A stretch of DNA of 64,000 bases from an uncultured Clostridia bacterium (lineage in GTDB: Bacteria; Bacillota; Clostridia; UMGS1883), in assembly GCA_947629005.1 (NCBI GenBank), contig CANRCD010000002.1, positions 240,488 to 304,487 on the forward strand. The letters are read 5' to 3'. Shown here piece by piece: positions 1 through 64,000 of this stretch. The translations under genes and the position numbers were made by a program. Every line of letters begins with the position of its first letter. Position 1 is the first letter of the stretch. The notes below the pieces were generated by a model. It saw nothing but the letters and a program-made list of their open reading frames with translations, was not told where the DNA came from and did not search any database.

Positions 1-873
1 TACAACGTGCTGCTCATGGGCACCGACGCCGAGGGCGGCCTGACGGACGTAATGATGGTTTACCACATCGACCCGAAGCAGAAGCAGATAAAGGTGCTTA
101 GTATACCGCGCGACACGCGGATTCTCTATAATAATCGTACCGAAAAGATAAACGCGGCCCACGCCTACGGCAAGAAGCAAAAGACCTCCGACGGGCACGA
201 CCGCGCCGACGAGTACGCCATCCGCGCCGTGAAGGAGCTTACCGGCATACCCATCCACCATTACGCTTGTATCAATTTCGCGGCCTTCCGTCAGGTGATT
301 GACGTTTTGGGCGGTTTTGACTACGATGTTCCGCAGAATATGAAGTACGACGACCCGTGGCAGGAGCTGCACATTGACCTTAAGAAAGGCTTTCAGCATT
401 TAGACGGAGATAAGGCCGAGCAGCTTGTGCGTTTCCGCAAGTATACCGACGGTGATATCGACCGCGTTGCCGTGCAGCAGGATGTTTTGAAGGAGCTCAT
501 CCGCCAGAAGGTGAACCCGACCGGCCTTGCGAAGGTGCCCGAGATATACGAGACCGTGCTTAAGAACGTGGATACGGATATGACTATGGCCGAGGCCGTG
601 GGCATAGCGAAAAATATCCTTGACGCGTCCGCCTCGAAGGTGGACGAGAACGGCGAGGAAATAAGCGGTATCGAGACTTTTACCCTTCCCGGCAGCTTTC
701 TTGATATCAGGAATGTTTCTTACTGGGAGCCTTCGCTCAAACAGATTGAAACCCTTGTGGCCGAGGAGTTTGGTTACGGCAGCGAAGAGGCTCTTGCCGC
801 CGCCGCTAAGAAGAACGCCCTTACCGCCGAAAACGCCAAGGTCAGCACAAATAGACCATCATCGGACGAGTGA
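1..873 (+). CDS. LytR-CpsA-Psr (LCP) family cell-wall polymer ligase, 5'-partial at window edge
   Basis: The frame is open from nt 1. It shows LCP-type motifs LLMGTD, MVYHIDPK..VLSIPRDT and VRFRK...D..R..RQQ. Confidence 0.8.
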   Translation, partial: YNVLLMGTDAEGGLTDVMMVYHIDPKQKQIKVLSIPRDTRILYNNRTEKINAAHAYGKKQKTSDGHDRADEYAIRAVKELTGIPIHHYACINFAAFRQVIDVLGGFDYDVPQNMKYDDPWQELHIDLKKGFQHLDGDKAEQLVRFRKYTDGDIDRVAVQQDVLKELIRQKVNPTGLAKVPEIYETVLKNVDTDMTMAEAVGIAKNILDASASKVDENGEEISGIETFTLPGSFLDIRNVSYWEPSLKQIETLVAEEFGYGSEEALAAAAKKNALTAENAKVSTNRPSSDE

Positions 874-973
874 TTTCATCCGGTGCGCACGCCGACTTGC
901 CTTTCCCGTGCCGCAGCCTTGCCCGCGCCTGCGTCCGCAGGTTGCCGCCGCTGCGGCTCGCAACAAAAGGCTT

Positions 974-1025
974 CCCCCTTGGGGGAAGCTGTCGGCCAAG
1001 CCGACTGATGAGGGGAGTTTTCCCC
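974..1025. repeat. GC-rich double-hairpin intergenic repeat (CCCCCTTGGGGG + GTCGGC-CAA-GCCGAC + GACTGATGAGG), copy 1
   Basis: Two short hairpins are seen directly. It shares the skeleton CCCTTGRGGGAARGC...GACTGAYRAGG with 4627-4670 in the same orientation. Confidence 0.6.
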
Positions 1026-1071
1026 GCCGCACTGCCGCAAATCCTAAACCGTGGCATATAAATAATATGGA

Positions 1072-1107
1072 ATGGGATAACCGCAAAGCGGTTATCCCAT
1101 GATTTTT
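1072..1107 (+). terminator. Intrinsic terminator (perfect 13-bp stem ATGGGATAACCGC-AAA-GCGGTTATCCCAT followed by GATTTTT)
   Basis: The perfect inverted repeat and T-run are seen directly, downstream of the LCP gene. Confidence 0.6.
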
Positions 1108-1113
1108 AGTTAA

Positions 1114-1151
1114 AATAGCTGGCGCTTTTGGACTGTGGCAGTTATTTTTTT
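1114..1151. terminator. Bidirectional hairpin terminator inside module A
   Basis: The stem AATAGCTGGC/TGGCAGTTATT has a 7-T run on the + strand. An A-to-G change relative to copy B keeps pairing as G-U. Confidence 0.55.
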
Positions 1152-1311
1152 GCGATTTCAATAAGGATTGACAATGTTGGCATATCCATACTATGTATGC
1201 ACCAAATATTTTACATGTTTGTCAATAATTGTCAACAGATTTTCCCGCCTCCCACCGCTCGGGCATTAATAAAAAACACAAAAAAATTAATAAAAAATGA
1301 TTCCAAGCTTG

Positions 1312-1340
1312 TTGACAAACCGGCGAGGGAGTGTTATAAT
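1312..1340 (+). promoter_or_regulatory. Sigma-A type promoter TTGACA-N17-TATAAT for the 1555-4487 transcription unit
   Basis: Consensus -35 and -10 hexamers with a 17-nt spacer are read directly. Confidence 0.7.
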
Positions 1341-1346
1341 AATTAT

Positions 1347-1554
1347 AAGTACCAAAGGGTGTGCTGTGCGCGTGCGCCGTGCGGGCGGCCCTTGGGTAAC
1401 GATGCCAATTCCTTTGCGCGGGGAGCCTCGCGGGTAATCCAAACGGGTATGGGAGGCCCGGAACAAATTGTCCAACGCTGCTGCCGGCGTGAAAGAAAGC
1501 AAAATGAAAATCGGTACATAACCGAAAAAATTAAAAACAGGAGGAAACAGAACA
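1347..1554 (+). promoter_or_regulatory. Long GC-rich structured 5' leader of unknown class
   Basis: About 200 nt lie between the predicted TSS and the AGGAGG RBS. There are nested complementarities (CCAAAGGG/CCCTTGG, GCGC-GT-GCGC, CGCG-GGGAGCCT-CGCG) and pseudo-repeated GGGTAAYS...GCGGG..GAGCC halves. Confidence 0.4.
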
Positions 1555-4302
1555 ATGAACACGAAAAAGCTTTTGGCTATGATCGTGGCCGTTGCCATGA
1601 TTATATCCATCGTTCCCATGTTCGGTATTGTTGCCAGCGCGGACGAAGCGCCCGCGTTCACCATTGACTCTATCGTTGCTGACGGCGGCGAGAGCTGGGA
1701 CAGGGTTTGGACATTTGATAGTGTTTCCGGTGACCTTAGAATTGAGTTCGACGTTACTTATACTGGTGAAGTGAACGACGACTTTATAGGTTTCGGTAAT
1801 GCTGTAAAGAATGGTCGTAATAGTGGCATTCCAGTATATGCCGGTACCGCTGTCGGTATTTATACTGCAGACACCGATGGCGATAAAGCATGGGACTCCC
1901 TTGCCTTCATGGACGGTAAGCAGGACACGAGCGCTGGCGATAAGAAGCCGGCAGTTAAGGTCGAACTTAATCAGAAGTATCACTTCTCCATTTCGACCAA
2001 CACGACCGAAAAGAACTATACTGCTTCTGTTACCAAGGATGGCGAAGTTGTTACGGAAAATATTACCGGTGGATACCGTGATAAGAACGAGAATACTGAG
2101 ATAATCAACTCTATTTCTACCGTTTCCAATAACCCCGGCAACTTTAAGATCGAAAATATTCAGTTCTTCTATGATGCCGACAGTGCTGTTAAGAAGGCAA
2201 CCGTGACTGTCAATGATTCTAACGGCGAAGAAATGGCTAAGTACGGCACTGCTCACAATGATAGGATCTATGTTGGCGATAAGTTTACTCCCATTTTTCC
2301 CGAATATCGTGTAAACGAGCAGGTTCTCCAGAAAATAACCCCCATCGGCGAAATAAATGTTGACGATGTTAACAAAGTTGTTACTGCTGAAGTTAAGGAT
2401 TTCAGACAGATTGTCGGTGAGAACAAGGTTAATAACCCCAGTTTTGAGGATGACCTTGCCAATTGGACCGTGACTGGCGGAGGTGAATTGCCCGCTACCG
2501 AGTATGAGATAACAACCGATGCTGCTAATGTAACTGATGGTGGTAAGGCTCTTTTCGCTAAGGGCAATGGCGGTAATGAGGGTACGGCTCTTGACACGAC
2601 ATGGGATGTAACCGCTGGAAAGGATTACTTTATTTCTGTTGACGCTAAGGCCACTAAGACGAAAGATCATCAGAATGCTTGGTTCTATGCTAACGATAGT
2701 ACCACAAAGATATTTGAGGATCTTGCCCTTCCCGTTTCTGGCCAGTGGTACACCAAGCAGGGTATAGTTACCCTTAACGAAACTCAGAATAAAATTGGCT
2801 TTTACGGAAGCTGGTTTGGCAATGACTCTGCTCCCTACTTTGATAACTTTAAGGTATATGAGCTTGATATCCTTGCAGATCAGCAAGAAAGAGAGAACAT
2901 TCCTGTTGACCTTGTAAATGCCGAGGGCACTGTGGTTGGCAGCGGTACCTCTGTTACCAGTGGCATTGTTGGCGAAACCGCCACCGTTCTTACCGCCAGC
3001 AACGCTATAATTGACGGTATCGACGGCAACAAGTATTTTGTTCCTGCTAATGTTCAGAAAGAGATTCCCAAAGATGGCAGCATTAAGGCCGAGGTTACCC
3101 TTCTTTCTACCTATATGGTTCGTGATAAGGCTCAGGATTCCGGCCTTGCCAATGACGGCGTATGGGTTGGCAACGGCAACGCCTCCGATGGAAACGACCC
3201 GACCAAGTACAACGGTCAGGACGTTTTCGGCGGTTACGCGTGGAGTAATAATCGCGGCTATGACAGACTCGGCGTAGCGGTTCTTGCGCTTCCCGAGGGC
3301 TTCAACGCCAGCGGCAACTATGCCCTCACTGCTGATAATTACCGCCTGCATGCGAACGGAGGCAATGTTACCACTCTTTGGGCTATAAGCAAGAGCGATT
3401 ACAGCGAAATGACGAACATTACAGCCGCAGGGCTTTATGCTACCAAGAATGAAAGCAACGTTATTTTCGAGGATAGCGTTATCGGCAACATTATTCCCCT
3501 TAACGCTGAAGCACTTGCCAGCGTTGTTGCTGAAGGCGATAGCGAGGTTGTAATTCTTGCTACTTCCAGCGATGCCCTTATAGGTCTTACCGGCAACGTA
3601 AGAATTATTGAGCTTACGCAGCCCACCATTACCGGCCCCACCCTCGGCTGGAACGGCAGCAGCTTCACTATCAACTATATAACCGGCAGTGCCATAAGCA
3701 AGATTGACATAAACAACAACGGCAACAAGACCGATTCCGTGGTCGCCGCTATCAACAATCGCAACGACAGCAACTTCTTCCAGACTGCTACGGAGAATAA
3801 CGGTATAGCCTTTGTTCCCAAGGGCACCAACATTCAATATCAGGCCAAGGCCGTAGCCGGCAAGCTTGAATCTGAGTATACCGCTCCCACCAGCATCTAC
3901 AAGCTGGTTGCCGATGCCATTGCCGAAGTTAAGCCTGACACTCTTCAGGACGCCCAGAAAGCTGCTGCTATCGCTGTGCTTAACGCCGGCGGCGTAGGCA
4001 TCAAGGATGGAGCGCTCAACACCGAGGCTGCTAAGCTTCTTAAGCTTGAAAACAACATAGTTACCGTAAGTGATGATGCTGCCGCTGCCGGTCTTGTTAT
4101 AAACGACGGTGAGGTTAGCGTATCTGTTGACGGTGTGATAACCAAGGTTACCGCTACCGAAGGCAAGATCGACCTCAGCTCTGTTATGACTGCTGCCGCA
4201 GAAGAGGTTGCACTTTTTGAAATTGAGTTTGACTTTGCTGACGAGACCGTTAACGAGATTGTTGACGCCGTCGGCGAGGTTGACTTCGTTGAAGAGATAT
4301 AA
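1555..4302 (+). CDS. Large secreted/surface protein with a CBM4/9/22-like carbohydrate-binding segment, function unknown
   Basis: It has the signal peptide MNTKKLLAMIVAVAMIISIVPMFGIVASA, a segment NNPSFEDDLANWTVTGGG...YFDNFKVYEL, and a strong RBS AGGAGG. Lower GC and T-ending codon bias distinguish it from its neighbours. Confidence 0.75.
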   Translation: MNTKKLLAMIVAVAMIISIVPMFGIVASADEAPAFTIDSIVADGGESWDRVWTFDSVSGDLRIEFDVTYTGEVNDDFIGFGNAVKNGRNSGIPVYAGTAVGIYTADTDGDKAWDSLAFMDGKQDTSAGDKKPAVKVELNQKYHFSISTNTTEKNYTASVTKDGEVVTENITGGYRDKNENTEIINSISTVSNNPGNFKIENIQFFYDADSAVKKATVTVNDSNGEEMAKYGTAHNDRIYVGDKFTPIFPEYRVNEQVLQKITPIGEINVDDVNKVVTAEVKDFRQIVGENKVNNPSFEDDLANWTVTGGGELPATEYEITTDAANVTDGGKALFAKGNGGNEGTALDTTWDVTAGKDYFISVDAKATKTKDHQNAWFYANDSTTKIFEDLALPVSGQWYTKQGIVTLNETQNKIGFYGSWFGNDSAPYFDNFKVYELDILADQQERENIPVDLVNAEGTVVGSGTSVTSGIVGETATVLTASNAIIDGIDGNKYFVPANVQKEIPKDGSIKAEVTLLSTYMVRDKAQDSGLANDGVWVGNGNASDGNDPTKYNGQDVFGGYAWSNNRGYDRLGVAVLALPEGFNASGNYALTADNYRLHANGGNVTTLWAISKSDYSEMTNITAAGLYATKNESNVIFEDSVIGNIIPLNAEALASVVAEGDSEVVILATSSDALIGLTGNVRIIELTQPTITGPTLGWNGSSFTINYITGSAISKIDINNNGNKTDSVVAAINNRNDSNFFQTATENNGIAFVPKGTNIQYQAKAVAGKLESEYTAPTSIYKLVADAIAEVKPDTLQDAQKAAAIAVLNAGGVGIKDGALNTEAAKLLKLENNIVTVSDDAAAAGLVINDGEVSVSVDGVITKVTATEGKIDLSSVMTAAAEEVALFEIEFDFADETVNEIVDAVGEVDFVEEI

Positions 4303-4316
4303 GGAGGTTAACTGAA

Positions 4317-4487
4317 ATGAGAAAGTTTATTGCTCCTGAAATCAATTTCGTTGAAATCGTTTCCGAGGACGTTATCATGGTTTCCACTCTGGCCGCTCAG
4401 AACTCTGGCCTTACTCAGATTAGGGATAATGATGGTACTCCTGCCGACCCCGGAATTTGGACCGGCGTTGACGACAGCTGGGTATAA
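4317..4487 (+). CDS. Unannotated 56-aa ORF (MRKFIAPEINFVEIVSEDVIMVSTLAAQNSGLTQIRDNDGTPADPGIWTGVDDSWV)
   Basis: It is below the 60-aa ORF-track cutoff. An RBS AAGGAGG lies 8 nt upstream of the ATG and 14 nt after the stop of the preceding gene. It shares that gene's codon style and is followed by an intrinsic terminator. Confidence 0.6.
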   Translation: MRKFIAPEINFVEIVSEDVIMVSTLAAQNSGLTQIRDNDGTPADPGIWTGVDDSWV

Positions 4488-4551
4488 ACCCCCGCTGACC
4501 GACTTACGGTTGATTAACGATTGATTTTTTGACAAAACTCCCAAACATTAT

Positions 4552-4580
4552 GGGCCGCGAAAGCGGCCCATTTTGCTTTT
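4552..4580 (+). terminator. Intrinsic terminator GGGCCGC-GAAA-GCGGCCC plus T-run
   Basis: The hairpin and the TTTTGCTTTT tract are read directly. Confidence 0.75.
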
Positions 4581-4626
4581 GTAAACTCTTGCGTACTTCG
4601 CAAAGTCCCTGTTCCCGCCGCTAAGT

Positions 4627-4670
4627 CTCCCTTGAGGGAAAGCAGCCGTCCGCGGGCTGACTGACAAGGT
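4627..4670. repeat. GC-rich double-hairpin intergenic repeat, copy 2 (TCCCTTGAGGGA + CAGCC-GTCCGCG-GGCTG + ACTGACAAGG)
   Basis: It has the same skeleton and orientation as 974-1025. Confidence 0.6.
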
Positions 4671-4703
4671 GTGCCCGTGTGGACAAAAATTTCCGAAAAA
4701 CAC

Positions 4704-4732
4704 TTGAACCTTTGGCCCTATTATGGTACAAT
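4704..4732 (+). promoter_or_regulatory. Promoter TTGAAC-N17-TACAAT with extended -10 TGn for araA
   Basis: Read directly. Confidence 0.55.
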
Positions 4733-4763
4733 AAATACATCAAAACAAAAAGGAGATTTTACC

Positions 4764-6227
4764 ATGTCGAAAGAATTCTGGCTGATAACCGGCGGCCAGC
4801 ACCTCTACGGCACTGACGCGTTCGCGGAAATGAATGCCCACAGCGCCGAGATAGCCGCCTCCCTTTCCGAAAGGCTTCCCTTTCGCGTTCTAAGCAAGGG
4901 CCTTGTAACCCTGCCGGACGAAATTTCCGCCGTCGTGGCCGAGGCCAACACTTGCGCTGACTGCCTTGGCGTTATCATGTGGATGCACGTATTTTCGCCA
5001 TCCAAAATGTGGATAGCCGGCCTTAAAGCCCTGCAAAAGCCCATGCTCCATCTGCATACGCAGTATAACCGCGAAATTCCATGGGATACCATTGATATGG
5101 ACTTCATGAACCTGAACCAGTCCGCCCACGGCGACCGCGAGCATGGCTTTATCGTCAGCCGCATGGGCCTCAGCCGCAAGGTCGTCGTCGGACATTGGCA
5201 AAATGACGACGTGGCCGAAAAAATTGGCGCATGGATGCGCGCCGCCGACGCTTGGGCTTTTAGCAACAGTCTTAAGGTGGCTCGCTTCGGCGACAATATG
5301 CGTGAGGTTGCCGTGACCGAGGGCGATAAGGTTGAGGCTCAGATTAAGCTCGGCTGGAGTGTCAACGGTTACGGTATGGGAGACCTTGTCGAGGTAATTA
5401 ACGCCGTCAGCGATGAGGATATCGAGGCCAAGCTAAAGGAGTACGAGGAAAGGTACGAATATAACACCACTCAGCGCGAGGCCGTCCGTGTGCAGGCCAA
5501 ATACGAGGTGGGAATGCGCTGCTTCCTCGAAAACGGCGGCTTCGGCGCGTTTACCACTACCTTTGAGGACCTTCACGGCCTGCGACAGCTGCCCGGCCTC
5601 GCTGTGCAGAATATGCTTGCGGACGGCTACGGCTTCGGCGCTGAGGGCGACTGGAAAACAGCTGCCCTTGTGGCAGTGATGAAGCGCATGGCCAAGGGCC
5701 TTGACGGCGGCGCCGCGTTTATGGAGGATTATACATATCACCTTGAAAAGGGCCGCGAGCTCGCTCTCGGAGCTCACATGCTTGAGGTTTGTCCCTCTAT
5801 TGCCGAGGATAAACCCAAAATTGAGGTTCATCCCCTCGGTATCGGCGGCAAGGAGGATCCCGCCCGCCTTGTATTCAACGGCCGACAGGGGCGCGCCGTC
5901 GCCGCGACGCTGCTCGATATGGGCGACCGCTTTAGGCTGCTTGTTTCTGAGGTTGAGCTTGTGAAAATCAAGAAAAAAATGCCAATGCTGCCCGTGGCCC
6001 GCGTGCTTTGGAAACCCCTGCCCGACCTCGCTACCTCTGCCGAAGCGTGGATACTCGCCGGCGGAGCGCACCACACCTGCCTTTCCGACGCGCTCACCAC
6101 TCAGCACCTGCGCGATTTCGCCGAGATTGCGGGTATCGAGTGCGTGGTTATTGACGAAAAGACTGATATCAATGATTTTAAGAAGGATCTCCGCTATAAC
6201 GCCGTGGCTTTTAAGCTGGGGCTGTAA
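4764..6227 (+). CDS. araA: L-arabinose isomerase
   Basis: The N-terminus MSKEFWLITGGQHLYG is typical of AraA. An RBS AGGAG lies 8 nt upstream, so the ORF-track start at 4671 is an upstream extension. Confidence 0.85.
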   Translation: MSKEFWLITGGQHLYGTDAFAEMNAHSAEIAASLSERLPFRVLSKGLVTLPDEISAVVAEANTCADCLGVIMWMHVFSPSKMWIAGLKALQKPMLHLHTQYNREIPWDTIDMDFMNLNQSAHGDREHGFIVSRMGLSRKVVVGHWQNDDVAEKIGAWMRAADAWAFSNSLKVARFGDNMREVAVTEGDKVEAQIKLGWSVNGYGMGDLVEVINAVSDEDIEAKLKEYEERYEYNTTQREAVRVQAKYEVGMRCFLENGGFGAFTTTFEDLHGLRQLPGLAVQNMLADGYGFGAEGDWKTAALVAVMKRMAKGLDGGAAFMEDYTYHLEKGRELALGAHMLEVCPSIAEDKPKIEVHPLGIGGKEDPARLVFNGRQGRAVAATLLDMGDRFRLLVSEVELVKIKKKMPMLPVARVLWKPLPDLATSAEAWILAGGAHHTCLSDALTTQHLRDFAEIAGIECVVIDEKTDINDFKKDLRYNAVAFKLGL

Positions 6228-6250
6228 ACCGATTTTCTGCGATGTACGCA

Positions 6251-6277
6251 AAAAAAGGGCCGAAAGGCCCTTTTTTT
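6251..6277. terminator. Bidirectional terminator A6-GGGCC-GAAA-GGCCC-T7
   Basis: It lies between the convergent araA and S41 peptidase genes. Confidence 0.8.
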
Positions 6278-6286
6278 AAATCGGTA

Positions 6287-7777
6287 TTATTCAAAATACG
6301 CCAGCGCGGCGGCCATCTGGTCGTCAACGACCTTTACGACGCCGTCATATTCAAAATCCGTCAGCTTTAGGGCGGTGTTGAAATCCAGCTCGCCGCTGAG
6401 TTCCAGCTCGCTGTATGCTTGGAAAATTCGCAGGGCCTCCGAGGTTTTTTCATCAAAAACTCCGTCGGCGTCCGCGTCCTCAATCAGACCGAGGGCGTTC
6501 AGCCGCTGTTCGGCGGCCATGCGCGACGTGTCCGAGTCGAGCTGCGCGAAGTCAAACAGCAGGAAGCTATCCTCATCCACGGGTATCTCGGTATTCTCCA
6601 CAGGGAAATCGGGCGTCAGGCCCACGGTGTGGACGCGCTCTCCCTTGGGGGAGAAGTACTCGCCTGTCGTGAATTTGACGCCGCTGCCGGCGACCGTGCG
6701 TATCATGCTCTGCATACTGCCCTTGCCGTAGGTATGCTCTCCCATAAGCTTCGCTCGCCCGCGGCTTTGCAGAGCCATCGCCAGAAACTCGCTGGCTGAG
6801 GCGGTTTTTCCGTCTACCAGAACAAGAATCTTGTAGCGCGGAGCGTCGAGGTTCTCACTGTAGATTTCCTCCTCGACCTCGCCGTTCTTGTATTCCTTAA
6901 GTTTGCCGATGAGCCCCGCCGGTATCAGCTTCTGCGCCACCGATATCGCGGCGTGCAGCTCTCCGCCTCCGTTGCCGCGCAAATCAATGATTACGTTTTC
7001 TATGCCGGAAGAGTCGATTTCGGCAATGTATCTGTCAAAATCATCGGGAAGTGAGCCCGTGAACGAATCCACGTCAATGTAGGCAATTTTATCATCAATA
7101 ATTTCCATGCTGGAGTGGCTTTCGGTGATTTTGCGGCGCACGGCGCGTATGGGAATGAGTCCCTCGCCGCGCCGAACCGTCAACTCGACGGAGGTATTCT
7201 CCTCGCCGACGACCATTGAGCGCACGTCCGCGGGCAACATACCCGATACGTCGACGCCGTCCACCGTCATAATTTGGTCTCCCACTCGTAGGCCGGCTTC
7301 CTCGCCGCTGCCGCCCGCAAATACGCTGTTGACCACAACGCCGCCGTCCTTGGGCTCCAGCACAACGCCAAGCCCGTAAAAAGCCGCGCCGTAGTACTCG
7401 ATTTCATTCTCGAAGGCGTCAGCGGGATAAAACTCGGCGAATTCATCGCCGGTGGCGTCCAGCATAGCCTTAAGGGCTAAGTCAATGTCGAACTCTCCTC
7501 CGTTCTCGATAGTGGCGCAGATTATGGCGTAGAGTAGGTTGTTGTCGCTGACGCCGTAGTAGTATTCATCCGCAATAGTGTGTGCCATGCTGTATATCAG
7601 CCGCTCCTGCTGCATGGGCGAAAGCGCGGGCCGCTCCTCGGTTTGGGGCTCGGCCTCCGGCAGGGCTTCGGATGACTGCTCTGTAGGAGGCTGCTCGGCC
7701 AAAGGGTCCTCCGCTAAAGCAAAAGCGGGGGAGAGCGCCATTATGAGCGCTGTAAGCAGGGAAATTAATTTCTTCAT
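6287..7777 (-). CDS. S41 family C-terminal processing peptidase with PDZ and C-terminal peptidoglycan-binding domain
   Basis: It has the signal peptide MKKLISLLTALIMALSPAFALA, a PDZ-like GLRVGDQIMTVDGVDVSG, an S41 core (DLRGNGGG, TASASE) and a PG_binding_1-like tail (LNALGL...DGVFDEKTSEALRIFQ). Confidence 0.85.
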   Translation of the reverse strand: MKKLISLLTALIMALSPAFALAEDPLAEQPPTEQSSEALPEAEPQTEERPALSPMQQERLIYSMAHTIADEYYYGVSDNNLLYAIICATIENGGEFDIDLALKAMLDATGDEFAEFYPADAFENEIEYYGAAFYGLGVVLEPKDGGVVVNSVFAGGSGEEAGLRVGDQIMTVDGVDVSGMLPADVRSMVVGEENTSVELTVRRGEGLIPIRAVRRKITESHSSMEIIDDKIAYIDVDSFTGSLPDDFDRYIAEIDSSGIENVIIDLRGNGGGELHAAISVAQKLIPAGLIGKLKEYKNGEVEEEIYSENLDAPRYKILVLVDGKTASASEFLAMALQSRGRAKLMGEHTYGKGSMQSMIRTVAGSGVKFTTGEYFSPKGERVHTVGLTPDFPVENTEIPVDEDSFLLFDFAQLDSDTSRMAAEQRLNALGLIEDADADGVFDEKTSEALRIFQAYSELELSGELDFNTALKLTDFEYDGVVKVVDDQMAAALAYFE

Positions 7778-8394
7778 TGTGTTACCTCCATGCTGCTCAG
7801 TGCGTTCCCGAGCAGGATATAGCGCGCCATGGCCAATGGCCTGCCGCCTCTGAGACCTATTTTATCGTAAAAATCCAACGCGGCCTCAATCAGCTCGCGT
7901 CTGTCGCCGCCGAAAACCGCCCAGAGCAGCCGCAGCTCCTCGGGTGAGGTCAGAAGCTCGAGCCGTTGGCTGCCGTCGGGCGGAGCGCCCTGTGTTTCAA
8001 GCACGGCGGCTAGCCGCGCTTTTGGGTACGCTTCGGCGAAGCCGGCGTCCTCGAGGGGCGGCAGAGGCGGAGCGTTGAATTTCGGGGAGGGACTCAAGGC
8101 CGCAAGCAGGAAATCCGGCTTGAGAAAAAAATTCAAAAAGCCCTTTCCCGCGGGCTCGACCCGCTCTCCGCCGGACAGAGGCAGCGCCGCGGCGATTTCG
8201 GCGGCTATTTCAAGCGGGGGCCTTTTGAGCAGGCCCGCCAGCCTCAGCGCCGCCGAGGCGGAAAGCTCGCCGTGGGCTGGGAGCCTCGGGCGGGTTATCT
8301 CATATTCGCAGCCGAGGCCGTAAAGCGACAGCATGGCTCCGTCTATGAGGGCGCGGAGCTCGCGCTTTTTGTCATCGAGCGGGTTCGCGCTCAT
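7774..8394 (-). CDS. ArgRS-like protein: Arg-tRNA synthetase N-terminal (add-1) domain plus DALR-like tail, with no catalytic core
   Basis: PLEIAAEIAAALP...VEPAGKGFLNFFLKPDF matches the ArgRS N-domain (IAGPGFINFFL). The tail ALDFYDKIGLRGG...LAMARYILLGNAL resembles the DALR end. It is only 206 aa and has ATGA overlaps with both neighbours. Confidence 0.6.
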   Translation of the reverse strand: MSANPLDDKKRELRALIDGAMLSLYGLGCEYEITRPRLPAHGELSASAALRLAGLLKRPPLEIAAEIAAALPLSGGERVEPAGKGFLNFFLKPDFLLAALSPSPKFNAPPLPPLEDAGFAEAYPKARLAAVLETQGAPPDGSQRLELLTSPEELRLLWAVFGGDRRELIEAALDFYDKIGLRGGRPLAMARYILLGNALSSMEVTQ

Positions 8395-8804
8395 GAACGT
8401 ACCCGCACGTTTACGTGGTTGCGGCTGTTTTGCAGATTGTTGATGGAGAGGTTGTAGTCTATGTCAAGGCTGCCGCCGTTGTCATCCATGTCGATGTTTA
8501 CCTCTCCTGCGGTGACGTTTACCGTCAGATTGCCGCACTCGGTTTCGTAGCAGCTTATATGGCTGCGTCCTGCCTCGAATATCATCTGTGTGTTGGCCGC
8601 CCCGCTGCGCAGCATGGTGATAACGCCCGCGGGATTGACCTTGATGGTGGTATGGCACTCGCCGCCGCCGGTCATCAAGCCTTCGCTGTACTGTATGTAG
8701 TACTTGCCCGACTTTTTGCACAGCCGCCCCTCGGTGGAGTAGCTGAGCGAGTCTGTCTCGCCGCCGGAGGTGACCTTGCCTTTTATTTCAACATATACTT
8801 TTTT
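8391..8804 (-). CDS. DUF1934 (YwiB-like) beta-barrel protein
   Basis: The sequence MKKVYVEIKGKV...YYIQYSE...T.IKV......M.R.G is DUF1934-like. A GGAG RBS precedes the ATG at 8804. Confidence 0.7.
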   Translation of the reverse strand, partial: KKVYVEIKGKVTSGGETDSLSYSTEGRLCKKSGKYYIQYSEGLMTGGGECHTTIKVNPAGVITMLRSGAANTQMIFEAGRSHISCYETECGNLTVNVTAGEVNIDMDDNGGSLDIDYNLSINNLQNSRNHVNVRVRS

Positions 8805-8825
8805 CATCGGGGAAATCTCCAAAGC

Positions 8826-9623
8826 TTAAATTTCTATCCTGTGCACATCGGAGCTTATTGTCTGGCCGAGGAAGAGCCCGCCCAGCTCGGCAAAGCCCTC
8901 CGCGCTGTCGGAAACAAAGAACTCGTGCCTGCCGGCCTCGGCGGAGCTGGTCAGCATACCGCTTTCGGCGAGAACGTCTCTCGCGCGGCAGGCGGCCTCG
9001 CGGCCGGAGGAGATAAGCTCCGTTTCCTTACCCATTATATCACTTATTACGCCCTCAAGCAAGGGGTAATGTGTGCATCCTAAGATAAGCGCGTCCACGC
9101 CTTCCTCCTTCAGGGGGGAGAGGTAATCGGCGGCAATCATGCTCGCCACCTTGCTCTCGGCGTAACCGTTCTCCACAAGGGGCACGAACATCGGGCACGC
9201 CGCGCTGAAAACCTGCGCCGACGGGTCGAGCGACCTGATTATCTGCTCATACTTGCCGCTTTTTATGGTGCCCACTGTGCCGATAACGCCTATCCTGCCG
9301 GTCTTGCTGCGGCTGACGGCCGCTTGGCAGGCGGGCTCCAGCACGCCGATTATTCTCACGCCGAAATCCCCAAGATGGGGGAGGGCGACGCTGCTGGCCG
9401 TGCCGCAGGCTGCGATTATCAGTTTTATATTGTGTCTTAGAAGGAAGCCGATATCGTCCCTTGTATAGCGGATAATGGTTTCGCGGCTTTTGTTGCCGTA
9501 GGGTACGCGGCCGGTGTCGCCGAAGTAGATTATGTCCTCGTTGGGCATAACGTCCATAAGCTGCTTGACGGCCGTCAGACCGCCGAGGCCGCTGTCAAAA
9601 ACGCCGATGGGGCGGTTATCCAT
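8826..9623 (-). CDS. murI: Glutamate racemase
   Basis: It shows PIGVFDSGLGGLTA, YFGDTGRVPYG, IIACGTAS and LGCTHYPL. Confidence 0.95.
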   Translation of the reverse strand: MDNRPIGVFDSGLGGLTAVKQLMDVMPNEDIIYFGDTGRVPYGNKSRETIIRYTRDDIGFLLRHNIKLIIAACGTASSVALPHLGDFGVRIIGVLEPACQAAVSRSKTGRIGVIGTVGTIKSGKYEQIIRSLDPSAQVFSAACPMFVPLVENGYAESKVASMIAADYLSPLKEEGVDALILGCTHYPLLEGVISDIMGKETELISSGREAACRARDVLAESGMLTSSAEAGRHEFFVSDSAEGFAELGGLFLGQTISSDVHRIEI

Positions 9624-9663
9624 GAAATCTCCTCCAAAAATATATTGCCGCGGAGGCGGAAGC

Positions 9664-11187
9664 CTATTTCACAAGGCTTTCGCCGGTCATTTCGGCGGGC
9701 TGCTCAAGGCCCATCAGCTTAAGCATTGTGGGAGCTATATCGGCAAGCCTGCCGCCCTCGCGCAGAGGCCCGCAGTCCGCGCCGACAACGATGAACGGCA
9801 CGGGATTGGTGGTGTGAGCCGTGAATGGGGCCTTGGTGACGGGATCTATCATTTGGTCTGCGTTTCCGTGGTCTGCGGTAATACATACCACGCCGCCCTT
9901 TTTAAGCACGGCCTCGGTCACTTGGCCCACGCAGTCGTCCACGGCCTCGACGGCTTTGACGGCGGCAGGGATAATGCCGGTATGGCCCACCATGTCGCAG
10001 TTAGCGAAGTTAAGGATGATAACGTCGTACTTGTCGGCCTCAATCTCCTTTATAACGGCGTCTTTCACCTCGTAGGCGCTCATTTCCGGCTTGAGGTCGA
10101 AGGTGGGTACGTCGGGCGACTGAATAAGGATGCGTCCTTCGCCGGCGAACTGCTTTTCCTCGCCGCCGTTAAAGAAGAAGGTGACGTGCGCGTATTTCTG
10201 GGTTTCGGCTATGCGTAGCTGCGTGAGACCTAATTTGCTGATATATTCGCCGAAGGTCTGGGTGAGAGCCTCGGGCGGGTAGGCAACGGAGACGTTGGGC
10301 ATGGAGGCGTCGTACTGCGCCATGCACACGTAGTTTACCTTAAAAAAGCCGTTTCTGCGCTCAAAGCCCTTGAAGTCGGGGTCAACGAAGGAGCGGGTTA
10401 TTTGGCGGGCGCGGTCGGGGCGGAAGTTGAAGCAGATAACGCTGTCGCCCTCGGATATCATGCCGCCCTCGTCAACAACGGTGGGAAGCATAAATTCGTC
10501 CGTCACGCCGTTGGCGTAGGATTTTTTGACAGCCTCCACGGGGTCGCTTTCCTTTACGCCCTCGCCGTAAACCAGCGCGGCGTAAGCTTTTTCAACGCGG
10601 TCCCATGCGTTGTCACGGTCCATTGCGTAGTAGCGGCCGGCCACGGTGGCCACTCTGCCAAGGCCGATCTCCTTCATTTTATCAACCAGAGCGGCCATAT
10701 AGTCCGCGCCGGAAGTGGGAGGAGTGTCGCGCCCGTCGAGAAAGGCGTGGACGTAGAGCTTGCTTACGCCCAGCTCCTTCGCCATGGCGATGAGGCCGTA
10801 AAGGTGTTCGTTGTGGCTGTGAACTCCGCCGTCGGAGAGCAGGCCGAAAAGGTGCAGCGCTTTGCCGCTTTTGGCGGCGGCCTCCATATTTGTGCGCAGC
10901 GCGGCGTTTTTGAGAATGGTTCCGTCCTTAATGTCCTTGGATATTTTAACCAGCATTTGGTAAACCACGCGGCCCGCGCCGATATTTGTGTGGCCGACCT
11001 CGCTGTTGCCCATCTGGCCGTCGGGCAGGCCTACATCAAGCCCGCTGGCGGAGATTATAGTGTTGGGGCACTGGGCCATATATCTGTCAAGATTGGGCTT
11101 TTTCGCCATTTTTATGGCATTGCCCTCGTCGCTTTTATTTATGCCATAGCCGTCCATAATGAGCAGAGCTATCGGTTTTTTTCCCAT
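9664..11187 (-). CDS. gpmI: 2,3-bisphosphoglycerate-independent phosphoglycerate mutase
   Basis: It shows LLIMDGYG, GNSEVGHTNIGAGR, ADHGNA, and is 507 aa. Confidence 0.95.
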   Translation of the reverse strand: MGKKPIALLIMDGYGINKSDEGNAIKMAKKPNLDRYMAQCPNTIISASGLDVGLPDGQMGNSEVGHTNIGAGRVVYQMLVKISKDIKDGTILKNAALRTNMEAAAKSGKALHLFGLLSDGGVHSHNEHLYGLIAMAKELGVSKLYVHAFLDGRDTPPTSGADYMAALVDKMKEIGLGRVATVAGRYYAMDRDNAWDRVEKAYAALVYGEGVKESDPVEAVKKSYANGVTDEFMLPTVVDEGGMISEGDSVICFNFRPDRARQITRSFVDPDFKGFERRNGFFKVNYVCMAQYDASMPNVSVAYPPEALTQTFGEYISKLGLTQLRIAETQKYAHVTFFFNGGEEKQFAGEGRILIQSPDVPTFDLKPEMSAYEVKDAVIKEIEADKYDVIILNFANCDMVGHTGIIPAAVKAVEAVDDCVGQVTEAVLKKGGVVCITADHGNADQMIDPVTKAPFTAHTTNPVPFIVVGADCGPLREGGRLADIAPTMLKLMGLEQPAEMTGESLVK

Positions 11188-11245
11188 ATCAAGCCTTCCT
11201 TTCAGTAAACGAACCGCCGCACAGGGCGGCGGCCCGTCATTCGGT

Positions 11246-11998
11246 TTATTTTGCGGCTTCGACTATCTTTGCGAAGTCGGCCGATTTGAGCGACGCCCCG
11301 CCGATGAGCCCGCCGTCGATATTGGGCTTGGCCAGAAGCTCGGCCGCGTTGGAGGCGTTCATGCTGCCGCCGTACTGAACGGTTACGGCCTCGGCAGTCT
11401 CGCCGCCGTAAAGAGAGGCGAGCATGGAGCGTATGGCCGCGCAGACCTCCTCAGCCTGTTCCGCCGTGGCGGTTTTACCTGTGCCGATGGCCCATATAGG
11501 CTCGTAGGCAATGACCACGTTTTTGGCGTCGGCGGCGTTTATTCCGGCAAAGGCCTTCTTGATTTGAATCGCGATAAGGTCTGTGGTAATGCCGGCCTCG
11601 CGCTGCTCAAGGCTTTCACCCACGCAGACGATGGGGATAAGGCCCTTTTCGAGCGCCTTTTTGATTTTCAGGTTCACGGTTTCGTCGGTCTCGGCGAAGT
11701 ACTGCCTGCGCTCGCTGTGGCCGATTATGACGTACTTCACGCCGAGGTCAAGCAGCATATCGGCGCTTACCTCGCCGGTGAAGGCGCCTTTGTCCTCGAA
11801 ATGGAGGTTTTCGGCGCCGATGGCGACGTGTGTGCCCTCAGCTCCCTTGACGGCCTCGCTGAGGCAGACATAAGGCGTGCAGCACACAACCTCGCACTGA
11901 GCGCCGCGGGTGGCCTCGGCCACCTCCTTAACGAAGGCGCAGGTTTCGGAGGGCAGCTTATTCATTTTCCAGTTGCCCGCAATTATATATTTGCCCAT
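11246..11998 (-). CDS. tpiA: Triosephosphate isomerase
   Basis: It shows IIAGNWKMN, IIGHSERR, AYEPIWAIGTG and GGASL. Confidence 0.95.
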   Translation of the reverse strand: MGKYIIAGNWKMNKLPSETCAFVKEVAEATRGAQCEVVCCTPYVCLSEAVKGAEGTHVAIGAENLHFEDKGAFTGEVSADMLLDLGVKYVIIGHSERRQYFAETDETVNLKIKKALEKGLIPIVCVGESLEQREAGITTDLIAIQIKKAFAGINAADAKNVVIAYEPIWAIGTGKTATAEQAEEVCAAIRSMLASLYGGETAEAVTVQYGGSMNASNAAELLAKPNIDGGLIGGASLKSADFAKIVEAAK

Positions 11999-12031
11999 TG
12001 TAAATTGCTCCTTTGGTGTATACTGATTGAA

Positions 12032-13225
12032 TTACTTATCGTTGAGAGCCGCAATGCCGGGCAGGTCCTTGCCCTCGAGATACTCAAGACTGGCGCCGCC
12101 GCCTGTGGAGATGTGGGTCATCTTATCGCCGAGGCCGGCCTGATTTACGGCCGCAACGCTGTCGCCGCCGCCGATTACCGTGGTGGCATCCTCAAGGGTG
12201 GCAAGAACCGCGGCTATGGCGTTGGTGCCTTTGGCGAAGTTAGGCATCTCGAACACGCCCATGGGGCCGTTCCAAACGACAGTCTTGGCGGTTTTAAGTA
12301 TATCGGAGAACAGCTCAATCGTCTTGGGACCGATATCAAGGCCCTGCCAGCCGGCCTCAATGCCGCCTTCGGGAACTATTTTGCTTTCGGCGTCGTTGTC
12401 AAAGGCTTTTGCAACGACTGTATCAACGGGAAGCACAAGCTTGTCGCCGGCCTTTGCCATCATTTCCTTGGCGTAGTCGATGAAATCAGCCTCAAGCAGG
12501 GAATCGCCTACCTCGTAGCCCTTGGCCTTCATAAAGGTATAGGCCATGCCGCCGCCGATGATGAGCTTATCAACCTTGTCGAGCAGGTTCTCGATAACGG
12601 AAATCTTGCTGGAGACCTTGCTGCCGCCGAGCACCGCCACAAGGGGACGGACGGGAGCGTTCACGGCGTTGCCGAGGTACTGTATTTCCTTCTGGATGAG
12701 GTAGCCGGCCACAGCGGGCTGAACAAACTCGGTCACGCCGACGTTGGAGCAGTGAGCGCGGTGAGCGGTGCCAAAGGCGTCGTCAACAAAAACGTCGGCG
12801 AGGGAAGCGAGGTCTTTGCTGAAGGTCTCGACGTTTTTTGTCTCCTCGGCGCGGTAGCGAGTGTTTTCAAGCAAAACAACGTCGCCATCGTTCATCTCTG
12901 CAACGGCCTTTTTTGCCTTTTCGCCAACAACCTCGGCGTCGTTAGCGAAAACTACGGCCTTGCCAAGCCTCTCGCTGAGGCGCTTGGCCACGGGTGCGAG
13001 GGAAAGCTCGGGCACGGGCTCGCCCTTGGGCTTGCCGAGGTGCGAGCAAAGGATGACCTTCGCGCCCTTATCAATAAGGTACTGAATTGTGGGAAGCGCG
13101 GCGACTATTCTGGTCTCGTCGGTAATTTCGCCGTCCTTCAGGGGCACGTTGAAGTCGCAGCGGACGAGGACTCTCTTACCCTTGACCTCGACATCCTCAA
13201 TGGTTTTCTTGTTTGTCATGCTCAT
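12032..13225 (-). CDS. pgk: Phosphoglycerate kinase
   Basis: It shows [30 protein letters not shown] and STGGGASLE. Confidence 0.95.
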
Positions 13226-13276
13226 TTTTGTTCACCTCATAAATATTTTTATTTTTGAATACAAAGGTACATCTAC

Positions 13277-13304
13277 ATTATACCACTTTTTCTATAAATT
13301 GCAA
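13277..13304 (-). promoter_or_regulatory. Promoter TTGCAA-N16-TATAAT (extended TGn) for the pgk operon
   Basis: Read on the reverse complement. Confidence 0.55.
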
Positions 13305-13352
13305 GACATATTTTTATTTTTTATCCGGAGCGCGGGCGAGAGCGCGCCGGCC

Positions 13353-14123
13353 TTATTCGTAATCCACCACGTCCACCCACGAGAGCAGGAAGTCCCGCTC
13401 CTCGGGCTTGCCCTTGACGCTCTGCGACGCGGCCACAATGGGCATCCACTTCTGCACGTACTGCTTGGCGGTGTCGCTCTTTTTACAGAACAAATCGAGG
13501 TAGCGGGCGGCGGTTTCGGCGTCGCCCGAAAGGCAGAACAGCAAATACGTCCTTGCGGCGTCGGCTCCGGCGTTGCCCTGAGTGACGTGCGCCCAGTCGA
13601 TAATGTATGGCGTGCCGTCATCGGAAATGATGATGTTCGAGGGGTTGAAGTCGCCGTGGCAGATTTTGTTATGGCGCGGCATACTTTCGAGGCGGGTGTG
13701 CAGGTCGTAGCGGGTGGTAGCGTCAAGGTCGGTCTGGGAGATTTTCGCGTTCATTTTGTCACGCAGCTTGTTTAGCAGCGGGCACTTCATGGCGTGCACC
13801 GAAAGCTGAAGGTCGACGAAAAGCTCCAGATACTCCTCCCTTCGGTCGGGGTTTTCCTCCATGAGGCGGGCAAGAGTTTTGCCCTCGATAAAGTCAGTGA
13901 TTATGGCCCACTTTCCGCCTATCTGCGTCACGGCGCGCAGGCGCGGGCATTTGATGCCGGTCTCCTCGATTTTGGCCTGATTGAGGGCCTCGTTTAGTAT
14001 GGCTGCCTTTGAAAAACTCTCGTCAAAGAGCTTTATTGCAAGACCCTGAGCCCTGTCGTGGCAGATTACTTTGTTGCTGCGCTCGGCAACTACCTCGCTT
14101 AAATCAAGCTTGGACAAATCCAT
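13353..14123 (-). CDS. APH/choline-kinase-like phosphotransferase family protein
   Basis: It has the catalytic-loop motif ICHGDFNPSNIII followed by IIDW. An RBS AAGGAGG precedes the ATG at 14123, so the ORF-track start at 14159 overlaps the adhE stop. Confidence 0.7.
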   Translation of the reverse strand: MDLSKLDLSEVVAERSNKVICHDRAQGLAIKLFDESFSKAAILNEALNQAKIEETGIKCPRLRAVTQIGGKWAIITDFIEGKTLARLMEENPDRREEYLELFVDLQLSVHAMKCPLLNKLRDKMNAKISQTDLDATTRYDLHTRLESMPRHNKICHGDFNPSNIIISDDGTPYIIDWAHVTQGNAGADAARTYLLFCLSGDAETAARYLDLFCKKSDTAKQYVQKWMPIVAASQSVKGKPEERDFLLSWVDVVDYE

Positions 14124-14139
14124 TTTCGTTTCCTCCTTT

Positions 14140-16737
14140 TTACTTTCCGTAATAGGCATTAAGGAACATTTCCTTTATCTCGCTCATCAGCGGGTAGCGG
14201 GGGTTTGCGCCGGTGCACTGGTCGTCAAAGGCGTTTTCCGTCATTTCGTCGAGGGTGGCGAGGAAGTCCTCCTCGCTGACGCCGTAATCCCTGATAGTCT
14301 CCTTTATGCCGACTGCCTTTTTAAGCTCCTCGATTTTGGCGATGAGCCTTTTGAGCTTTTCTTCGTCGGTCTTGCCGCCCAGGCCAAGGCTTTCGGCAAC
14401 TTCGCCGTAGCGGCGCAGCGCGTGGGGATAGGCGTACTGCGGGAAGGTCCCCATTCTGGCGGGAGCTTCGTCTGCATTGTAGCGCAGCACGTGGCTTATG
14501 AGCAGGGCGTTTGCAATGCCGTGCGGTATGTGGTGATAGGCGCCGAGCTTGTGCGCCATCGAGTGGCAAACGCCGAGAAACGCATTGGCGAAGGCCATGC
14601 CCGCTATCGTTGCGGCGTTGGCCATTTTTTCGCGGGCCTCGGGATCTGCCGCGCCGTTCTCATAACAGCGGGGCAGATACTCAAATATGAGCGAAATCGC
14701 GCGCAGGGCAAGCCCGTCCGTAAAGTCGGTTGCCATGACTGAGGCGTAGGCCTCCAGCGCATGGGTGAGCGCGTCCACGCCCGAGGCCGCCGTCAGCCCC
14801 TTGGGCATATTCATCATCAAGTCCGCGTCGATAACCGCCATGTCGGGCAGAAGCTCGTAGTCGGCAAGCGGGTACTTTATGCCGGTCTTTTCGTCGGTTA
14901 TGACGGCGAACGGGGTGACCTCGCTGCCGGTTCCTGCGGAGGTGGGCACGGCCACGAACAAGGCCTTGTCGCCCATTTTCGGGAAGGCGTAGGTGCGCTT
15001 GCGGATATCCATGAACCGCATGGCCATACCTTCAAAGTCGGTTTCGGGGCGCTCGTAGAGAACCCACATAATCTTTGCCGCGTCCATGGCCGAGCCGCCG
15101 CCCAGCGCTATTATCACGTCGGGGGCAAAGGCAGTCATGGCCGCCGCTCCCGCGCGGGCGCTTTCAAGGGAGGGGTCGGGAGCCACGTCGAAGAACACCG
15201 AGCGGGCGACGCCCATTGCGTCAAGGGCCTTAAGCACGCCGTCCGCATAGCCGTTTTCGTAAAGAAATTTGTCGGTGACGACAAAGGCTCGCTTTTTGCC
15301 CATCACGCCGAGCTCGCTCATCGCTCCTCCGAGACAGCCTCTCTTCAGATATATTTTTTCGGGAGCCCTGAACCAAAGCATATTCTCTCTCCTTTCGGCC
15401 ACGGTCTTGATGTTAAGAAGATGCTTCACACCCACGTTTTCGGAAACCGAGTTTCCACCCCATGAGCCGCAGCCAAGCGTCAGCGAGGGGGAGAGGGCAA
15501 AATTGTAAATGTCGCCTATACCGCCCTGCGAGGACGGCGTGTTTATAAGAATACGGCAGGTTTTCATGCGCTCACGGTGGGCGGCCATTTTGTCGCCGGC
15601 TGTCAAAACGTCGCAGTAGAGCGACGAGGTGTGGCCGTAGCCGCCGTCCTCGATAAGCCGTTCGGCCTTGCTTAAGGCCTCGTCAAAGGTTTTCGCCCTG
15701 TACATCGCCAAAACGGGGGAGAGCTTTTCGTGGGCAAATTCCTCGCTCAAATCTACGCTCTCAACCTCGCCAAGGAGTACCTTTGTGCCATCGGGCACGG
15801 CAAAGCCGGCCAGCGAGGCTATCCGCTCCGCGCTCTGACCGACTATCTTTGCGTTGAGCGCGCCGTTGATTATCATTGTCTTGCGCAGCTTCTCGGTCTC
15901 CTCGGGGCTTGTGAAGTAGCCGCCGCGCCGTTTGAACTCGTCCTTCACGGCCTCGTATACGCCGTCAAGGACGATTACGCTCTGCTCCGAGGCGCAGATC
16001 ATGCCGTTGTCAAAGGTTTTGGAATGGATTATGGAGTTGACGGCCAGAACCACGTCGGCGCTGTCGTCTATTATGGCGGGGGTGTTGCCCGCGCCCACTC
16101 CTACGGCCGGCTTGCCCGACGAGTAGGCCGCCTTCACCATGCCGGGGCCGCCGGTGGCGAGGATGATGTCGGCTTCCTTCATCACGGTGTTGGTCAGCTC
16201 CAGCGAGGGCAGGTCTATCCAGCCGATAATATTTTCGGGCGCGCCGGCCTTAACGGCGGCCTCAAGCACAATCCGCGCCGCCTCCACGGTGCAGGCCTTG
16301 GCGCGCGGGTGCGGGCTCAGAATAATGCCGTTCCGCGTTTTAAGGGCCAGCAGGCACTTGAAAATCGCGGTGGAGGTCGGGTTTGTGGTGGGTATCACGG
16401 CGGCTATAACGCCGATTGGCTCGGCAATTCTTTTAATGCCGGCCGCGGCGTCCTCCTCGATTATGCCGCAGGTTTTTGTATCCTTATAGGCGTTGTAGAT
16501 GTATTCGGCGGCGTAGTGGTTTTTTATGACCTTGTCCTCAACCACGCCCATGCCGGTTTCATCCACGGCCTGCTTTGCCAGCGGCAGCCTCTGCGCTCCC
16601 GCGGCCAGCGCGGCCGCGCGGAATATCTCGTCCACCCTCTCCTGCGGGAAGGCGGCGAACTCCGCCTGCGCCGCGCGCACCCGCGCGAAAAGCGCCTCCA
16701 GCCTCTCGGGGCTGTCAATGTATTCGTATTCAGCCAT
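14140..16737 (-). CDS. adhE: Bifunctional acetaldehyde-CoA / alcohol dehydrogenase
   Basis: At 865 aa, it has an N-terminal ALDH domain and a C-terminal Fe-ADH domain (GGGSAMDAAK, HSMAHKLG). Confidence 0.95.
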   Translation of the reverse strand: MAEYEYIDSPERLEALFARVRAAQAEFAAFPQERVDEIFRAAALAAGAQRLPLAKQAVDETGMGVVEDKVIKNHYAAEYIYNAYKDTKTCGIIEEDAAAGIKRIAEPIGVIAAVIPTTNPTSTAIFKCLLALKTRNGIILSPHPRAKACTVEAARIVLEAAVKAGAPENIIGWIDLPSLELTNTVMKEADIILATGGPGMVKAAYSSGKPAVGVGAGNTPAIIDDSADVVLAVNSIIHSKTFDNGMICASEQSVIVLDGVYEAVKDEFKRRGGYFTSPEETEKLRKTMIINGALNAKIVGQSAERIASLAGFAVPDGTKVLLGEVESVDLSEEFAHEKLSPVLAMYRAKTFDEALSKAERLIEDGGYGHTSSLYCDVLTAGDKMAAHRERMKTCRILINTPSSQGGIGDIYNFALSPSLTLGCGSWGGNSVSENVGVKHLLNIKTVAERRENMLWFRAPEKIYLKRGCLGGAMSELGVMGKKRAFVVTDKFLYENGYADGVLKALDAMGVARSVFFDVAPDPSLESARAGAAAMTAFAPDVIIALGGGSAMDAAKIMWVLYERPETDFEGMAMRFMDIRKRTYAFPKMGDKALFVAVPTSAGTGSEVTPFAVITDEKTGIKYPLADYELLPDMAVIDADLMMNMPKGLTAASGVDALTHALEAYASVMATDFTDGLALRAISLIFEYLPRCYENGAADPEAREKMANAATIAGMAFANAFLGVCHSMAHKLGAYHHIPHGIANALLISHVLRYNADEAPARMGTFPQYAYPHALRRYGEVAESLGLGGKTDEEKLKRLIAKIEELKKAVGIKETIRDYGVSEEDFLATLDEMTENAFDDQCTGANPRYPLMSEIKEMFLNAYYGK

Positions 16738-16791
16738 TGTAATCTCTCCGTTTCAATATATTATGGCCTTGCCGTTATCGGCAAAGCCTAT

Positions 16792-16819
16792 TTTATACCT
16801 TTCCCAATCCGTATGTCAA
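16792..16819 (-). promoter_or_regulatory. Promoter TTGACA-N16-TATAAA for adhE
   Basis: Read on the reverse complement. The short leader contains the hairpin TTGCCG-ATAA-CGGCAA. Confidence 0.5.
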
Positions 16820-16884
16820 GATGAATAACACATAAATACCCGACTTTCACAGAGGTTGGATTAGTATATTTTGCCATGACAAGG

Positions 16885-17736
16885 TTAAAACCCCTCGCCA
16901 AGAATCTGCGTAACGCCGGAAACGATTACGAAAGCGGCGTCGTCCTCCTCGCGGATTATCTCTCGTATACGGCAGAACTCGCGCGCCCTTGCCACGCACA
17001 TCAGCACCGGCAGCTCGCGGCCGGTATAGGCGCCTTCGGCGCGGAAAATTGTGGAGCCGCGGTTAAGCTCCGCCCCTATGCGCGCGGCGATGTCTCCGGC
17101 CTTTTCGGATACCACCAGCACCTTGCGGCAGCGGCCCGAGCCGTATACAACCCAGTTTATCACCTGCGTCTGACAGAACAGCGCCGCCACGCCGAAAAGC
17201 ACCGAATCTATGTCTTTAAATACCGGCGCAGAGGCTGCCAGCACCGCGCAGTCAATGGCCATCAGCGCCGCGCCTATTTGGATGTGAGGGTATTTTTTCT
17301 CCACCACGAGGGAGAGGATGTCCGTCCCGGCGGTGCTTGACCCTCTGAGGAATATGATTGCCATGCCCAGCCCCATGAACGCGCCGCCGAAAATTGAGCC
17401 GAGCATTCTGTCGCCCGCGTAGCGCGGGAAAAACGGCGTCACAAGGAGGTCGAGCATCGCGCTGCTTATCACGAGAGTCCTCAGGCTCCGCAGCACAAAG
17501 CCTCCGCCTATGCGCCGCAGAGCGAGGAGCAACAGCGGCAGATTTAACAGGAAAGTCATAAGCCCAACCGGCAGCCCAAAAAGGCGCTTCAGCATTATGC
17601 AAACTCCGCTTACGCCGCCGGGAGCGATTTCGGCGGCTTCGGCAAAGCAGAAAATGCCGGCGTCCATTGCCAGCGAGCCTAATACGTCGGCCGAAATATC
17701 GGCCGCGAATTTTTTTGCGCGTTCCCCGAACCTCAT
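16885..17736 (-). CDS. YitT family membrane protein (DUF161/DUF2179)
   Basis: It is a multi-TM protein with the C-terminal DUF2179-like FVIVSGVTQILGEGF. A G-rich RBS precedes the ATG at 17736. Confidence 0.75.
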   Translation of the reverse strand: MRFGERAKKFAADISADVLGSLAMDAGIFCFAEAAEIAPGGVSGVCIMLKRLFGLPVGLMTFLLNLPLLLLALRRIGGGFVLRSLRTLVISSAMLDLLVTPFFPRYAGDRMLGSIFGGAFMGLGMAIIFLRGSSTAGTDILSLVVEKKYPHIQIGAALMAIDCAVLAASAPVFKDIDSVLFGVAALFCQTQVINWVVYGSGRCRKVLVVSEKAGDIAARIGAELNRGSTIFRAEGAYTGRELPVLMCVARAREFCRIREIIREEDDAAFVIVSGVTQILGEGF

Positions 17737-17869
17737 CTCGTCACTTCCCCCCTTTCCTTTATTATGGTATGCCGCGGGATTTTTATCCGTACGCCGGCTA
17801 TTGGACAATTTGCATGAAAATCCTGCCCTCGGCCAGCCCAGAATTTACGGAATTAATGAAAAAATATGC

Positions 17870-17898
17870 TTGAAAAACAGGAACGCTTATTGTATAAT
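17870..17898 (+). promoter_or_regulatory. Promoter TTGAAA-N17-TATAAT for the decarboxylase cluster
   Basis: Read directly. Confidence 0.6.
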
Positions 17899-17946
17899 AA
17901 TAACTGTATAATGGGTAAAATTAGGATTTTTTAAGGAGGTATATAC

Positions 17947-19398
17947 ATGGACACAATGGAAAAGCTTGCTCTCCTCCGCGAAGCCGCCGAAAAGGCCGGC
18001 GGAGAAAAGCGAACCGCACGCGACAGAGCGCTTGCCCTGCTGGACGAGGGCAGCTTTGTTGAAGTCGGAGCCCTTGTTTCCGCGAGGGATCGCTTTACCG
18101 CGGCGGACGGCGTTGTTACGGGCTACGGCACCGTTGACGACAGGCTGGTGTTCGTATACTCGCAGGACCCCGACGTCATGGGCGGGGCCGTGGGCGAGGT
18201 GAACGCCGCCAAGATTCGCCGTGTTTACGAAATGGCAAAAAAAATGGGAGCTCCCGTCGTGGGGATACTTGATTCCTGCGGGGCCCGCGTGGGCGAGGGA
18301 GCGGCGGCTCAGGCCGCGATGGGCGGAATTTTCGCCGCGGCGGCCGAACTCAGCGGCGTAGTCCCGATGATAAGCGTCGTTTTGGGCAGCTGCGCCGGAG
18401 GCGAGGCCATGGCCGCCGCGATGAGCGACTTTGTTATTATAAACGAAAAAACGGGCCGTATGTTCGTGAACGGCCCGACGGTAATCAAGTCGGCCACGGG
18501 CAAGGCCGCAGCCGTGGACGGCAAGGGCTCGTTCACGGTCAGCGGCAACGCTCACCTGATGGGCGCGGACGACGCTTCCTGCCTTGCGCAGGCGAGGCTG
18601 CTGCTCAGCTATCTTCCCTCGAATAATCTTTCCGACGCCGTTGTGCTTGACTGCGCCGACGACCTTAACCGCACAAGCGAGCTGCTCTCCTCCCTTGAGG
18701 ACGGGTACGATATGCGCGCCGTCATTGCCGAGGTGGCCGACGACGCTGCGTTCATGGAACTTCAGAGCGAATACGCGAAAAACGCCGTCACGGGCTTTAT
18801 CCGCGTGAACGGCGCAACCGTGGGCGTGGCCGCCAATCAGCCCAGGGAGGACGGCGGCGTGCTTTCTGGCAGGGCCGTTGAAAAGCTGGCCCGTTTTGTG
18901 CGCTTCTGCGACTGCTTCAACATCCCTGTCGTTACCTTTACCGATGTGGACGGCTTCGCCGTCAGCGCCGACGAGGAGGCTTGGGGCCTCGCCCGCAAGG
19001 GAGCGAAGCTGCTTTACGCCTTCGCCGAGGCCACTGTTCCAAAGGTGAACGTAATCGTGGGCAGGGCCTATGGCAGCGGTTACGCGGCCATGAACTCCAA
19101 GCAGCTCGGGGCCGATGTGGTCTATGCCTTCCCTAGGGCCGAGATAGCTCCCCTCAACTCCAAGGCCGGCGTGCAGCTTCTCTACGAGGATAAGCTGCAC
19201 GAGGGAATGAGCCGCGATGAGCTTGAGGCGGCGTATAAGGCCGCCGACGCTTCGCCGCTGCTCGCGGCGTCTGTTGGCGAGGTGGACGACGTTATCAACC
19301 CCGCCGAGGCCAGAAGCCGTATTGCCGCCGCGCTTGAGATGCTTGCCAGCAAGCGTGTCTCGGGCGTCAGCCGCAAGCACGGCAATATGCCCCTTTAA
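17947..19398 (+). CDS. Acyl-CoA carboxyltransferase (12S / methylmalonyl-CoA decarboxylase alpha type)
   Basis: It has the carboxyl_trans domain pattern (GGEKR...LLDEGSFVE, GGAVG, GRAYGSGYAAM) and is 483 aa. Confidence 0.85.
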   Translation: MDTMEKLALLREAAEKAGGEKRTARDRALALLDEGSFVEVGALVSARDRFTAADGVVTGYGTVDDRLVFVYSQDPDVMGGAVGEVNAAKIRRVYEMAKKMGAPVVGILDSCGARVGEGAAAQAAMGGIFAAAAELSGVVPMISVVLGSCAGGEAMAAAMSDFVIINEKTGRMFVNGPTVIKSATGKAAAVDGKGSFTVSGNAHLMGADDASCLAQARLLLSYLPSNNLSDAVVLDCADDLNRTSELLSSLEDGYDMRAVIAEVADDAAFMELQSEYAKNAVTGFIRVNGATVGVAANQPREDGGVLSGRAVEKLARFVRFCDCFNIPVVTFTDVDGFAVSADEEAWGLARKGAKLLYAFAEATVPKVNVIVGRAYGSGYAAMNSKQLGADVVYAFPRAEIAPLNSKAGVQLLYEDKLHEGMSRDELEAAYKAADASPLLAASVGEVDDVINPAEARSRIAAALEMLASKRVSGVSRKHGNMPL

Positions 19399-19410
19399 GA
19401 GGTGAGAAGC

Positions 19411-19755
19411 ATGGAAAAGGATTTTGTCGTTTCCGAGTTACTCGGTCAGGGCGCGGCATATACGGTCATGGGTATATGTATCGTTTTCCTTATACTTATA
19501 ATCATAATGTTCGTAATTAAGGCTATGGCGCTGCTTTCCGCCGAAAAGGCCCCCGAGCCCGAGGCCGCTCCCGCCGCGCCCGTGGCCGCCGAGGCCGAAA
19601 GCGCTGCCGACGAGGGCGAGCTTGTGGCGGTAATAACCGCCGCCGTGGCCGCCTGCATGGGCGCGGACGCCTCGTCCATAGTTGTCAAGTCATACAAAAA
19701 GGCCGATTCGTGGAACAGGGCCGGCCGCAGAGAAGTTATTGAAAACAGATTTTAA
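19411..19755 (+). CDS. OadG/MmdD-like small membrane subunit of Na+-translocating decarboxylase
   Basis: It has a single N-terminal TM (YTVMGICIVFLILIIIMFVI) followed by an Ala/Pro/Glu-rich tail. An RBS GAGGTG precedes the ATG at 19411. Confidence 0.65.
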   Translation: MEKDFVVSELLGQGAAYTVMGICIVFLILIIIMFVIKAMALLSAEKAPEPEAAPAAPVAAEAESAADEGELVAVITAAVAACMGADASSIVVKSYKKADSWNRAGRREVIENRF

Positions 19756-19769
19756 GGAGGATAAACACC

Positions 19770-20129
19770 ATGAGAAAATTTATCGTAAACGTAAACGGAA
19801 ATTCCTATGAGGTCGAGGTCGAGGAGGTAGGCGCTTCCGCCGCCGCTCCCGCCCCTGCCGCTGCCGCCGCCCCCAAGGCCGCCGCTCCCGCCCCCAAGAA
19901 GGCCGCCGCCCCGCTTAACGGCGTTCCCGTAAAGGCCCCCATGCCCGGCAACGTGCTCGACATCAAGGTTTCGAGCGGGGCAACGGTAAAGGCCGGCGAT
20001 ACCCTTGTAATCCTCGAAGCAATGAAGATGGAGAACGAAATCAAGGCTCCTCAGGCCGGCGTGGTAACGGTGGTAGTCTCCAAGGGCTCCACGGTCAACA
20101 CCGGCGACGTTCTTGTGACAATAGCCTGA
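19770..20129 (+). CDS. Biotin carboxyl carrier protein (1.3S / MmdC type)
   Basis: It has an Ala/Pro linker followed by the biotinylation motif EAMKMENEI. Confidence 0.9.
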   Translation: MRKFIVNVNGNSYEVEVEEVGASAAAPAPAAAAAPKAAAPAPKKAAAPLNGVPVKAPMPGNVLDIKVSSGATVKAGDTLVILEAMKMENEIKAPQAGVVTVVVSKGSTVNTGDVLVTIA

Positions 20130-20159
20130 CAAGAACGGAGAGAATGGAGTTGATATAAG

Positions 20160-21413
20160 TTGCTGACTAAATTAGTGGAGGGCTTCGCGGCCTTTTTCGC
20201 CAAGACCGGCGTGGCTGAGATTGTCGGCGGCTTTCTGTCCGACGGAGGATGGAAAACCCTCGTCATGCTTGCCATTGCCTGCGTGCTCCTTTACCTTGCC
20301 ATTGTAAAGCAGTTCGAGCCGCTTCTGCTGCTGCCCATCGCTTTCGGTATGCTCATCGCGAACCTGCCGCTGGGCGAGGTCATGCACATGGAGCTGTTCA
20401 TTGACCCCAACGACCCTAACGCCCATCTGAACATTCAGCGTATCGTCGAGGAGGGCGGACTGCTCGACCTCTTGTACTTGGGCGTTAAGCTGGGCATATA
20501 CCCGCCGCTCATCTTCCTCGGTATCGGCTGTATGACGGATTTCGGCCCGCTCATCGCTAACCCCAAGAGCATTCTGCTCGGGGCGGCGGCGCAGCTTGGC
20601 GTGTTCATCACGTTTATTGGCGCTATCGTGCTCGGCGCCTTCGGCATCGGCGGCTTTGGCGCGGACGGCACTATGGAAACCATCTTTAAGGAGGCCGCCT
20701 CGATAGGCATAATCGGCGGCGCCGACGGACCCACGGCCATATACGTTACAAAGACGCTGGCCCCCGGCCTTCTCAGCGCCATCGCCATAGCGGCCTATTC
20801 CTACATGGCGCTTATTCCCGTTATCCAGCCCCCCATAATGAAAGCCCTCACTACAAAGGAGGAGAGGCAGATAGTTATGGAGCAGCTCCGTCCCGTCACC
20901 AAAAGGGAAAAGATACTTTTCCCCATAATCGTGACGCTGGTGGTCGTGCTGTTGGTTCCCGACGCGGCCCCGCTTGTCGGTATGCTTATGCTGGGCAACC
21001 TTATCAAAGAGAGCGGCGTGGCTGACCGCCTGTGCAAGACTGCTCAGAACGAGCTTATGAATATAATTACGATTTTCCTCGGCCTTACGGTGGGCGCCAC
21101 CGCCACGGCCGAAACCTTCCTCACCCCCAAAACGCTGCTCATCATCTGCCTCGGCCTTGTGGCCTTCAGCGTCAGCACAGCCGGCGGCCTTATCTTCGGC
21201 AAGATAATGTGCAAGGCCACGGGCGGCAAAATAAACCCGCTCATCGGCAGCGCCGGCGTCAGCGCCGTACCAATGGCCGCGCGTATGTCCCAGAAGGTGG
21301 GCCAGGAGGAAAACCCCGCGAACTTCCTTCTGATGCACGCGATGGGGCCAAACGTCGCCGGCGTTATCGGCAGCGCGGTCGCGGCGGGCGTGTTCTTAGC
21401 GCTGTTTAATTAA
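20160..21413 (+). CDS. Na+-translocating decarboxylase beta subunit (OadB/MmdB/GcdB family)
   Basis: It is a polytopic membrane protein with FEPLLLLPIAFGMLIANLP and GADGPT motifs. Confidence 0.9.
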   Translation: MLTKLVEGFAAFFAKTGVAEIVGGFLSDGGWKTLVMLAIACVLLYLAIVKQFEPLLLLPIAFGMLIANLPLGEVMHMELFIDPNDPNAHLNIQRIVEEGGLLDLLYLGVKLGIYPPLIFLGIGCMTDFGPLIANPKSILLGAAAQLGVFITFIGAIVLGAFGIGGFGADGTMETIFKEAASIGIIGGADGPTAIYVTKTLAPGLLSAIAIAAYSYMALIPVIQPPIMKALTTKEERQIVMEQLRPVTKREKILFPIIVTLVVVLLVPDAAPLVGMLMLGNLIKESGVADRLCKTAQNELMNIITIFLGLTVGATATAETFLTPKTLLIICLGLVAFSVSTAGGLIFGKIMCKATGGKINPLIGSAGVSAVPMAARMSQKVGQEENPANFLLMHAMGPNVAGVIGSAVAAGVFLALFN

Positions 21414-21428
21414 AGGAGGATATCAAAC

Positions 21429-22835
21429 ATGGACAACAAAAAACCGGTCAAGATAACCGAAACCATACTCCGCGACGCACATCAGTCTCTCATCGCCACG
21501 CGAATGACAACCGATGAAATTCTCGGCGCGGTGGAAATGCTGGATAAGGTCGGCTTCAACGCGCTGGAAGCTTGGGGCGGCGCCACCTTCGACAGCTGCC
21601 TGCGCTTCCTCAACGAGGACCCGTGGGAGCGGCTGCGCAAAATAAAGGCCAAGGCCAAAAACACCCCCATCCAAATGCTGTTCCGCGGCCAGAATATCCT
21701 CGGCTACCGCCACTACGCCGACGATGTTGTTGAGTACTTTGTACAGAAGTCCATCGCAAACGGAGTTGACATAATCCGTATATTTGACGCCCTCAACGAC
21801 GTTCGCAATCTTAGAACGGCAATAAACGCCACTATAAAGGAAAAGGGCCACGTTCAGGCCGCGATCTCCTACACTATCAGTCCCGTGCATAACAACGCTT
21901 CCTTTGTGGAGCTGGCGAAGCAGCTTGAAGGCATGGGCGCAAATTCCATCTGCATTAAGGACATGGCCGGACTGCTTACGCCGTATAACGCCTATGAGCT
22001 TGTCACTGCCATGAAGAAGGCCGTCAAGATACCCATCGAGCTTCACACTCACTACACAAGCGGCGTCGCATCCATGACCTACCTTAAGGCCATTGAAGCC
22101 GGAGTTGATATTGTGGACTGCGCCATGTCGCCCTTTGCTATGGGTACGTCTCAGCCGCCTACAGAGTCGCTCGTAGCCACCCTTAAGGACACCCCCTACG
22201 ACACAGGGCTTGACCTCGGTCTGCTCAGCGACATCGCCGATTACTTCCGCCCGATTCGTGAGAAGTACATCAAGGAGGGAGTGCTGAACCCCAAGTCCCT
22301 CGCGGTGGATGTGAACACCCTCAAATATCAGGTGCCGGGCGGTATGCTGAGCAACCTTATATCTCAGCTTAAACAGCTCGGGGCCGAGGATAAGTTCCAA
22401 GAGGTGCTTAAGGAGGTTCCGCGCGTCCGCGAGGACGCCGGTTTCCCGCCGCTTGTAACGCCCACCAGCCAGATAGTCGGCTCTCAGGCCGTGTTCAACG
22501 TGGTGCTCGGCGAACGCTATAAGAACGTGACGAAGGAGTTCCGAGGCCTTATAAAGGGCGAGTACGGCAAAACTCCCGTTGAGATAAAGCCCGAATTCGT
22601 AAAGCGGATAATCGGGGACGAAAAGCGCATAACAAAGCGTCCCGCCGACGATATACCCAACGAGCTCGACCGCTTCCGCGGCGAAATAAAGGAGTATATC
22701 GAGCAGGACGAGGACGTTCTGAGCTACGCGCTCTTTGGGCAGGTGGCCGTGAAGTACTTTAAGTTCCGTCAGGCCGGCAGGCTCGGCGTTGAGCCGGAAC
22801 TCGCCAACGCCGGCGATAAGGTTCACCCCATGTAG
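21429..22835 (+). CDS. Oxaloacetate decarboxylase alpha / transcarboxylase 5S-type carboxyltransferase, lacking a biotinyl domain
   Basis: It has an HMGL-like TIM barrel (ITETILRDAHQSL, IKDMAGLL, HTHYTSG) and PYC_OADA. At 468 aa it ends without an AMKM motif. Confidence 0.85.
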   Translation: MDNKKPVKITETILRDAHQSLIATRMTTDEILGAVEMLDKVGFNALEAWGGATFDSCLRFLNEDPWERLRKIKAKAKNTPIQMLFRGQNILGYRHYADDVVEYFVQKSIANGVDIIRIFDALNDVRNLRTAINATIKEKGHVQAAISYTISPVHNNASFVELAKQLEGMGANSICIKDMAGLLTPYNAYELVTAMKKAVKIPIELHTHYTSGVASMTYLKAIEAGVDIVDCAMSPFAMGTSQPPTESLVATLKDTPYDTGLDLGLLSDIADYFRPIREKYIKEGVLNPKSLAVDVNTLKYQVPGGMLSNLISQLKQLGAEDKFQEVLKEVPRVREDAGFPPLVTPTSQIVGSQAVFNVVLGERYKNVTKEFRGLIKGEYGKTPVEIKPEFVKRIIGDEKRITKRPADDIPNELDRFRGEIKEYIEQDEDVLSYALFGQVAVKYFKFRQAGRLGVEPELANAGDKVHPM

Positions 22836-22870
22836 GGGTTAAGAAAAGGAAAATTGTTTGAAATATAAAG

Positions 22871-22899
22871 AAAATCCGCCGTTGGGCGGATTTTCTTTG
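22871..22899 (+). terminator. Intrinsic terminator AAAATCCGCC-GTTG-GGCGGATTTT plus T-run
   Basis: Read directly after the decarboxylase cluster. Confidence 0.8.
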
Positions 22900-22984
22900 T
22901 TTAATCTTTTCTGCTTGGCTGCCGTAAATACATCGCCCGCCGCCGCGGCGGCCTGCGCAACTTTTTTACAGCCGCTTCTGTTTG

Positions 22985-23191
22985 TCAGCCGTTGTCCCTT
23001 ACGGGTATCTTCTCCTTGAAAAGGAGGGTTATCGACCAGAGGCCGCCCAGCGCTACAAGGGTATAGATTATGCGGCTGAGGATTGACGCCTGACCACCGA
23101 ACAGGGTGGCCACGAGGTCAACGCCGAACAGGCCGATGCTGCCCCAGTTGAGCGCGCCGATAATTACAAGAACCAACGCTGTGTTGTCCAT
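22985..23191 (-). CDS. DUF378 small membrane protein
   Basis: LVIIGALNWGSIGLFGVDLVA is the typical DUF378 signature. It is 68 aa. Confidence 0.8.
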   Translation of the reverse strand: MDNTALVLVIIGALNWGSIGLFGVDLVATLFGGQASILSRIIYTLVALGGLWSITLLFKEKIPVRDNG

Positions 23192-23237
23192 TTAACATAC
23201 CTCCTAAAAGCATTTCAAGGGAAGTATGTCCATTTTT

Positions 23238-24008
23238 TTATTTATTATTCATGCCCGCGTCGCGTTGCTTTGCGGCCTCGTATATCACCAGTGCCGCCGC
23301 AACCGAGGCGTTGAGGGAATTTACGCTGCCGCGCATGGGAATTTTTACCAAAAAATCGCATTTTTCCGCCACAAGACGGCTCAGTCCCTCGCCCTCGCTG
23401 CCGATAACTATGGCCACGGGCCCTCTTAAGTCGGCCTTGTAGAGGCTGCGGTCGCCGGCGGCGTCGGCTCCGGTAATCCAGAGACCTTCTTTTTTAAGGC
23501 TGTCAATAGTCTTAGCGAGATTGCCAACCCGTGCCACGGGAGTGTATTCCACGGCTCCGGCGCTGGCTTTAGCGGCAGCGGCGGTGACGCCCACTCCGCC
23601 GTGGCGCGGAATGATAACGCCATGGGCTCCGGCACAGTTTGCGGTGCGGATGACGCTGCCGAGATTATGCGGGTCGGCCACGCGGTCAAGTATCACTATA
23701 AAGGGCGGCTCGCCGCGGCTGCGGGCAATTTCGAGAATATCCTCCACAGAGGCGTACTCGATTGGCGAGGCCTGCGCGATAACGCCCTGATGATTCTTGG
23801 TTTCGCTCATTTCGTCAAGGCGGGCGGCGTCAACCTCGGTGACGGTTATGCCTCGGCGGGCGGCCTCGCGCAGGATTGGGATTATGCTGCCCTGCTTTTC
23901 GCCCCTTTTCACGTACAGCTTGTCTATCTGCCGGCCGCTTTTCAGAGCCTCGGCCACGGGATTGCGGCCCTCAATTTTATCGCTTCTGTCGTGTGTTTCG
24001 GCGGGCAT
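23238..24008 (-). CDS. rlmB: 23S rRNA (guanosine-2'-O)-methyltransferase, SpoU/TrmH family (RlmB-like)
   Basis: It has the N-terminal SpoU_sub_bind (EGRNPVAEAL), then DPHNLG, GSEGEGLS and SLNASVAA. Confidence 0.85.
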   Translation of the reverse strand: MPAETHDRSDKIEGRNPVAEALKSGRQIDKLYVKRGEKQGSIIPILREAARRGITVTEVDAARLDEMSETKNHQGVIAQASPIEYASVEDILEIARSRGEPPFIVILDRVADPHNLGSVIRTANCAGAHGVIIPRHGGVGVTAAAAKASAGAVEYTPVARVGNLAKTIDSLKKEGLWITGADAAGDRSLYKADLRGPVAIVIGSEGEGLSRLVAEKCDFLVKIPMRGSVNSLNASVAAALVIYEAAKQRDAGMNNK

Positions 24009-24013
24009 TTGCC

Positions 24014-26566
24014 TCAGTCCTTCCTATCACGTTTCTTTTTTGCTCTGCTGCCGAAAATCAGCTTGATGAGCTCCGCCGGCGCCACGGAAAGCGCGCCTGA
24101 GGCCGCGGCCGCCGCAATGACGGACGGGCTCAGAGAGTCCGCGCCGAGGGCGCGGCTGAGCGAGGGAACCACAATGGCCAGAACTCCGGCGAGTATGCAG
24201 AGCAGTAGGCAGACCGGCGCGGCATGGTTCTTGCCGAGCCGTTTAAAAATGAGCTCGTCGCTGCGGCAGCTCTGCGCCATCAGCGTAAAGGCCGCGCACA
24301 GGGCGGCAAAGACCGCTCCTCGCCGTTCGTCAACGGCGAGAGAGCTTGCGGAAATCGCGTAAAACAGCATAGCCGCTCCGCCCATGAGGGTTCCGCGCCA
24401 TATAACCCCGCGAAAGAAGGAGGGTGAAATCCTCCGCTTGACGCGTCCCTGCCGCTTGGCTCGGCTGCCGTCACTCTTGTGGTACGGCTCTCGCCAGACG
24501 GCTGCCGCGCCTATCATCGCCATAACGGTGTTCAGCCATATCACAGCCAGCGGCGAAAACGGTATGGAATATCCCATAATCAGCGAGACCACGGCGCAGA
24601 CCATCTCAGCCGCGTTGCATGAGAGCAAAAAGCCAACAATGCGCCCGTTATTGACAAAGGCGCGCTTGCACTCGCGCACAGCGGCGGCAAGCCGCATAAG
24701 ACCGGCGCCGCTGACGTTCACGTCCGCCGCGGCCGCGCATACTCCGGCCGATACGTCGGTGGCGGCCGAAGCCGCGCTGCGGTTCATGGCGTCCACATCT
24801 TTCGCGCCGCGGCCAACTGTGACTACGCTATCGCTGCCGGAGTTTATTTCAGCCACTATGTCAGCCTTCATTGCGGGCGGAGTGTCAGCAAGTACGGTGT
24901 TGCGCATTATCCGGCTGAGAGAGCCCGCGCAGTCCGGCCCGCGGAACACCCCGCCGCGGCCTATGCCGCAGGCGGCGGCCACAGCCGTGGCCGAGGTGAG
25001 ATTGTCGTCAGTAATGATGCAGACCTTCACGCCCATTGAGTTGAGGGCCTTGACGGCCTGAGCGGAATCCGTGCGGACAGGGTTGCTGAGCCCCATAAGT
25101 CCCACAAAGATAAGGCCGCTTTCGGGATCGCCGCCAAGGTCGCGCACGTCTTTGTACGCCACGCCGATAACGGTCAGCGCTTTGCTTGCCATGGACTGAG
25201 CGTCTCCGATAACGGCGGCTATGTCGCGCGGAGCGTCGAGCAGACGCGCTCCGTTGTCGTATATATAAGAGCAACGAGACAGCACCGCGTCGGCGCCGCC
25301 TTTGCAGATTATCCTGTAGCCATGAGGCGTCTTGTGGACAGTCGTCATGACGTGGGCCGAGCTGCGGTTGTCAAGTACCTGCTCGGACGGGTACTTGACG
25401 CGGATATCCTCCTCGGTGAGACCGTTTGCAAGAGCATCGCTCACGAGGGCCACTTGCATGGCGTCGCCGGTGAGACGGCCATCCTCAAAAACAGCTGTGG
25501 TACACATGGCCGCGAGCAGGCGGAGTTCGTTCTCATCGAAGCCCTTGCCCGCGCGAAGCTCGCTTACGCCAAAGCCAAGCTCGGTAACCGTTCCGCGCTT
25601 ACCAACGCAGAGCACCGACGAGCCGCCCACGGCCTCCATGGCCGAAACCGAGCTTACGTCAACGCCGCGCTTCTTAAGGCTGAATATGTCGAAACCCGTG
25701 GTGACGAGCAGAATGGCTGACAGCGACACGGGCGCCGCTGTCAGCGCCGCCGATATGGAGTTCCCAAAGGCTGAGACCACTCCGTATCCGCCCAAAAGGC
25801 GCAGCGCCAGCGCAGCGGCCCACATAACGGCAGCGGACAAGGCGCAGACCGCGCCAATGGACGAAACCCGCGCCGCCAGCGCTGACGACGGCGCTCTGCG
25901 GCTCAAAGCTTCCAGCGCGCGGCCGAGCTGAGTGTCGCCGCCGACGTCTGTAACAATAGCCTTCGCACTGCCGCTTAGTATTTTTGTGCCCATATAAAGT
26001 GCGGTTATACTCTCGTTTTCCAGCCCACATACGGCGGATTTCGTCACCGAGGAGACGTCGCCGTCGATGACGCTTTCGTCCACTACCAGCGACTCGCACT
26101 CGATTATTTTTGCGTCTGCGGGAACGGTCTGACCCTTTTCGAGCAGACACACGTCGCCCCTTGTGAGCAGCGAAGCCAGCGCCCGCTGCTCCATCCCGCC
26201 GCGGATTACGCGCACGGTCTGGCTCTGAGCATCTTTAAGAGCGCTTGCCGCGGAGCTTTCGCGGCGCAGTCCGATATAGCCAACGGCGGCGTTCACCGCC
26301 GCGCACAGCGCCAGCACCGCCGCCACGGGCCCCCTATCTGCACCGCCCGCCGCAAGCTGGAGCAGCGCCATAAGCAGCAGCGCTGTGTTCAGCGGTGAAA
26401 ACAGGCGGCGGAAAAAGCCCGCGAAGGTCTTTTTGACCCTCGGCACACGGATAGTGTTGCGCCCTCGGCTGTGGATACGCTCGTGGGCGCTCTCTACCGT
26501 CAGCCCCCTTGCCGTATCGGAACCCAACTCGGCTGCAATCTCCGCGGCGGACAGCTTATAGTTCAT
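24014..26566 (-). CDS. P-type ATPase homolog with degenerate catalytic motifs (predicted pseudo-ATPase)
   Basis: It has the P-type fold order with substitutions: N-terminal GLT..A..R, LCVGKRGTVT in place of ICSDKTGTLT, IDGDVSS for TGES, PVSL for PEGL, SNPVR for DPPR, IITDDN for ITGD, and VGRGAKDVDAM for GDGVNDAPAL. Confidence 0.75.
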   Translation of the reverse strand: MNYKLSAAEIAAELGSDTARGLTVESAHERIHSRGRNTIRVPRVKKTFAGFFRRLFSPLNTALLLMALLQLAAGGADRGPVAAVLALCAAVNAAVGYIGLRRESSAASALKDAQSQTVRVIRGGMEQRALASLLTRGDVCLLEKGQTVPADAKIIECESLVVDESVIDGDVSSVTKSAVCGLENESITALYMGTKILSGSAKAIVTDVGGDTQLGRALEALSRRAPSSALAARVSSIGAVCALSAAVMWAAALALRLLGGYGVVSAFGNSISAALTAAPVSLSAILLVTTGFDIFSLKKRGVDVSSVSAMEAVGGSSVLCVGKRGTVTELGFGVSELRAGKGFDENELRLLAAMCTTAVFEDGRLTGDAMQVALVSDALANGLTEEDIRVKYPSEQVLDNRSSAHVMTTVHKTPHGYRIICKGGADAVLSRCSYIYDNGARLLDAPRDIAAVIGDAQSMASKALTVIGVAYKDVRDLGGDPESGLIFVGLMGLSNPVRTDSAQAVKALNSMGVKVCIITDDNLTSATAVAAACGIGRGGVFRGPDCAGSLSRIMRNTVLADTPPAMKADIVAEINSGSDSVVTVGRGAKDVDAMNRSAASAATDVSAGVCAAAADVNVSGAGLMRLAAAVRECKRAFVNNGRIVGFLLSCNAAEMVCAVVSLIMGYSIPFSPLAVIWLNTVMAMIGAAAVWREPYHKSDGSRAKRQGRVKRRISPSFFRGVIWRGTLMGGAAMLFYAISASSLAVDERRGAVFAALCAAFTLMAQSCRSDELIFKRLGKNHAAPVCLLLCILAGVLAIVVPSLSRALGADSLSPSVIAAAAASGALSVAPAELIKLIFGSRAKKKRDRKD

Positions 26567-26580
26567 TTTTCCATCTTCCT

Positions 26581-28848
26581 TTATCTTATGATGATAATGC
26601 GTACCCTGCCGCCGTTTCTGACGCTTTCGTCGCCGTAGATTTCCACTTCGGCGGAGCCGAGACGCATGGCCTCCTCTGCGGAGATGAGGGAGTATTCGCC
26701 GTTCTCACGGCGGTAAATTTCAAAGCCCGCCGCCGCGCGGTACACTGTGTTATCCACTTTGACGCGGTCGCCGCTGACAGCCGTTATCTTTTTGCCGCTG
26801 TCCATCAGCACGGCGTCGGTAAACCCGCCGGTCAGAGTATTAATGCCGATTACCGGAGTTGCAAATACGCGCCTGCCGGCGTTTACGCTGGTTTCTTCGC
26901 CGTGGAGAAGCACGGCGTAGCTGCCGGAGGTGTACTTGCGGACGATATTGCCCTCCTCGTCCCGTTCCACAACGGTATCTGTGGCGGTTATCACGCCGTA
27001 TTCATAATCGGCCTTTGTCACGTTCTGGAGGTAGAGCAGAGTCACGTCCTTCATAGGGCCGGAAAGCTCGGCGTGAATCACCTGATCCCGAGAAAGCGAG
27101 CTGCCGTCTATGTCGGATAAGCGTATCTTGCGCACAACGGCCGGTCCGTCGTCAGGATTCGCGGCCAGCACGAGGACGCTGCAATCCGAGGATATCCAGC
27201 TCCCGTCAAAGGTCATAAGCTCCTTGTCAAGCTTGCCGTCCTTGCGGCTGTAGGTTATGGCCCTGAGTAAGGCCGCGCCGTCCGCAAAAGAGAGCTCCAT
27301 AAGGCGGCCCTTCTTGTCGGAATAGTCAATATTGGACTTGTACTCCATCTCGGAGCCGTCCGGCAGGAACAGCTTCACGGCGTAGCCCTGATTGCCGTGC
27401 TCGTCGGTTTTGCGATAGGAATCCAGCACCACGGCGAGGCTGCGGCCGATTGAGGCGGTGGAATCCACCACGTCGGCAATGTCGCCGTTACGGTCGAGGA
27501 GCAGCGTCACAAAGTCCCCTATGGCAAAGGCTCCTGCGGACTCGTTCAGCTTATTCATGGCCTCGGCGGCGCCTATTTTATAGCTCTTCCCGCCCACGGT
27601 CACCTGCGTAACCGAGGACTTGTAGGGCTCGGCCTTCTCGTATGTTCCGCTGACCTTGGCGTCGTACGCGTAGACGGTGTTGGTGTTGGCGTCGTAGTAA
27701 ACCACGTCGTATATGGCGATATCGTCAATGCTTGCCCTCACGCCGCGGCGGATAACAGACGGCGCGGACGCTATGGCAAAAAGGTCGTAAATCTGCTGCC
27801 CGCCGGTCGTGACGGTCTTGGGTCCCTCCATGGTGTATATATCCACCACGGCGCTTTTGAACGCGCCGGTCTCGTCGTAGAACAGCTTTATCCTGCTGCC
27901 GGTTGTGATATCTGCGGCCACTGCCTCGGCGGTTGTTTTTTCACCGTCGGCGAAAACTGTGCCGCTGTAGGGCAGGCTAACAGCGCCGCCGGTCCAGCTT
28001 ATGTCAACGGTGCGGCGGTCCGCATTGGAAAGGCATGAGGCAACCACGATCTCCTGTCCGTCGCCGCCGTCGCTCTTGAACATCAGTATCTCCTTGTCGC
28101 GGCTGACGTAGAGCGTGCCCGTTTTGCCAAAGCTGTCGGCTCCAATCGCTCCGTCTGCGGCCTTGAAGCCGCCTTCGCTGGTTTCGATTATGCTGCTGTC
28201 GCTCTTATTGAGGCCGTAGAGCAGCGCGTCGTCGTAGACTGTTATACCGGCCTTCGAGGCGAGGGTCACGTCCTCCTGACCGTTGAGATCGGCGTCGAGA
28301 GCGTTGTTCACGATAACGGCCATATCGCCTCGGGTAACATAATCGTTGGCGTTGAGGCTGACTCCTTTATCGAGCCCCAGCGCGCGGGCCTTGCTGACAA
28401 AATCGCTGGGCCAGTGAAAGCCGATGTCGCTGTCGGTATAGTCCATGCAGCGCATAAGCACCGTCACGGCCTGAGCAAAGGTCAGCACATTTTTTCCGCC
28501 GAAGCTGCCGTCGGGAAAGCCGGCGATAATGCCGGTCTCGGCCACATAGGAAATGTAGCCCAGCGCCCAACTGTCGGGCGAAACGTCCGTAAAGGCAGTG
28601 GCCGAGAGCGAGGCGGAGGCCTTTTCCTCCTGTCCGAGAATGCGGACGGCGATTTTTGCGAACTGCTCCCTTGTGACGTAGTCGTCGGGGCGGAAGCTGC
28701 CGTCACCTAGGCCGTCCAGCACGCCAAGCGTGGCGAGGGTACGCGCGGCCTCGGCCTCAGTCGGATCGGTTATGTCGGTAAAATCGGCCATAGCTGGAAT
28801 TGCGGCCATGATTGCCGCCAGTATGGCCGCAATGATTTTCTTTATCAT
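26581..28848 (-). CDS. S-layer homology (3x SLH) domain wall-associated protein, C-terminal region unknown
   Basis: It has a signal peptide and SLH repeats (FTDI...A...L..LGVL.G..DGSFRPDDYVTREQFA, FTDV...W..GYI......GII.GFPDGSFG). An RBS GGAGGG precedes the ATG at 28848. Confidence 0.8.
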   Translation of the reverse strand: MIKKIIAAILAAIMAAIPAMADFTDITDPTEAEAARTLATLGVLDGLGDGSFRPDDYVTREQFAKIAVRILGQEEKASASLSATAFTDVSPDSWALGYISYVAETGIIAGFPDGSFGGKNVLTFAQAVTVLMRCMDYTDSDIGFHWPSDFVSKARALGLDKGVSLNANDYVTRGDMAVIVNNALDADLNGQEDVTLASKAGITVYDDALLYGLNKSDSSIIETSEGGFKAADGAIGADSFGKTGTLYVSRDKEILMFKSDGGDGQEIVVASCLSNADRRTVDISWTGGAVSLPYSGTVFADGEKTTAEAVAADITTGSRIKLFYDETGAFKSAVVDIYTMEGPKTVTTGGQQIYDLFAIASAPSVIRRGVRASIDDIAIYDVVYYDANTNTVYAYDAKVSGTYEKAEPYKSSVTQVTVGGKSYKIGAAEAMNKLNESAGAFAIGDFVTLLLDRNGDIADVVDSTASIGRSLAVVLDSYRKTDEHGNQGYAVKLFLPDGSEMEYKSNIDYSDKKGRLMELSFADGAALLRAITYSRKDGKLDKELMTFDGSWISSDCSVLVLAANPDDGPAVVRKIRLSDIDGSSLSRDQVIHAELSGPMKDVTLLYLQNVTKADYEYGVITATDTVVERDEEGNIVRKYTSGSYAVLLHGEETSVNAGRRVFATPVIGINTLTGGFTDAVLMDSGKKITAVSGDRVKVDNTVYRAAAGFEIYRRENGEYSLISAEEAMRLGSAEVEIYGDESVRNGGRVRIIIIR

Positions 28849-28914
28849 TTTATCACCCTCCATGGGATAGTGTGGAAACTCGAAATGAAATAATAAGTAA
28901 AAATCTGAAATTTA

Positions 28915-30105
28915 TTATTCGTATCTCAGCGCGTCGATGGGCTTCATTCGGGCGGCCTTAAAGGCAGGGTAAAATCCGAAGAACACGCCTACCAGCGCGG
29001 AAAAGCCAAACGAGGCGGTAATGACGGGTATCTGATCCACAATAGGCACCGAGTCATAGCCGAAGGCCATGGTGGCAAACTCGCTGCCCACAATGCCAAG
29101 GGCAATGCCGATGCACCCGCCTATGCAGCTTATCACTGCGGACTCAATTAAAAACTGTGTGAGAATAGTCCGCATTTTCGCACCGACGGCCTTTCTTATG
29201 CCAATCTCGCGCGTGCGCTCGGTGACGGTCACCAGCATGATGTTCATTATGCCTATACCGCCCACAAGCAGCGATATACCTGCGATTGCCGCCGCGAGCA
29301 GCGACATCGAGTTTATCTCCTCGTTGAGCTGCTGCATATTTTCGGCCTGATTATATACGTAGACGGCGTTGTCGTCTTGGTATATCCTTTTGAAAAGCTC
29401 CTTAATTTTGTCAACCGCCTGCGTGGATATCTTCGGGTCGGTCACGCCTACAAAGTATTCGTTTATGCGGGCATTCTTCATCAGGCGCTGGGCACGGGTG
29501 TAGGGGATAACTATGCGGGCGTCGTCGCCCCATTCGTTCAGCTCCTCGCTCTGCTGCTTAAGCAGGCCCACAACGGTGAAAACCTCGCCCTCTATCCTTA
29601 TTTCCTGCCCGACAGGGTCTCGCCCGCCGAAAAGCTGGCGGCGGACGTATTCGCCGATAACGGCCACGCTGGAGCGGTTCTTAACGTCGGACGAGGTAAA
29701 GAAGCTGCCGCCCGAGAGGGCGCTGTTCTTCATCAGACCGTAGCCGGGGCTCGTGCCGTAGATGCGGCCATTCAGATTGCGGTTGCCGTTTTTTACCCTG
29801 CCGCCGCCTTCAATTACCGGCGCGGCAAAGGTTAGCAGGTCGGGATTGTCCTTGACTACCTTGTCCACGTCGGTGGGAGTGACGCGGCGGGTAGTCTCGC
29901 CGTAGCGGTTGACGTAAAGTTCGATGACATTTGCGTCCATCTGATCCATCCACTCGCGCATACCCATTGCGGCGGCGGTGACCATGTTGACCATGATTAT
30001 TACCGCTAAAACGCCGATGATTATGCCCAGCATGGTAAGAAGGGAGCGTACCTTATTGGAGGCTATGCTTTGCAGAGCCATCTTAAAGCTCATTACCACG
30101 TTCAT
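28915..30105 (-). CDS. MacB/FtsX-type ABC transporter permease (MacB_PCD + FtsX), with no fused or adjacent NBD
   Basis: It has the N-terminus ALQSIASNKVRSLLTMLGIIIGV and the C-terminal FtsX motif ERTREIGIRKAVGA...P...AARM.PI.ALRYE. Confidence 0.85.
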   Translation of the reverse strand: MNVVMSFKMALQSIASNKVRSLLTMLGIIIGVLAVIIMVNMVTAAAMGMREWMDQMDANVIELYVNRYGETTRRVTPTDVDKVVKDNPDLLTFAAPVIEGGGRVKNGNRNLNGRIYGTSPGYGLMKNSALSGGSFFTSSDVKNRSSVAVIGEYVRRQLFGGRDPVGQEIRIEGEVFTVVGLLKQQSEELNEWGDDARIVIPYTRAQRLMKNARINEYFVGVTDPKISTQAVDKIKELFKRIYQDDNAVYVYNQAENMQQLNEEINSMSLLAAAIAGISLLVGGIGIMNIMLVTVTERTREIGIRKAVGAKMRTILTQFLIESAVISCIGGCIGIALGIVGSEFATMAFGYDSVPIVDQIPVITASFGFSALVGVFFGFYPAFKAARMKPIDALRYE

Positions 30106-30117
30106 GTTGACGCTCCT

Positions 30118-31995
30118 TTACCAGTACATCATGTCATCCTGCGAAGCGAGGCCCATGTCGCGCAGGACGTCGCCCTCGTTAAGGCCGGATTTTATCTCGA
30201 AAAGGTCAGTGCTGTGGAGGCCCACATCGACCTGAACCTGAGTTTCTACCTCCTCGCCTTCGGCTTCGCCCGGGGTAACTAAGGTGGCGTAATACATATC
30301 GCCCACCATAAAGATGGCCGACGCCGGAGCTACGATTACGTCCTCGGCGATACCGACGTTTATCTCGGCGGTAACATTCATGCCGCTCATCAAATTGCCG
30401 ACCTCGTCCACGGTTATCGACACCGGATAGCCGGTTATGCCGCTTTCCGAGTTGCCTATGCGCGACACCGCCGTCACCGTGCCCGAGAACATCTCTCCGG
30501 GCAATGCGTCGGCCGTGACGGATACGCTCTGGCCTTCCTTTATGTTGGAGATATCCAGCTCGTCTACGTTTATGGTGAAGGTCATGGCGCTCATATCGGC
30601 TACGACCATGAGATTGCGGTTGTCGCCCTCGCCGCTGTAGTTGTCGCCGGCCTTGTAGTACTTTTCAAGCACCACGCCGGAAACGGGCGAGTAAATTGTG
30701 TAATCCTCGGCGGCTTTTTTCGCCACGTCAAGAGCGCTTTGGGCGTTGTCCACGTTCTCAATGGCGTCCTCGCGGCCGTCCTTGGCGTCCTGCCAAGCCT
30801 TTTCGGCGGATTTGACGGAGTTATTGCCGCTCTCGCGGGCGTTTTCAAGGGCCTCCTCAAGGGTGCGGCAGGCTTTTTCGCGCTCGGCGAGCAAATCCTC
30901 CAGCGTTTCGCTGCTTATACGGGCTATAGCCTGACCGGCGCTGACGGTATCGCCGTTTTCCACGTATACGGCGGTTATCTCGCCGGCCTCCTCAACTTCA
31001 ATATCCTCGGGCTCGGCGTATGTTACCGTGCCGCTGGTGGGGCACTCTATATCGCCGTTTGAGGTATGTACCGTGACGGATATTTTTGTACCGGCGGCGA
31101 GGTTAAGGCCGTTGTCGAGCAAAATCTTCACGTTATACATAACGGTGCCGTCGGCCCCGCTGTGGGGCGCGCCGTACTTTCGGGCGACTCTGCCGCCCAC
31201 GCTGTCCATAAGACTGGCCACGCCGACGGTCACTCTGTCGCCTTCCTTTATATTTTGTATCTGAAGGCTGTTGAAGCTGACCGTAGCCGAAACGTCGCTG
31301 TAACTCTGTATCTGCCCCAGCGACGCGCCCGACTGCTTGCCCTCCTGCGCAGTGAGACCCTCAACCACGCCGGCTATGGGCGCGCGCACTGTCAATTTAC
31401 CCATGCGCTCCTGAACCTCGGCGAGGTTTTCACGGGCTTCGGCAAGGTCGCGCTCGGCGTCCTCCACGGAGCGTTGGGCGTTGCGCCGCGCGGTCTCAAT
31501 AGCCTCGGCGGCGTCGGCAATGGCGTCGTCCACGCCCGTAAGGCCGCGCTGAGCGGCGCGCAGGGCGTTTTCGGCATTCTTTATCTTATCCTGAGCCTCG
31601 GCGTCCTCAAAGCGGTAGAGCAGGTCGCCCTTTTCCACGGTTTGTCCCTTTTCGTACCCGCACTCCGTGATGGCGCCGGTAACGAGCGGCGTCAGCGTGT
31701 ATGACTCGATAGGCTGGACCGTGCCCGAGCCCGTGACGCGCACGTCCACCGTTCCACGGGAGACTACCGACGTTGTCTGCGTTTCGGTCTCGGCGCCGGT
31801 TTCTCGGCTGTGCTTGAAGCGGATAAAAGCAACCAGCCCCGCGATTAGCGCGGCCAGCAGAATTATACGTATTGTGTTCTTGAACCATCTGCGCTTGTAG
31901 AAGCGCTTTTTTTTCGGCTTTATAATATCCTGCCCGATTTGTTCCGCGGTCTGTTCCGCGGCCTCGGGGGCGGTTTTTTTCTTTTTAAAAAGCAT
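30118..31995 (-). CDS. HlyD/MacA-type periplasmic adaptor (membrane fusion protein) with long coiled coil
   Basis: It has an N-terminal TM, barrel-sandwich and lipoyl-like segments, and a long charged coiled-coil region. An RBS GGGAGGA precedes the ATG at 31995. Confidence 0.8.
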   Translation of the reverse strand: MLFKKKKTAPEAAEQTAEQIGQDIIKPKKKRFYKRRWFKNTIRIILLAALIAGLVAFIRFKHSRETGAETETQTTSVVSRGTVDVRVTGSGTVQPIESYTLTPLVTGAITECGYEKGQTVEKGDLLYRFEDAEAQDKIKNAENALRAAQRGLTGVDDAIADAAEAIETARRNAQRSVEDAERDLAEARENLAEVQERMGKLTVRAPIAGVVEGLTAQEGKQSGASLGQIQSYSDVSATVSFNSLQIQNIKEGDRVTVGVASLMDSVGGRVARKYGAPHSGADGTVMYNVKILLDNGLNLAAGTKISVTVHTSNGDIECPTSGTVTYAEPEDIEVEEAGEITAVYVENGDTVSAGQAIARISSETLEDLLAEREKACRTLEEALENARESGNNSVKSAEKAWQDAKDGREDAIENVDNAQSALDVAKKAAEDYTIYSPVSGVVLEKYYKAGDNYSGEGDNRNLMVVADMSAMTFTINVDELDISNIKEGQSVSVTADALPGEMFSGTVTAVSRIGNSESGITGYPVSITVDEVGNLMSGMNVTAEINVGIAEDVIVAPASAIFMVGDMYYATLVTPGEAEGEEVETQVQVDVGLHSTDLFEIKSGLNEGDVLRDMGLASQDDMMYW

Positions 31996-32035
31996 CTGTA
32001 TATCCTCCCGACGGCACATAATAATAGACAATATA

Positions 32036-32064
32036 ATTATACACCTGAATTAACGTCATTTCAA
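32036..32064 (-). promoter_or_regulatory. Promoter TTGAAA-N17-TATAAT for the adaptor-permease-SLH-ATPase-like operon
   Basis: Read on the reverse complement. It is preceded by the queA terminator CGGCCG-ACCGG-CGGCCG plus T-run. Confidence 0.6.
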
Positions 32065-32150
32065 GAATAAAATTATTAAATATTTATTAATGGAATAATC
32101 ACGCGGCATGGAAAAAGTCGGCCGCCGGTCGGCCGAATGAATTTGCGGAT

Positions 32151-33173
32151 TCAGTATATCAGCATAGCGTCGCCAAATGAGAAAAAGCGGTAGCGTTCCT
32201 CCACGGCGTGGCGGTAGGCCTTCAGCACGTTATCCTTGCCGGCGAGAGCGCTGACAAGCATGATTAGCGTGGATTTGGGCAGGTGAAAATTAGTGATAAG
32301 GCAATCGGTCAGCTTGAAGCTGTAGCCCGGGTAGATGAAAATGTCGGTGCTGCCGCTGCCGGAGACGAGAAGCCCATCTCGCGCGGCGCTTTCGACGGTG
32401 CGGCAGCTTGTTGTGCCCACGCATATCACGCGCCCGCCGGCGGCCTTCGCCGCGTTCACGGTTTCGGCGGCTTCGGGGCTGACGCTGTAAACCTCGGAAT
32501 GCATTTTGTGCTTTTCCACGTCGGCCACCTTTACGGGGCGGAAAGTGCCGAGCCCTACATGGAGGGTGACGAATGCCGTGCTCACGCCCATGGCGCGTAT
32601 GCCGTCAAGCAGCTCGTTTGTAAAGTGCAGCCCCGCCGTCGGGGCGGCGGCGCTGCCTTCGTGGACGGAATAGACCGTCTGGTAACGCTCCTTGTCCTCG
32701 AGCTTTTCTGTTATGTAGGGCGGCAGCGGCATTTCGCCGAGCTCGTCCAGCACGTTCTCGAACAGGCCCTCGTACTCAAAACGCACTCTGCGGCCCCCGC
32801 CGTCGGTGACGGATAGAATTTCGGCGCGGAGTCTGCCGCCGCCGAACTCGAACCGTGCGCCGGGCTTGGCCTTGCCGCCGGGGCGGAGAATTACCTCCCA
32901 CTCGTCGGTGGTCAGCCGCTTCAGCAGCAAAAACTCTATAGCTCCTCCGGTACGTTCCTTTTTGCCGTAGAGCCGCGCCGGTATGACGCGGGTGTCGTTC
33001 AGCACAAGACAGTCGCCCGAGCGGAGAAAGCTCTTTATGTTCCTGAACATATCGTCCCGAAACTCGCCCGTGGCTTTGTTCAGCGTCAGCAGCCGCGAGG
33101 CTGCCCGATCCTCCAGCGGATGCTGGGCGATAAGCTCATCGGGCAAATAATAGTCAAATTCGTCGGTGTTCAT
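32151..33173 (-). CDS. queA: S-adenosylmethionine:tRNA ribosyltransferase-isomerase
   Basis: It shows [37 protein letters not shown] and [10 protein letters not shown]. Confidence 0.95.
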
Positions 33174-33175
33174 TT

Positions 33176-35041
33176 TTACTGTCCTTCCCTGTGAAAATAT
33201 CCGTAAATCGTCTCGGCCAGCGCCTTTCCGACGCCGTCCGCTTCGGCCAGCTCCTCCGGCGTTGCCTTTTTTATGGCGGCCACTGTCTTAAACCGCCTGA
33301 GCAGCGCGGCCTTTTTGGCCGGACCTACGCCGGAAACGGCGTCGAGCTCGCTTTCGGTCAGCCGTTTGTTCCTGAGTTTGCGGTGGTATTCTATGGCGAA
33401 TCGGTGAACCTCTTCCTGAATTTGGGCTACAAGGCGGAAGGCGCTGCCGCTTGGCGGAAGCGTCAGCTCGCCCTCGTCTCCCACGATGCCGCGGCTGCGG
33501 TGCTTATCGTTCTTCACCATGCCGTAGACCGGAATGTCGAGCCCCAGCTCCTCAAGCACGGCGCGGGCGGCGTGGACCTGCCCCAAGCCGCCGTCCATGA
33601 GTATCAGGTCGGGCAGTTCGCCAAAGCGGCCGTCGCCCTTGCGGCGCTCGTGGGTGAAGCGGCGAGTCAGCGTTTGCCGCATGGACTCGGCGTCGTTGTT
33701 GCCTATAGCTTCGTCCAGCTTGAAGCGGCGATAGTCCTTCTTTGAGGGACGGCCGTTTTTGAACACCACCATCGACGAAACGCTGTCCCGTCCGGAAATG
33801 TGCGAAACGTCGTAGGATTCAATGCGGTCGGGGATGACCTCGAGCTTAAGCGCCTCGGCCAGCTCTATAACGGCGTTGACCTTGAGCCGTTCCTTCACCT
33901 TTTCGGTTTTCATGTTCATTATATTTTTGCCGGCGTTTTCGAGCGCCATATCTACGATTTGCCTGTTTGCGCCGCGCATGGGCGTTTTTACTTCGGTTTT
34001 CTTGCCGCGAAGCTGACGGAACCAACGCTCCAGCATATCGGCGTCGGCCACCTCGTGCGAGAGCAGCACCGTTTTCGGCACGTAGAGCCCGCCTCGGTAA
34101 TATTGGGTGACAAAGCTTTCCAGCATCTCGCCGGCATCGTCGGAAATTGAGTTTGAAAGGTCAAAGCTGTCGCGGCCGATGAGTTTGCCGTGACGGATGT
34201 AAAAGGCCTCCACACAGGCGAGGCCGTCCTCGGCTGCGAGGGCAAAAACGTCGATATCGGCGTCGCTCGCCGTGAGCACCTTCTGCCTCTCGCCGAGCGC
34301 CTTCACCGACTCAATACGGTCGCGCAGCGAGGCCGCCATCTCAAATTCAAGGTTCCCCGCCGCGCGGCGCATTTCCGCTGTCAGAGCGTTAATGACCTCG
34401 TCGTCTTTTCCCTCGAGAAAAGCCGCCGCCGCCTTGAACAGCGCGCGGTAGTCCTCCTTGCTGACGGAGCCTGTGCAGGGAGCGAGGCAGCGTCCCATGG
34501 AGTGATACACGCAGGGACGCTCCTTGCCGATGTCGCGCGGAAACTGCTTTTTGCAGTGGGCGATTTTGAAGATGTTTTTAACCAGATCCATGGTTTCGCG
34601 CACAGAATACCCCGTGGGATATGGCCCGAAATATTTCGCGCCGTCGTTTTCGATACGGCGGACATATAGCATACGGGGATAATCCTCGTTCATTGTGAGC
34701 TTGATATATGGGTAGTGCTTGTCGTCCTTGAGAAGTATGTTGTATTTTGGCTTATACTCCTTGATCAGGTTGCTCTCGAGCACAAGGGCCTCCATCTCGC
34801 TGTCGCAGATAACGTAGTCGAGGTCGGCCACGCGGCTGACCATCATACGGGTTTTGGCGCTGTGGCCCGCGGAGGAATGAAAGTACTGGCGCACGCGGTT
34901 TTTCAGCACCTTGGCCTTGCCTACGTATATTATGCGGCCGCTCTTGTCCTTCATCAAGTAGACGCCGGGAGTTTCGGGCAGCTTTTTAAGTTTTTCGTCT
35001 ATGACCTCGCTCGCGGCCACGGCCATTCTCCTTTCAGGCAC
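33176..35041 (-). CDS. uvrC: Excinuclease ABC subunit C
   Basis: It has a GIY-YIG domain ([22 protein letters not shown]), a UVR domain, an endonuclease domain and a C-terminal HhH. The start is ambiguous (GTG 35041 or ATG 35026). Confidence 0.93.
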
Positions 35042-35044
35042 GGC

Positions 35045-36364
35045 TTATTTCGCGCCGTGCTCCTTTTTCCAATTTTTCACCCATTCCAGCCTTTCGCGAA
35101 AGCGTTCCTCAAGCCCCTGATTCGTGGGGCGGTAGTACTCGCGGCCAAGGAGCGAGTCTGGCAGGCACTGCATGGCGGCCACCTTGTCCTCGGTGTCATG
35201 CGCGTACACATAGCCGTCGCCGTAGCCTAGCTCCTTCATCAGCTTTGTGGGAGCGTTCCTTATCACCAGCGGCACCGGTTCGGATAACTGTGTGAGCGCG
35301 TCCTTTTTTGCGGCGGCGTAGGCGGCGTCGAGCGAATTCGAGCGCGGGGCCAGCGAAAGGTAGACCACTGCCTCGCACAGGTGCACCGAGCACTCGGGCA
35401 TACCGATGAAATGGCAGGCCTGATACGCCGCCACGCTTATCTCCAACGCCCGCGGGTCGGCAAGGCCCACGTCCTCGGCGGCGAAGCGCACCACTCTGCG
35501 GGCTATGTAAAGCGGATCCTCGCCTGCCTCAAGCATACGCGCCAGCCAGTAAATGGCCGCGTCGGGGTCGGAATTGCGCATGGATTTGTGCAGGGCCGAG
35601 ATGAGGTTGTAGTGTTCCTCGCCTTTTTTGTCATACAGCAGCGACTTGCGCGACACACACTGTTCTAAGTCCTCGGGCCTTACGGTGACGCTTTCGCCGT
35701 CCAGAGAGCCGTTCAGTACGGCCATCTCCAGCGTTGAAAGGGCCGAACGGGCGTCGCCGTCTGCGAAAGAGGCAATGGCCTCAAGCGCGCCGTCAGGCAG
35801 CGAGACCTTAAGCCTGCCGAAGCCGCGCGGGTCGGTCAGCGCACGGGAGAGCAGCGCCGTCAGGTTTTCGGCGCTTAAGGCCTTGAGCACAAACACCTTG
35901 CACCGCGAGAGCAAGGCGCCGTTTACCTCGAAGGAGGGATTTTCGGTGGTGGCGCCTATGAGTACTATGCTGCCTTTTTCCACAAAGGGCAGAAAGGCGT
36001 CCTGCTGGGCCTTATTGAAGCGGTGTATCTCGTCCACAAACACTATGGTGCGCCCGCCAAAGCGGCGGTTGTTTTCAGCCTGCTGCATTACGGCGCGAAT
36101 CTCCTTTATGCCGCTTGTCACGGCGGAAAAGTCGATGAACTCAGCCTTAGTGCGGCCCGCTATTATCCGCGCCAGAGTGGTTTTGCCCACGCCCGGCGGC
36201 CCCCAGAATATCATAGACGAAATCGCGTCAGCCTCAATGAGACGCCTCAGCACTTTGCCCTCGCCCAAAAGATGTTCCTGCCCGACGAACTCATTGAGAT
36301 CGGCGGGCCTCAGCCGCGCTGCCAGCGGGCGTGTGCTGTCCTCAAAAAAGCTCTGTTGTTCCAT
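35045..36364 (-). CDS. rarA: Replication-associated recombination protein A (MgsA/RarA AAA+ ATPase)
   Basis: It shows LRP..L.EFVGQEHLLG, Walker A GPPGVGKTT, VDEIHRFNK and the MgsA_C region. An RBS GGAGGG precedes the ATG at 36364. Confidence 0.92.
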   Translation of the reverse strand: MEQQSFFEDSTRPLAARLRPADLNEFVGQEHLLGEGKVLRRLIEADAISSMIFWGPPGVGKTTLARIIAGRTKAEFIDFSAVTSGIKEIRAVMQQAENNRRFGGRTIVFVDEIHRFNKAQQDAFLPFVEKGSIVLIGATTENPSFEVNGALLSRCKVFVLKALSAENLTALLSRALTDPRGFGRLKVSLPDGALEAIASFADGDARSALSTLEMAVLNGSLDGESVTVRPEDLEQCVSRKSLLYDKKGEEHYNLISALHKSMRNSDPDAAIYWLARMLEAGEDPLYIARRVVRFAAEDVGLADPRALEISVAAYQACHFIGMPECSVHLCEAVVYLSLAPRSNSLDAAYAAAKKDALTQLSEPVPLVIRNAPTKLMKELGYGDGYVYAHDTEDKVAAMQCLPDSLLGREYYRPTNQGLEERFRERLEWVKNWKKEHGAK

Positions 36365-36401
36365 GTCGCTCCCTCCGTTTCTCAACCAATCATATACTTA
36401 T

Positions 36402-36429
36402 ATTATACTATATCCCTCAAATAAATCAA
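36402..36429 (-). promoter_or_regulatory. Promoter TTGATT-N16-TATAAT for rarA
   Basis: Read on the reverse complement. Confidence 0.5.
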
Positions 36430-36590
36430 GAGCCGAATTCATTTTTTTATATTTTGCCGAAAAACGGCGTACTTATACCGTTTGCGCCACTACTGCACAA
36501 ATCGTTATTTCCGTTTTTTTCTACGTGATTTTACATTTTTTCGCGCTGTTGAAAATAATATCCATCCTTTTCCAGTAAATTATGTAAACC

Positions 36591-36622
36591 GCGGCGAAGG
36601 GCTTGAACAAGCCCTTCGCCGC
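36591..36622. other. Perfect 14-bp-stem GC-rich hairpin GCGGCGAAGGGCTT-GAAC-AAGCCCTTCGCCGC (orphan terminator-like)
   Basis: Read directly. Only a TTT follows on the + strand, and no annotated transcript ends here. Confidence 0.6.
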
Positions 36623-36719
36623 TTTCCACACTGAAGGCGAAAAAAACCGTGTAAACCTGTTGAAACTGTTGAAAAACTCTGTGGATAACACAAAAACGCC
36701 CTTTTAGGGCTGTGGAAAA
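36622..36719. promoter_or_regulatory. DnaA-box-like sites: TGTGGATAA (36680-36688, perfect), TGTGGAAAA (36711-36719, 1 mismatch), CTTTCCACA (36622-36630, 2 mismatches, opposite orientation)
   Basis: These match the TTATCCACA consensus when read directly. Confidence 0.45.
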
Positions 36720-36838
36720 CTTCGTATGTATATTTTAGCTTATGTAAACCGAGGTTTACATAAGCTGTCCTGTTTTTCCGTAAAAATCAGGCGGTAAAAA
36801 TCAATAAAATTCGTGTAATTTCACTACGGAAATTACGG

Positions 36839-36867
36839 TTGACAAGGCGGAAAAACGGTGCTATAAT
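36839..36867 (+). promoter_or_regulatory. Promoter TTGACA-N17-TATAAT with extended -10 TGc for pdxST
   Basis: Read directly. Confidence 0.7.
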
Positions 36868-36901
36868 AGCTCTAAGTATTATTGAAGGGATTGATACCCA
36901 A

Positions 36902-37774
36902 ATGGAAAAACGCTACGAGCTTAACAAAAATCTTGCCCAGATGCTTAAGGGCGGCGTGATCATGGACGTAACCACTCCCGAGCAGGCGCGCATAGCCGAG
37001 GAGGCCGGCGCTTGCGCCGTTATGGCGCTTGAGCGTATCCCCGCCGATATCCGTGCCGCGGGCGGCGTTTCCCGCATGAGCGACCCCGCCATGATAAAGG
37101 GCATACAGGCCGCTGTGTCCATTCCGGTAATGGCAAAGTGCCGCATAGGCCACTTTGTGGAGGCGCAGCTGCTGGAGGCCATTGAAATTGACTATATCGA
37201 CGAGTCGGAAGTGCTTTCTCCTGCCGACGACAAGTATCACATCGACAAAACCAAGTTCAGCGTGCCCTTTGTGTGCGGCGCGAAGGATCTTGGAGAGGCG
37301 CTGCGCCGCATAAACGAGGGCGCCGCCATGATAAGAACGAAGGGCGAGCCCGGCACGGGCGACGTGGTTCAGGCCGTCCGCCACATGAGAATGATGCAGA
37401 GCGAGATACGCCGCCTCGTATCCATGCGCGAGGACGAGCTTTTTGACGCCGCCAAGCTGCTTCAGGTGCCCTACGAGCTGGCGCTTTACGTTCATGAAAA
37501 CGGCAAGCTGCCCGTTGTAAATTTTGCGGCTGGCGGCGTGGCGACTCCCGCAGACGCGGCCCTTATGATGCAGCTTGGCGCTGAGGGCGTGTTCGTTGGC
37601 AGCGGTATCTTTAAGAGCGGCAATCCCGCAAAGCGCGCCGCCGCCATCGTCAAGGCCGTTACCAACTATACCGACGCCAAGCTCATCGCCGAGCTGAGCG
37701 AAAATCTGGGCGAGGCAATGGTCGGCATAAACGAGCAGGAGATTGAGCTGCTTATGGCCGAAAGGGGCAAATAA
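36902..37774 (+). CDS. pdxS: Pyridoxal 5'-phosphate synthase lyase subunit
   Basis: It shows [41 protein letters not shown]. The ORF-track start at 36839 overlaps the promoter. Confidence 0.95.
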
Positions 37775-37776
37775 AA

Positions 37777-38343
37777 ATGACTATCGCTGTTCTGGCGGTT
37801 CAGGGCGATTTTGCCGAGCATGAGGACGCTTTGCGCTCTTTGGGCGCGGACTGCTTTGAAATACGCCAACAGGCAGACCTTAGCCGCCATTTCGACGGCC
37901 TTATCCTCCCCGGAGGGGAGAGCACTGTTCAGGGCAAGCTGCTGCGAGAGCTGGGCCTGTTCGAGCCGCTCAGGCAAAAAATCGAGGCCGGACTGCCGGT
38001 GTTCGGCACCTGCGCGGGGCTTATCCTCCTTGCCGACAAGCTCTCGAATGATGAAAACGTCTACTTTGCGGCTCTGCCCGCAACCGTGCGGCGCAACGCC
38101 TATGGACGTCAGCTCGGCAGCTTTTATGCTGAGGAGGAGTTTTCTGGGCTCGGGAAAATACCCATGACCTTTATCCGCGCGCCCTTTATTGAGAGCGTGC
38201 ACGACGGGGCCGAGGTACTGGCCGAGGTCGGCGGCAATATCGTGGCCGCCCGCAAGGGAAACGTGCTCGGTATCGCCTTCCACCCCGAGGTGGACAAGAA
38301 CCTTGCCGTTCATAAATATTTCCTTGACATGATAAAGCGGTAA
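37777..38343 (+). CDS. pdxT: Pyridoxal 5'-phosphate synthase glutaminase subunit
   Basis: It shows IAVLAVQGDFAEH, GLILPGGEST, FGTCAGLILL and FHPE. Confidence 0.95.
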   Translation: MTIAVLAVQGDFAEHEDALRSLGADCFEIRQQADLSRHFDGLILPGGESTVQGKLLRELGLFEPLRQKIEAGLPVFGTCAGLILLADKLSNDENVYFAALPATVRRNAYGRQLGSFYAEEEFSGLGKIPMTFIRAPFIESVHDGAEVLAEVGGNIVAARKGNVLGIAFHPEVDKNLAVHKYFLDMIKR

Positions 38344-38344
38344 A

Positions 38345-38375
38345 TAAAAAAAAGCCCCCAAAGGGGGCTTTTTTC
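38345..38375. terminator. Bidirectional terminator A-run AGCCCCC-AAA-GGGGGCT T-run
   Basis: It lies between the convergent pdxT and mutS2 genes. Confidence 0.8.
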
Positions 38376-38425
38376 AAACCGATAAAGGGTTCGGAGCGCA
38401 GCCGGTGCGCTCCGGCCGACATACG

Positions 38426-40798
38426 TCACTTTATTTCCACAATGGTCACGCCGTTTTCGCCCTCCCCGTACTTACCGAGGCGGAAGCTTTTTGCGTGGGG
38501 GTGGTGGCGCAGCATATCGTGTATTGCGGAGCGCAGCGCGCCGGTGCCCTTGCCGTGAATTATGCTGACGCTCTCAAGCCGCGCTATTGCGGCTTCGTCA
38601 AGGTATTTGTCCGCCGCCATGACAGCCTCGTCCGCAAGCATACCGCGCAGGTCTATCTCCCTTTTGACTACCTCCGTGTTAAACCCACCTCCGCCGGTGT
38701 GGATATCGGCGGTTTTTTTTGCCTTTTTATCTGGCTCGCGCAGAGCCGTGACGTTGGCCGTCACCTGAAGTATGCCCATCTGGAGCCGTACGTTTCCGTT
38801 TTTGTCGGGCAGGGTAAGGAGGGTGCCGGTCTGATTCATAGTGGCGACTTCGACCTCCATGCCGGGGCGGAGCTTTTTCGCGTCAATCCGGCGGCCCTTG
38901 GCGCTGAATACGTCCTCGCTCAGGGCCTCCTCTATCTTGCCCATTCCCTGACGAAGCTTCTGCCGTCCCTCCTCCACGGCGCGGCGGTCGCTCTCCTCGG
39001 CGCGTTTTAGGAGCTGCTGCATTTCGCGCACTATGTGGTCGGTCTCGCGCTTGGCCTGCTCGTAAAGCCGCTTCGCGTCGCGGCGGGCGTCGGCGAGTAT
39101 CTTTTCCTTCTGCTTTTCGGCGCTCTCCCGCTGGCGCAGTGCGCTTTCGCGGGCGGCTGCGGACTCGGCGCGGGCCGCGCCGGCCTCTTCAAGCTCGCGT
39201 TCGGCCTTCATGCGGCGCTCCTCCAATGAGGAAATCACGTCCTCAAAGCGCACGTCGTCCTTAGCCATCAGCTCGCCGGCACGTTTTATCACTGCCTCGT
39301 CAAGGCCCAGCCGCCGCGATATGGCGAAGGCGTTGCTGCGCCCGGGTACGCCGATTAGCAGCTTATAGGTGGGACGCAGACTCTCCACATCAAACTCACA
39401 GGCCGCGTTTTCCACCCTGTCTGCGGAGAGAGCGTAGAGCTTGAGCTCGCTGTAATGAGTGGTGGCGGCGGTTTTCGCCCCGAGCAGCTTTACCCGCTCG
39501 AGTATGGCAATCGCCAGCGCCGCTCCCTCCACGGGATCGGTGCCTGCGCCAAGCTCGTCAAAGAGCACAAGCGACTTGTAGTCGGCCTTTTTCAGAATGT
39601 CGATAATATTTACAATATGCGAACTGAACGTGCTCAGCGACTGCTCGATTGACTGCTCGTCGCCGATGTCGGCGAATACGTTATCAAAAACGGCGACGTC
39701 GCTGTCCTCGGCTGCGGGTATGTGCAGGCCGCACTGGGCCATCAGCGTCAGCAGCCCCAGCGTTTTCAGCGAAACCGTCTTGCCGCCGGTATTCGGGCCC
39801 GTCACCACGAGAGTGTCAAAGTCCCTACCGAGGTAAATGTCGGTGGGAACCACGGCGTCCTTGTCGATGAGCGGGTGGCGGCCTTTTTTTATATTGATTA
39901 TGCCGTCGGCGTTCAGTCTTGGGGCCGCACCGTTCATCGAGCGGGAAAGCCTCCCCTTAGCGAAGATGAAATCCAGCTCGGCACAAACGTCGCAGTCGCG
40001 GATAATGAGATCGGCGCTTTCGCCCACACGGGCCGAAAACTCCATAAGTATACGCTCAATCTCCTCCTGTTCCTCACCGGCAAGGGCGCGGAGCTGGTTA
40101 TTAATTTCCACGGCCGCCATGGGCTCGATGAAAAACGTGGCTCCGCTGGCCGAACTGTCATGTACGATGCCGGGCACCTCTCCCTTATGCTCGCTTTTCA
40201 CGGGAATGACAAAGCGGTCGCCGCGCATGGTGACAATGGCGTCCTGCAAAATGGCGCTGTAGCGCGGGGACTTTATCATATCGCCGAGGACGTCGCGCAC
40301 CTTATTGTTCAGCGAGGCAATGCGCTTCCTTATCCTCGCGAGCTCGGGCGAGGCCTCGTCGGCCATTTCCTCCTCGCTGAGTATGGAGCCGAAAATTGAC
40401 TGCTCCAACCGCTTGTCCTCGCCGAGGCCCGCCGCCGCGGCGCTTATTCGCGGGAATTCGGCTTCCATGCTCTCCTCGCTTAAATAGCCGCCCAGCGCCC
40501 GCGCTATCCGCAGCGTGTGCGCCGTCAGCAGCAGGTCGCCCATCGACAAAATTCCTCCGGCGGAGGCGCGCATGGCGGCGCCTTTGGCGCTCCCGATGGG
40601 GCTGATGGGCGGAGAGCCTTTTTTCAGTATTAGCCGCTCGGCCTCGGTCGTTTCGGCAAGCAGACCCTCGGCTTCATATATGTCGGTCACAGGACGCAGG
40701 GCGAGGCAGCGTTCCTTTGTTGCGGAGCAGATGGCCTGATCGGCCAGTCTCGCGAGAATTTTATCCAGCTCCAGCGCCCGAAGGGTTTTTTCTTCCAT
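38426..40798 (-). CDS. mutS2: Endonuclease MutS2 (MutS ATPase + C-terminal Smr domain)
   Basis: It shows Walker A GPNTGGKT, DELGAGTDP and the Smr tail IIHGKGTGALR. It is 790 aa. Confidence 0.93.
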   Translation of the reverse strand: MEEKTLRALELDKILARLADQAICSATKERCLALRPVTDIYEAEGLLAETTEAERLILKKGSPPISPIGSAKGAAMRASAGGILSMGDLLLTAHTLRIARALGGYLSEESMEAEFPRISAAAAGLGEDKRLEQSIFGSILSEEEMADEASPELARIRKRIASLNNKVRDVLGDMIKSPRYSAILQDAIVTMRGDRFVIPVKSEHKGEVPGIVHDSSASGATFFIEPMAAVEINNQLRALAGEEQEEIERILMEFSARVGESADLIIRDCDVCAELDFIFAKGRLSRSMNGAAPRLNADGIINIKKGRHPLIDKDAVVPTDIYLGRDFDTLVVTGPNTGGKTVSLKTLGLLTLMAQCGLHIPAAEDSDVAVFDNVFADIGDEQSIEQSLSTFSSHIVNIIDILKKADYKSLVLFDELGAGTDPVEGAALAIAILERVKLLGAKTAATTHYSELKLYALSADRVENAACEFDVESLRPTYKLLIGVPGRSNAFAISRRLGLDEAVIKRAGELMAKDDVRFEDVISSLEERRMKAERELEEAGAARAESAAARESALRQRESAEKQKEKILADARRDAKRLYEQAKRETDHIVREMQQLLKRAEESDRRAVEEGRQKLRQGMGKIEEALSEDVFSAKGRRIDAKKLRPGMEVEVATMNQTGTLLTLPDKNGNVRLQMGILQVTANVTALREPDKKAKKTADIHTGGGGFNTEVVKREIDLRGMLADEAVMAADKYLDEAAIARLESVSIIHGKGTGALRSAIHDMLRHHPHAKSFRLGKYGEGENGVTIVEIK

Positions 40799-40812
40799 TA
40801 TTTCACATCCTA

Positions 40813-42021
40813 TTATTCGATCAGCAGCGCATGGCGGCGCACGTTGTATATGGCCTCCAGCGTCGCGGCGTCAATCCAGTATTTATATTCTTTGCTCGTG
40901 TCCGCGTCGTTATACGGGTCGGATACGTGGTACATACCGGCGTCGCGGTCGTAGCCGTCAAGCAGCACCACGTGGTTGTTGCGCAGCAACGTCTGCCATT
41001 CGCCCTCGATGAGGTACTCCCTGTACCTCGGCTCGGCCCAGCGCAGCGTGGCGTAAATGACCACCGGATTCCCGCTCAGAAGTTCGGCCCGTATTTCGCG
41101 CGGGTCCGCGCCCGAGATGTCCGTCACCTTTCCGTAGCGCGAGGCATAGGCAGCGAGCGGCGCGGGATATATCGTAGTGCGAAGGTCATACTGCCCCGCG
41201 AGGTAAGGCGAGCCCACGTAGCCCTTGGCGGGATTCGAAGGGTGCTTGGGCATTTCGTCAAGGAAAGCTCTGAGGCCGATATCCTGAGCGTAGCCCTTGG
41301 CCTTAAGCCCCATCAGCAGCGACGCGCCCTCGCAGCCAACCACAGCGTAAACCGGACTAAGCTGGCTGACGTAGGGGGTGTCGAGCACGGCGCGGCGGGG
41401 CAGGTTGTCGGCGGCGTAGATGAGCGGAAAGCCGGAAATCGCGTAAAGCGCGTTGCAGACCTCGGCCCTCGTTATGCCGTCGAGGGGGTGAAAGCAGCCG
41501 TCGGCCGCGCCGAACATAATGTTTTTCGCGCGCAGATATCCTGCCGAGCGGTTTTCCTCGGTGACGTCGGGAAAGTAGTAGGTGGAGTTGTCAAAGGAGG
41601 GGAGAGTTTTTACATAGTTATAGAGCATATCGGCAAAGTCGCCGCGCGTCATTATCTCTTCGGGGCGGAAATACCCTCCCCGCGGAATGAGCCCCAGCGC
41701 CGCCGCGAGACCAATGTTCTCAGCCGACCAGCGAGTAGTCCAAATATCTATGTACTCGTCGGCGTAGGCCGTGTATCCCCAGCCGGTATCCGGCATGAGC
41801 TGACGCATGAGCGAGGCGGTGAAGAACACCGCTTCCTCGCGGGTGGCGCAGCGGTCGGGGTGGAAGCGTCCGTCGGGGCAGAGCCCTACAACGCCGTATT
41901 CGAGCAGGGTGTTGATGGTGTGTATTTCAGGGCTGAGCTGAACGTCGGCGGGAAGGCTGCGGGCGGCCGCGGGAGTCGTGAGTAAAAGCGCTGTAAACAG
42001 TATCGCAAGGGTTTTCTTCAT
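40813..42021 (-). CDS. Secreted SLH-like repeat protein with C39-like (Peptidase_C39_2) cysteine peptidase domain
   Basis: It has the signal peptide MKKTLAILFTALLLTTPAAA, SLH-like segments (DGRFHPDRCATREEA, DGCFHPLDGITRAEV), then PYVSQ....VGCEGASLLM and HVVLLDGYD. Confidence 0.6.
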   Translation of the reverse strand: MKKTLAILFTALLLTTPAAARSLPADVQLSPEIHTINTLLEYGVVGLCPDGRFHPDRCATREEAVFFTASLMRQLMPDTGWGYTAYADEYIDIWTTRWSAENIGLAAALGLIPRGGYFRPEEIMTRGDFADMLYNYVKTLPSFDNSTYYFPDVTEENRSAGYLRAKNIMFGAADGCFHPLDGITRAEVCNALYAISGFPLIYAADNLPRRAVLDTPYVSQLSPVYAVVGCEGASLLMGLKAKGYAQDIGLRAFLDEMPKHPSNPAKGYVGSPYLAGQYDLRTTIYPAPLAAYASRYGKVTDISGADPREIRAELLSGNPVVIYATLRWAEPRYREYLIEGEWQTLLRNNHVVLLDGYDRDAGMYHVSDPYNDADTSKEYKYWIDAATLEAIYNVRRHALLIE

Positions 42022-42044
42022 AAGTTGGGTCTGTCCTTTGTGCG

Positions 42045-42671
42045 TCAGATTTTTTTCATGCAGATTTCGGCTGCGGGGCAGACCTCGCAGCGGGGGTGGC
42101 GCGCACTGCACACGGCCCTGCCGTGCAGCACCAGACGGTGGCAGAAGTCCGACTGCTTATCCTTGGGGATAAGCGGTTCCACGTCAAATTCCACCTTCGT
42201 AGGGTCGGTCTCCTTCGTGAGGCCCGCCCGCTTGAGAAGCCGCTTAGCGTGCGTGTCGATGACCATTCCGCCCTTGTGGAACACATCGCCGAGGATTAAG
42301 TTGGCCGTTTTGCGGCCAACGCCGGGCAGGCTCAGAAGGTCGTCCATATTGTCGGGCACCTCTCCGCCATAGGCCTCGATGAGCCTTTGACAGCAGCCGA
42401 TGATGTTTTTCGCTTTGTTGCGGTAAAAGCCGGTGGGCTTTATATCCTGCTCAAGCTCCTCAAGATCGGCGTTCGCAAAGGCGTAGACGTCGGGATATTT
42501 GGGGAACAGCGTTTTTGTTACTATATTAACGCGCGCGTCGGTACACTGGGCCGCAAGCTGCACCGATATCAGCAGCTGAAGCGGGTCCACGGCCTCCAGA
42601 GAACATTCGGCGTCGGGGTAGGTCTCTTCAAGTATCCGCATATATTTAAGGGCGCGGTCCTTTCTTGTCAT
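42045..42671 (-). CDS. nth: Endonuclease III
   Basis: It has an HhH-GPD domain (LPGVGRKTANLILG) and the C-terminal 4Fe-4S cluster C-x6-C-x2-C-x5-C. Confidence 0.93.
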   Translation of the reverse strand: MTRKDRALKYMRILEETYPDAECSLEAVDPLQLLISVQLAAQCTDARVNIVTKTLFPKYPDVYAFANADLEELEQDIKPTGFYRNKAKNIIGCCQRLIEAYGGEVPDNMDDLLSLPGVGRKTANLILGDVFHKGGMVIDTHAKRLLKRAGLTKETDPTKVEFDVEPLIPKDKQSDFCHRLVLHGRAVCSARHPRCEVCPAAEICMKKI

Positions 42672-42740
42672 GATGTTATCTCCTTTTTCTGCCTTTTCTT
42701 ACATTTTACCAAAAGCCGCGCAAAAAATCAAGACTTTTCC

Positions 42741-42769
42741 TTGACAAAACAGTAATTAAATTATATAAT
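42741..42769 (+). promoter_or_regulatory. Promoter TTGACA-N17-TATAAT for alaS
   Basis: Read directly. The leader is about 30 nt, so there is no room for a T-box. Confidence 0.65.
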
Positions 42770-42804
42770 TATTATAATTGTATTTGACATAGGAGTTGAC
42801 ATAT

Positions 42805-45444
42805 ATGGAAAAAATGGGACTTAACGAAATTCGCGAAAAATTCCTCAGCTTTTTTGAAAGCAAGGGCTGTCTGCGCCTTGGCAGCTTTTCGCTGGTGCCC
42901 AAGAACGACGCCAGCCTGCTGCTCATCAATTCGGGAATGGCCCCGATGAAGGCGTGGTTCACCGGCGCCGAGATTCCGCCAAGGAAGCGCGTCACCACCT
43001 GCCAGAAGTGCATCCGCACCCCCGACATCGAGCGTGTGGGCCACACCGCCCGCCACGGCACCTTCTTTGAAATGCTCGGCAACTTCTCGTTCGGCGACTA
43101 CTTTAAGCATGAGGCCACGGCTTGGGCGTGGGAATTCTTCACCGAGGTGATGAAGATCCCCGCCGACAGGCTTTATGTCTCCGTTTACGAGGATGACGAC
43201 GAGGCCCGCGATATATGGATAAACGAGGTCGGCCTTCCGCCGGAGCGCGTTGTGAAGCTCGGCAAGGAGGACAACTTCTGGGAGCACGGCACCGGCCCCT
43301 GCGGCCCCTGCTCCGAAATATACTTCGACCGCGGCGAAAAGTATGGCTGCGGTAAGCCGGACTGCGCCGTCGGCTGCGACTGTGACCGCTATATGGAGGT
43401 TTGGAACCTCGTTTTCACTCAGTTTGATAAGGACGAACAGGGCAACTATAACCCTCTCGACCACCCCAATATCGACACCGGCATGGGACTCGAGCGTCTG
43501 GCCGTCGTTATGCAGGGCGTGGACAACCTTTTCGAGGTTGACACCGTTCAGGACGTTATGAGGCATATATGCTCCGTAGCCGGAGTTGAGTACAAAAAGG
43601 ACGAAAAAACCGACATTTCCCTCCGCGTGATAACCGACCACATTCGTTCCACCGTAATGATGGTGAGCGACGGCGTGATTCCCTCCAACGAGGGCCGCGG
43701 CTATGTTTTGCGCCGCCTGCTGCGCCGCGCCGCGCGCCACGGCAAGCTGCTCGGCATTGACCGCAAGTTCCTTTTCGAGGTGGCCGACACCGTTATCGAC
43801 GCCTCAAAGCAGGCCTATCCCGAGCTTGAGGAAAAGCGCGAATACATCAAGCGCATAATTGAGAAGGAGGAGGAGCGTTTCGACGCGACCATCGAGGGCG
43901 GTCTTGTGGTGCTCGACCGGTATATTGACGACGCTCTTGCCGCCGGCCGCGCCGAGCTCAGCGGGGCTGAGGCCTTCAAGCTGCACGACACCTACGGCTT
44001 CCCGCTCGATTTGACGATTGAAATGGCTCAGGAAAAGGGCCTCGGCGTGGACGTTGAAAGCTTCAACCTTGCAATGGACGAACAGAAGGCCGCCGCCAAG
44101 GCCGCCCGTAAGGACAGTTCCAGCTGGGATGCCGACGACGTTTTTGAGTTCGAGGACGCTTCCGCCACCGAGTTTGTGGGCTACGGCGGCCTTGAGACTC
44201 AATCAAAAATAGTGGGTATAGTTTCCGAGGGCGAGGTCAGCGCCGAGATAGGCGAGGGAGAAAAGGGCGTAATTGTCGCTGAAAAAACCCCCTTCTACGC
44301 CGAAATGGGCGGACAAGTCGGCGATATAGGCATAATATTTAACGACGAGGCCGCCGCCGAGGTCGTAAACACCACAAAGACCGGCGACGGGCTGTATCTG
44401 CACGAGGTCGCCGTCAAGCGCGGGTCGTTCAGCCTTGGCGATGACGTGACGCTTCAGGTGGATGCAAAAAACAGGGCGGCAATATGCCGCAATCATACCG
44501 CCACTCACCTTCTCGATAAAGCCTTAAGAGACGTTCTGGGCGCTCACGTGGCTCAGGCCGGCTCTCTTGTTACCGCCGACAGGCTCCGTTTTGACTTCTC
44601 TCACTTTGAGGCTATGACGGCGGAGCAGCTAAAGACCGTTGAACAAATAGTAAATGAAAAAATTCTCGACGCCATTGACGTGGACGTTAAGGAGCTTCCG
44701 ATAGACGAGGCCAAAAAGCTTGGAGCCATCGCCCTGTTTGGCGAAAAGTACGGCGATATCGTAAGGGTGGTATCCGTCGGGGATTACAGCGTTGAGTTCT
44801 GCGGCGGCACCCACCTTAAAAACACCGCGCAGGCGGGCCTGTTCAAGATACTTTCCGAGGGCGGCGTGGCCGCCGGAGTAAGGCGAATCGAGGCTATCAC
44901 GGGCGAGGGCGTGCTAAAGTATATTGAGGACAGCGACGCGCTCATCGCGAATACCGCTGCGGCGCTCAAGACCAATCAGACGCGCGAGATTGACCGCCGC
45001 GCCGAAAGCGTTATGGCGCAGAGCCGTGAAATGGAGCGCCAGATAGAGTCCTTTAAGGAGAAGATGGCCGCCGCAAAGGTAAACAACATTATGGCCGGCG
45101 TGAAGCATGTGGGCGATATCAGCCTGCTTACCGCTCAGCTTGACGGTATGAGCGTGGACGAGATTAAGTCCATGGCCGACAAGATAAAGGCCGAAGTGCC
45201 CATGAGCGTGGCCGTGCTGGCCGCAAATACGGGCGGCAAGATAACCTTCGTGGCTATGGCCTCAAAAGAAGCCGTGGCTAAGGGCGTTCACTGCGGCGCG
45301 ATAATTAAGGATATAACCGCCGTCGCAGGCGGCAGGGGCGGCGGAAAGCCCGATATGGCTCAGGGAGGCGGCACCGACGCGAGCAAGGTGGACGACGCTC
45401 TCGCAAGGGTGGACGATATTGTCGCCGCTCAGATAGGAGCGTAA
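42805..45444 (+). CDS. alaS: Alanine--tRNA ligase
   Basis: It shows IREKFLSFFESKG, FEMLGNFSFGDYFK, the editing-domain HTATHLL and a C-terminal DHHA1 domain. An RBS AGGAG is present. Confidence 0.95.
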   Translation: MEKMGLNEIREKFLSFFESKGCLRLGSFSLVPKNDASLLLINSGMAPMKAWFTGAEIPPRKRVTTCQKCIRTPDIERVGHTARHGTFFEMLGNFSFGDYFKHEATAWAWEFFTEVMKIPADRLYVSVYEDDDEARDIWINEVGLPPERVVKLGKEDNFWEHGTGPCGPCSEIYFDRGEKYGCGKPDCAVGCDCDRYMEVWNLVFTQFDKDEQGNYNPLDHPNIDTGMGLERLAVVMQGVDNLFEVDTVQDVMRHICSVAGVEYKKDEKTDISLRVITDHIRSTVMMVSDGVIPSNEGRGYVLRRLLRRAARHGKLLGIDRKFLFEVADTVIDASKQAYPELEEKREYIKRIIEKEEERFDATIEGGLVVLDRYIDDALAAGRAELSGAEAFKLHDTYGFPLDLTIEMAQEKGLGVDVESFNLAMDEQKAAAKAARKDSSSWDADDVFEFEDASATEFVGYGGLETQSKIVGIVSEGEVSAEIGEGEKGVIVAEKTPFYAEMGGQVGDIGIIFNDEAAAEVVNTTKTGDGLYLHEVAVKRGSFSLGDDVTLQVDAKNRAAICRNHTATHLLDKALRDVLGAHVAQAGSLVTADRLRFDFSHFEAMTAEQLKTVEQIVNEKILDAIDVDVKELPIDEAKKLGAIALFGEKYGDIVRVVSVGDYSVEFCGGTHLKNTAQAGLFKILSEGGVAAGVRRIEAITGEGVLKYIEDSDALIANTAAALKTNQTREIDRRAESVMAQSREMERQIESFKEKMAAAKVNNIMAGVKHVGDISLLTAQLDGMSVDEIKSMADKIKAEVPMSVAVLAANTGGKITFVAMASKEAVAKGVHCGAIIKDITAVAGGRGGGKPDMAQGGGTDASKVDDALARVDDIVAAQIGA

Positions 45445-45449
45445 ATATA

Positions 45450-45911
45450 ATGAAAATTCTCGTTGTTGTCGATTCGCACCATCAGGGAAATACAATGAAA
45501 GTTGCCGAGGCTATGGCCGAGGCTGTTCCTATGACGGTAGTAAGAGCCGAGGAGACGCCGCAGCTTAATTTTGGCGATTATGACCTCATCGGTCTTGGAG
45601 GAGGTATATATTACGGAAAGCACGGTGCTGCCATTTCCGAGACCGCAAATACTATACACGACCGGCCGGTTTTTGTGTTTTCTACCAGTGGCACGGGAGC
45701 GGAAAAGTATAATGAGCCGCTCGTATCTGCGCTGAAAAAGAACGGCATAGATGTATTGGGCTCTTTTGCCTGTAAGGGTCTGGATAAGTTTTTTATATTC
45801 AAACTTGCGGGCGGAATTAATAAGGGACATCCTGACGAGCGGGATTTGGAAAACGGGAAAAGATTCATACTTGATATTATAGAAAAGTACAACAAAAAGG
45901 AGGAAAAATGA
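45450..45911 (+). CDS. Flavodoxin-family protein
   Basis: MKILVVVDSHHQGNTMKVAEAMAE is flavodoxin-like. It is visibly lower in GC than the flanking genes. Confidence 0.6.
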   Translation: MKILVVVDSHHQGNTMKVAEAMAEAVPMTVVRAEETPQLNFGDYDLIGLGGGIYYGKHGAAISETANTIHDRPVFVFSTSGTGAEKYNEPLVSALKKNGIDVLGSFACKGLDKFFIFKLAGGINKGHPDERDLENGKRFILDIIEKYNKKEEK

Positions 45912-46252
45912 TGGACTGCCTTTTTTGCAGGATAATCGCCGGAGAGATACCCTCGGCAAAGGTTTACGAGAACGATAAGGTCTGCGCCTTTCGCGACATC
46001 AGCCCCGAGGCGCCGGTGCATATTATTATCGTGCCAAAGGAGCATATCGCCTCGGTCAACGGCCTTACGACGGAAAACGCCTCGGTTATCAGCGACATTT
46101 TCCTCGCCGCAAAGGAGATAGCGGCTATGGAAGGAATTGCCGAGGGCGGCTACCGCATTGTCAATAACTGCGGCGAGGACGGCGGCCAGACCGTGATGCA
46201 CCTGCACTTCCATCTGCTTGGCGGCAGAAGCCTCGCTTGGCCTCCCGGCTGA
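45908..46252 (+). CDS. HIT family (HinT-like) nucleotide hydrolase
   Basis: It shows CLFCRIIAGEIP and the histidine triad HLHFHLLGG. Confidence 0.9.
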   Translation: MMDCLFCRIIAGEIPSAKVYENDKVCAFRDISPEAPVHIIIVPKEHIASVNGLTTENASVISDIFLAAKEIAAMEGIAEGGYRIVNNCGEDGGQTVMHLHFHLLGGRSLAWPPG

Positions 46253-46540
46253 CCTCGTCGGAGCAAGCTCGGTTTCGCTTGTTCTGATTTTTTGCAAAAA
46301 TCAGAACTCGGCTCACCTCGCTGCTCCTCCTTTTCCGCAAAAAGTCTCGCTCGGCTCGCCTACTCGGGCGGATAAGCCGCCCTCATGACGGTTCGCCTTC
46401 GCTAACAACTTTTTGCGAGTTCGCCGCCTTCGGCGGCGTCGTAGGCTCGGTTTCGCCTTCCCCTCGGTAGAAGCCCAATCCGTAGGGAGCGCCGACCACG
46501 GCGCTCCGTAGGTTGTCGGGTTGTAAATATCATGCGCCCG
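46253..46540. repeat. Cluster of GC-rich hairpins and short degenerate repeats (CTCGGTTTCGC-type)
   Basis: The hairpins read directly are GTTCTGATTTTT-TGC-AAAAATCAGAAC (46281-46307), GGGCGG-ATAAG-CCGCCC, CGCCGCC-TTC-GGCGGCG and GGAGCGCCG-ACCA-CGGCGCTCC flanked by direct TCCGTAGG. Confidence 0.6.
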
Positions 46541-46812
46541 TCCCTAAACAAAAAATTCGGGATTTGCCTATTGACAATCCCGAACCGTTGCGTATAATAA
46601 TCATAGGGAATGGGTGAGCCGCAAATCGGTTTTCTGACTTCGACTGTTATAAAAATAACTGCCGCTTTTGGATCGGGGGCAGTTATTTTTTTTCGATTTC
46701 ATAAGGACTGCCAATGTTATCATATACAATAAAATCGGCATAATATCCTGCATACGCGCCACGTATTAACTATAACAAATTTGCCAAAGCTTGTCAATGT
46801 ATTTTCCCGCGC
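46541..46812. repeat. Duplicated intergenic module, copy B (paralog of 1042-1250). It carries an extra 35-nt hairpin insertion that supplies a TTGACA box.
   Basis: It aligns by eye to copy A. B has TCCCTAAAC[AAAAAATTCGGGATTTGCCTATTGACAATCCCGAA]CCGTTGCGTATAAT, against A with TCCTAAAC[]CGTGGCATATAAAT. Confidence 0.7.
46605..46762. ncRNA. Candidate small RNA locus (either strand) sharing a bidirectional terminator at 46654-46698
   Basis: The + strand has TTGACA-N16-TATAAT (46571-46598) giving a roughly 90-nt RNA ending at hairpin AATAACTGCC/GGCAGTTATT plus T8. The - strand has TTGACA-N17-TATAGT (46769-46797) giving a roughly 115-nt RNA with the conserved segment AACAUUGGCAGUCCUUAUGAAAUCG and the same hairpin. 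Confidence 0.35.
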
Positions 46813-46853
46813 AGCCCGATTTCCGCCTTTTTTCAAAAATGCAAATTTTACCC

Positions 46854-46882
46854 TTGCATTTAGGCTGTTTCTGTGGTATAAT
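46854..46882 (+). promoter_or_regulatory. Promoter TTGCAT-N17-TATAAT with extended -10 TGg for tyrS
   Basis: Read directly. The leader is about 55 nt, with no T-box. Confidence 0.6.
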
Positions 46883-46940
46883 TAAAAAACCGTGTGGCTT
46901 TACAAACCGGCGCGGAATACTGACGAAAGGATTGTTTGAG

Positions 46941-48167
46941 ATGGAAAACGTTTTTGACGTTCTCAAGGAACGCGGCCTTATTGCGCAGACAACTCATGAG
47001 GAAGAAATTCGCGAGCTGCTGGGAAAGGAGAAAATTTCCTTTTATATAGGCTTCGATCCAACGGCGGACAGTCTGCACGTCGGTCATTTCCTGCAAATGG
47101 TGGTGATGCGCTATATGCAGAACCACGGCCACAGGCCCATTGCCCTTGTGGGCGGCGGCACAGGTCACATCGGCGACCCCTCAGGCCGCACAGATATGCG
47201 CCAGATGATGACGACCGAAACGATTAACCACAACTGCGAATGTTTTAAAAAACAGCTCAGCTCCGTTGTGGATTTCTCGGACGGCAAGGCCATAATGGTG
47301 AATAACGCCGACTGGCTCTTAAAGCTCAACTACGTCGATTTTATCCGCGACATCGGCTCGTGCTTTTCCGTGAACCAGATGCTCACGGCGGAATGCTTTA
47401 AGCAGAGGCTTGAAAAGGGCCTGAGCTTCCTTGAGTTTAACTATATGCTCATGCAGAGCTATGACTTTCTTATGCTGGCCCGTAATTACGACTGTAAAAT
47501 GCAGCTCGGCGGCGACGACCAGTGGAGCAACATCCTTGGCGGCATAGACCTCAACCGCCGCAAGGACCGCCGACAGGTTTACGGTATGACGTTTACGCTG
47601 CTCACCAACAGCGAGGGCAAAAAAATGGGCAAAACCGCAAAAGGCGCCGTTTGGCTTGATCCCGCGAAAACCTCGCCTTACGAGTTTTATCAGTACTGGC
47701 GCAACGTGGATGACGCGGATGTGGTTAAGTGCATGAAGCTTTTGACCTTTGTTCCGATGGATGAGATACGCGAGTACGAAAAGCTTGAGGGCAGCGCGCT
47801 CAACGAGGTAAAGGCCCGTCTGGCATACGAGGTAACGGCCCTTGTTCACGGCGAGGATGAGGCCCAAAAGGCCGACGCCGCCGCGAAGTCGGTGTTCGGA
47901 GGGGCTGGCAGCGACGCGAATATGCCCACGGCCGAGATCCCCGCGGCCGAGTTAGGCGAGGGTATGCCCGTACTTGACCTTTTGAGCCGCGTCGGCTTTA
48001 TTCCCTCGAAGGGCGAAGGCCGCAGGCTCATTCAGCAAAACGGCCTATCCCTTAATGACGAAAAGGTGACCGATATCGGCCTTTCTGTCACGGAGGACTT
48101 CTTCAAAAACGGCGGTCTGATTGCGAAAAAGGGCAAAAAGTCCTTCCTAAAAATCGTGCTTAAATAG
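46941..48167 (+). CDS. tyrS: Tyrosine--tRNA ligase
   Basis: It shows class I HIGH (LHVGHF), KMSKS-like KMGKT and a C-terminal S4 domain. The ORF-track start at 46791 runs through the promoter. Confidence 0.93.
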
Positions 48168-48176
48168 GGTGATATT

Positions 48177-48752
48177 TTGGGTATCGCTGAAATATTCCTC
48201 ACGGCGCTTTCCCTCGCTATGGACGCTTTCGCCGTGTCGGTGACAAACGGCGCCGCCGTGGCGGACTTCAAGAAGCGTTACGCCGTGAAAATGGGCCTGT
48301 ACTTTGGCGTGTTTCAGTTCGTCATGCCCCTTGTGGGCTATGCGCTGGGCAGCAGCTTCCGCAGGTATATCGAGGCCTTTGACCACTGGATAGCCTTTGG
48401 TCTTTTGGCGCTTATCGGCGGCAATATGATACGCGAGGCCTTGGCGGGAAGCGATGAGGCCGGCGGCCAAAAGACAGCCGCCGAGGCCCTGAACGCCCGT
48501 ATGTTGGCCGTTCAGGCCGTGGCTACCAGCATTGACGCGCTGGCAGTCGGTATCAGCTTTTCGCTGCTGCCGGGCGTTAATATGTGGCTGTCCTGCTCTA
48601 TCATCGGCATTGTGGCCTTCGTTTTGAGCTTTGCGGGCGGCATAATGGGCCGCGGTATAGGCGGCTTTCTGAAGGATAAGGCCGAGCTTGCCGGCGGAGT
48701 AGCGCTCGTCGGCATTGGGCTGAAAATTTTAATTGAACACCTGTTTTTCTAA
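48177..48752 (+). CDS. mntP: Manganese efflux pump MntP
   Basis: It shows LSLAMDAFAVS and a second SIDALAVGISF half. It has a TTG start after RBS AGGGTGA. Confidence 0.85.
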   Translation: MGIAEIFLTALSLAMDAFAVSVTNGAAVADFKKRYAVKMGLYFGVFQFVMPLVGYALGSSFRRYIEAFDHWIAFGLLALIGGNMIREALAGSDEAGGQKTAAEALNARMLAVQAVATSIDALAVGISFSLLPGVNMWLSCSIIGIVAFVLSFAGGIMGRGIGGFLKDKAELAGGVALVGIGLKILIEHLFF

Positions 48753-48759
48753 CTGAATA

Positions 48760-48799
48760 GGACAGTTCGTGACCATCCTGTCCCTAAACAAAACTACGG
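48760..48799 (+). promoter_or_regulatory. preQ1-I riboswitch aptamer
   Basis: It reads GGACAG-UUCGUGACCAUC-CUGUCC-CUAAACAAAACUACGG, with a P1 hairpin, an A-rich tail, and 3' ACGG able to pair with loop UCGU (P2). It lies upstream of queT, a typical preQ1-regulated gene. Confidence 0.8.
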
Positions 48800-48826
48800 A
48801 TTAATTTGGGCGTGTTTCGTGCGCGC

Positions 48827-48856
48827 AAAAAAGGGAGCCGTGGGCTCCCTTTTTTG
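48827..48856 (+). terminator. Riboswitch expression-platform terminator GGGAGCC-GTG-GGCTCCC plus T6
   Basis: Read directly between the aptamer and the queT RBS. Confidence 0.7.
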
Positions 48857-48909
48857 CGGCGCGGGCATGGATACGAGCGGGCTGACTAAAATACATAGGA
48901 GGATTACAA

Positions 48910-49398
48910 ATGCAAAAGAAAATTTCAACAAGGGCGTTGGCTCAGGGAGCCATGATCGCGGCAATTTACGTGGTGCTGACAAAGCTGTTCGAGCCGATTT
49001 CATTCGGCAAGACGAACGCCGTCCAGTGCCGCGTCAGCGAGCTGCTGACGATTTTGCCGGCCTTTACTCCGGCGGCGATACCCGGCCTGTTCGTTGGCTG
49101 CTTCGTTGGGAATCTCCTCAGCGCGGCTGCCGCGGTGGACGTTATCCTCGGCTCGCTGACAACGCTTCTCGCGGCCATTGGCACTTATCTGCTTCGAGGG
49201 AAGCACGCGCTGGCTGTGCTCCCCCCAATACTGCTCAACGGACTTATCGTGGGCGGATACCTGCCGGCGGTTTACGGTATGCCGGTGCCGGTTTGGCTGT
49301 CAATGCTGCTCACAGCCGCGGGGCAGGTCATCTCCTGCGGTATAGGCGGCTTGCTGCTTGGCTGCGTGCTTGACAGAACCAAAATATTTAAGCGGTAA
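48910..49398 (+). CDS. queT: QueT family queuosine-precursor transporter (ECF S-component-like)
   Basis: It shows MQKKISTRALAQGAMIAAIYVVLT...R.SE.L..LP, is a 162-aa membrane protein, and has RBS AGGAGG. Confidence 0.8.
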   Translation: MQKKISTRALAQGAMIAAIYVVLTKLFEPISFGKTNAVQCRVSELLTILPAFTPAAIPGLFVGCFVGNLLSAAAAVDVILGSLTTLLAAIGTYLLRGKHALAVLPPILLNGLIVGGYLPAVYGMPVPVWLSMLLTAAGQVISCGIGGLLLGCVLDRTKIFKR

Positions 49399-49495
49399 AA
49401 AATCCCCGTTCGGGGCTTAGCGTATCTATAAAATCGTTTTTCGGCAAGTATAATGAAAGACAATATTTGCCGAGTAGTTTTGTGAATTATATCGG

Positions 49496-49532
49496 GGCAG
49501 GACGGGCTTATGACAGTCCGCCCTGCCTTTTT
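49496..49532 (+). terminator. Intrinsic terminator GGCAGGACGG...CCGCCCTGCC plus T5, probably ending the queT transcript
   Basis: The stem of 6+3 bp has one mismatch and a T-run, about 100 nt after the queT stop. Confidence 0.55.
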
Positions 49533-49602
49533 GCATAGCCGCAGTTTGGCCCCGTCGGAGCTGTCAATTTATTTGGCGTGGAGGAATTATTTGCGCATGG
49601 GG

Positions 49603-49631
49603 TTGTATTTTGTCGGAAGAAGTGATATAAT
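49603..49631 (+). promoter_or_regulatory. Promoter TTGTAT-N17-TATAAT (extended TGa) for feoAB
   Basis: Read directly. Confidence 0.55.
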
Positions 49632-49674
49632 CTTAACAGAGAATACTAATTGACATACACAGGAGCTGACAATT

Positions 49675-52029
49675 ATGACCTTAAAGGAGCTTGGAACCGG
49701 CGAAACCGGCGTTATTACGCGGGTGGGCGGCGAGGGCGCACTTCGCCAGCACTTCCTTGACATGGGAGTGATACCGGGGGCGGAGGTTACCGTGATAAAA
49801 TACGCCCCAATGGGAGATCCGGTAGAGCTGCGCATACACGGATACGAGCTGACGCTTCGCCTTGCCGACGCCGAGAAAATACAGGTAAAGGAGACAGGCA
49901 GACGTCAGGTGCTTGCTCGGCGCGATGCCGTGCGCCCCGCTGAGCACGACCACCCCGGCCTCGGCGAGGGAGGCCGCTACCACGAGAAAAAGGGCGAGAC
50001 CCCCCTGCCCGAGGGCCGAAGGCTTACCTTCGCGCTGGCGGGCAACCAGAACTGCGGCAAAACCACGCTTTTTAATCAACTCACCGGCGCAAATCAGCAC
50101 GTGGGCAACTTCCCGGGCGTGACGGTGGATAGAAAGAGCGGCTCCATAAAGGGCCACCCCGAGGCCGAGGTCACGGACCTGCCCGGCATATACTCGCTTT
50201 CGCCCTACAGCAGCGAGGAGATTGTCTCGCGCAGATTCATTCTCGAGGAAAAGCCCACCGGCATAATAAACATAGCCGACGCCACGAACATAGAGCGGAA
50301 TTTGTACTTAACGATGCAGCTCATGGAGCTTGACGTGCCCATGGTGCTGGCTCTTAACATGATGGACGAGATGCGCGGCAACGGCGGCAGCGTGCGTATC
50401 AACGAGATGGAGGAAATGCTCGGCATACCCGTTGTTCCCATATCCGCCGCCAAGAACGAGGGCATAGACGAGCTTGTGAGCCACGCGCTGCACGTGGCGA
50501 AATATCAGGAGCGGCCCCGCCGCACGGACTTCTGCGGCAAGGACGAGTACGGCGGAGCGGTGCACAGGTGCCTGCACGGCATAATGCACCTGATTGAGGA
50601 TCACGCCGCGGCTGCGGGCCTTCCGCTGCGCTTTGCCGCCGCAAAGCTTGTGGAAGGCGACGCGATGGTACTTGAGGCCTTGCGCCTTTCGCAGAACGAA
50701 AAGGAAATGATAGAGCATATTATATGCCAGATGGAGGAGGAGCGCGGCCTCGACCGCGCCGCAGCCATTGCAGATATGCGCTTTTCGTTCATACAAAGGC
50801 TCTGCGCCGAGACCGTCACTCACCCCGGCGAAAGCCGCGAGCATCTGCGCAGCCGCCGGATAGACGCGGTTTTAACCGGCAAATACACGGCTTTTCCGGC
50901 GTTTATCGCTATAATGGCGCTGGTGTTCTGGCTCACCTTCAATGTGATAGGCGCGCGCCTTCAGGAGCTTCTCGAGGCCGGCTTTTCCCGCCTGACCGAC
51001 GCCGCCTCGGCCGGCCTCGCGGCGGCCGGCGTCAGTCCGGTGCTTCGCTCGCTCGTGACGGACGGAATTTTGGGCGGAGTTGGCGGAGTGCTGAGCTTTG
51101 TGCCGATAATTGTGACGCTGTTCTTCTTCCTTTCGCTTCTTGAGGATAGCGGCTACATGGCCCGCGTGGCTTTCGTCATGGATAAGCTGCTCAGAAAAAT
51201 AGGTCTTTCGGGCCGCAGCATAGTGCCTATGCTCATCGGCTTCGGCTGTACCGCACCGGGGGTCATGGCCAGCCGCACCCTGCCATCGAACCGCGACAGA
51301 AAGATGACGATACTTCTCACACCCTTCATGAGCTGCACGGCGAAGCTGCCGATTTACGGATTCTTTACGGCCGCCTTTTTCCCCGGTCACGGGGCGCTTA
51401 TCATGGTCGCGCTGTACTTCACGGGCATTGCCGTGGCGATTCTCGTGGCGTTGGTATCGAAAAACACCGCCTTCAAGGGCGAGGCCGTTCCCTTCGTGAT
51501 GGAACTGCCGAACTACCGTCTGCCGGGGGCCGCCAACGTAGCGCGTCTGCTTTGGGACAAAGCCCGCGACTTCCTTGAAAGGGCCTTTACGGTGATTTTC
51601 CTCGCCACGGTGGTCGTGTGGTTTTTGCAGACCTTCGACTTTGGGCTTAACGTGGTCGAAAACTCCCGCAGCAGCATACTTGCCGTCATCGCGGGCTTTG
51701 TCGCCCCGATTTTCGCCCCGCTGGGCTTTGGCGACTGGCGCGTTTCGACCGCCCTTGTTACGGGCTTTATCGCCAAGGAAAGCGTCGTTTCCACGCTGAC
51801 GGTGCTGTTTGGCGCGGGCTCGGAACTGACCTCGGTTTTAAACCCCGCCTCGGCGTTGGCGCTGTTGGTGTTCTGCCTGCTCTACACCCCCTGCGTGGCC
51901 GCCATAGCCGTCATCAGGCGCGAGCTGGGCTCGAAATGGGCCGGCGGAGTTGTGGTCGGTCAGTGCGCTCTGGCGTGGGCCTGCGCATTCGCGGTGCGGC
52001 TCGTGGCGGGGGCCCTTATGGGGGCTTGA
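49675..52029 (+). CDS. feoB: Ferrous iron transporter, FeoA-FeoB fusion
   Basis: It has an N-terminal FeoA domain (GETGVITRV....LRQHFLDMGV.PG..V.V), the FeoB G-domain GNQNCGKTTLFN and DLPG.YSL, and a C-terminal permease. Confidence 0.92.
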   Translation: MTLKELGTGETGVITRVGGEGALRQHFLDMGVIPGAEVTVIKYAPMGDPVELRIHGYELTLRLADAEKIQVKETGRRQVLARRDAVRPAEHDHPGLGEGGRYHEKKGETPLPEGRRLTFALAGNQNCGKTTLFNQLTGANQHVGNFPGVTVDRKSGSIKGHPEAEVTDLPGIYSLSPYSSEEIVSRRFILEEKPTGIINIADATNIERNLYLTMQLMELDVPMVLALNMMDEMRGNGGSVRINEMEEMLGIPVVPISAAKNEGIDELVSHALHVAKYQERPRRTDFCGKDEYGGAVHRCLHGIMHLIEDHAAAAGLPLRFAAAKLVEGDAMVLEALRLSQNEKEMIEHIICQMEEERGLDRAAAIADMRFSFIQRLCAETVTHPGESREHLRSRRIDAVLTGKYTAFPAFIAIMALVFWLTFNVIGARLQELLEAGFSRLTDAASAGLAAAGVSPVLRSLVTDGILGGVGGVLSFVPIIVTLFFFLSLLEDSGYMARVAFVMDKLLRKIGLSGRSIVPMLIGFGCTAPGVMASRTLPSNRDRKMTILLTPFMSCTAKLPIYGFFTAAFFPGHGALIMVALYFTGIAVAILVALVSKNTAFKGEAVPFVMELPNYRLPGAANVARLLWDKARDFLERAFTVIFLATVVVWFLQTFDFGLNVVENSRSSILAVIAGFVAPIFAPLGFGDWRVSTALVTGFIAKESVVSTLTVLFGAGSELTSVLNPASALALLVFCLLYTPCVAAIAVIRRELGSKWAGGVVVGQCALAWACAFAVRLVAGALMGA

Positions 52030-52054
52030 CATTTGCCGTCCGACGATGTATAAT
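52026..52054 (+). promoter_or_regulatory. Promoter TTGACA-N17-TATAAT overlapping the feoB stop
   Basis: Read directly. Confidence 0.6.
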
Positions 52055-52087
52055 AAAATCGAAAAATGACGGAAAGGGGCGAACCGA

Positions 52088-52687
52088 ATGAAAAAACTCA
52101 CAAAGCTTGCGGTCGTCGTCGCGCTGTTGGCCGCTTCCGCGGCTGCGGGGGTTCTGCTTTGTTACAGGCTTATGCCTCGCGGAGAAAGCGTCGAGGCGGT
52201 TTCCGTCAGCCTCGGCGGCGCGATAAACGGCATAGGCGAGCTCGCCACAGCCGAATACGGCTATACAATGGCGCAGACGGCCAATAAGCCCCACCGCGAG
52301 ATTATGGGCTTCAAAATACCGCTGACCTCCAGCAAGGTGGTCTACAGCTACGATGGGCTGATTAAGGCGGGTATAGACTTTGCCGAAATTTCCGTCAGCG
52401 CGGACGAAGACGCGAAAACCGTCACCGTTTCTCTGCCCGAGCCAAGGATACTCAGCTCCGAGGTGGACGGCGACAGCCTTGTGGTGTTCGACGAGCAGAA
52501 CAGCCCCTTCAACGCCATCACCTTTGAGGATATGAACCTCAGCGTCGGCGAGCTTAAGAGCGCCGCCGAAAAGGACGCCGTCGAGGGCGGCCTGCTAGAC
52601 CGCGCCGCCGCTAACGCCGAAAAGCTTTTGCGCACCACGGTCAGCGGATTTTTTGACCTCGAAGAGTATACGTTGGAGTTTAAGTAA
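52088..52687 (+). CDS. DUF4230 domain protein (N-terminal membrane anchor)
   Basis: It has an N-terminal TM, then ELATAEYGYT...VVYSYDGLIKAGIDF, which is typical of DUF4230. Confidence 0.65.
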   Translation: MKKLTKLAVVVALLAASAAAGVLLCYRLMPRGESVEAVSVSLGGAINGIGELATAEYGYTMAQTANKPHREIMGFKIPLTSSKVVYSYDGLIKAGIDFAEISVSADEDAKTVTVSLPEPRILSSEVDGDSLVVFDEQNSPFNAITFEDMNLSVGELKSAAEKDAVEGGLLDRAAANAEKLLRTTVSGFFDLEEYTLEFK

Positions 52688-52696
52688 ATAAGCCGC

Positions 52697-52747
52697 AAAA
52701 AAACCGACGCAAATCCCCGCAAAATGGGGGATTTGCGCCGGTTTTTG
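52697..52747. terminator. Bidirectional terminator (GCAAATCCCC/GGGGATTTGC stem flanked by A- and T-runs)
   Basis: Read directly. Confidence 0.7.
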
Positions 52748-52840
52748 CCTGCGGCCTTTATTCGGCCCCGACGGCGGCGCGCCGAGGTCGTCGCGCCCTA
52801 CGGTTGGCGCGGCGGCCTTCGGCGTACTTATGCGGTTTTT

Positions 52841-53413
52841 CTACTTTTTCATCAGGCCAGCGCCGGCGTTCCACGCCTTGCCGACCTTTTCGCCCGTAAC
52901 GTAATAACCGGAGCGGAACTGGTCGAAAATCAGCGCGTCCAGCTTTTCGGGGTTCACCTTGCCGTTTTCGTCAAGCGCGGCCTCGTCCGCGCCGGTGTTG
53001 ACGATTTTGCCGACAATGGCGTACATACTGTCGGTGTTAATTACCTCCGCGAGCTCGCACTCCATAACTACGGGAAACTCGTCGATGACGGGGGCGTTCA
53101 CAAAGGCGCTCTTTTCGGCGTGGCAGCCCGAACGGCTGAACTTGTCGGGCATTTTGTTGCCGGTCGCTATTCCGAAGAAATCAGCGGCTTCAATATGGGC
53201 TTTGTCAGCGATACTCACGGTGAAAGCCTTGGTTTTGAGGATGTTCTGCGTGGTCTTATGCTCCTCGTCGATAAAGAGGGCGATTTTGTCCATCGCGCAA
53301 ATCATGCCCCAAGCGGCGTTCATCACGTTGACTGTCCCGTTTTCGTCGTAGGCGGCCACCATAAGCACGGGCATGGGGTAGACCGCCGGTACGGCTCCAA
53401 GATTTTTCTTCAT
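52841..53413 (-). CDS. Flavin reductase-like FMN-binding protein
   Basis: It has the Flavin_Reduct pattern (PMPVLMVAAYDENG..NVM.AAW). An RBS GGGAGGAAAGG precedes the ATG at 53413. Confidence 0.7.
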   Translation of the reverse strand: MKKNLGAVPAVYPMPVLMVAAYDENGTVNVMNAAWGMICAMDKIALFIDEEHKTTQNILKTKAFTVSIADKAHIEAADFFGIATGNKMPDKFSRSGCHAEKSAFVNAPVIDEFPVVMECELAEVINTDSMYAIVGKIVNTGADEAALDENGKVNPEKLDALIFDQFRSGYYVTGEKVGKAWNAGAGLMKK

Positions 53414-53550
53414 AATTATACAGCCTTTCCTCCCGCAAAATTTACCACGCGCCGACGCGGGCTTCGGCGTGGGAGAGCTTATCTCACATTCCATTATACG
53501 CCTTTTTTGCAAAAATACAAGGGGCGCGGCAAAATTTTCCTCGCGGCCGG

Positions 53551-54723
53551 TCACCGCTCGCCGTTCATATACCTCTGCGCTCCGTCAAGCAGCCGCGCAA
53601 GGCCGTCGTTCAACACACTTCGCGGGCAGGCTATGTTCATTCTCAGAAAAGCCGCGCCCGCCGCGCCGTACTGCCCTCCGTACGAAATGTAAAGACCGGC
53701 CTCCCGCCTCAAAAAGGCTTGCAGCTCTTTTGCGTCGGCGCACAGCCCGCCGCAGTCCAGCCACAGCAGGTAGGTCGCCTCCGAGGAAACGAGCCTTATC
53801 TGCGGCAGCCGCTCCTTCAGAAAGTCTGCCACGGCTTTTTTGTTCCCGTAAATGTATTCTCTAAGCTCGTCCAGCCACGCCCCGCCGCGCGTGAAGGCCG
53901 CCACGGCCGCCGGAACGGCAAAGGCGTTCGGCTCCGCCACCTCGTCGGTGTTCAGCCCGCGCCACACCTTGTGACGCAGCGCAGGGTCGGGCACGCAAAC
54001 GGCGGCGGTCTGTATGCCGGCGAGGTTAAAGGCCTTTGTCGGAGCGACGCAGGTCACGCTTATGCTTCGGCACTCCTCGTTCACCGAGGCAAACGGCACG
54101 TAGCTTCTGCACGGGTCGGTCAGGTCGCAGTGTATCTCGTCGGAGATGACCGTAACATTGTGCCTTGCCGCAAGGCTTCCAACGCGGGCCAGCGTGTCCG
54201 CTCCCCAGATTTTCCCAACGGGGTTGTGCGGGTTGCAGAGTATCATAAGCGTGGTCTGCGGGTCGGCGAGCTTCGCCTCCAAATCGTCAAAATCCATCGA
54301 ATACTCGCCGTTCTCGTATTTGAGCGGACTTTCCGACACTTTCCTTCCGTTGTTCAGAATTGAGTTAAAGAAAATATTGTAAACCGGCGTCTGAATAAGT
54401 ACGTTTTCGCCCACGTCCGTCAGCTTGCGCACGACGGAGGAGAGAGCCGGTACAACGCCGGTGCAGAAAATGAGCCAGTCCTTTTCCATGCGGAAGCCGT
54501 GGCGGGTTTTCCACCAGCCGATGATAGCCTTGTGCCATTCGTCGGGAATGACCGAATAGCCGAAAATTCCGTGGTCAAGCCGCTTTTGTAAAGCCTCGGT
54601 TATCTCGGGAGCGATTGGAAAGTCCATGTCCGCAACCCACATGGGCAGTTCGCCCTCCGCAACGTCCCACTTCAGTGAGTCCGTGCCGCGTCGGCTGGTT
54701 ACAGTATCAAAATCGTATTTCAT
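53551..54723 (-). CDS. patB: MalY/PatB family PLP-dependent C-S lyase (cystathionine beta-lyase type)
   Basis: It shows MKYDFDTVTSRRGTDSLKWD and the aminotransferase class I/II layout. It is 390 aa. Confidence 0.8.
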   Translation of the reverse strand: MKYDFDTVTSRRGTDSLKWDVAEGELPMWVADMDFPIAPEITEALQKRLDHGIFGYSVIPDEWHKAIIGWWKTRHGFRMEKDWLIFCTGVVPALSSVVRKLTDVGENVLIQTPVYNIFFNSILNNGRKVSESPLKYENGEYSMDFDDLEAKLADPQTTLMILCNPHNPVGKIWGADTLARVGSLAARHNVTVISDEIHCDLTDPCRSYVPFASVNEECRSISVTCVAPTKAFNLAGIQTAAVCVPDPALRHKVWRGLNTDEVAEPNAFAVPAAVAAFTRGGAWLDELREYIYGNKKAVADFLKERLPQIRLVSSEATYLLWLDCGGLCADAKELQAFLRREAGLYISYGGQYGAAGAAFLRMNIACPRSVLNDGLARLLDGAQRYMNGER

Positions 54724-55580
54724 CAGCAGGCCTCCATACTGTGGTTACGGCAGACAATTACGGTCTTTAAGGGATCCACCTTGTCCTTTTCAATTATCAG
54801 CTCGCCGATACTGTCCGCCGTTATCCTGCCGCCGGAGGGGTTAAGTACACTGTCTATGCCGCCCGAGATGTCAGCTTCCACGGTGGAGTACTCAAAGGCG
54901 AGAGTGGTATTGATGAGCTTGCAGTTTTTCATCACCAGATTATCTATATAGCACAGCCCTTGAAGGCTTTCAACGGTGCAGTTCACAAACGTCAGGTTTT
55001 TGGCGTTCCAGCCAAGGTATTCGCCCGAAATGAACGAGTCGTACACGATGACGTTTTCGCTGTTCCAGAAGGCGTCCTTTGAAATCAGCTTGGAGTTATG
55101 TATCTCCACATTTTTCGCTCCGTCGAAGGGGTAGTTGCCATAAAGAGTGAGTCCGTGGATTTTCATAGTCTCGCAGTTCATGGCGAGGTAATCGCCCTTA
55201 GCCGTCACATTATCGAGCTGTACGTCGCGGCAGCTCCACAGCGTTTCGGCCGCGTTTGGAAAGGATACGTCATTAAGCCGTACCCCCGTGCAGCGGCGAA
55301 AATTCTTTGGCGCTTCTATCTGGCTGTCAGTGACTGTGATGTTGTCGGTATACCACACGCCTGCGCGGGCCGCTTCAAACCATGTGCAGTTTTCGGCGCG
55401 GACGTTTTTGCAGTACCACAGCGGGTACTTCCACTTGAACATACAGCCGGAAAGCTTTATATCACTACATTCCTTAAGGGGTGATTCGCCGTCGGTAAAG
55501 ACAGAGTCCTCTACCGTCAGCGCGCGCTCGCCGAAAAGCGGACGCTCGCCCACGTAATAGCCTTGCCTGATTATTTTCAT
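54723..55580 (-). CDS. DUF3737 family beta-helix protein
   Basis: It shows GERPLF......V.DS.F.DGESPLKE and repeated beta-helix turns. Its stop overlaps the patB start. Confidence 0.6.
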   Translation of the reverse strand: MKIIRQGYYVGERPLFGERALTVEDSVFTDGESPLKECSDIKLSGCMFKWKYPLWYCKNVRAENCTWFEAARAGVWYTDNITVTDSQIEAPKNFRRCTGVRLNDVSFPNAAETLWSCRDVQLDNVTAKGDYLAMNCETMKIHGLTLYGNYPFDGAKNVEIHNSKLISKDAFWNSENVIVYDSFISGEYLGWNAKNLTFVNCTVESLQGLCYIDNLVMKNCKLINTTLAFEYSTVEADISGGIDSVLNPSGGRITADSIGELIIEKDKVDPLKTVIVCRNHSMEAC

Positions 55581-55778
55581 TTTTATGTCGCCTGCCTTAA
55601 ATCTTTTCTAATATATTCTATCACAGTCCGGCTCAAAATGCAAATGGTTTTATTGAATATTCCGTTATTCCGAAACGGAATAATGCCGCTGCCGGCCGTA
55701 AAACGCTGTCTCGGCAACATATTTTATCGGATTGGCTGAAGCTATTGTGGCAAAAACATTACCTTTTTCATTGTACTA

Positions 55779-55807
55779 TTGACAAAGCATACAATTTTTG
55801 CTAAAAT
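55779..55807 (+). promoter_or_regulatory. Promoter TTGACA-N17-TAAAAT
   Basis: Read directly. Confidence 0.6.
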
Positions 55808-55841
55808 ATACTTGAAATTTTTTTGAAAGGAATGATTTTTT

Positions 55842-56462
55842 ATGAATCAGGCAGCGGCTTACATTGTGCTTGCGATAACTGTCGTGAGTTTATGGATGCT
55901 GTTCCAAAAGGCCGGCGACAAAGGCTGGAAGGCTATTATCCCGTTCTATAACAGTTACACCGCTTATAAGCTCTTTTGGAAAAAGGCCATGTTCTGGGTA
56001 ACGCTCGTTATTGCCCTCGCTGCAAGCGTGATAAATGTTGGCGTTATGGTTAGACATTCAGCCGATATGAACGGCTTTGTGTCCGCCGTGGCCGACGATG
56101 TTGGCATGAGCGAGGAGGACCTTATTAACGGCAACTTCAACATGACAGAGGAGGAGCTTAATCAGGCCGCCGAGAACTATACGCAGAGGCTCGGGGCCGA
56201 CCTTGAAAGCGGCGCCGATACCCGCGCCGCCAACGCTCTTAAGGCGCTTATCGCGAATTTCTCCGCTCTTGACGGCGTGCTGCTTATTTTGGCCGGAATT
56301 CTCATGCTGATTGCGGTTATCATCTCCATCGTTTACTACAGCAAGCTCTCCAAGTCCTTTGGGCACGGCGTGGGCTTCACGCTGGGGCTCATCTTCCTTA
56401 ACCCCATATTTATGCTTATTCTTGCCTTCGGCAAGTCCGAGTACGTAGGCAATAACGCCTAA
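55842..56462 (+). CDS. DUF5684 domain membrane protein
   Basis: LWMLFQKAGDKGWKAIIPFYNSYTAYKLF is the typical DUF5684 signature. Confidence 0.65.
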   Translation: MNQAAAYIVLAITVVSLWMLFQKAGDKGWKAIIPFYNSYTAYKLFWKKAMFWVTLVIALAASVINVGVMVRHSADMNGFVSAVADDVGMSEEDLINGNFNMTEEELNQAAENYTQRLGADLESGADTRAANALKALIANFSALDGVLLILAGILMLIAVIISIVYYSKLSKSFGHGVGFTLGLIFLNPIFMLILAFGKSEYVGNNA

Positions 56463-56482
56463 ATCCCAAAAAGAGGGGCCGT

Positions 56483-56523
56483 AAAAAAACGCGCAGACCG
56501 GCGTCGGTCTGCGCGTTTTTTTA
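56483..56523. terminator. Bidirectional terminator (12-bp stem ACGCGCAGACCG/CGGTCTGCGCGT with A7 and T7 flanks)
   Basis: Read directly between convergent genes. Confidence 0.85.
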
Positions 56524-56533
56524 CGATTCTGTC

Positions 56534-58654
56534 TTAATTTGCCGCGTTGTATTCCAGTTCCGGCCAGCCGAGGCTGAAGCCCATATACTCGTTAATAACG
56601 CCGTTGCCGCTGTAGTTATTTACATAGACCTCCTGCTGGCCCTCGTAAAGCTTCACGGCGTGGGGCCCATCCGCGAGCTCCATCTCAAGAACGCCGTCGG
56701 CAACCTTGCCGGCGATTTTTTCATTTCCGTCAACAATGGCGGTGAGGGTATCGGGCACGTTTTCGCCGGTGACGGCGATGTGGGCAGAGTAGGTCCTTTC
56801 GGGCTTGTCGGCGGCCGTTATGATGCGCCTGTCAGATATGGGCAGTTCAAGAGGTTTGGCCCCGTTATTGGTAAGCTCGTTCACGTAGGCGAGAACAGCC
56901 TCCGTAAGGCCGCCGCCCTCGGCTATGTCGGGGCAGTCCTTGAACATTCCGTCGCTGCCCATAACGTAATCGTTTGAAACAAGGACTAACTTCGTTTCCG
57001 CGTCGTCGCGGTCAAGAGCGGTATCGCTGCCGTCAAGATATACGGCGTTTATCTTTGCGCCTGTTTCGGCGTTGGGGTCGTATACAAAGCTCATGCCGCC
57101 AATTTGCGGGAACGAGCCGGAGTAGTTGGCGTTCTTGGGCTCGATAAAGCCGGTCTCGGCGTTTTGCTTTTCGATAGACGAAACAAAGCTTTCAAGGCCC
57201 GTGTAAAGCGCGGCCGGAGTTATTTCTTTGGTCATTACGGCGTTGGCGTAGGGCAGGCAGTTGATAAAGCCGCCGATAGTCATTTCGCCGTTATAAATGG
57301 TCGTGCGGAAGCCGCCGCCATTCTCAATAGCCACAATAGGAAGGTTCTGTTTATCCTTGGGCAGAATATCCTTGGCCTCGGCTATCATGGCGTCGCAAAT
57401 CAAATCGCCCAGATTGGTTTCTCCCGCGCGGGCCACGGGAATGCCGTTGAGCGTGCCGCCCCAGAGTGTGGCGGCGTTGGCCCCGATGGGCTGCCCGAGC
57501 TTTTCATTGAGCTTGTCGTTTATCCCGTCTATTACGGCGGAGACCTCGGGAGCGGGGGCGATATTATCAAAGAAGGCGCGGCTGAGCATAGTCTCGTCAA
57601 TGCTGACGGAGCCGTCATCGCCTACGGTTATCTCCATACGGCCGACGTTGGCGCTGCCTGTGCCGGTCTGAGCAATGGCGACGCCCTCAATAACCTCGTT
57701 CACTACCGAGTGGCTGTGGCCGTCAATTATGGCGTCAAGGCCGGAGCCCTTCATTTCTCTTGCCAGAGCTTCGCTCGTATAGGAGCCCTCCTCCTCAAGT
57801 ACGCCCATGTGCGTAACGGCAATCGTCACGTCTGCGCCCTTGCTTTCGAGCTCGGCCACCTGTGCCTTGGCCGTTTCAATTTCGTCCTTAAATGTTACGC
57901 CCGTAAGGTTTTCGGGCTTGGTCGAGGTTTGCGTTCCGGCTGTGGTAAGGGCGAAAAAGCCCACCTTTACGCCGTTTTTCTCAATAATGACGTTATCGCC
58001 GTTCTCGCCGCAGATAAGCCCGCCGTCGAGATACGTATTGGCGGAAAGAATAGGGAAGGAAGCCAAGTTCAGCAGGGCTTTGAGCTGCTCCGTGCCGTAG
58101 TCAAATTCGTGGTTGCCCAGAGCCATTACATCGTAGCCGGCGGCGTTCATTATCTCTATAACGCTTTCGCCCTTAGACTGCGAGGCCAGAGCCACGCCCT
58201 GCGACGCGTCGCCGGCGTCGGCGAGAATGGCGTTCTCAAGCTCCTTGAGCGCGGCAACGCGGTCGCTGCCGATTACTGAGCCGGAGCCGACAAGGCTGCC
58301 GTGCATATCATTGGTGTGGAGGATAACGACGGAGCTGCCGCCGTCGTTAAGTCCGTAAGACCTTGCTTCGTCCTCAACGGGCTCGTTGTCGGCTGTCCAT
58401 GCGAACACCTTGGCGTTTGCCGCGCCGTCCGCGGCGTAAAGTTCTACAAGTACTTCGGTCTCGTCCTCGCTGAGCTTGCCGTTTAGTCGTTTGACGCCGG
58501 TGAGCTTACCGTCGGCATTGTAATAGACTGCCGTGCGGAAAGACGCTTCCTCTGCTTCAATTGCGTCGTCCGCAAGGGATGGCAGCGCCGCCGCGGACAA
58601 CGCCGTAAGAACGGCTGTCAGCAGGGCGGAGGCGCGCTTGAAAATTCTGTTCAT
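56534..58654 (-). CDS. Secreted bifunctional metallophosphatase / 5'-nucleotidase (UshA-like) with extra N- and C-terminal domains
   Basis: It has a signal peptide, metallophos motifs (ILHTNDMHG, GDASQG, GNHEFD, GHSH) and a 5_nucleotid_C region. An RBS GGGAG precedes the ATG at 58654. Confidence 0.85.
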   Translation of the reverse strand: MNRIFKRASALLTAVLTALSAAALPSLADDAIEAEEASFRTAVYYNADGKLTGVKRLNGKLSEDETEVLVELYAADGAANAKVFAWTADNEPVEDEARSYGLNDGGSSVVILHTNDMHGSLVGSGSVIGSDRVAALKELENAILADAGDASQGVALASQSKGESVIEIMNAAGYDVMALGNHEFDYGTEQLKALLNLASFPILSANTYLDGGLICGENGDNVIIEKNGVKVGFFALTTAGTQTSTKPENLTGVTFKDEIETAKAQVAELESKGADVTIAVTHMGVLEEEGSYTSEALAREMKGSGLDAIIDGHSHSVVNEVIEGVAIAQTGTGSANVGRMEITVGDDGSVSIDETMLSRAFFDNIAPAPEVSAVIDGINDKLNEKLGQPIGANAATLWGGTLNGIPVARAGETNLGDLICDAMIAEAKDILPKDKQNLPIVAIENGGGFRTTIYNGEMTIGGFINCLPYANAVMTKEITPAALYTGLESFVSSIEKQNAETGFIEPKNANYSGSFPQIGGMSFVYDPNAETGAKINAVYLDGSDTALDRDDAETKLVLVSNDYVMGSDGMFKDCPDIAEGGGLTEAVLAYVNELTNNGAKPLELPISDRRIITAADKPERTYSAHIAVTGENVPDTLTAIVDGNEKIAGKVADGVLEMELADGPHAVKLYEGQQEVYVNNYSGNGVINEYMGFSLGWPELEYNAAN

Positions 58655-58752
58655 GTTTAACACTCCCTGTTTATTTATTTTAAGGCGATACCGCACATAG
58701 ACTGCAAACGTGCTTCGCACCCAACTGCGGCGCATATCTGTGCGGCGGCGCT

Positions 58753-60249
58753 TTAAGTTTCTCGCTTAACTGTTACCGCGCGGGTCAGATTGTCAAGCCA
58801 TGTGGTGCCGTTTGCCCGAAGGGTGGAAAGGTCGTTCAGTATAACTCCCCTTGGGTAGACAATCCCCTCGATAGGGGCCTCGGGATTCACAAGGGAACTC
58901 ACGTTGTTGACGGAGTAGTAGTAGCCGCCCTCCTCGCCCAAATAGAGCACCTCGTGACCGGGAATAATAAGTATAGTCCCCGCAGGAGCGCCGCCGAGAA
59001 AAGCGATTTTTTCCTCGTTTGTCATTATGGACATATCGGTGACGCCTGTCGGCACCATGCCCTGCCACGTGGTGTTGCGCGGCAGTTCGATACCGAAGCA
59101 GCGGTATATCTCCCTCGCGAAGGAGGAGCAGTCGTTGGAGTTCATCATTCCGCCCCAGCCGTATCGGTTGCCCAGCTCCTTCATAGCCTGAATGACCGTG
59201 TTTGCTTGAGTGTAGGGGAGATAGCCCACGTGTACGTCCCGATTTGCCGGTATCAGGGCAAGCTTGGAAAAGTATTTGCCGTCGCTGTCTCTCGCGGGCA
59301 TTTTCACAACATAACCGTTCCACGGCAGACGGTTTTCCACAGCGTCCGGCCAGTCGCTGACGAGCTCGAGGGCGGTGCTCATGGGGAGCATTTTTTCGTT
59401 GAGGTCAATGTCGGCGCTGGGCTCGAGATATATTTTTTCTCCCGTTACGACAAGAACGCTTTCGGGGCGCGTTACCTCCTCCCACTGGGCCTTGCTTTCG
59501 CAGACGGCTATGTCCTTGGTGGGAACCCAGCCCGAACAGCATTGGCTTTTGACAAGGGCAAAGCGGCCGTCGCCGGTGGTGATGTACACGGCCAAGGGCT
59601 CGTTTACGTAAATCGGAGCCGAAGCAAACTCGTCCCATTCTGGGTCGGTGGGGCTGTCGGAGAGAAAGTCCGCGTAGGGATAGGCTTTCATAACCGTCCT
59701 GTTCACAGCCACGCCGTACCTTAGCTCCATGCTGGCGCTGACGGCGGAGGCCCTGATGTTCTCCCTGATGGCCTCATAGTATTCTTCGCCCACCGGCTCG
59801 CCTCCGATGTAAAGCCCCTCAGGCGACGTAAAGTTCGCCGCGTCAGCGGCCATCTGTGCGCCGTTATATGACTCGGGCAGAGCCGCAAGGTCAAAGGTGT
59901 TTGTGGCTGGAGTATCGAGTATGGCGCGGTTATAGGCCTCAATTTCTTCAGCTGTCATGATTATCTCATCAGGGGTTTCAATTTTTGAAATCCAGAACTC
60001 CGGCTCGCACATATCGTCGGTCACGTGCGGGGCCTTAAACGTACCGTCGCCGCCGGCGCGGCGAAGATATTCGGCCTCAATGGACTCTCCCTCAGGCAGG
60101 AGCGGGTCCGTAATTTCGGCGCCGATAAGACTGCCGCTGCCGGCATAGTAGGCGCATACGTAAAGCGGCTCCCGCTCAGCGGCCATTGCCGTCGGGCAAA
60201 ATGCTGCCGCCGCCGCGGTAAGGGCCGCGGCAAACCTGTATAGCTTCAT
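58753..60249 (-). CDS. NlpC/P60 (C40) family peptidoglycan peptidase with N-terminal and SH3-like domains
   Basis: It has a signal peptide, the C-terminal catalytic region NSNDCSSFAREIY and a later GHEVLYLG. An RBS GGAGGA precedes the ATG at 60249. Confidence 0.75.
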   Translation of the reverse strand: MKLYRFAAALTAAAAAFCPTAMAAEREPLYVCAYYAGSGSLIGAEITDPLLPEGESIEAEYLRRAGGDGTFKAPHVTDDMCEPEFWISKIETPDEIIMTAEEIEAYNRAILDTPATNTFDLAALPESYNGAQMAADAANFTSPEGLYIGGEPVGEEYYEAIRENIRASAVSASMELRYGVAVNRTVMKAYPYADFLSDSPTDPEWDEFASAPIYVNEPLAVYITTGDGRFALVKSQCCSGWVPTKDIAVCESKAQWEEVTRPESVLVVTGEKIYLEPSADIDLNEKMLPMSTALELVSDWPDAVENRLPWNGYVVKMPARDSDGKYFSKLALIPANRDVHVGYLPYTQANTVIQAMKELGNRYGWGGMMNSNDCSSFAREIYRCFGIELPRNTTWQGMVPTGVTDMSIMTNEEKIAFLGGAPAGTILIIPGHEVLYLGEEGGYYYSVNNVSSLVNPEAPIEGIVYPRGVILNDLSTLRANGTTWLDNLTRAVTVKRET

Positions 60250-60280
60250 TACTGTTTCCTCCTTTTCATGCGTCAACTGT

Positions 60281-60309
60281 ATTATACCGCTTTTTTAGCA
60301 TAAAGTCAA
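60281..60309 (-). promoter_or_regulatory. Promoter TTGACT-N17-TATAAT for the NlpC/P60 gene
   Basis: Read on the reverse complement. Confidence 0.55.
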
Positions 60310-60326
60310 TAAAAAAAGCAGATCGT

Positions 60327-61205
60327 TCAGCTGGCGAAGCTTTCCCTTAACGAGGAGAGCAGCCGTCCGGCAATGGGCGTAAGTATTCGGCCCTTTTTCC
60401 AGATGAGGTACATCTTCGTTTCGAGCCGAGGTTCCAGCGGGCGGAAAGCAAGGCCGCTGCCGGGGCTGGTATCCACAAGGCGGTCGAGAGTCAGCAAATA
60501 GCCCAGCCCCTCCCGCACAAAAACCGAGCCGTTGTACGACAGGCGAAACGACCCCTCGAGCCGCAGGCTGTCCATCATTTCGCCGCACCAAGACGGTATA
60601 TCCCTGCGCCAACTCTGCTCCGAGCAGAACAAAGCCAGCCCCGCAAGGTCCTCCGCGCGGACGCTGCTTTTCTCCGCGAGGGCGCAGCCCTCGGGCATCA
60701 CCACGCCCCAGACGTCGGACCCGGGAAAGGAGAGACAGTCGTACTTGGCGGCGTTGGGCTCCTCCACGATGGCCGCAAAGTCGATTACGCCCCTGTCAAG
60801 CTTTTCGGTCACCTGCTCGGTGTCGCCGCTAGTTATGTGGTAGCGCAGATTGGGACAGATCCTCTTGAAGCGGCGTATCTCCCGCGCCAGAAGCCCCACC
60901 ATGCGCGACTCAGCCAGCCCAAAGTATACGTCGCCTCCGGCCATGTCGTCAAGATCGGCGAACTCGGCGGTGATTTTGTCGGCCATTTTCACAAGGTCCT
61001 TGGCCCGCTCGCGCAGCAGCCGACCCGCGGCGGTCAGCTCCACGCTGAAGCTGTGGCGCAGGAACAGTTTTTTCCCCAGCTCTTCCTCCAGCGCCTTAAG
61101 CTGTTTAGAGAGCGTCGGCTGGGTTACGTGCAGACGCTCGGCCGCGCGCGTCATGTTTTCTTCCTCGGCTACGGCAAGAAAGTATTTCAGCGTTCTTATC
61201 TCCAT
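60327..61205 (-). CDS. LysR family transcriptional regulator
   Basis: It has the HTH MEIRTLKYFLAVAEEENMTRAAERLHVTQPTLSKQLKALEEELG and a LysR substrate domain. The start was chosen at ATG 61205 after GGAGG. Confidence 0.9.
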   Translation of the reverse strand: MEIRTLKYFLAVAEEENMTRAAERLHVTQPTLSKQLKALEEELGKKLFLRHSFSVELTAAGRLLRERAKDLVKMADKITAEFADLDDMAGGDVYFGLAESRMVGLLAREIRRFKRICPNLRYHITSGDTEQVTEKLDRGVIDFAAIVEEPNAAKYDCLSFPGSDVWGVVMPEGCALAEKSSVRAEDLAGLALFCSEQSWRRDIPSWCGEMMDSLRLEGSFRLSYNGSVFVREGLGYLLTLDRLVDTSPGSGLAFRPLEPRLETKMYLIWKKGRILTPIAGRLLSSLRESFAS

Positions 61206-61231
61206 ACCTGCCTCCATGATATTCCTAAAAG

Positions 61232-61247
61232 TTATATTATGATATAA
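61232..61247. promoter_or_regulatory. Candidate LysR box: inverted repeat TTATAT-TATG-ATATAA (T-N11-A type)
   Basis: The palindrome sits in the divergent LysR / hydrolase intergenic region. Confidence 0.4.
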
Positions 61248-61258
61248 ATTATAACCAT

Positions 61259-61287
61259 TTGCCAAGCAAAAGTCAAGAGTGTATAAT
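61259..61287 (+). promoter_or_regulatory. Promoter TTGCCA-N17-TATAAT for the hydrolase gene
   Basis: Read directly. Confidence 0.55.
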
Positions 61288-61319
61288 AAAAATAAGAAAA
61301 AAGAAAGGGTTGATTTTAA

Positions 61320-62306
61320 ATGCTTAATCTCACAAGCGAATGGGACAAAACCTTTCCCAAAAGCGAAAGGGTGAATCACAGCAAGGTTACCTTCCGCAAC
61401 CGCTACGGTATAACGCTGGCGGCGGATTTATACGAGCCCAAGGAGGCCCGCAGCCCCCTTGCGGCCTTGGCTGTGTGCGGGCCCTTCGGCGCCGTCAAGG
61501 AGCAGGCCGCCGGCCTTTATGCCCAGACTATGGCCGAGCGCGGCTTTGCCGCCATCGCTTTTGACCCCTCGTTTACCGGAGAGAGCGGCGGCGAGCCCCG
61601 ATATATGGCTTCGCCCGACATCAACACTGAGGACTTTCAGGCGGCGGTGGACTTTTTGAGCGCACGCGACGGCATTGACCCCGAAAAAATTGGCATAATA
61701 GGCATTTGCGGCTGGGGCGGCCTCGCCCTCAACGCCGCCGCGCTGGACACAAGGGTCAAGGCTACCGTAGCGGCGACCATGTACGATATGTCCCGCGTGA
61801 ACGCTAACGGCTATTTTGACTCGGACGACAGCGAGGAAAAGCGATACGCGGCCAAAACAGCCCTAAACGCTCAGCGCACGGAGGACTTCAAAAACGGCAG
61901 CTACGCTCTCGGCGGCGGCGTTGTCGATCCTCTGCCCGATGACGCGCCATTTTTTGTGAAGGACTATTACGATTATTACAAGACGGCTCGCGGCTATCAC
62001 AAGCGCTCGCTCAACTCCAACGGGGGCTGGAACGTGATTGGCTGTATGTCGTTCGTCAACCAGCCCATACTCTGCTACAGCAAGGAAATCCGCGGCGCGG
62101 CGCTGCTCATTCACGGCGAAAAGGCCCACTCGTGTTATTTCAGCCGCGACGCTTATGCGGCTATGACAGAGGGCAGCCCCTTTGCGGGGAATAAGGAGCT
62201 TATGATTATCCCCGACGCCGTACACACCGATTTGTATGACGGCGGAGGAAAGAACGCCATACCTTTTGATAAGATAACGGAGTTCTTTCGGAGCAATCTG
62301 AAATAA
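61320..62306 (+). CDS. Alpha/beta hydrolase fold protein
   Basis: It has the nucleophile elbow GICGWGG and a 328-aa alpha/beta hydrolase layout. It is divergent from the LysR regulator. Confidence 0.7.
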   Translation: MLNLTSEWDKTFPKSERVNHSKVTFRNRYGITLAADLYEPKEARSPLAALAVCGPFGAVKEQAAGLYAQTMAERGFAAIAFDPSFTGESGGEPRYMASPDINTEDFQAAVDFLSARDGIDPEKIGIIGICGWGGLALNAAALDTRVKATVAATMYDMSRVNANGYFDSDDSEEKRYAAKTALNAQRTEDFKNGSYALGGGVVDPLPDDAPFFVKDYYDYYKTARGYHKRSLNSNGGWNVIGCMSFVNQPILCYSKEIRGAALLIHGEKAHSCYFSRDAYAAMTEGSPFAGNKELMIIPDAVHTDLYDGGGKNAIPFDKITEFFRSNLK

Positions 62307-62311
62307 AATAG

Positions 62312-62338
62312 GAAAACGGCCCATATAGGGCCGTTTCT
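62312..62338. terminator. Bidirectional terminator AAACGGCCC-ATATA-GGGCCGTTT
   Basis: It lies between the convergent hydrolase and sirtuin genes. Confidence 0.7.
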
Positions 62339-63210
62339 TAATTGCGCAAGATATCAATAACCGCCTCGATATCGGCGTCAAGGCAGACGGAGCGTCCGGC
62401 TATAGTCTCGGGGCAGGCCGCCGCGCCGAGATTGACGCAGGCGTAGGCGGCGAGGGGATTTTTGGCTGTCATCTGCCAAAAGGGGTACTTTATGATGACC
62501 GGCGTGTTGTAGCCGACGCCAAGCTCCAAAAAAAGCGTCCTCTTCCCCTCAAGGGCTTTAAGGAAGTCCGCGTACCTCCTTTCGGCGATAAACCAACCCT
62601 CGTCCTCGACAAATTTATCATCGGCGCGGAGGTTTGTGGTCATAGGCCGGCCGCAGTGCGGGCACAGAGGCAAAAGCTCCGATGGGACGCGCATATCCTT
62701 TTGCTCCCGCACCATTTGGCGCACGAGCCGTTCGTTGTCGAAGGTCTCTCGGCAGCAGGGCTTGGAGCACTGAAACAGGCCGTAGTCGCCTTGTGTGTAG
62801 AACAACCGCTCCTTGTCGAAGCCGGCCTTTTGAAAACAGTGGTCCACGTTTGTGGTTATCACAAAATAGTCCTTGTCCTTAACCAGTTCCAATAGATTTT
62901 CATAAACCGGCTTTGGAGCGTCCATATAGCGGTTTATGAAGATGTAGCGGCTCCAGTAGGCCCAGAATTCCTCGCGCGTTTTATACGGGTAAAAACCGCC
63001 GGAGTACATATCCGAAAAGCCGTATTTTTCGGAAAAGTCGGAAAAATATTTTTTGAACCGTTCGCCGGAATACGTGTAGCCTGCTGCGGCGGAAAGTCCG
63101 GCTCCCGCGCCGATAACAACGGCGTATGCCCCGTCGAGGGCTTCCCTGAGATACTTTATATTATCTGAGAAGCCGCCGGTAGATCTCACGGTCCTCATCC
63201 TTGAAAACAT
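62338..63210 (-). CDS. SIR2 family protein (macrodomain-linked, SirTM-like sirtuin)
   Basis: It has a Rossmann GAGAGLSAAAG, ITTNVDHCFQKAG, QGDYGLFQC and the Zn ribbon C..CC...CPHCG. Its start overlaps the macro gene's 3' end. Confidence 0.75.
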   Translation of the reverse strand: MFSRMRTVRSTGGFSDNIKYLREALDGAYAVVIGAGAGLSAAAGYTYSGERFKKYFSDFSEKYGFSDMYSGGFYPYKTREEFWAYWSRYIFINRYMDAPKPVYENLLELVKDKDYFVITTNVDHCFQKAGFDKERLFYTQGDYGLFQCSKPCCRETFDNERLVRQMVREQKDMRVPSELLPLCPHCGRPMTTNLRADDKFVEDEGWFIAERRYADFLKALEGKRTLFLELGVGYNTPVIIKYPFWQMTAKNPLAAYACVNLGAAACPETIAGRSVCLDADIEAVIDILRN

Positions 63211-63916
63211 TGAAAATCACCTCCGTATCGCCCTTGCATTGCCGCACCGTTTTCACGGCAATTTCCGCCGCGAGCCTGTTCGGGAAATGAAATTCTCCGG
63301 TGGATATGCAGCAGAACGCCACGCTTTTTATTCCGTTTTCCCGCGCCAATTTAAGGCAGGAGCGATAGCACGAGGCGAGAAGCTCAATGTCTGTTTCGGT
63401 CGCCTCGCCTCTAATTACGGGCCCGACCGTGTGCAGCACATAATCGCAGGGCAGGTTGTAGGCGGGCGTGATTTTTGCGCGGCCCGCCGGCTCGTCATGC
63501 CCCTGCCTTCGCATCAGCTCTGCGCAGGCAAGGCGCAGCCGCACGCCCGCGTAGGTATGAATAGCGTTGTCGATACAGCCGTGGCAGGGAAAAAAGCAGC
63601 CGAGCAGCGCGGAATTCGCCGCGTTCACTATAGCCCCGCAGCGCAGAGTCGTTATGTCGCCCTGCCATAGGTAAATGCCGCTTTCAACGGGCGTAAGGTC
63701 CTTAATATCGGTAATGCCTCCGGCCGCCGCCTCCGTCCGCAGATACTCGTCCTCCGCGGCGAGATAATCTTCGCCGATTGGGAGGGGCGGGCGCACGTTA
63801 ACAAGTGAGCGCAGCAGCCTCCGCTGAGAGTATTCTTCTGTGGGTACGGGCATATCGCTCCCGTTTTCCGCCAGCAGGTATTTTATCAAAAAAATTCTTC
63901 GATCGGTCTGTGTCAT
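63161..63916 (-). CDS. Macro domain protein (ADP-ribose / protein-ADP-ribose hydrolase) with N-terminal helical extension
   Basis: It shows LWQGDITTLRCGAIVNAANSALLG, HTVGP and ISTGEFHFP. Confidence 0.85.
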   Translation of the reverse strand: MTQTDRRIFLIKYLLAENGSDMPVPTEEYSQRRLLRSLVNVRPPLPIGEDYLAAEDEYLRTEAAAGGITDIKDLTPVESGIYLWQGDITTLRCGAIVNAANSALLGCFFPCHGCIDNAIHTYAGVRLRLACAELMRRQGHDEPAGRAKITPAYNLPCDYVLHTVGPVIRGEATETDIELLASCYRSCLKLARENGIKSVAFCCISTGEFHFPNRLAAEIAVKTVRQCKGDTEVIFNVFKDEDREIYRRLLR

Positions 63917-63920
63917 GATT

Positions 63921-64000
63921 CTACCTCTTTTTTACCGCTCCCACCGGACATACGGCTCGGCAGTTGCCGCAGTGCAGGCAGTGATTTTGATTGATAGTGT
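63921..64000 (-). CDS. 3' end of a 4Fe-4S ferredoxin-type protein (partial, continues beyond the window)
   Basis: The reverse-strand translation ..TINQNHCLHCGNCRAVCPVGAVKKR* contains C-x2-C-x2-C-x3-CP. Its stop lies 4 nt before the macro gene start. Confidence 0.6.
   Translation of the reverse strand, partial: TINQNHCLHCGNCRAVCPVGAVKKR

Follow-up and report, generated by a model that had tools for sequence, protein, structure and literature searches.

A degenerate P2-type ATPase homolog encoded next to rlmB in uncultured Clostridia is probably maintained as a non-catalytic membrane protein

The gene analyzed here occupies positions 24014-26566 on the minus strand of a 64-kb stretch of DNA (64,000 nucleotides, referred to as the window) from an uncultured Clostridia bacterium. 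Translation gives a single unbroken ORF of 850 aa, with the start codon ATG at 26566-26564 and the stop codon TGA at 24016-24014. A Shine-Dalgarno-like AGGAAG, read directly from the sequence, lies 8 nt 5' of the ATG (26575..26580, minus strand), and the GC3 of the gene (0.72) is usual for genes of the window. The genes for an SLH protein (26581-28863), a MacB-type FtsX permease (28915-30105) and a HlyD-like adaptor (30118-32031) lie upstream on the same strand. Downstream, also on the minus strand, are rlmB (23238..24008), which encodes the 23S rRNA Gm2251 2'-O-methyltransferase (SpoU_methylase and SpoU_sub_bind domains; NCBIfam TIGR00186, 246 bits against a cut-off of 160), and the third conserved gene of the cluster (22985..23191), which encodes a small DUF378 membrane protein of 68 aa (PF04070, E 5e-25). 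The original prediction described an uninterrupted 850-aa frame with gaps of 14 nt to the SLH gene and 5 nt to rlmB, and this description was borne out, with the minus strand as the coding strand.

The ribosome-binding site of rlmB, AGGAAGG (24019-24025), falls within the final codons of the ATPase-like gene, an arrangement that likely couples the translation of the two genes. Consensus scans picked out a promoter-like TTGAAA-17-TATAAT (11/12) 5' of the HlyD-like gene (32036..32064, minus strand), possibly the start of a six-gene transcript, and, beyond the DUF378 gene and between convergent genes (22865..22900), a 16-bp hairpin with T tracts, which is likely a transcript end. Control by a riboswitch or leader (Mg2+, Mn2+, c-di-AMP or others) was considered and rejected, as neither the window nor the related loci L003, L005, L012 and L015 gave an Rfam match that reaches the gathering score.

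The 850-aa protein has the canonical P-type ATPase domain order and the ten-helix fold of P2-type pumps, and by homology belongs to that superfamily. PF00690, PF00122, PF13246, PF00702 and PF00689 all score above the Pfam cut-offs, and TIGR01494 gives 94 bits against a cut-off of 62. The best solved match in phmmer is the Listeria Ca2+-ATPase LMCA1 (6zhf; E 9e-57, residues 3-805), and the top Foldseek matches of the AF2 model are all P2 ATPases (TM 0.71-0.72). The model, which is of moderate quality (pLDDT 73; A domain below 50), fits E2-type states better (TM 0.70-0.72) than E1 states (0.56-0.63), a resemblance that may reflect model bias. The NCBIfam equivalog cut-offs for known pump classes were all missed, those of the PMR1, PMCA and SERCA types by a wide margin (TIGR01522, 232 bits against 798; TIGR01517, 181 against 507; TIGR01116, 160 against 703). 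With the LMCA1/YloB-type P2A Ca2+-ATPases (lmo0841; 6zhf, 6zhg, 6zhh) the protein has in common the domain order, the ten-helix membrane part and, among other residues, K323, K422, T519, K567, D590, N651 and N679, although the identity is only about 22-29%. Unlike them, it has replacements for the phospho-acceptor Asp, the TGES loop, the acidic residues of PEGL and DPPR, the Gly of TGD, two hinge residues (the first Asp and the Asn in GDGxND), the Asp in TM6 and the adenine-site residues. We refer to the protein and its full-length orthologs as family A.

The motif register was taken from the phmmer alignment to LMCA1 (6zhf) and MAFFT alignments with canonical P2 ATPases, with Met1 as residue 1; all features below are on the minus strand. 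In the phosphorylation segment VLCVGKRGTVTE (25580..25615), DKTGT is replaced by G322-K-R-G-T. Gly takes the place of the catalytic Asp (G322 codon, 25601-25603) and R324 that of the Thr, and there is no acidic residue at or beside the nucleophile position (C-V-G-K-R-G-T). The A-domain loop VIDGDVSSVTK (26039..26071) has D168-G-D-V for TGES; the Thr and Ser are gone and an acidic residue is kept family-wide, with x-G-[DEG]-x as the family pattern. In the TM4 segment TAAPVSLSAIL (25709..25741), PEGL reads P279-V-S-L, and every family A ortholog has a hydrophobic residue in place of the ion-site Glu. The DPPR equivalent in GLSNPVRTDS (25064..25093) is N495-P-V-R, with Asp changed to Asn and the Arg kept, and the TGD equivalent in CIITDDNLTSA (24989..25021) is T519-D-D, in which T519 and the acidic residue are kept and Gly is changed to Asp/Asn. 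In the hinge VVTVGRGAKDVDAMNRS (24776..24826), GDGVND becomes G585-R-G-A-K-D, with R586 for the Mg-ligand Asp, K589 for the Asn, and D590 kept; the segment at 24854..24892 carries the invariant K567, equivalent to the phosphate-binding Lys (SERCA K684). Among the nucleotide-domain motifs (25280..25471), GDPTE reads GDAMQ and the FDSERK segment reads LDNRSSAH, with loss of the adenine-stacking Phe; the Arg equivalent to SERCA R560 is also gone, and the Lys of KGAPE is kept as K422. In TM5 (FLLSCNAAEMVCA) and TM6 (IWLNTVMAMIGAAAV; both within 24497..24631), N651, E654 and N679 are kept in the window protein and variable in the family, and the TM6 ion-site Asp is Ala683.

The motif changes listed in the original prediction all stand in the register given there, both in the HMM and LMCA1 alignments and in the multiple alignments, and no Asp, TGES or GDGxND was found aligned. 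Its wording that all catalytic and ion-site signatures are substituted goes slightly too far: the equivalents of SERCA K352, K515, R604, T625, D627, K684, D707, N768, E771 and N796 are kept in the window protein. At the sequence level, the functional hallmarks of P-type ATPases (phospho-acceptor Asp, TGES loop, and GDGxND, TGD and DPPR motifs) are missing, as is a complete set of P2A Ca2+-site residues, with Val280 for the TM4 Glu and Ala683 for the TM6 Asp.

Family A comprises 17 full-length proteins (the window protein and 16 others, 44-77% identity) from uncultured gut Oscillospiraceae/Clostridia, all from metagenome-assembled genomes. Among 1.84 billion representatives it forms four clusters (about ten species-level genomes), which score 1441, 1127, 728 and 568 bits. 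The next match scores 416 bits, and no intermediates between family A and canonical pumps were found across this sharp drop in the same set. GKRG (for DKTG) and GR[GS]xxD (for GDGxND) are invariant in 17/17 proteins, with G585, R586 and D590 unchanged throughout; about 180 positions are invariant in all, including GKRG, AHERIHSRGRN and WREPYH. The N-terminal family motif IAAELGSD...GL....AHERIHSRGRN (26456..26539, minus strand; dN/dS 0.07-0.09) is one of the three most conserved blocks. At the position of the TM6 Asp, every member has Ala, Ser, Cys or Met. One TM5 or TM6 carboxylate is kept in 14 of the 17, at a position swapped between subclades, and the other three have no acidic residue at either position.

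Whole-gene dN/dS is 0.19 between the window and L009 and 0.06 between L012 and L018, which indicates purifying selection, with dS in the usable pairs at 0.9-1.4 and close to saturation. In the same genome pairs rlmB gives 0.05-0.11, similar to the family A gene, and the other neighbours give 0.21 (SLH gene) and 0.04 (FtsX). Per domain, dN/dS is lowest in the phosphorylation-site segment P1 (0.02-0.12) and the N-terminus; TM5-10 exceeds all other domains in dN in every pair tested, and in dN/dS too, save for TM1-2 in the window-L009 pair. Intact frames were seen in the window and at eight DNA loci. Neither a broken frame nor a dN/dS near 1, the marks of a pseudogene, was observed. The degenerate motifs are themselves conserved in 16/16 other orthologs, no close relative has canonical motifs, and dN/dS stays well below 1 (0.06-0.19 overall), in agreement with the earlier view that the gene is not a decaying pseudogene. 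Because canonical residues in register and canonical close relatives are both absent and selection is purifying, the claim of a maintained non-catalytic protein is supported, although we infer non-catalysis from the sequence. Enzyme homology, missing catalytic residues, ortholog-wide loss and purifying selection together are what the sequence of a pseudoenzyme displays.

The order of the family A gene, rlmB and the DUF378 gene is kept at every family A locus with a readable downstream flank, and the DUF378 protein (82-91% identical) is encoded after rlmB in every locus that reaches that far. The HlyD-FtsX-SLH trio adjoins the gene in the window and, among relatives, only in the closest ones (L009 and L001/L010); this linkage is absent at L003, L005 and L012-L018. 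No ABC ATPase gene that could partner the HlyD/FtsX pair was found within the 64-kb window. Near-consensus housekeeping promoters (TTGACA-17-TGnTATAAT) lie 5' of the family A gene in L003, L005, L013 and L015. The possibility that relatives have a canonical pump at this locus was considered and rejected: P0016 and P0017, the nearest canonical homologs, are found in other, unrelated contexts, and sister genomes have a ComEC-like gene or a gene of family B (see below) upstream of rlmB, not a canonical pump. The adjacency to rlmB and the DUF378 gene may be inherited gene order.

Two more degenerate P2-like families, B and C, both defined in this analysis, were met in Clostridia. Family B (P0328-P0357; e.g. 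L026, 3572-6001) occurs in other Clostridia and, like family A, is located upstream of rlmB, adjoining it or overlapping its start. It too has lost TGES, the PEGL Glu and the GDGxND hinge, and it shares the N-terminal signature AH[EDG][RK][IL]..GRN with family A. In contrast to family A, it keeps the Asp (FDKGG) and TGD, has Arg in place of the K684 equivalent and GEQMTxPSV as hinge, is shorter (about 810 aa), has no PF00689 or PF00702 match, and is found with ACT and DUF711 genes after rlmB rather than DUF378. The two families group together in a distance tree (66% bootstrap). A sequence-based grouping was rejected, since phmmer with the L026 protein ranks canonical pumps above family A; the link between A and B consists of synteny, one N-terminal signature and the weak distance tree. 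In L024/L025 a ComEC-like gene sits between lysC and rlmB, in the slot held by family B in L026, L029 and L030.

Family C (P0396, P0400 and P0431; L031-L066) is found in Clostridium and relatives, including cultured Clostridium species. Its context is comEA - gene - comEC - holA, whereas that of family A is rlmB, and ComEC and HolA come next, in this order, in about 37 loci. Like family A it has a degenerate hinge, TGES and TM4, and both have NP for DPP and T[DEN][DE]N for TGDH. Family C lacks GKRG and GRxxxD, however, and its identity to family A is below 25%. Its phospho-acceptor position varies (D, K, E or N), and because this position is not conserved the family is probably non-catalytic as well.

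P-type ATPases are defined by the aspartyl-phosphate intermediate, and the motif-I Asp is the obligate phospho-acceptor of HAD/P-type chemistry. In pseudoenzymes, pseudokinases for example, selection keeps the fold after the catalytic residues are gone, and what was the active site takes on a new task in binding or conformational signalling. On balance we think it probable that the 850-aa protein is a non-catalytic membrane pseudoenzyme, derived from a P2-type (Ca2+-pump-like) ATPase and maintained by selection, which would act through a remodelled, positively charged pocket in the P domain. Without the Asp no aspartyl-phosphate should form on a family A protein, and hence no E1/E2 pump cycle would be possible. 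As the protein remains intact under selection despite the loss of the Asp and other pump residues, it most likely has a new, non-pumping job, and the seat of this function would be the cytoplasmic headpiece rather than the ion pathway. Of the pocket residues, the phosphate contacts of genuine pumps persist (K323, T519 and K567), and the ones holding Mg2+ have given way to positively charged side chains (R324, R586 and K589); the pocket therefore most likely binds and does not turn over. It may bind an anionic or phosphoryl-bearing ligand independently of Mg, or it may be tied permanently, by a salt bridge, to the acidic residue conserved in the A-domain loop, which would lock the headpiece in a closed, E2-like state. 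Both ideas derive from the substitution pattern, since the AF2 model is only moderate in quality and weakest in the A domain. Either mode would yield a sensor or scaffold that is anchored in the membrane and expressed together with rlmB and the DUF378 gene.

Several other explanations deserve weighing. A recently inactivated pseudogene, with stop codons still to come, would account for the missing motifs and nothing beyond them. However, 17 orthologs with identities as low as 44% all have these substitutions fixed and their frames intact, and dN/dS is well below 1, which refutes this reading; we give it next to no credence. The frame could also be kept open mainly for the expression of rlmB, through a shared promoter and the ribosome-binding site in its last codons, with a functionless protein as by-product. 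The 5-nt gap, the overlap of family B genes with the rlmB start and the promoter 5' of the gene in four loci fit this idea. Yet an open frame would suffice for coupling, and the low dN/dS (0.06-0.19) extends across all domains, with some 180 positions invariant among orthologs of only 44-77% identity, which makes the idea very improbable. Slightly less credible still is an ATP-driven pump that continues to work by a non-canonical mechanism or nucleophile. The protein has its five domains intact, and K323, T519, K567, D590 and K422 are kept, but the nucleophile position and its neighbours are devoid of acidic residues, the Mg2+-ligand Asp is Arg, and TGES, the adenine-stacking Phe and the SERCA R560 equivalent are lost; in HAD and P-type chemistry the motif-I Asp is indispensable.

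Some interaction with ions through the kept TM5/TM6 residues N651, E654 and N679 is possible. A passive ion channel, uniporter or ion sensor, with the polar residues of TM5/TM6 as its path and the dead headpiece as its gate, would make use of these residues, of the carboxylate found in 14/17 members and of the ten-helix core. We consider it quite unlikely: in every member a hydrophobic residue stands for the TM4 Glu, and Ala, Ser, Cys or Met for the TM6 Asp; three members lack an acidic residue at both TM5/TM6 positions, and TM5-10 evolves fastest. A main role as channel is disfavoured because the transmembrane half is the least constrained. Somewhat less unlikely, but still improbable, is that the protein is not a stand-alone sensor but a subunit or accessory of another membrane machine, either a ComEC-type channel or the upstream HlyD/MacB-permease/SLH envelope system. 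The place of family C between comEA and comEC, the ComEC-like gene in the family B slot beside rlmB and, in the closest relatives, the adjoining HlyD-FtsX-SLH trio, for which the window holds no ABC ATPase gene, all point in this direction. Against it, ComEC, ComEA and HolA are absent from the 64-kb window and from every family A flank, the trio is not linked at L003, L005 and L012-L018, and a dead ATPase could not energize a MacB-type permease. Moreover, a common origin of families A, B and C is suggested by a distance tree with 66-79% bootstrap, which is prone to long-branch attraction. We speculate, with little confidence, that the three families descend from one ancient inactivation of a P2 pump in Clostridia and form an unrecognized 'dead pump' class of membrane pseudoenzymes in core neighbourhoods (rlmB; comEA-comEC-holA). 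Their former phosphorylation pocket would then be a site for binding or locking that does not depend on Mg and through which another membrane process, possibly the ComEC channel, is regulated or scaffolded.

If the pseudoenzyme reading is correct, family A would be a clear case, in bacteria, of a pump that has become a pseudoenzyme, with selection strongest at the remodelled site, and it raises the question of what use a ten-helix pump scaffold has without its cycle. Apicomplexan guanylate cyclases reportedly carry fused, degenerate P4-ATPase-like domains, whereas family A is a stand-alone, whole ten-helix pump rather than a fused domain. In the searchable literature, TCDB and the Saier-lab family surveys aside, we found no description of bacterial P-type ATPase homologs without the Asp, and full-text searching likewise yielded no account of a P-type-like gene in the comE region of clostridia. 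Family A proteins are currently annotated as 'cation-transporting P-type ATPase', a name that is probably wrong for them; such misnaming would exaggerate the capacity for ion transport predicted for gut Clostridia. Genetics is feasible for the comEC-linked family C, because it is present in cultured Clostridium strains.

The pseudo-ATPase gene lies on the minus strand (24014-26566), a detail absent from the original prediction, and its uninterrupted frame of 850 aa runs from an ATG at 26566-26564 to a stop codon at 24016-24014. Its GC3 of 0.72 is like that of other genes of the window (56% G+C), and a Shine-Dalgarno-like AGGAAG can be read 8 nt 5' of the ATG. The intact frame and the tight spacing that had been predicted are both correct: 14 nt separate the end of the SLH gene stop codon from the ATG, and rlmB starts 5 nt past the pseudo-ATPase stop, with its ribosome-binding site AGGAAGG located within the final codons of the pseudo-ATPase frame.

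All five cation P-type ATPase domains (PF00690, PF00122, PF13246, PF00702 and PF00689) match the protein above the curated Pfam cut-offs. The top sequence match among solved structures is the Listeria Ca2+-ATPase LMCA1 (PDB 6zhf; E 9e-57, residues 3-805); SPCA, MgtA, Na,K- and SERCA pumps come next. An AlphaFold2 model made from the ortholog alignment is of moderate quality (mean pLDDT 73, pTM 0.69), with good P, N and membrane domains and an A domain below 50; Foldseek comparisons with P2-type pumps gave TM-scores of 0.70-0.72 against E2-type and 0.56-0.63 against E1 states. Homology and fold place the protein in the P2 branch of the P-type ATPase superfamily, nearest to the LMCA1/YloB-type Ca2+ pumps. 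It stays below the NCBIfam cut-offs for PMR1-type (232 versus 798 bits), PMCA-type (181 versus 507) and SERCA-type (160 versus 703) pumps, and the generic TIGR01494 is the only NCBIfam model that it passes. In public databases, members are annotated as ‘cation-transporting P-type ATPase’ or as ‘HAD-IC family P-type ATPase’.

The motif register was set by HMMER alignment to LMCA1 and by MAFFT alignments with canonical homologs. DKTGT corresponds to G322-K-R-G-T, TGES to D168-G-D-V, PEGL to P279-V-S-L, DPPR to N495-P-V-R, TGD to T519-D-D, GDGVND to G585-R-G-A-K-D and the TM6 Asp to A683. The remodelling extends to the nucleotide pocket: GDPTE has become GDAMQ, the equivalent of SERCA R560 is Thr, and the adenine-stacking Phe is lost because the FDSERK segment reads LDNRSSAH. 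These alignments place every substitution listed in the original prediction in the register proposed there. The broader claim that all catalytic and ion-site signatures are substituted goes slightly too far, since the equivalents of the SERCA lysines K352, K515 and K684, of T625, D627, R604 and D707, and, in this protein, of N768, E771 and N796 are retained. The protein lacks each sequence-testable feature of the functional definition of P-type ATPases, and by sequence-level criteria it is a pseudoenzyme.

A search of 5.8 billion proteins returned 15 full-length orthologs as a tight group (44-77% identity), after which canonical pumps follow at 29%. A profile run against 1.84 billion cluster representatives gave only four clusters of this group, which we term family A, at 1441, 1127, 728 and 568 bits (next match 416 bits), and one more full-length member, P0059. 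Across GTDB species, each represented by one genome, about ten genomes carry family A. They are without exception MAGs of uncultured Oscillospiraceae or Clostridia, and rabbit gut is the source of several; the sequences are metagenome assemblies throughout. Every full-length member has GKRG for DKTG and GR[GS]xxD for GDGxND, and in every member the TM4 Glu position is hydrophobic and the TM6 Asp is absent. About 180 positions are invariant, among them new family signatures not found in real pumps (IAAELGSD, AHERIHSRGRN, VPADAKII, RECKR, WREPYH and MAQSCRS). Within the family there is also a TM5/TM6 charge swap (window 24497-24631; P0007-P0015, P0059): one subclade has TM5 Glu and TM6 Asn, the other TM5 Gln and TM6 Glu, Asp or Gln, and in three members both positions lack an acidic residue.

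Nei-Gojobori estimates on codon alignments gave a dN/dS of 0.19 between the window gene and its closest relative (dS 0.94) and of 0.06 for the family-A pair L012/L018; dS approaches saturation in the usable pairs. By domain, constraint is greatest in the phosphorylation-site segment (0.02-0.12) and in the N-terminus, and smallest in TM5-10. Neighbouring genes in the same genome pairs show values of 0.05-0.11 (rlmB), 0.04-0.05 (MacB-type permease) and 0.21 (SLH protein); therefore, the constraint on the pseudo-ATPase is that of an ordinary gene evolving at a moderate rate. The original prediction of a maintained, non-catalytic protein is supported by these values, all below 1, and by the conservation of the degenerate motifs themselves among orthologs. 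No catalytic Asp and no TGES or GDGxND motif falls in register, and neither canonical motifs in the orthologs nor relaxed selection on the window copy was seen.

In P-type/HAD chemistry, loss of the motif-I Asp precludes the aspartyl-phosphate and the E1P/E2P cycle, and loss of the hinge Asp precludes binding of the catalytic Mg2+. The pseudo-ATPase keeps the fold, with catalytic, Mg2+, dephosphorylation, adenine and ion-site residues replaced and the replacements fixed in family A. Judged from its sequence, the protein is very probably maintained by selection and unable to run a pump cycle. We infer that these substitutions do not reflect random decay: K323, T519 and K567, which touch phosphate in real pumps, are kept, the Mg2+-holding positions and their neighbours have turned cationic (R324, R586, K/R589), and the nucleophile has become the smallest residue. 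An acidic, metal-dependent site may in this way have been converted to a basic pocket. We are somewhat inclined to regard this headpiece pocket as the functional site. It could bind an anionic or phosphoryl-bearing ligand independently of Mg2+, or form an internal salt bridge to an acidic residue of the A-domain loop that would lock a closed, E2-like headpiece. An acidic residue in this loop (GD, GE or GGE) is kept in 17 of 17 family-A members, and the closer match of the model to E2-type structures is weakly in line with the salt bridge. In both cases binding or conformation, without turnover, would be the mode of action, and the protein would serve as a sensor or scaffold anchored in the membrane.

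The neighbourhood bears on two other explanations. Downstream lie rlmB (23238-24008; 23S rRNA Gm2251 2'-O-methyltransferase, TIGR00186, 246 versus 160 bits), a gene for a 68-aa DUF378 membrane protein (22985-23191) and a strong bidirectional hairpin (22865-22900). The order pseudo-ATPase, rlmB, DUF378 is kept in every family-A locus long enough (L001/L010, L003/L011, L005/L014, L012, L013, L015 and L018; L009 stops inside rlmB). Near-consensus housekeeping promoters, TTGACA-17-TGnTATAAT, are found at four loci in which the pseudo-ATPase gene heads the cluster (L003 ~6880-6915, L005 ~6910-6945, L013 ~5778-5810, with a predicted 5' leader of ~190 nt, and L015 ~5930-5965); the window has an 11/12 promoter-like site 5' of the HlyD-like gene. 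Rfam families, hence known riboswitches, were absent from the window and four other family-A loci. These signals point to a probable constitutive co-expression with rlmB, and a frame kept open solely for rlmB expression would match this linkage; with the replaced motifs fixed throughout family A, we consider that very improbable. Upstream, a conserved trio of genes encodes a 760-aa SLH protein, a FtsX permease of MacB type and a HlyD-like adaptor (26581-32031, minus strand; also L001 1518-6958 and L009 2-4556); this cluster has no ABC ATPase gene, nor does the rest of the 64-kb window. The pseudo-ATPase could be an accessory subunit of this system or of another membrane machine, ComEC; we regard this as possible but unlikely, and the trio is linked to the gene only in the closest relatives (window, L009 and L001/L010).

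A passive channel or ion sensor working through TM5/TM6 is more doubtful still: the N768, E771 and N796 equivalents are present, and selection acts most strongly on the P-site in the cytoplasm and on the N-terminus, and least on the membrane half. A non-canonical active pump, for which the retained lysines might speak, is very improbable in a protein that has lost the motif-I Asp and the Mg2+-ligand Asp of the hinge. A decaying pseudogene is ruled out by the family-wide fixed motifs and the dN/dS of 0.06-0.19, and the chance of a recent one is negligible. On the far side of the hairpin, a cluster for a Na+-translocating decarboxylase-type membrane complex (17947-22835, plus strand; carboxyltransferase, two small ORFs, OAD_beta and PYC_OADA/HMGL-like) converges with the DUF378 gene. 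Elsewhere in the window, 1531-4302 holds long overlapping ORFs of 768 aa (minus) and 915 aa (plus) with no Pfam match and a GC3 of 0.51, below that of surrounding genes.

The lysC-rlmB slot of other Clostridia (RlmB homologs 68-74% identical) has two arrangements. It holds either a ComEC-like gene with DUF4131 and Competence domains (L024 3858-5900, L025 3842-5911; RlmB of these sister genomes 70-74% identical) or a second degenerate P2-like family, B, of ~810 aa and about 30 clusters (L026 3572-6001, L029 6001-8505, L030 6001-8463; proteins P0328-P0357). Family B retains the Asp (FDKGG; P-site FDKGGxxT) and TGD, and has lost TGES (KGRx), the PEGL Glu, K684 (Arg) and the entire hinge (GEQMTxPSV); its gene, always between lysC and rlmB, overlaps the rlmB start, and ACT and DUF711 genes then follow. 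Family C (L027 5001-7490, L028 5001-7595; L031-L066, L082, L083 and L088) is a large group of degenerate P2-like proteins of Clostridium and relatives; it came to light first in genomes of cultured Clostridium, where its gene lies between comEA and comEC-holA. A metagenome scan gave 59 loci, ~37 with ComEC and then HolA directly after the gene; the loci without ComEC are canonical pumps with all motifs intact. In family C, D, K, E or N occupies the phospho-acceptor position, so that the Asp appears dispensable from the sequences; I, V, L or M stands for the next-but-one Thr, T[ED][ED]N replaces TGD, and the hinge has degenerated.

Replacement of DPP by NP and of TGDH by T[DEN][DE]N is common to families A and C, and an N-terminal AH[EDG][RK][IL]..GRN is found in both A and B. 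In a Kimura-distance NJ tree each family has 100% bootstrap support, and the groupings A+B (66%) and A+B+C (79%) are only suggestive because of long branches; by plain phmmer score, family B appears nearer to canonical pumps than to family A. In a set of ~190 otherwise canonical P2-type ATPases there are a few isolated exceptions (P0031, with Arg for Asp; P0151, with Glu; P0159, with Gly; also P0118, P0114 and P0145) that have an exchanged Asp, DTTGT or a lost hinge. P-type chemistry has therefore been lost repeatedly or anciently in Clostridia, and family A is the most thoroughly remodelled case. In full-text literature and a recent field review (subscription journals and TCDB lay outside this scope), we found no description of bacterial P-type homologs without the Asp, or of comE- or rlmB-linked pseudo-ATPase families. 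Two RlmB homologs are much longer than the usual 243-256 aa (P0209, 418 aa; P0233, 355 aa), and their extra length may represent N-terminal extensions, fusions or mis-called starts.
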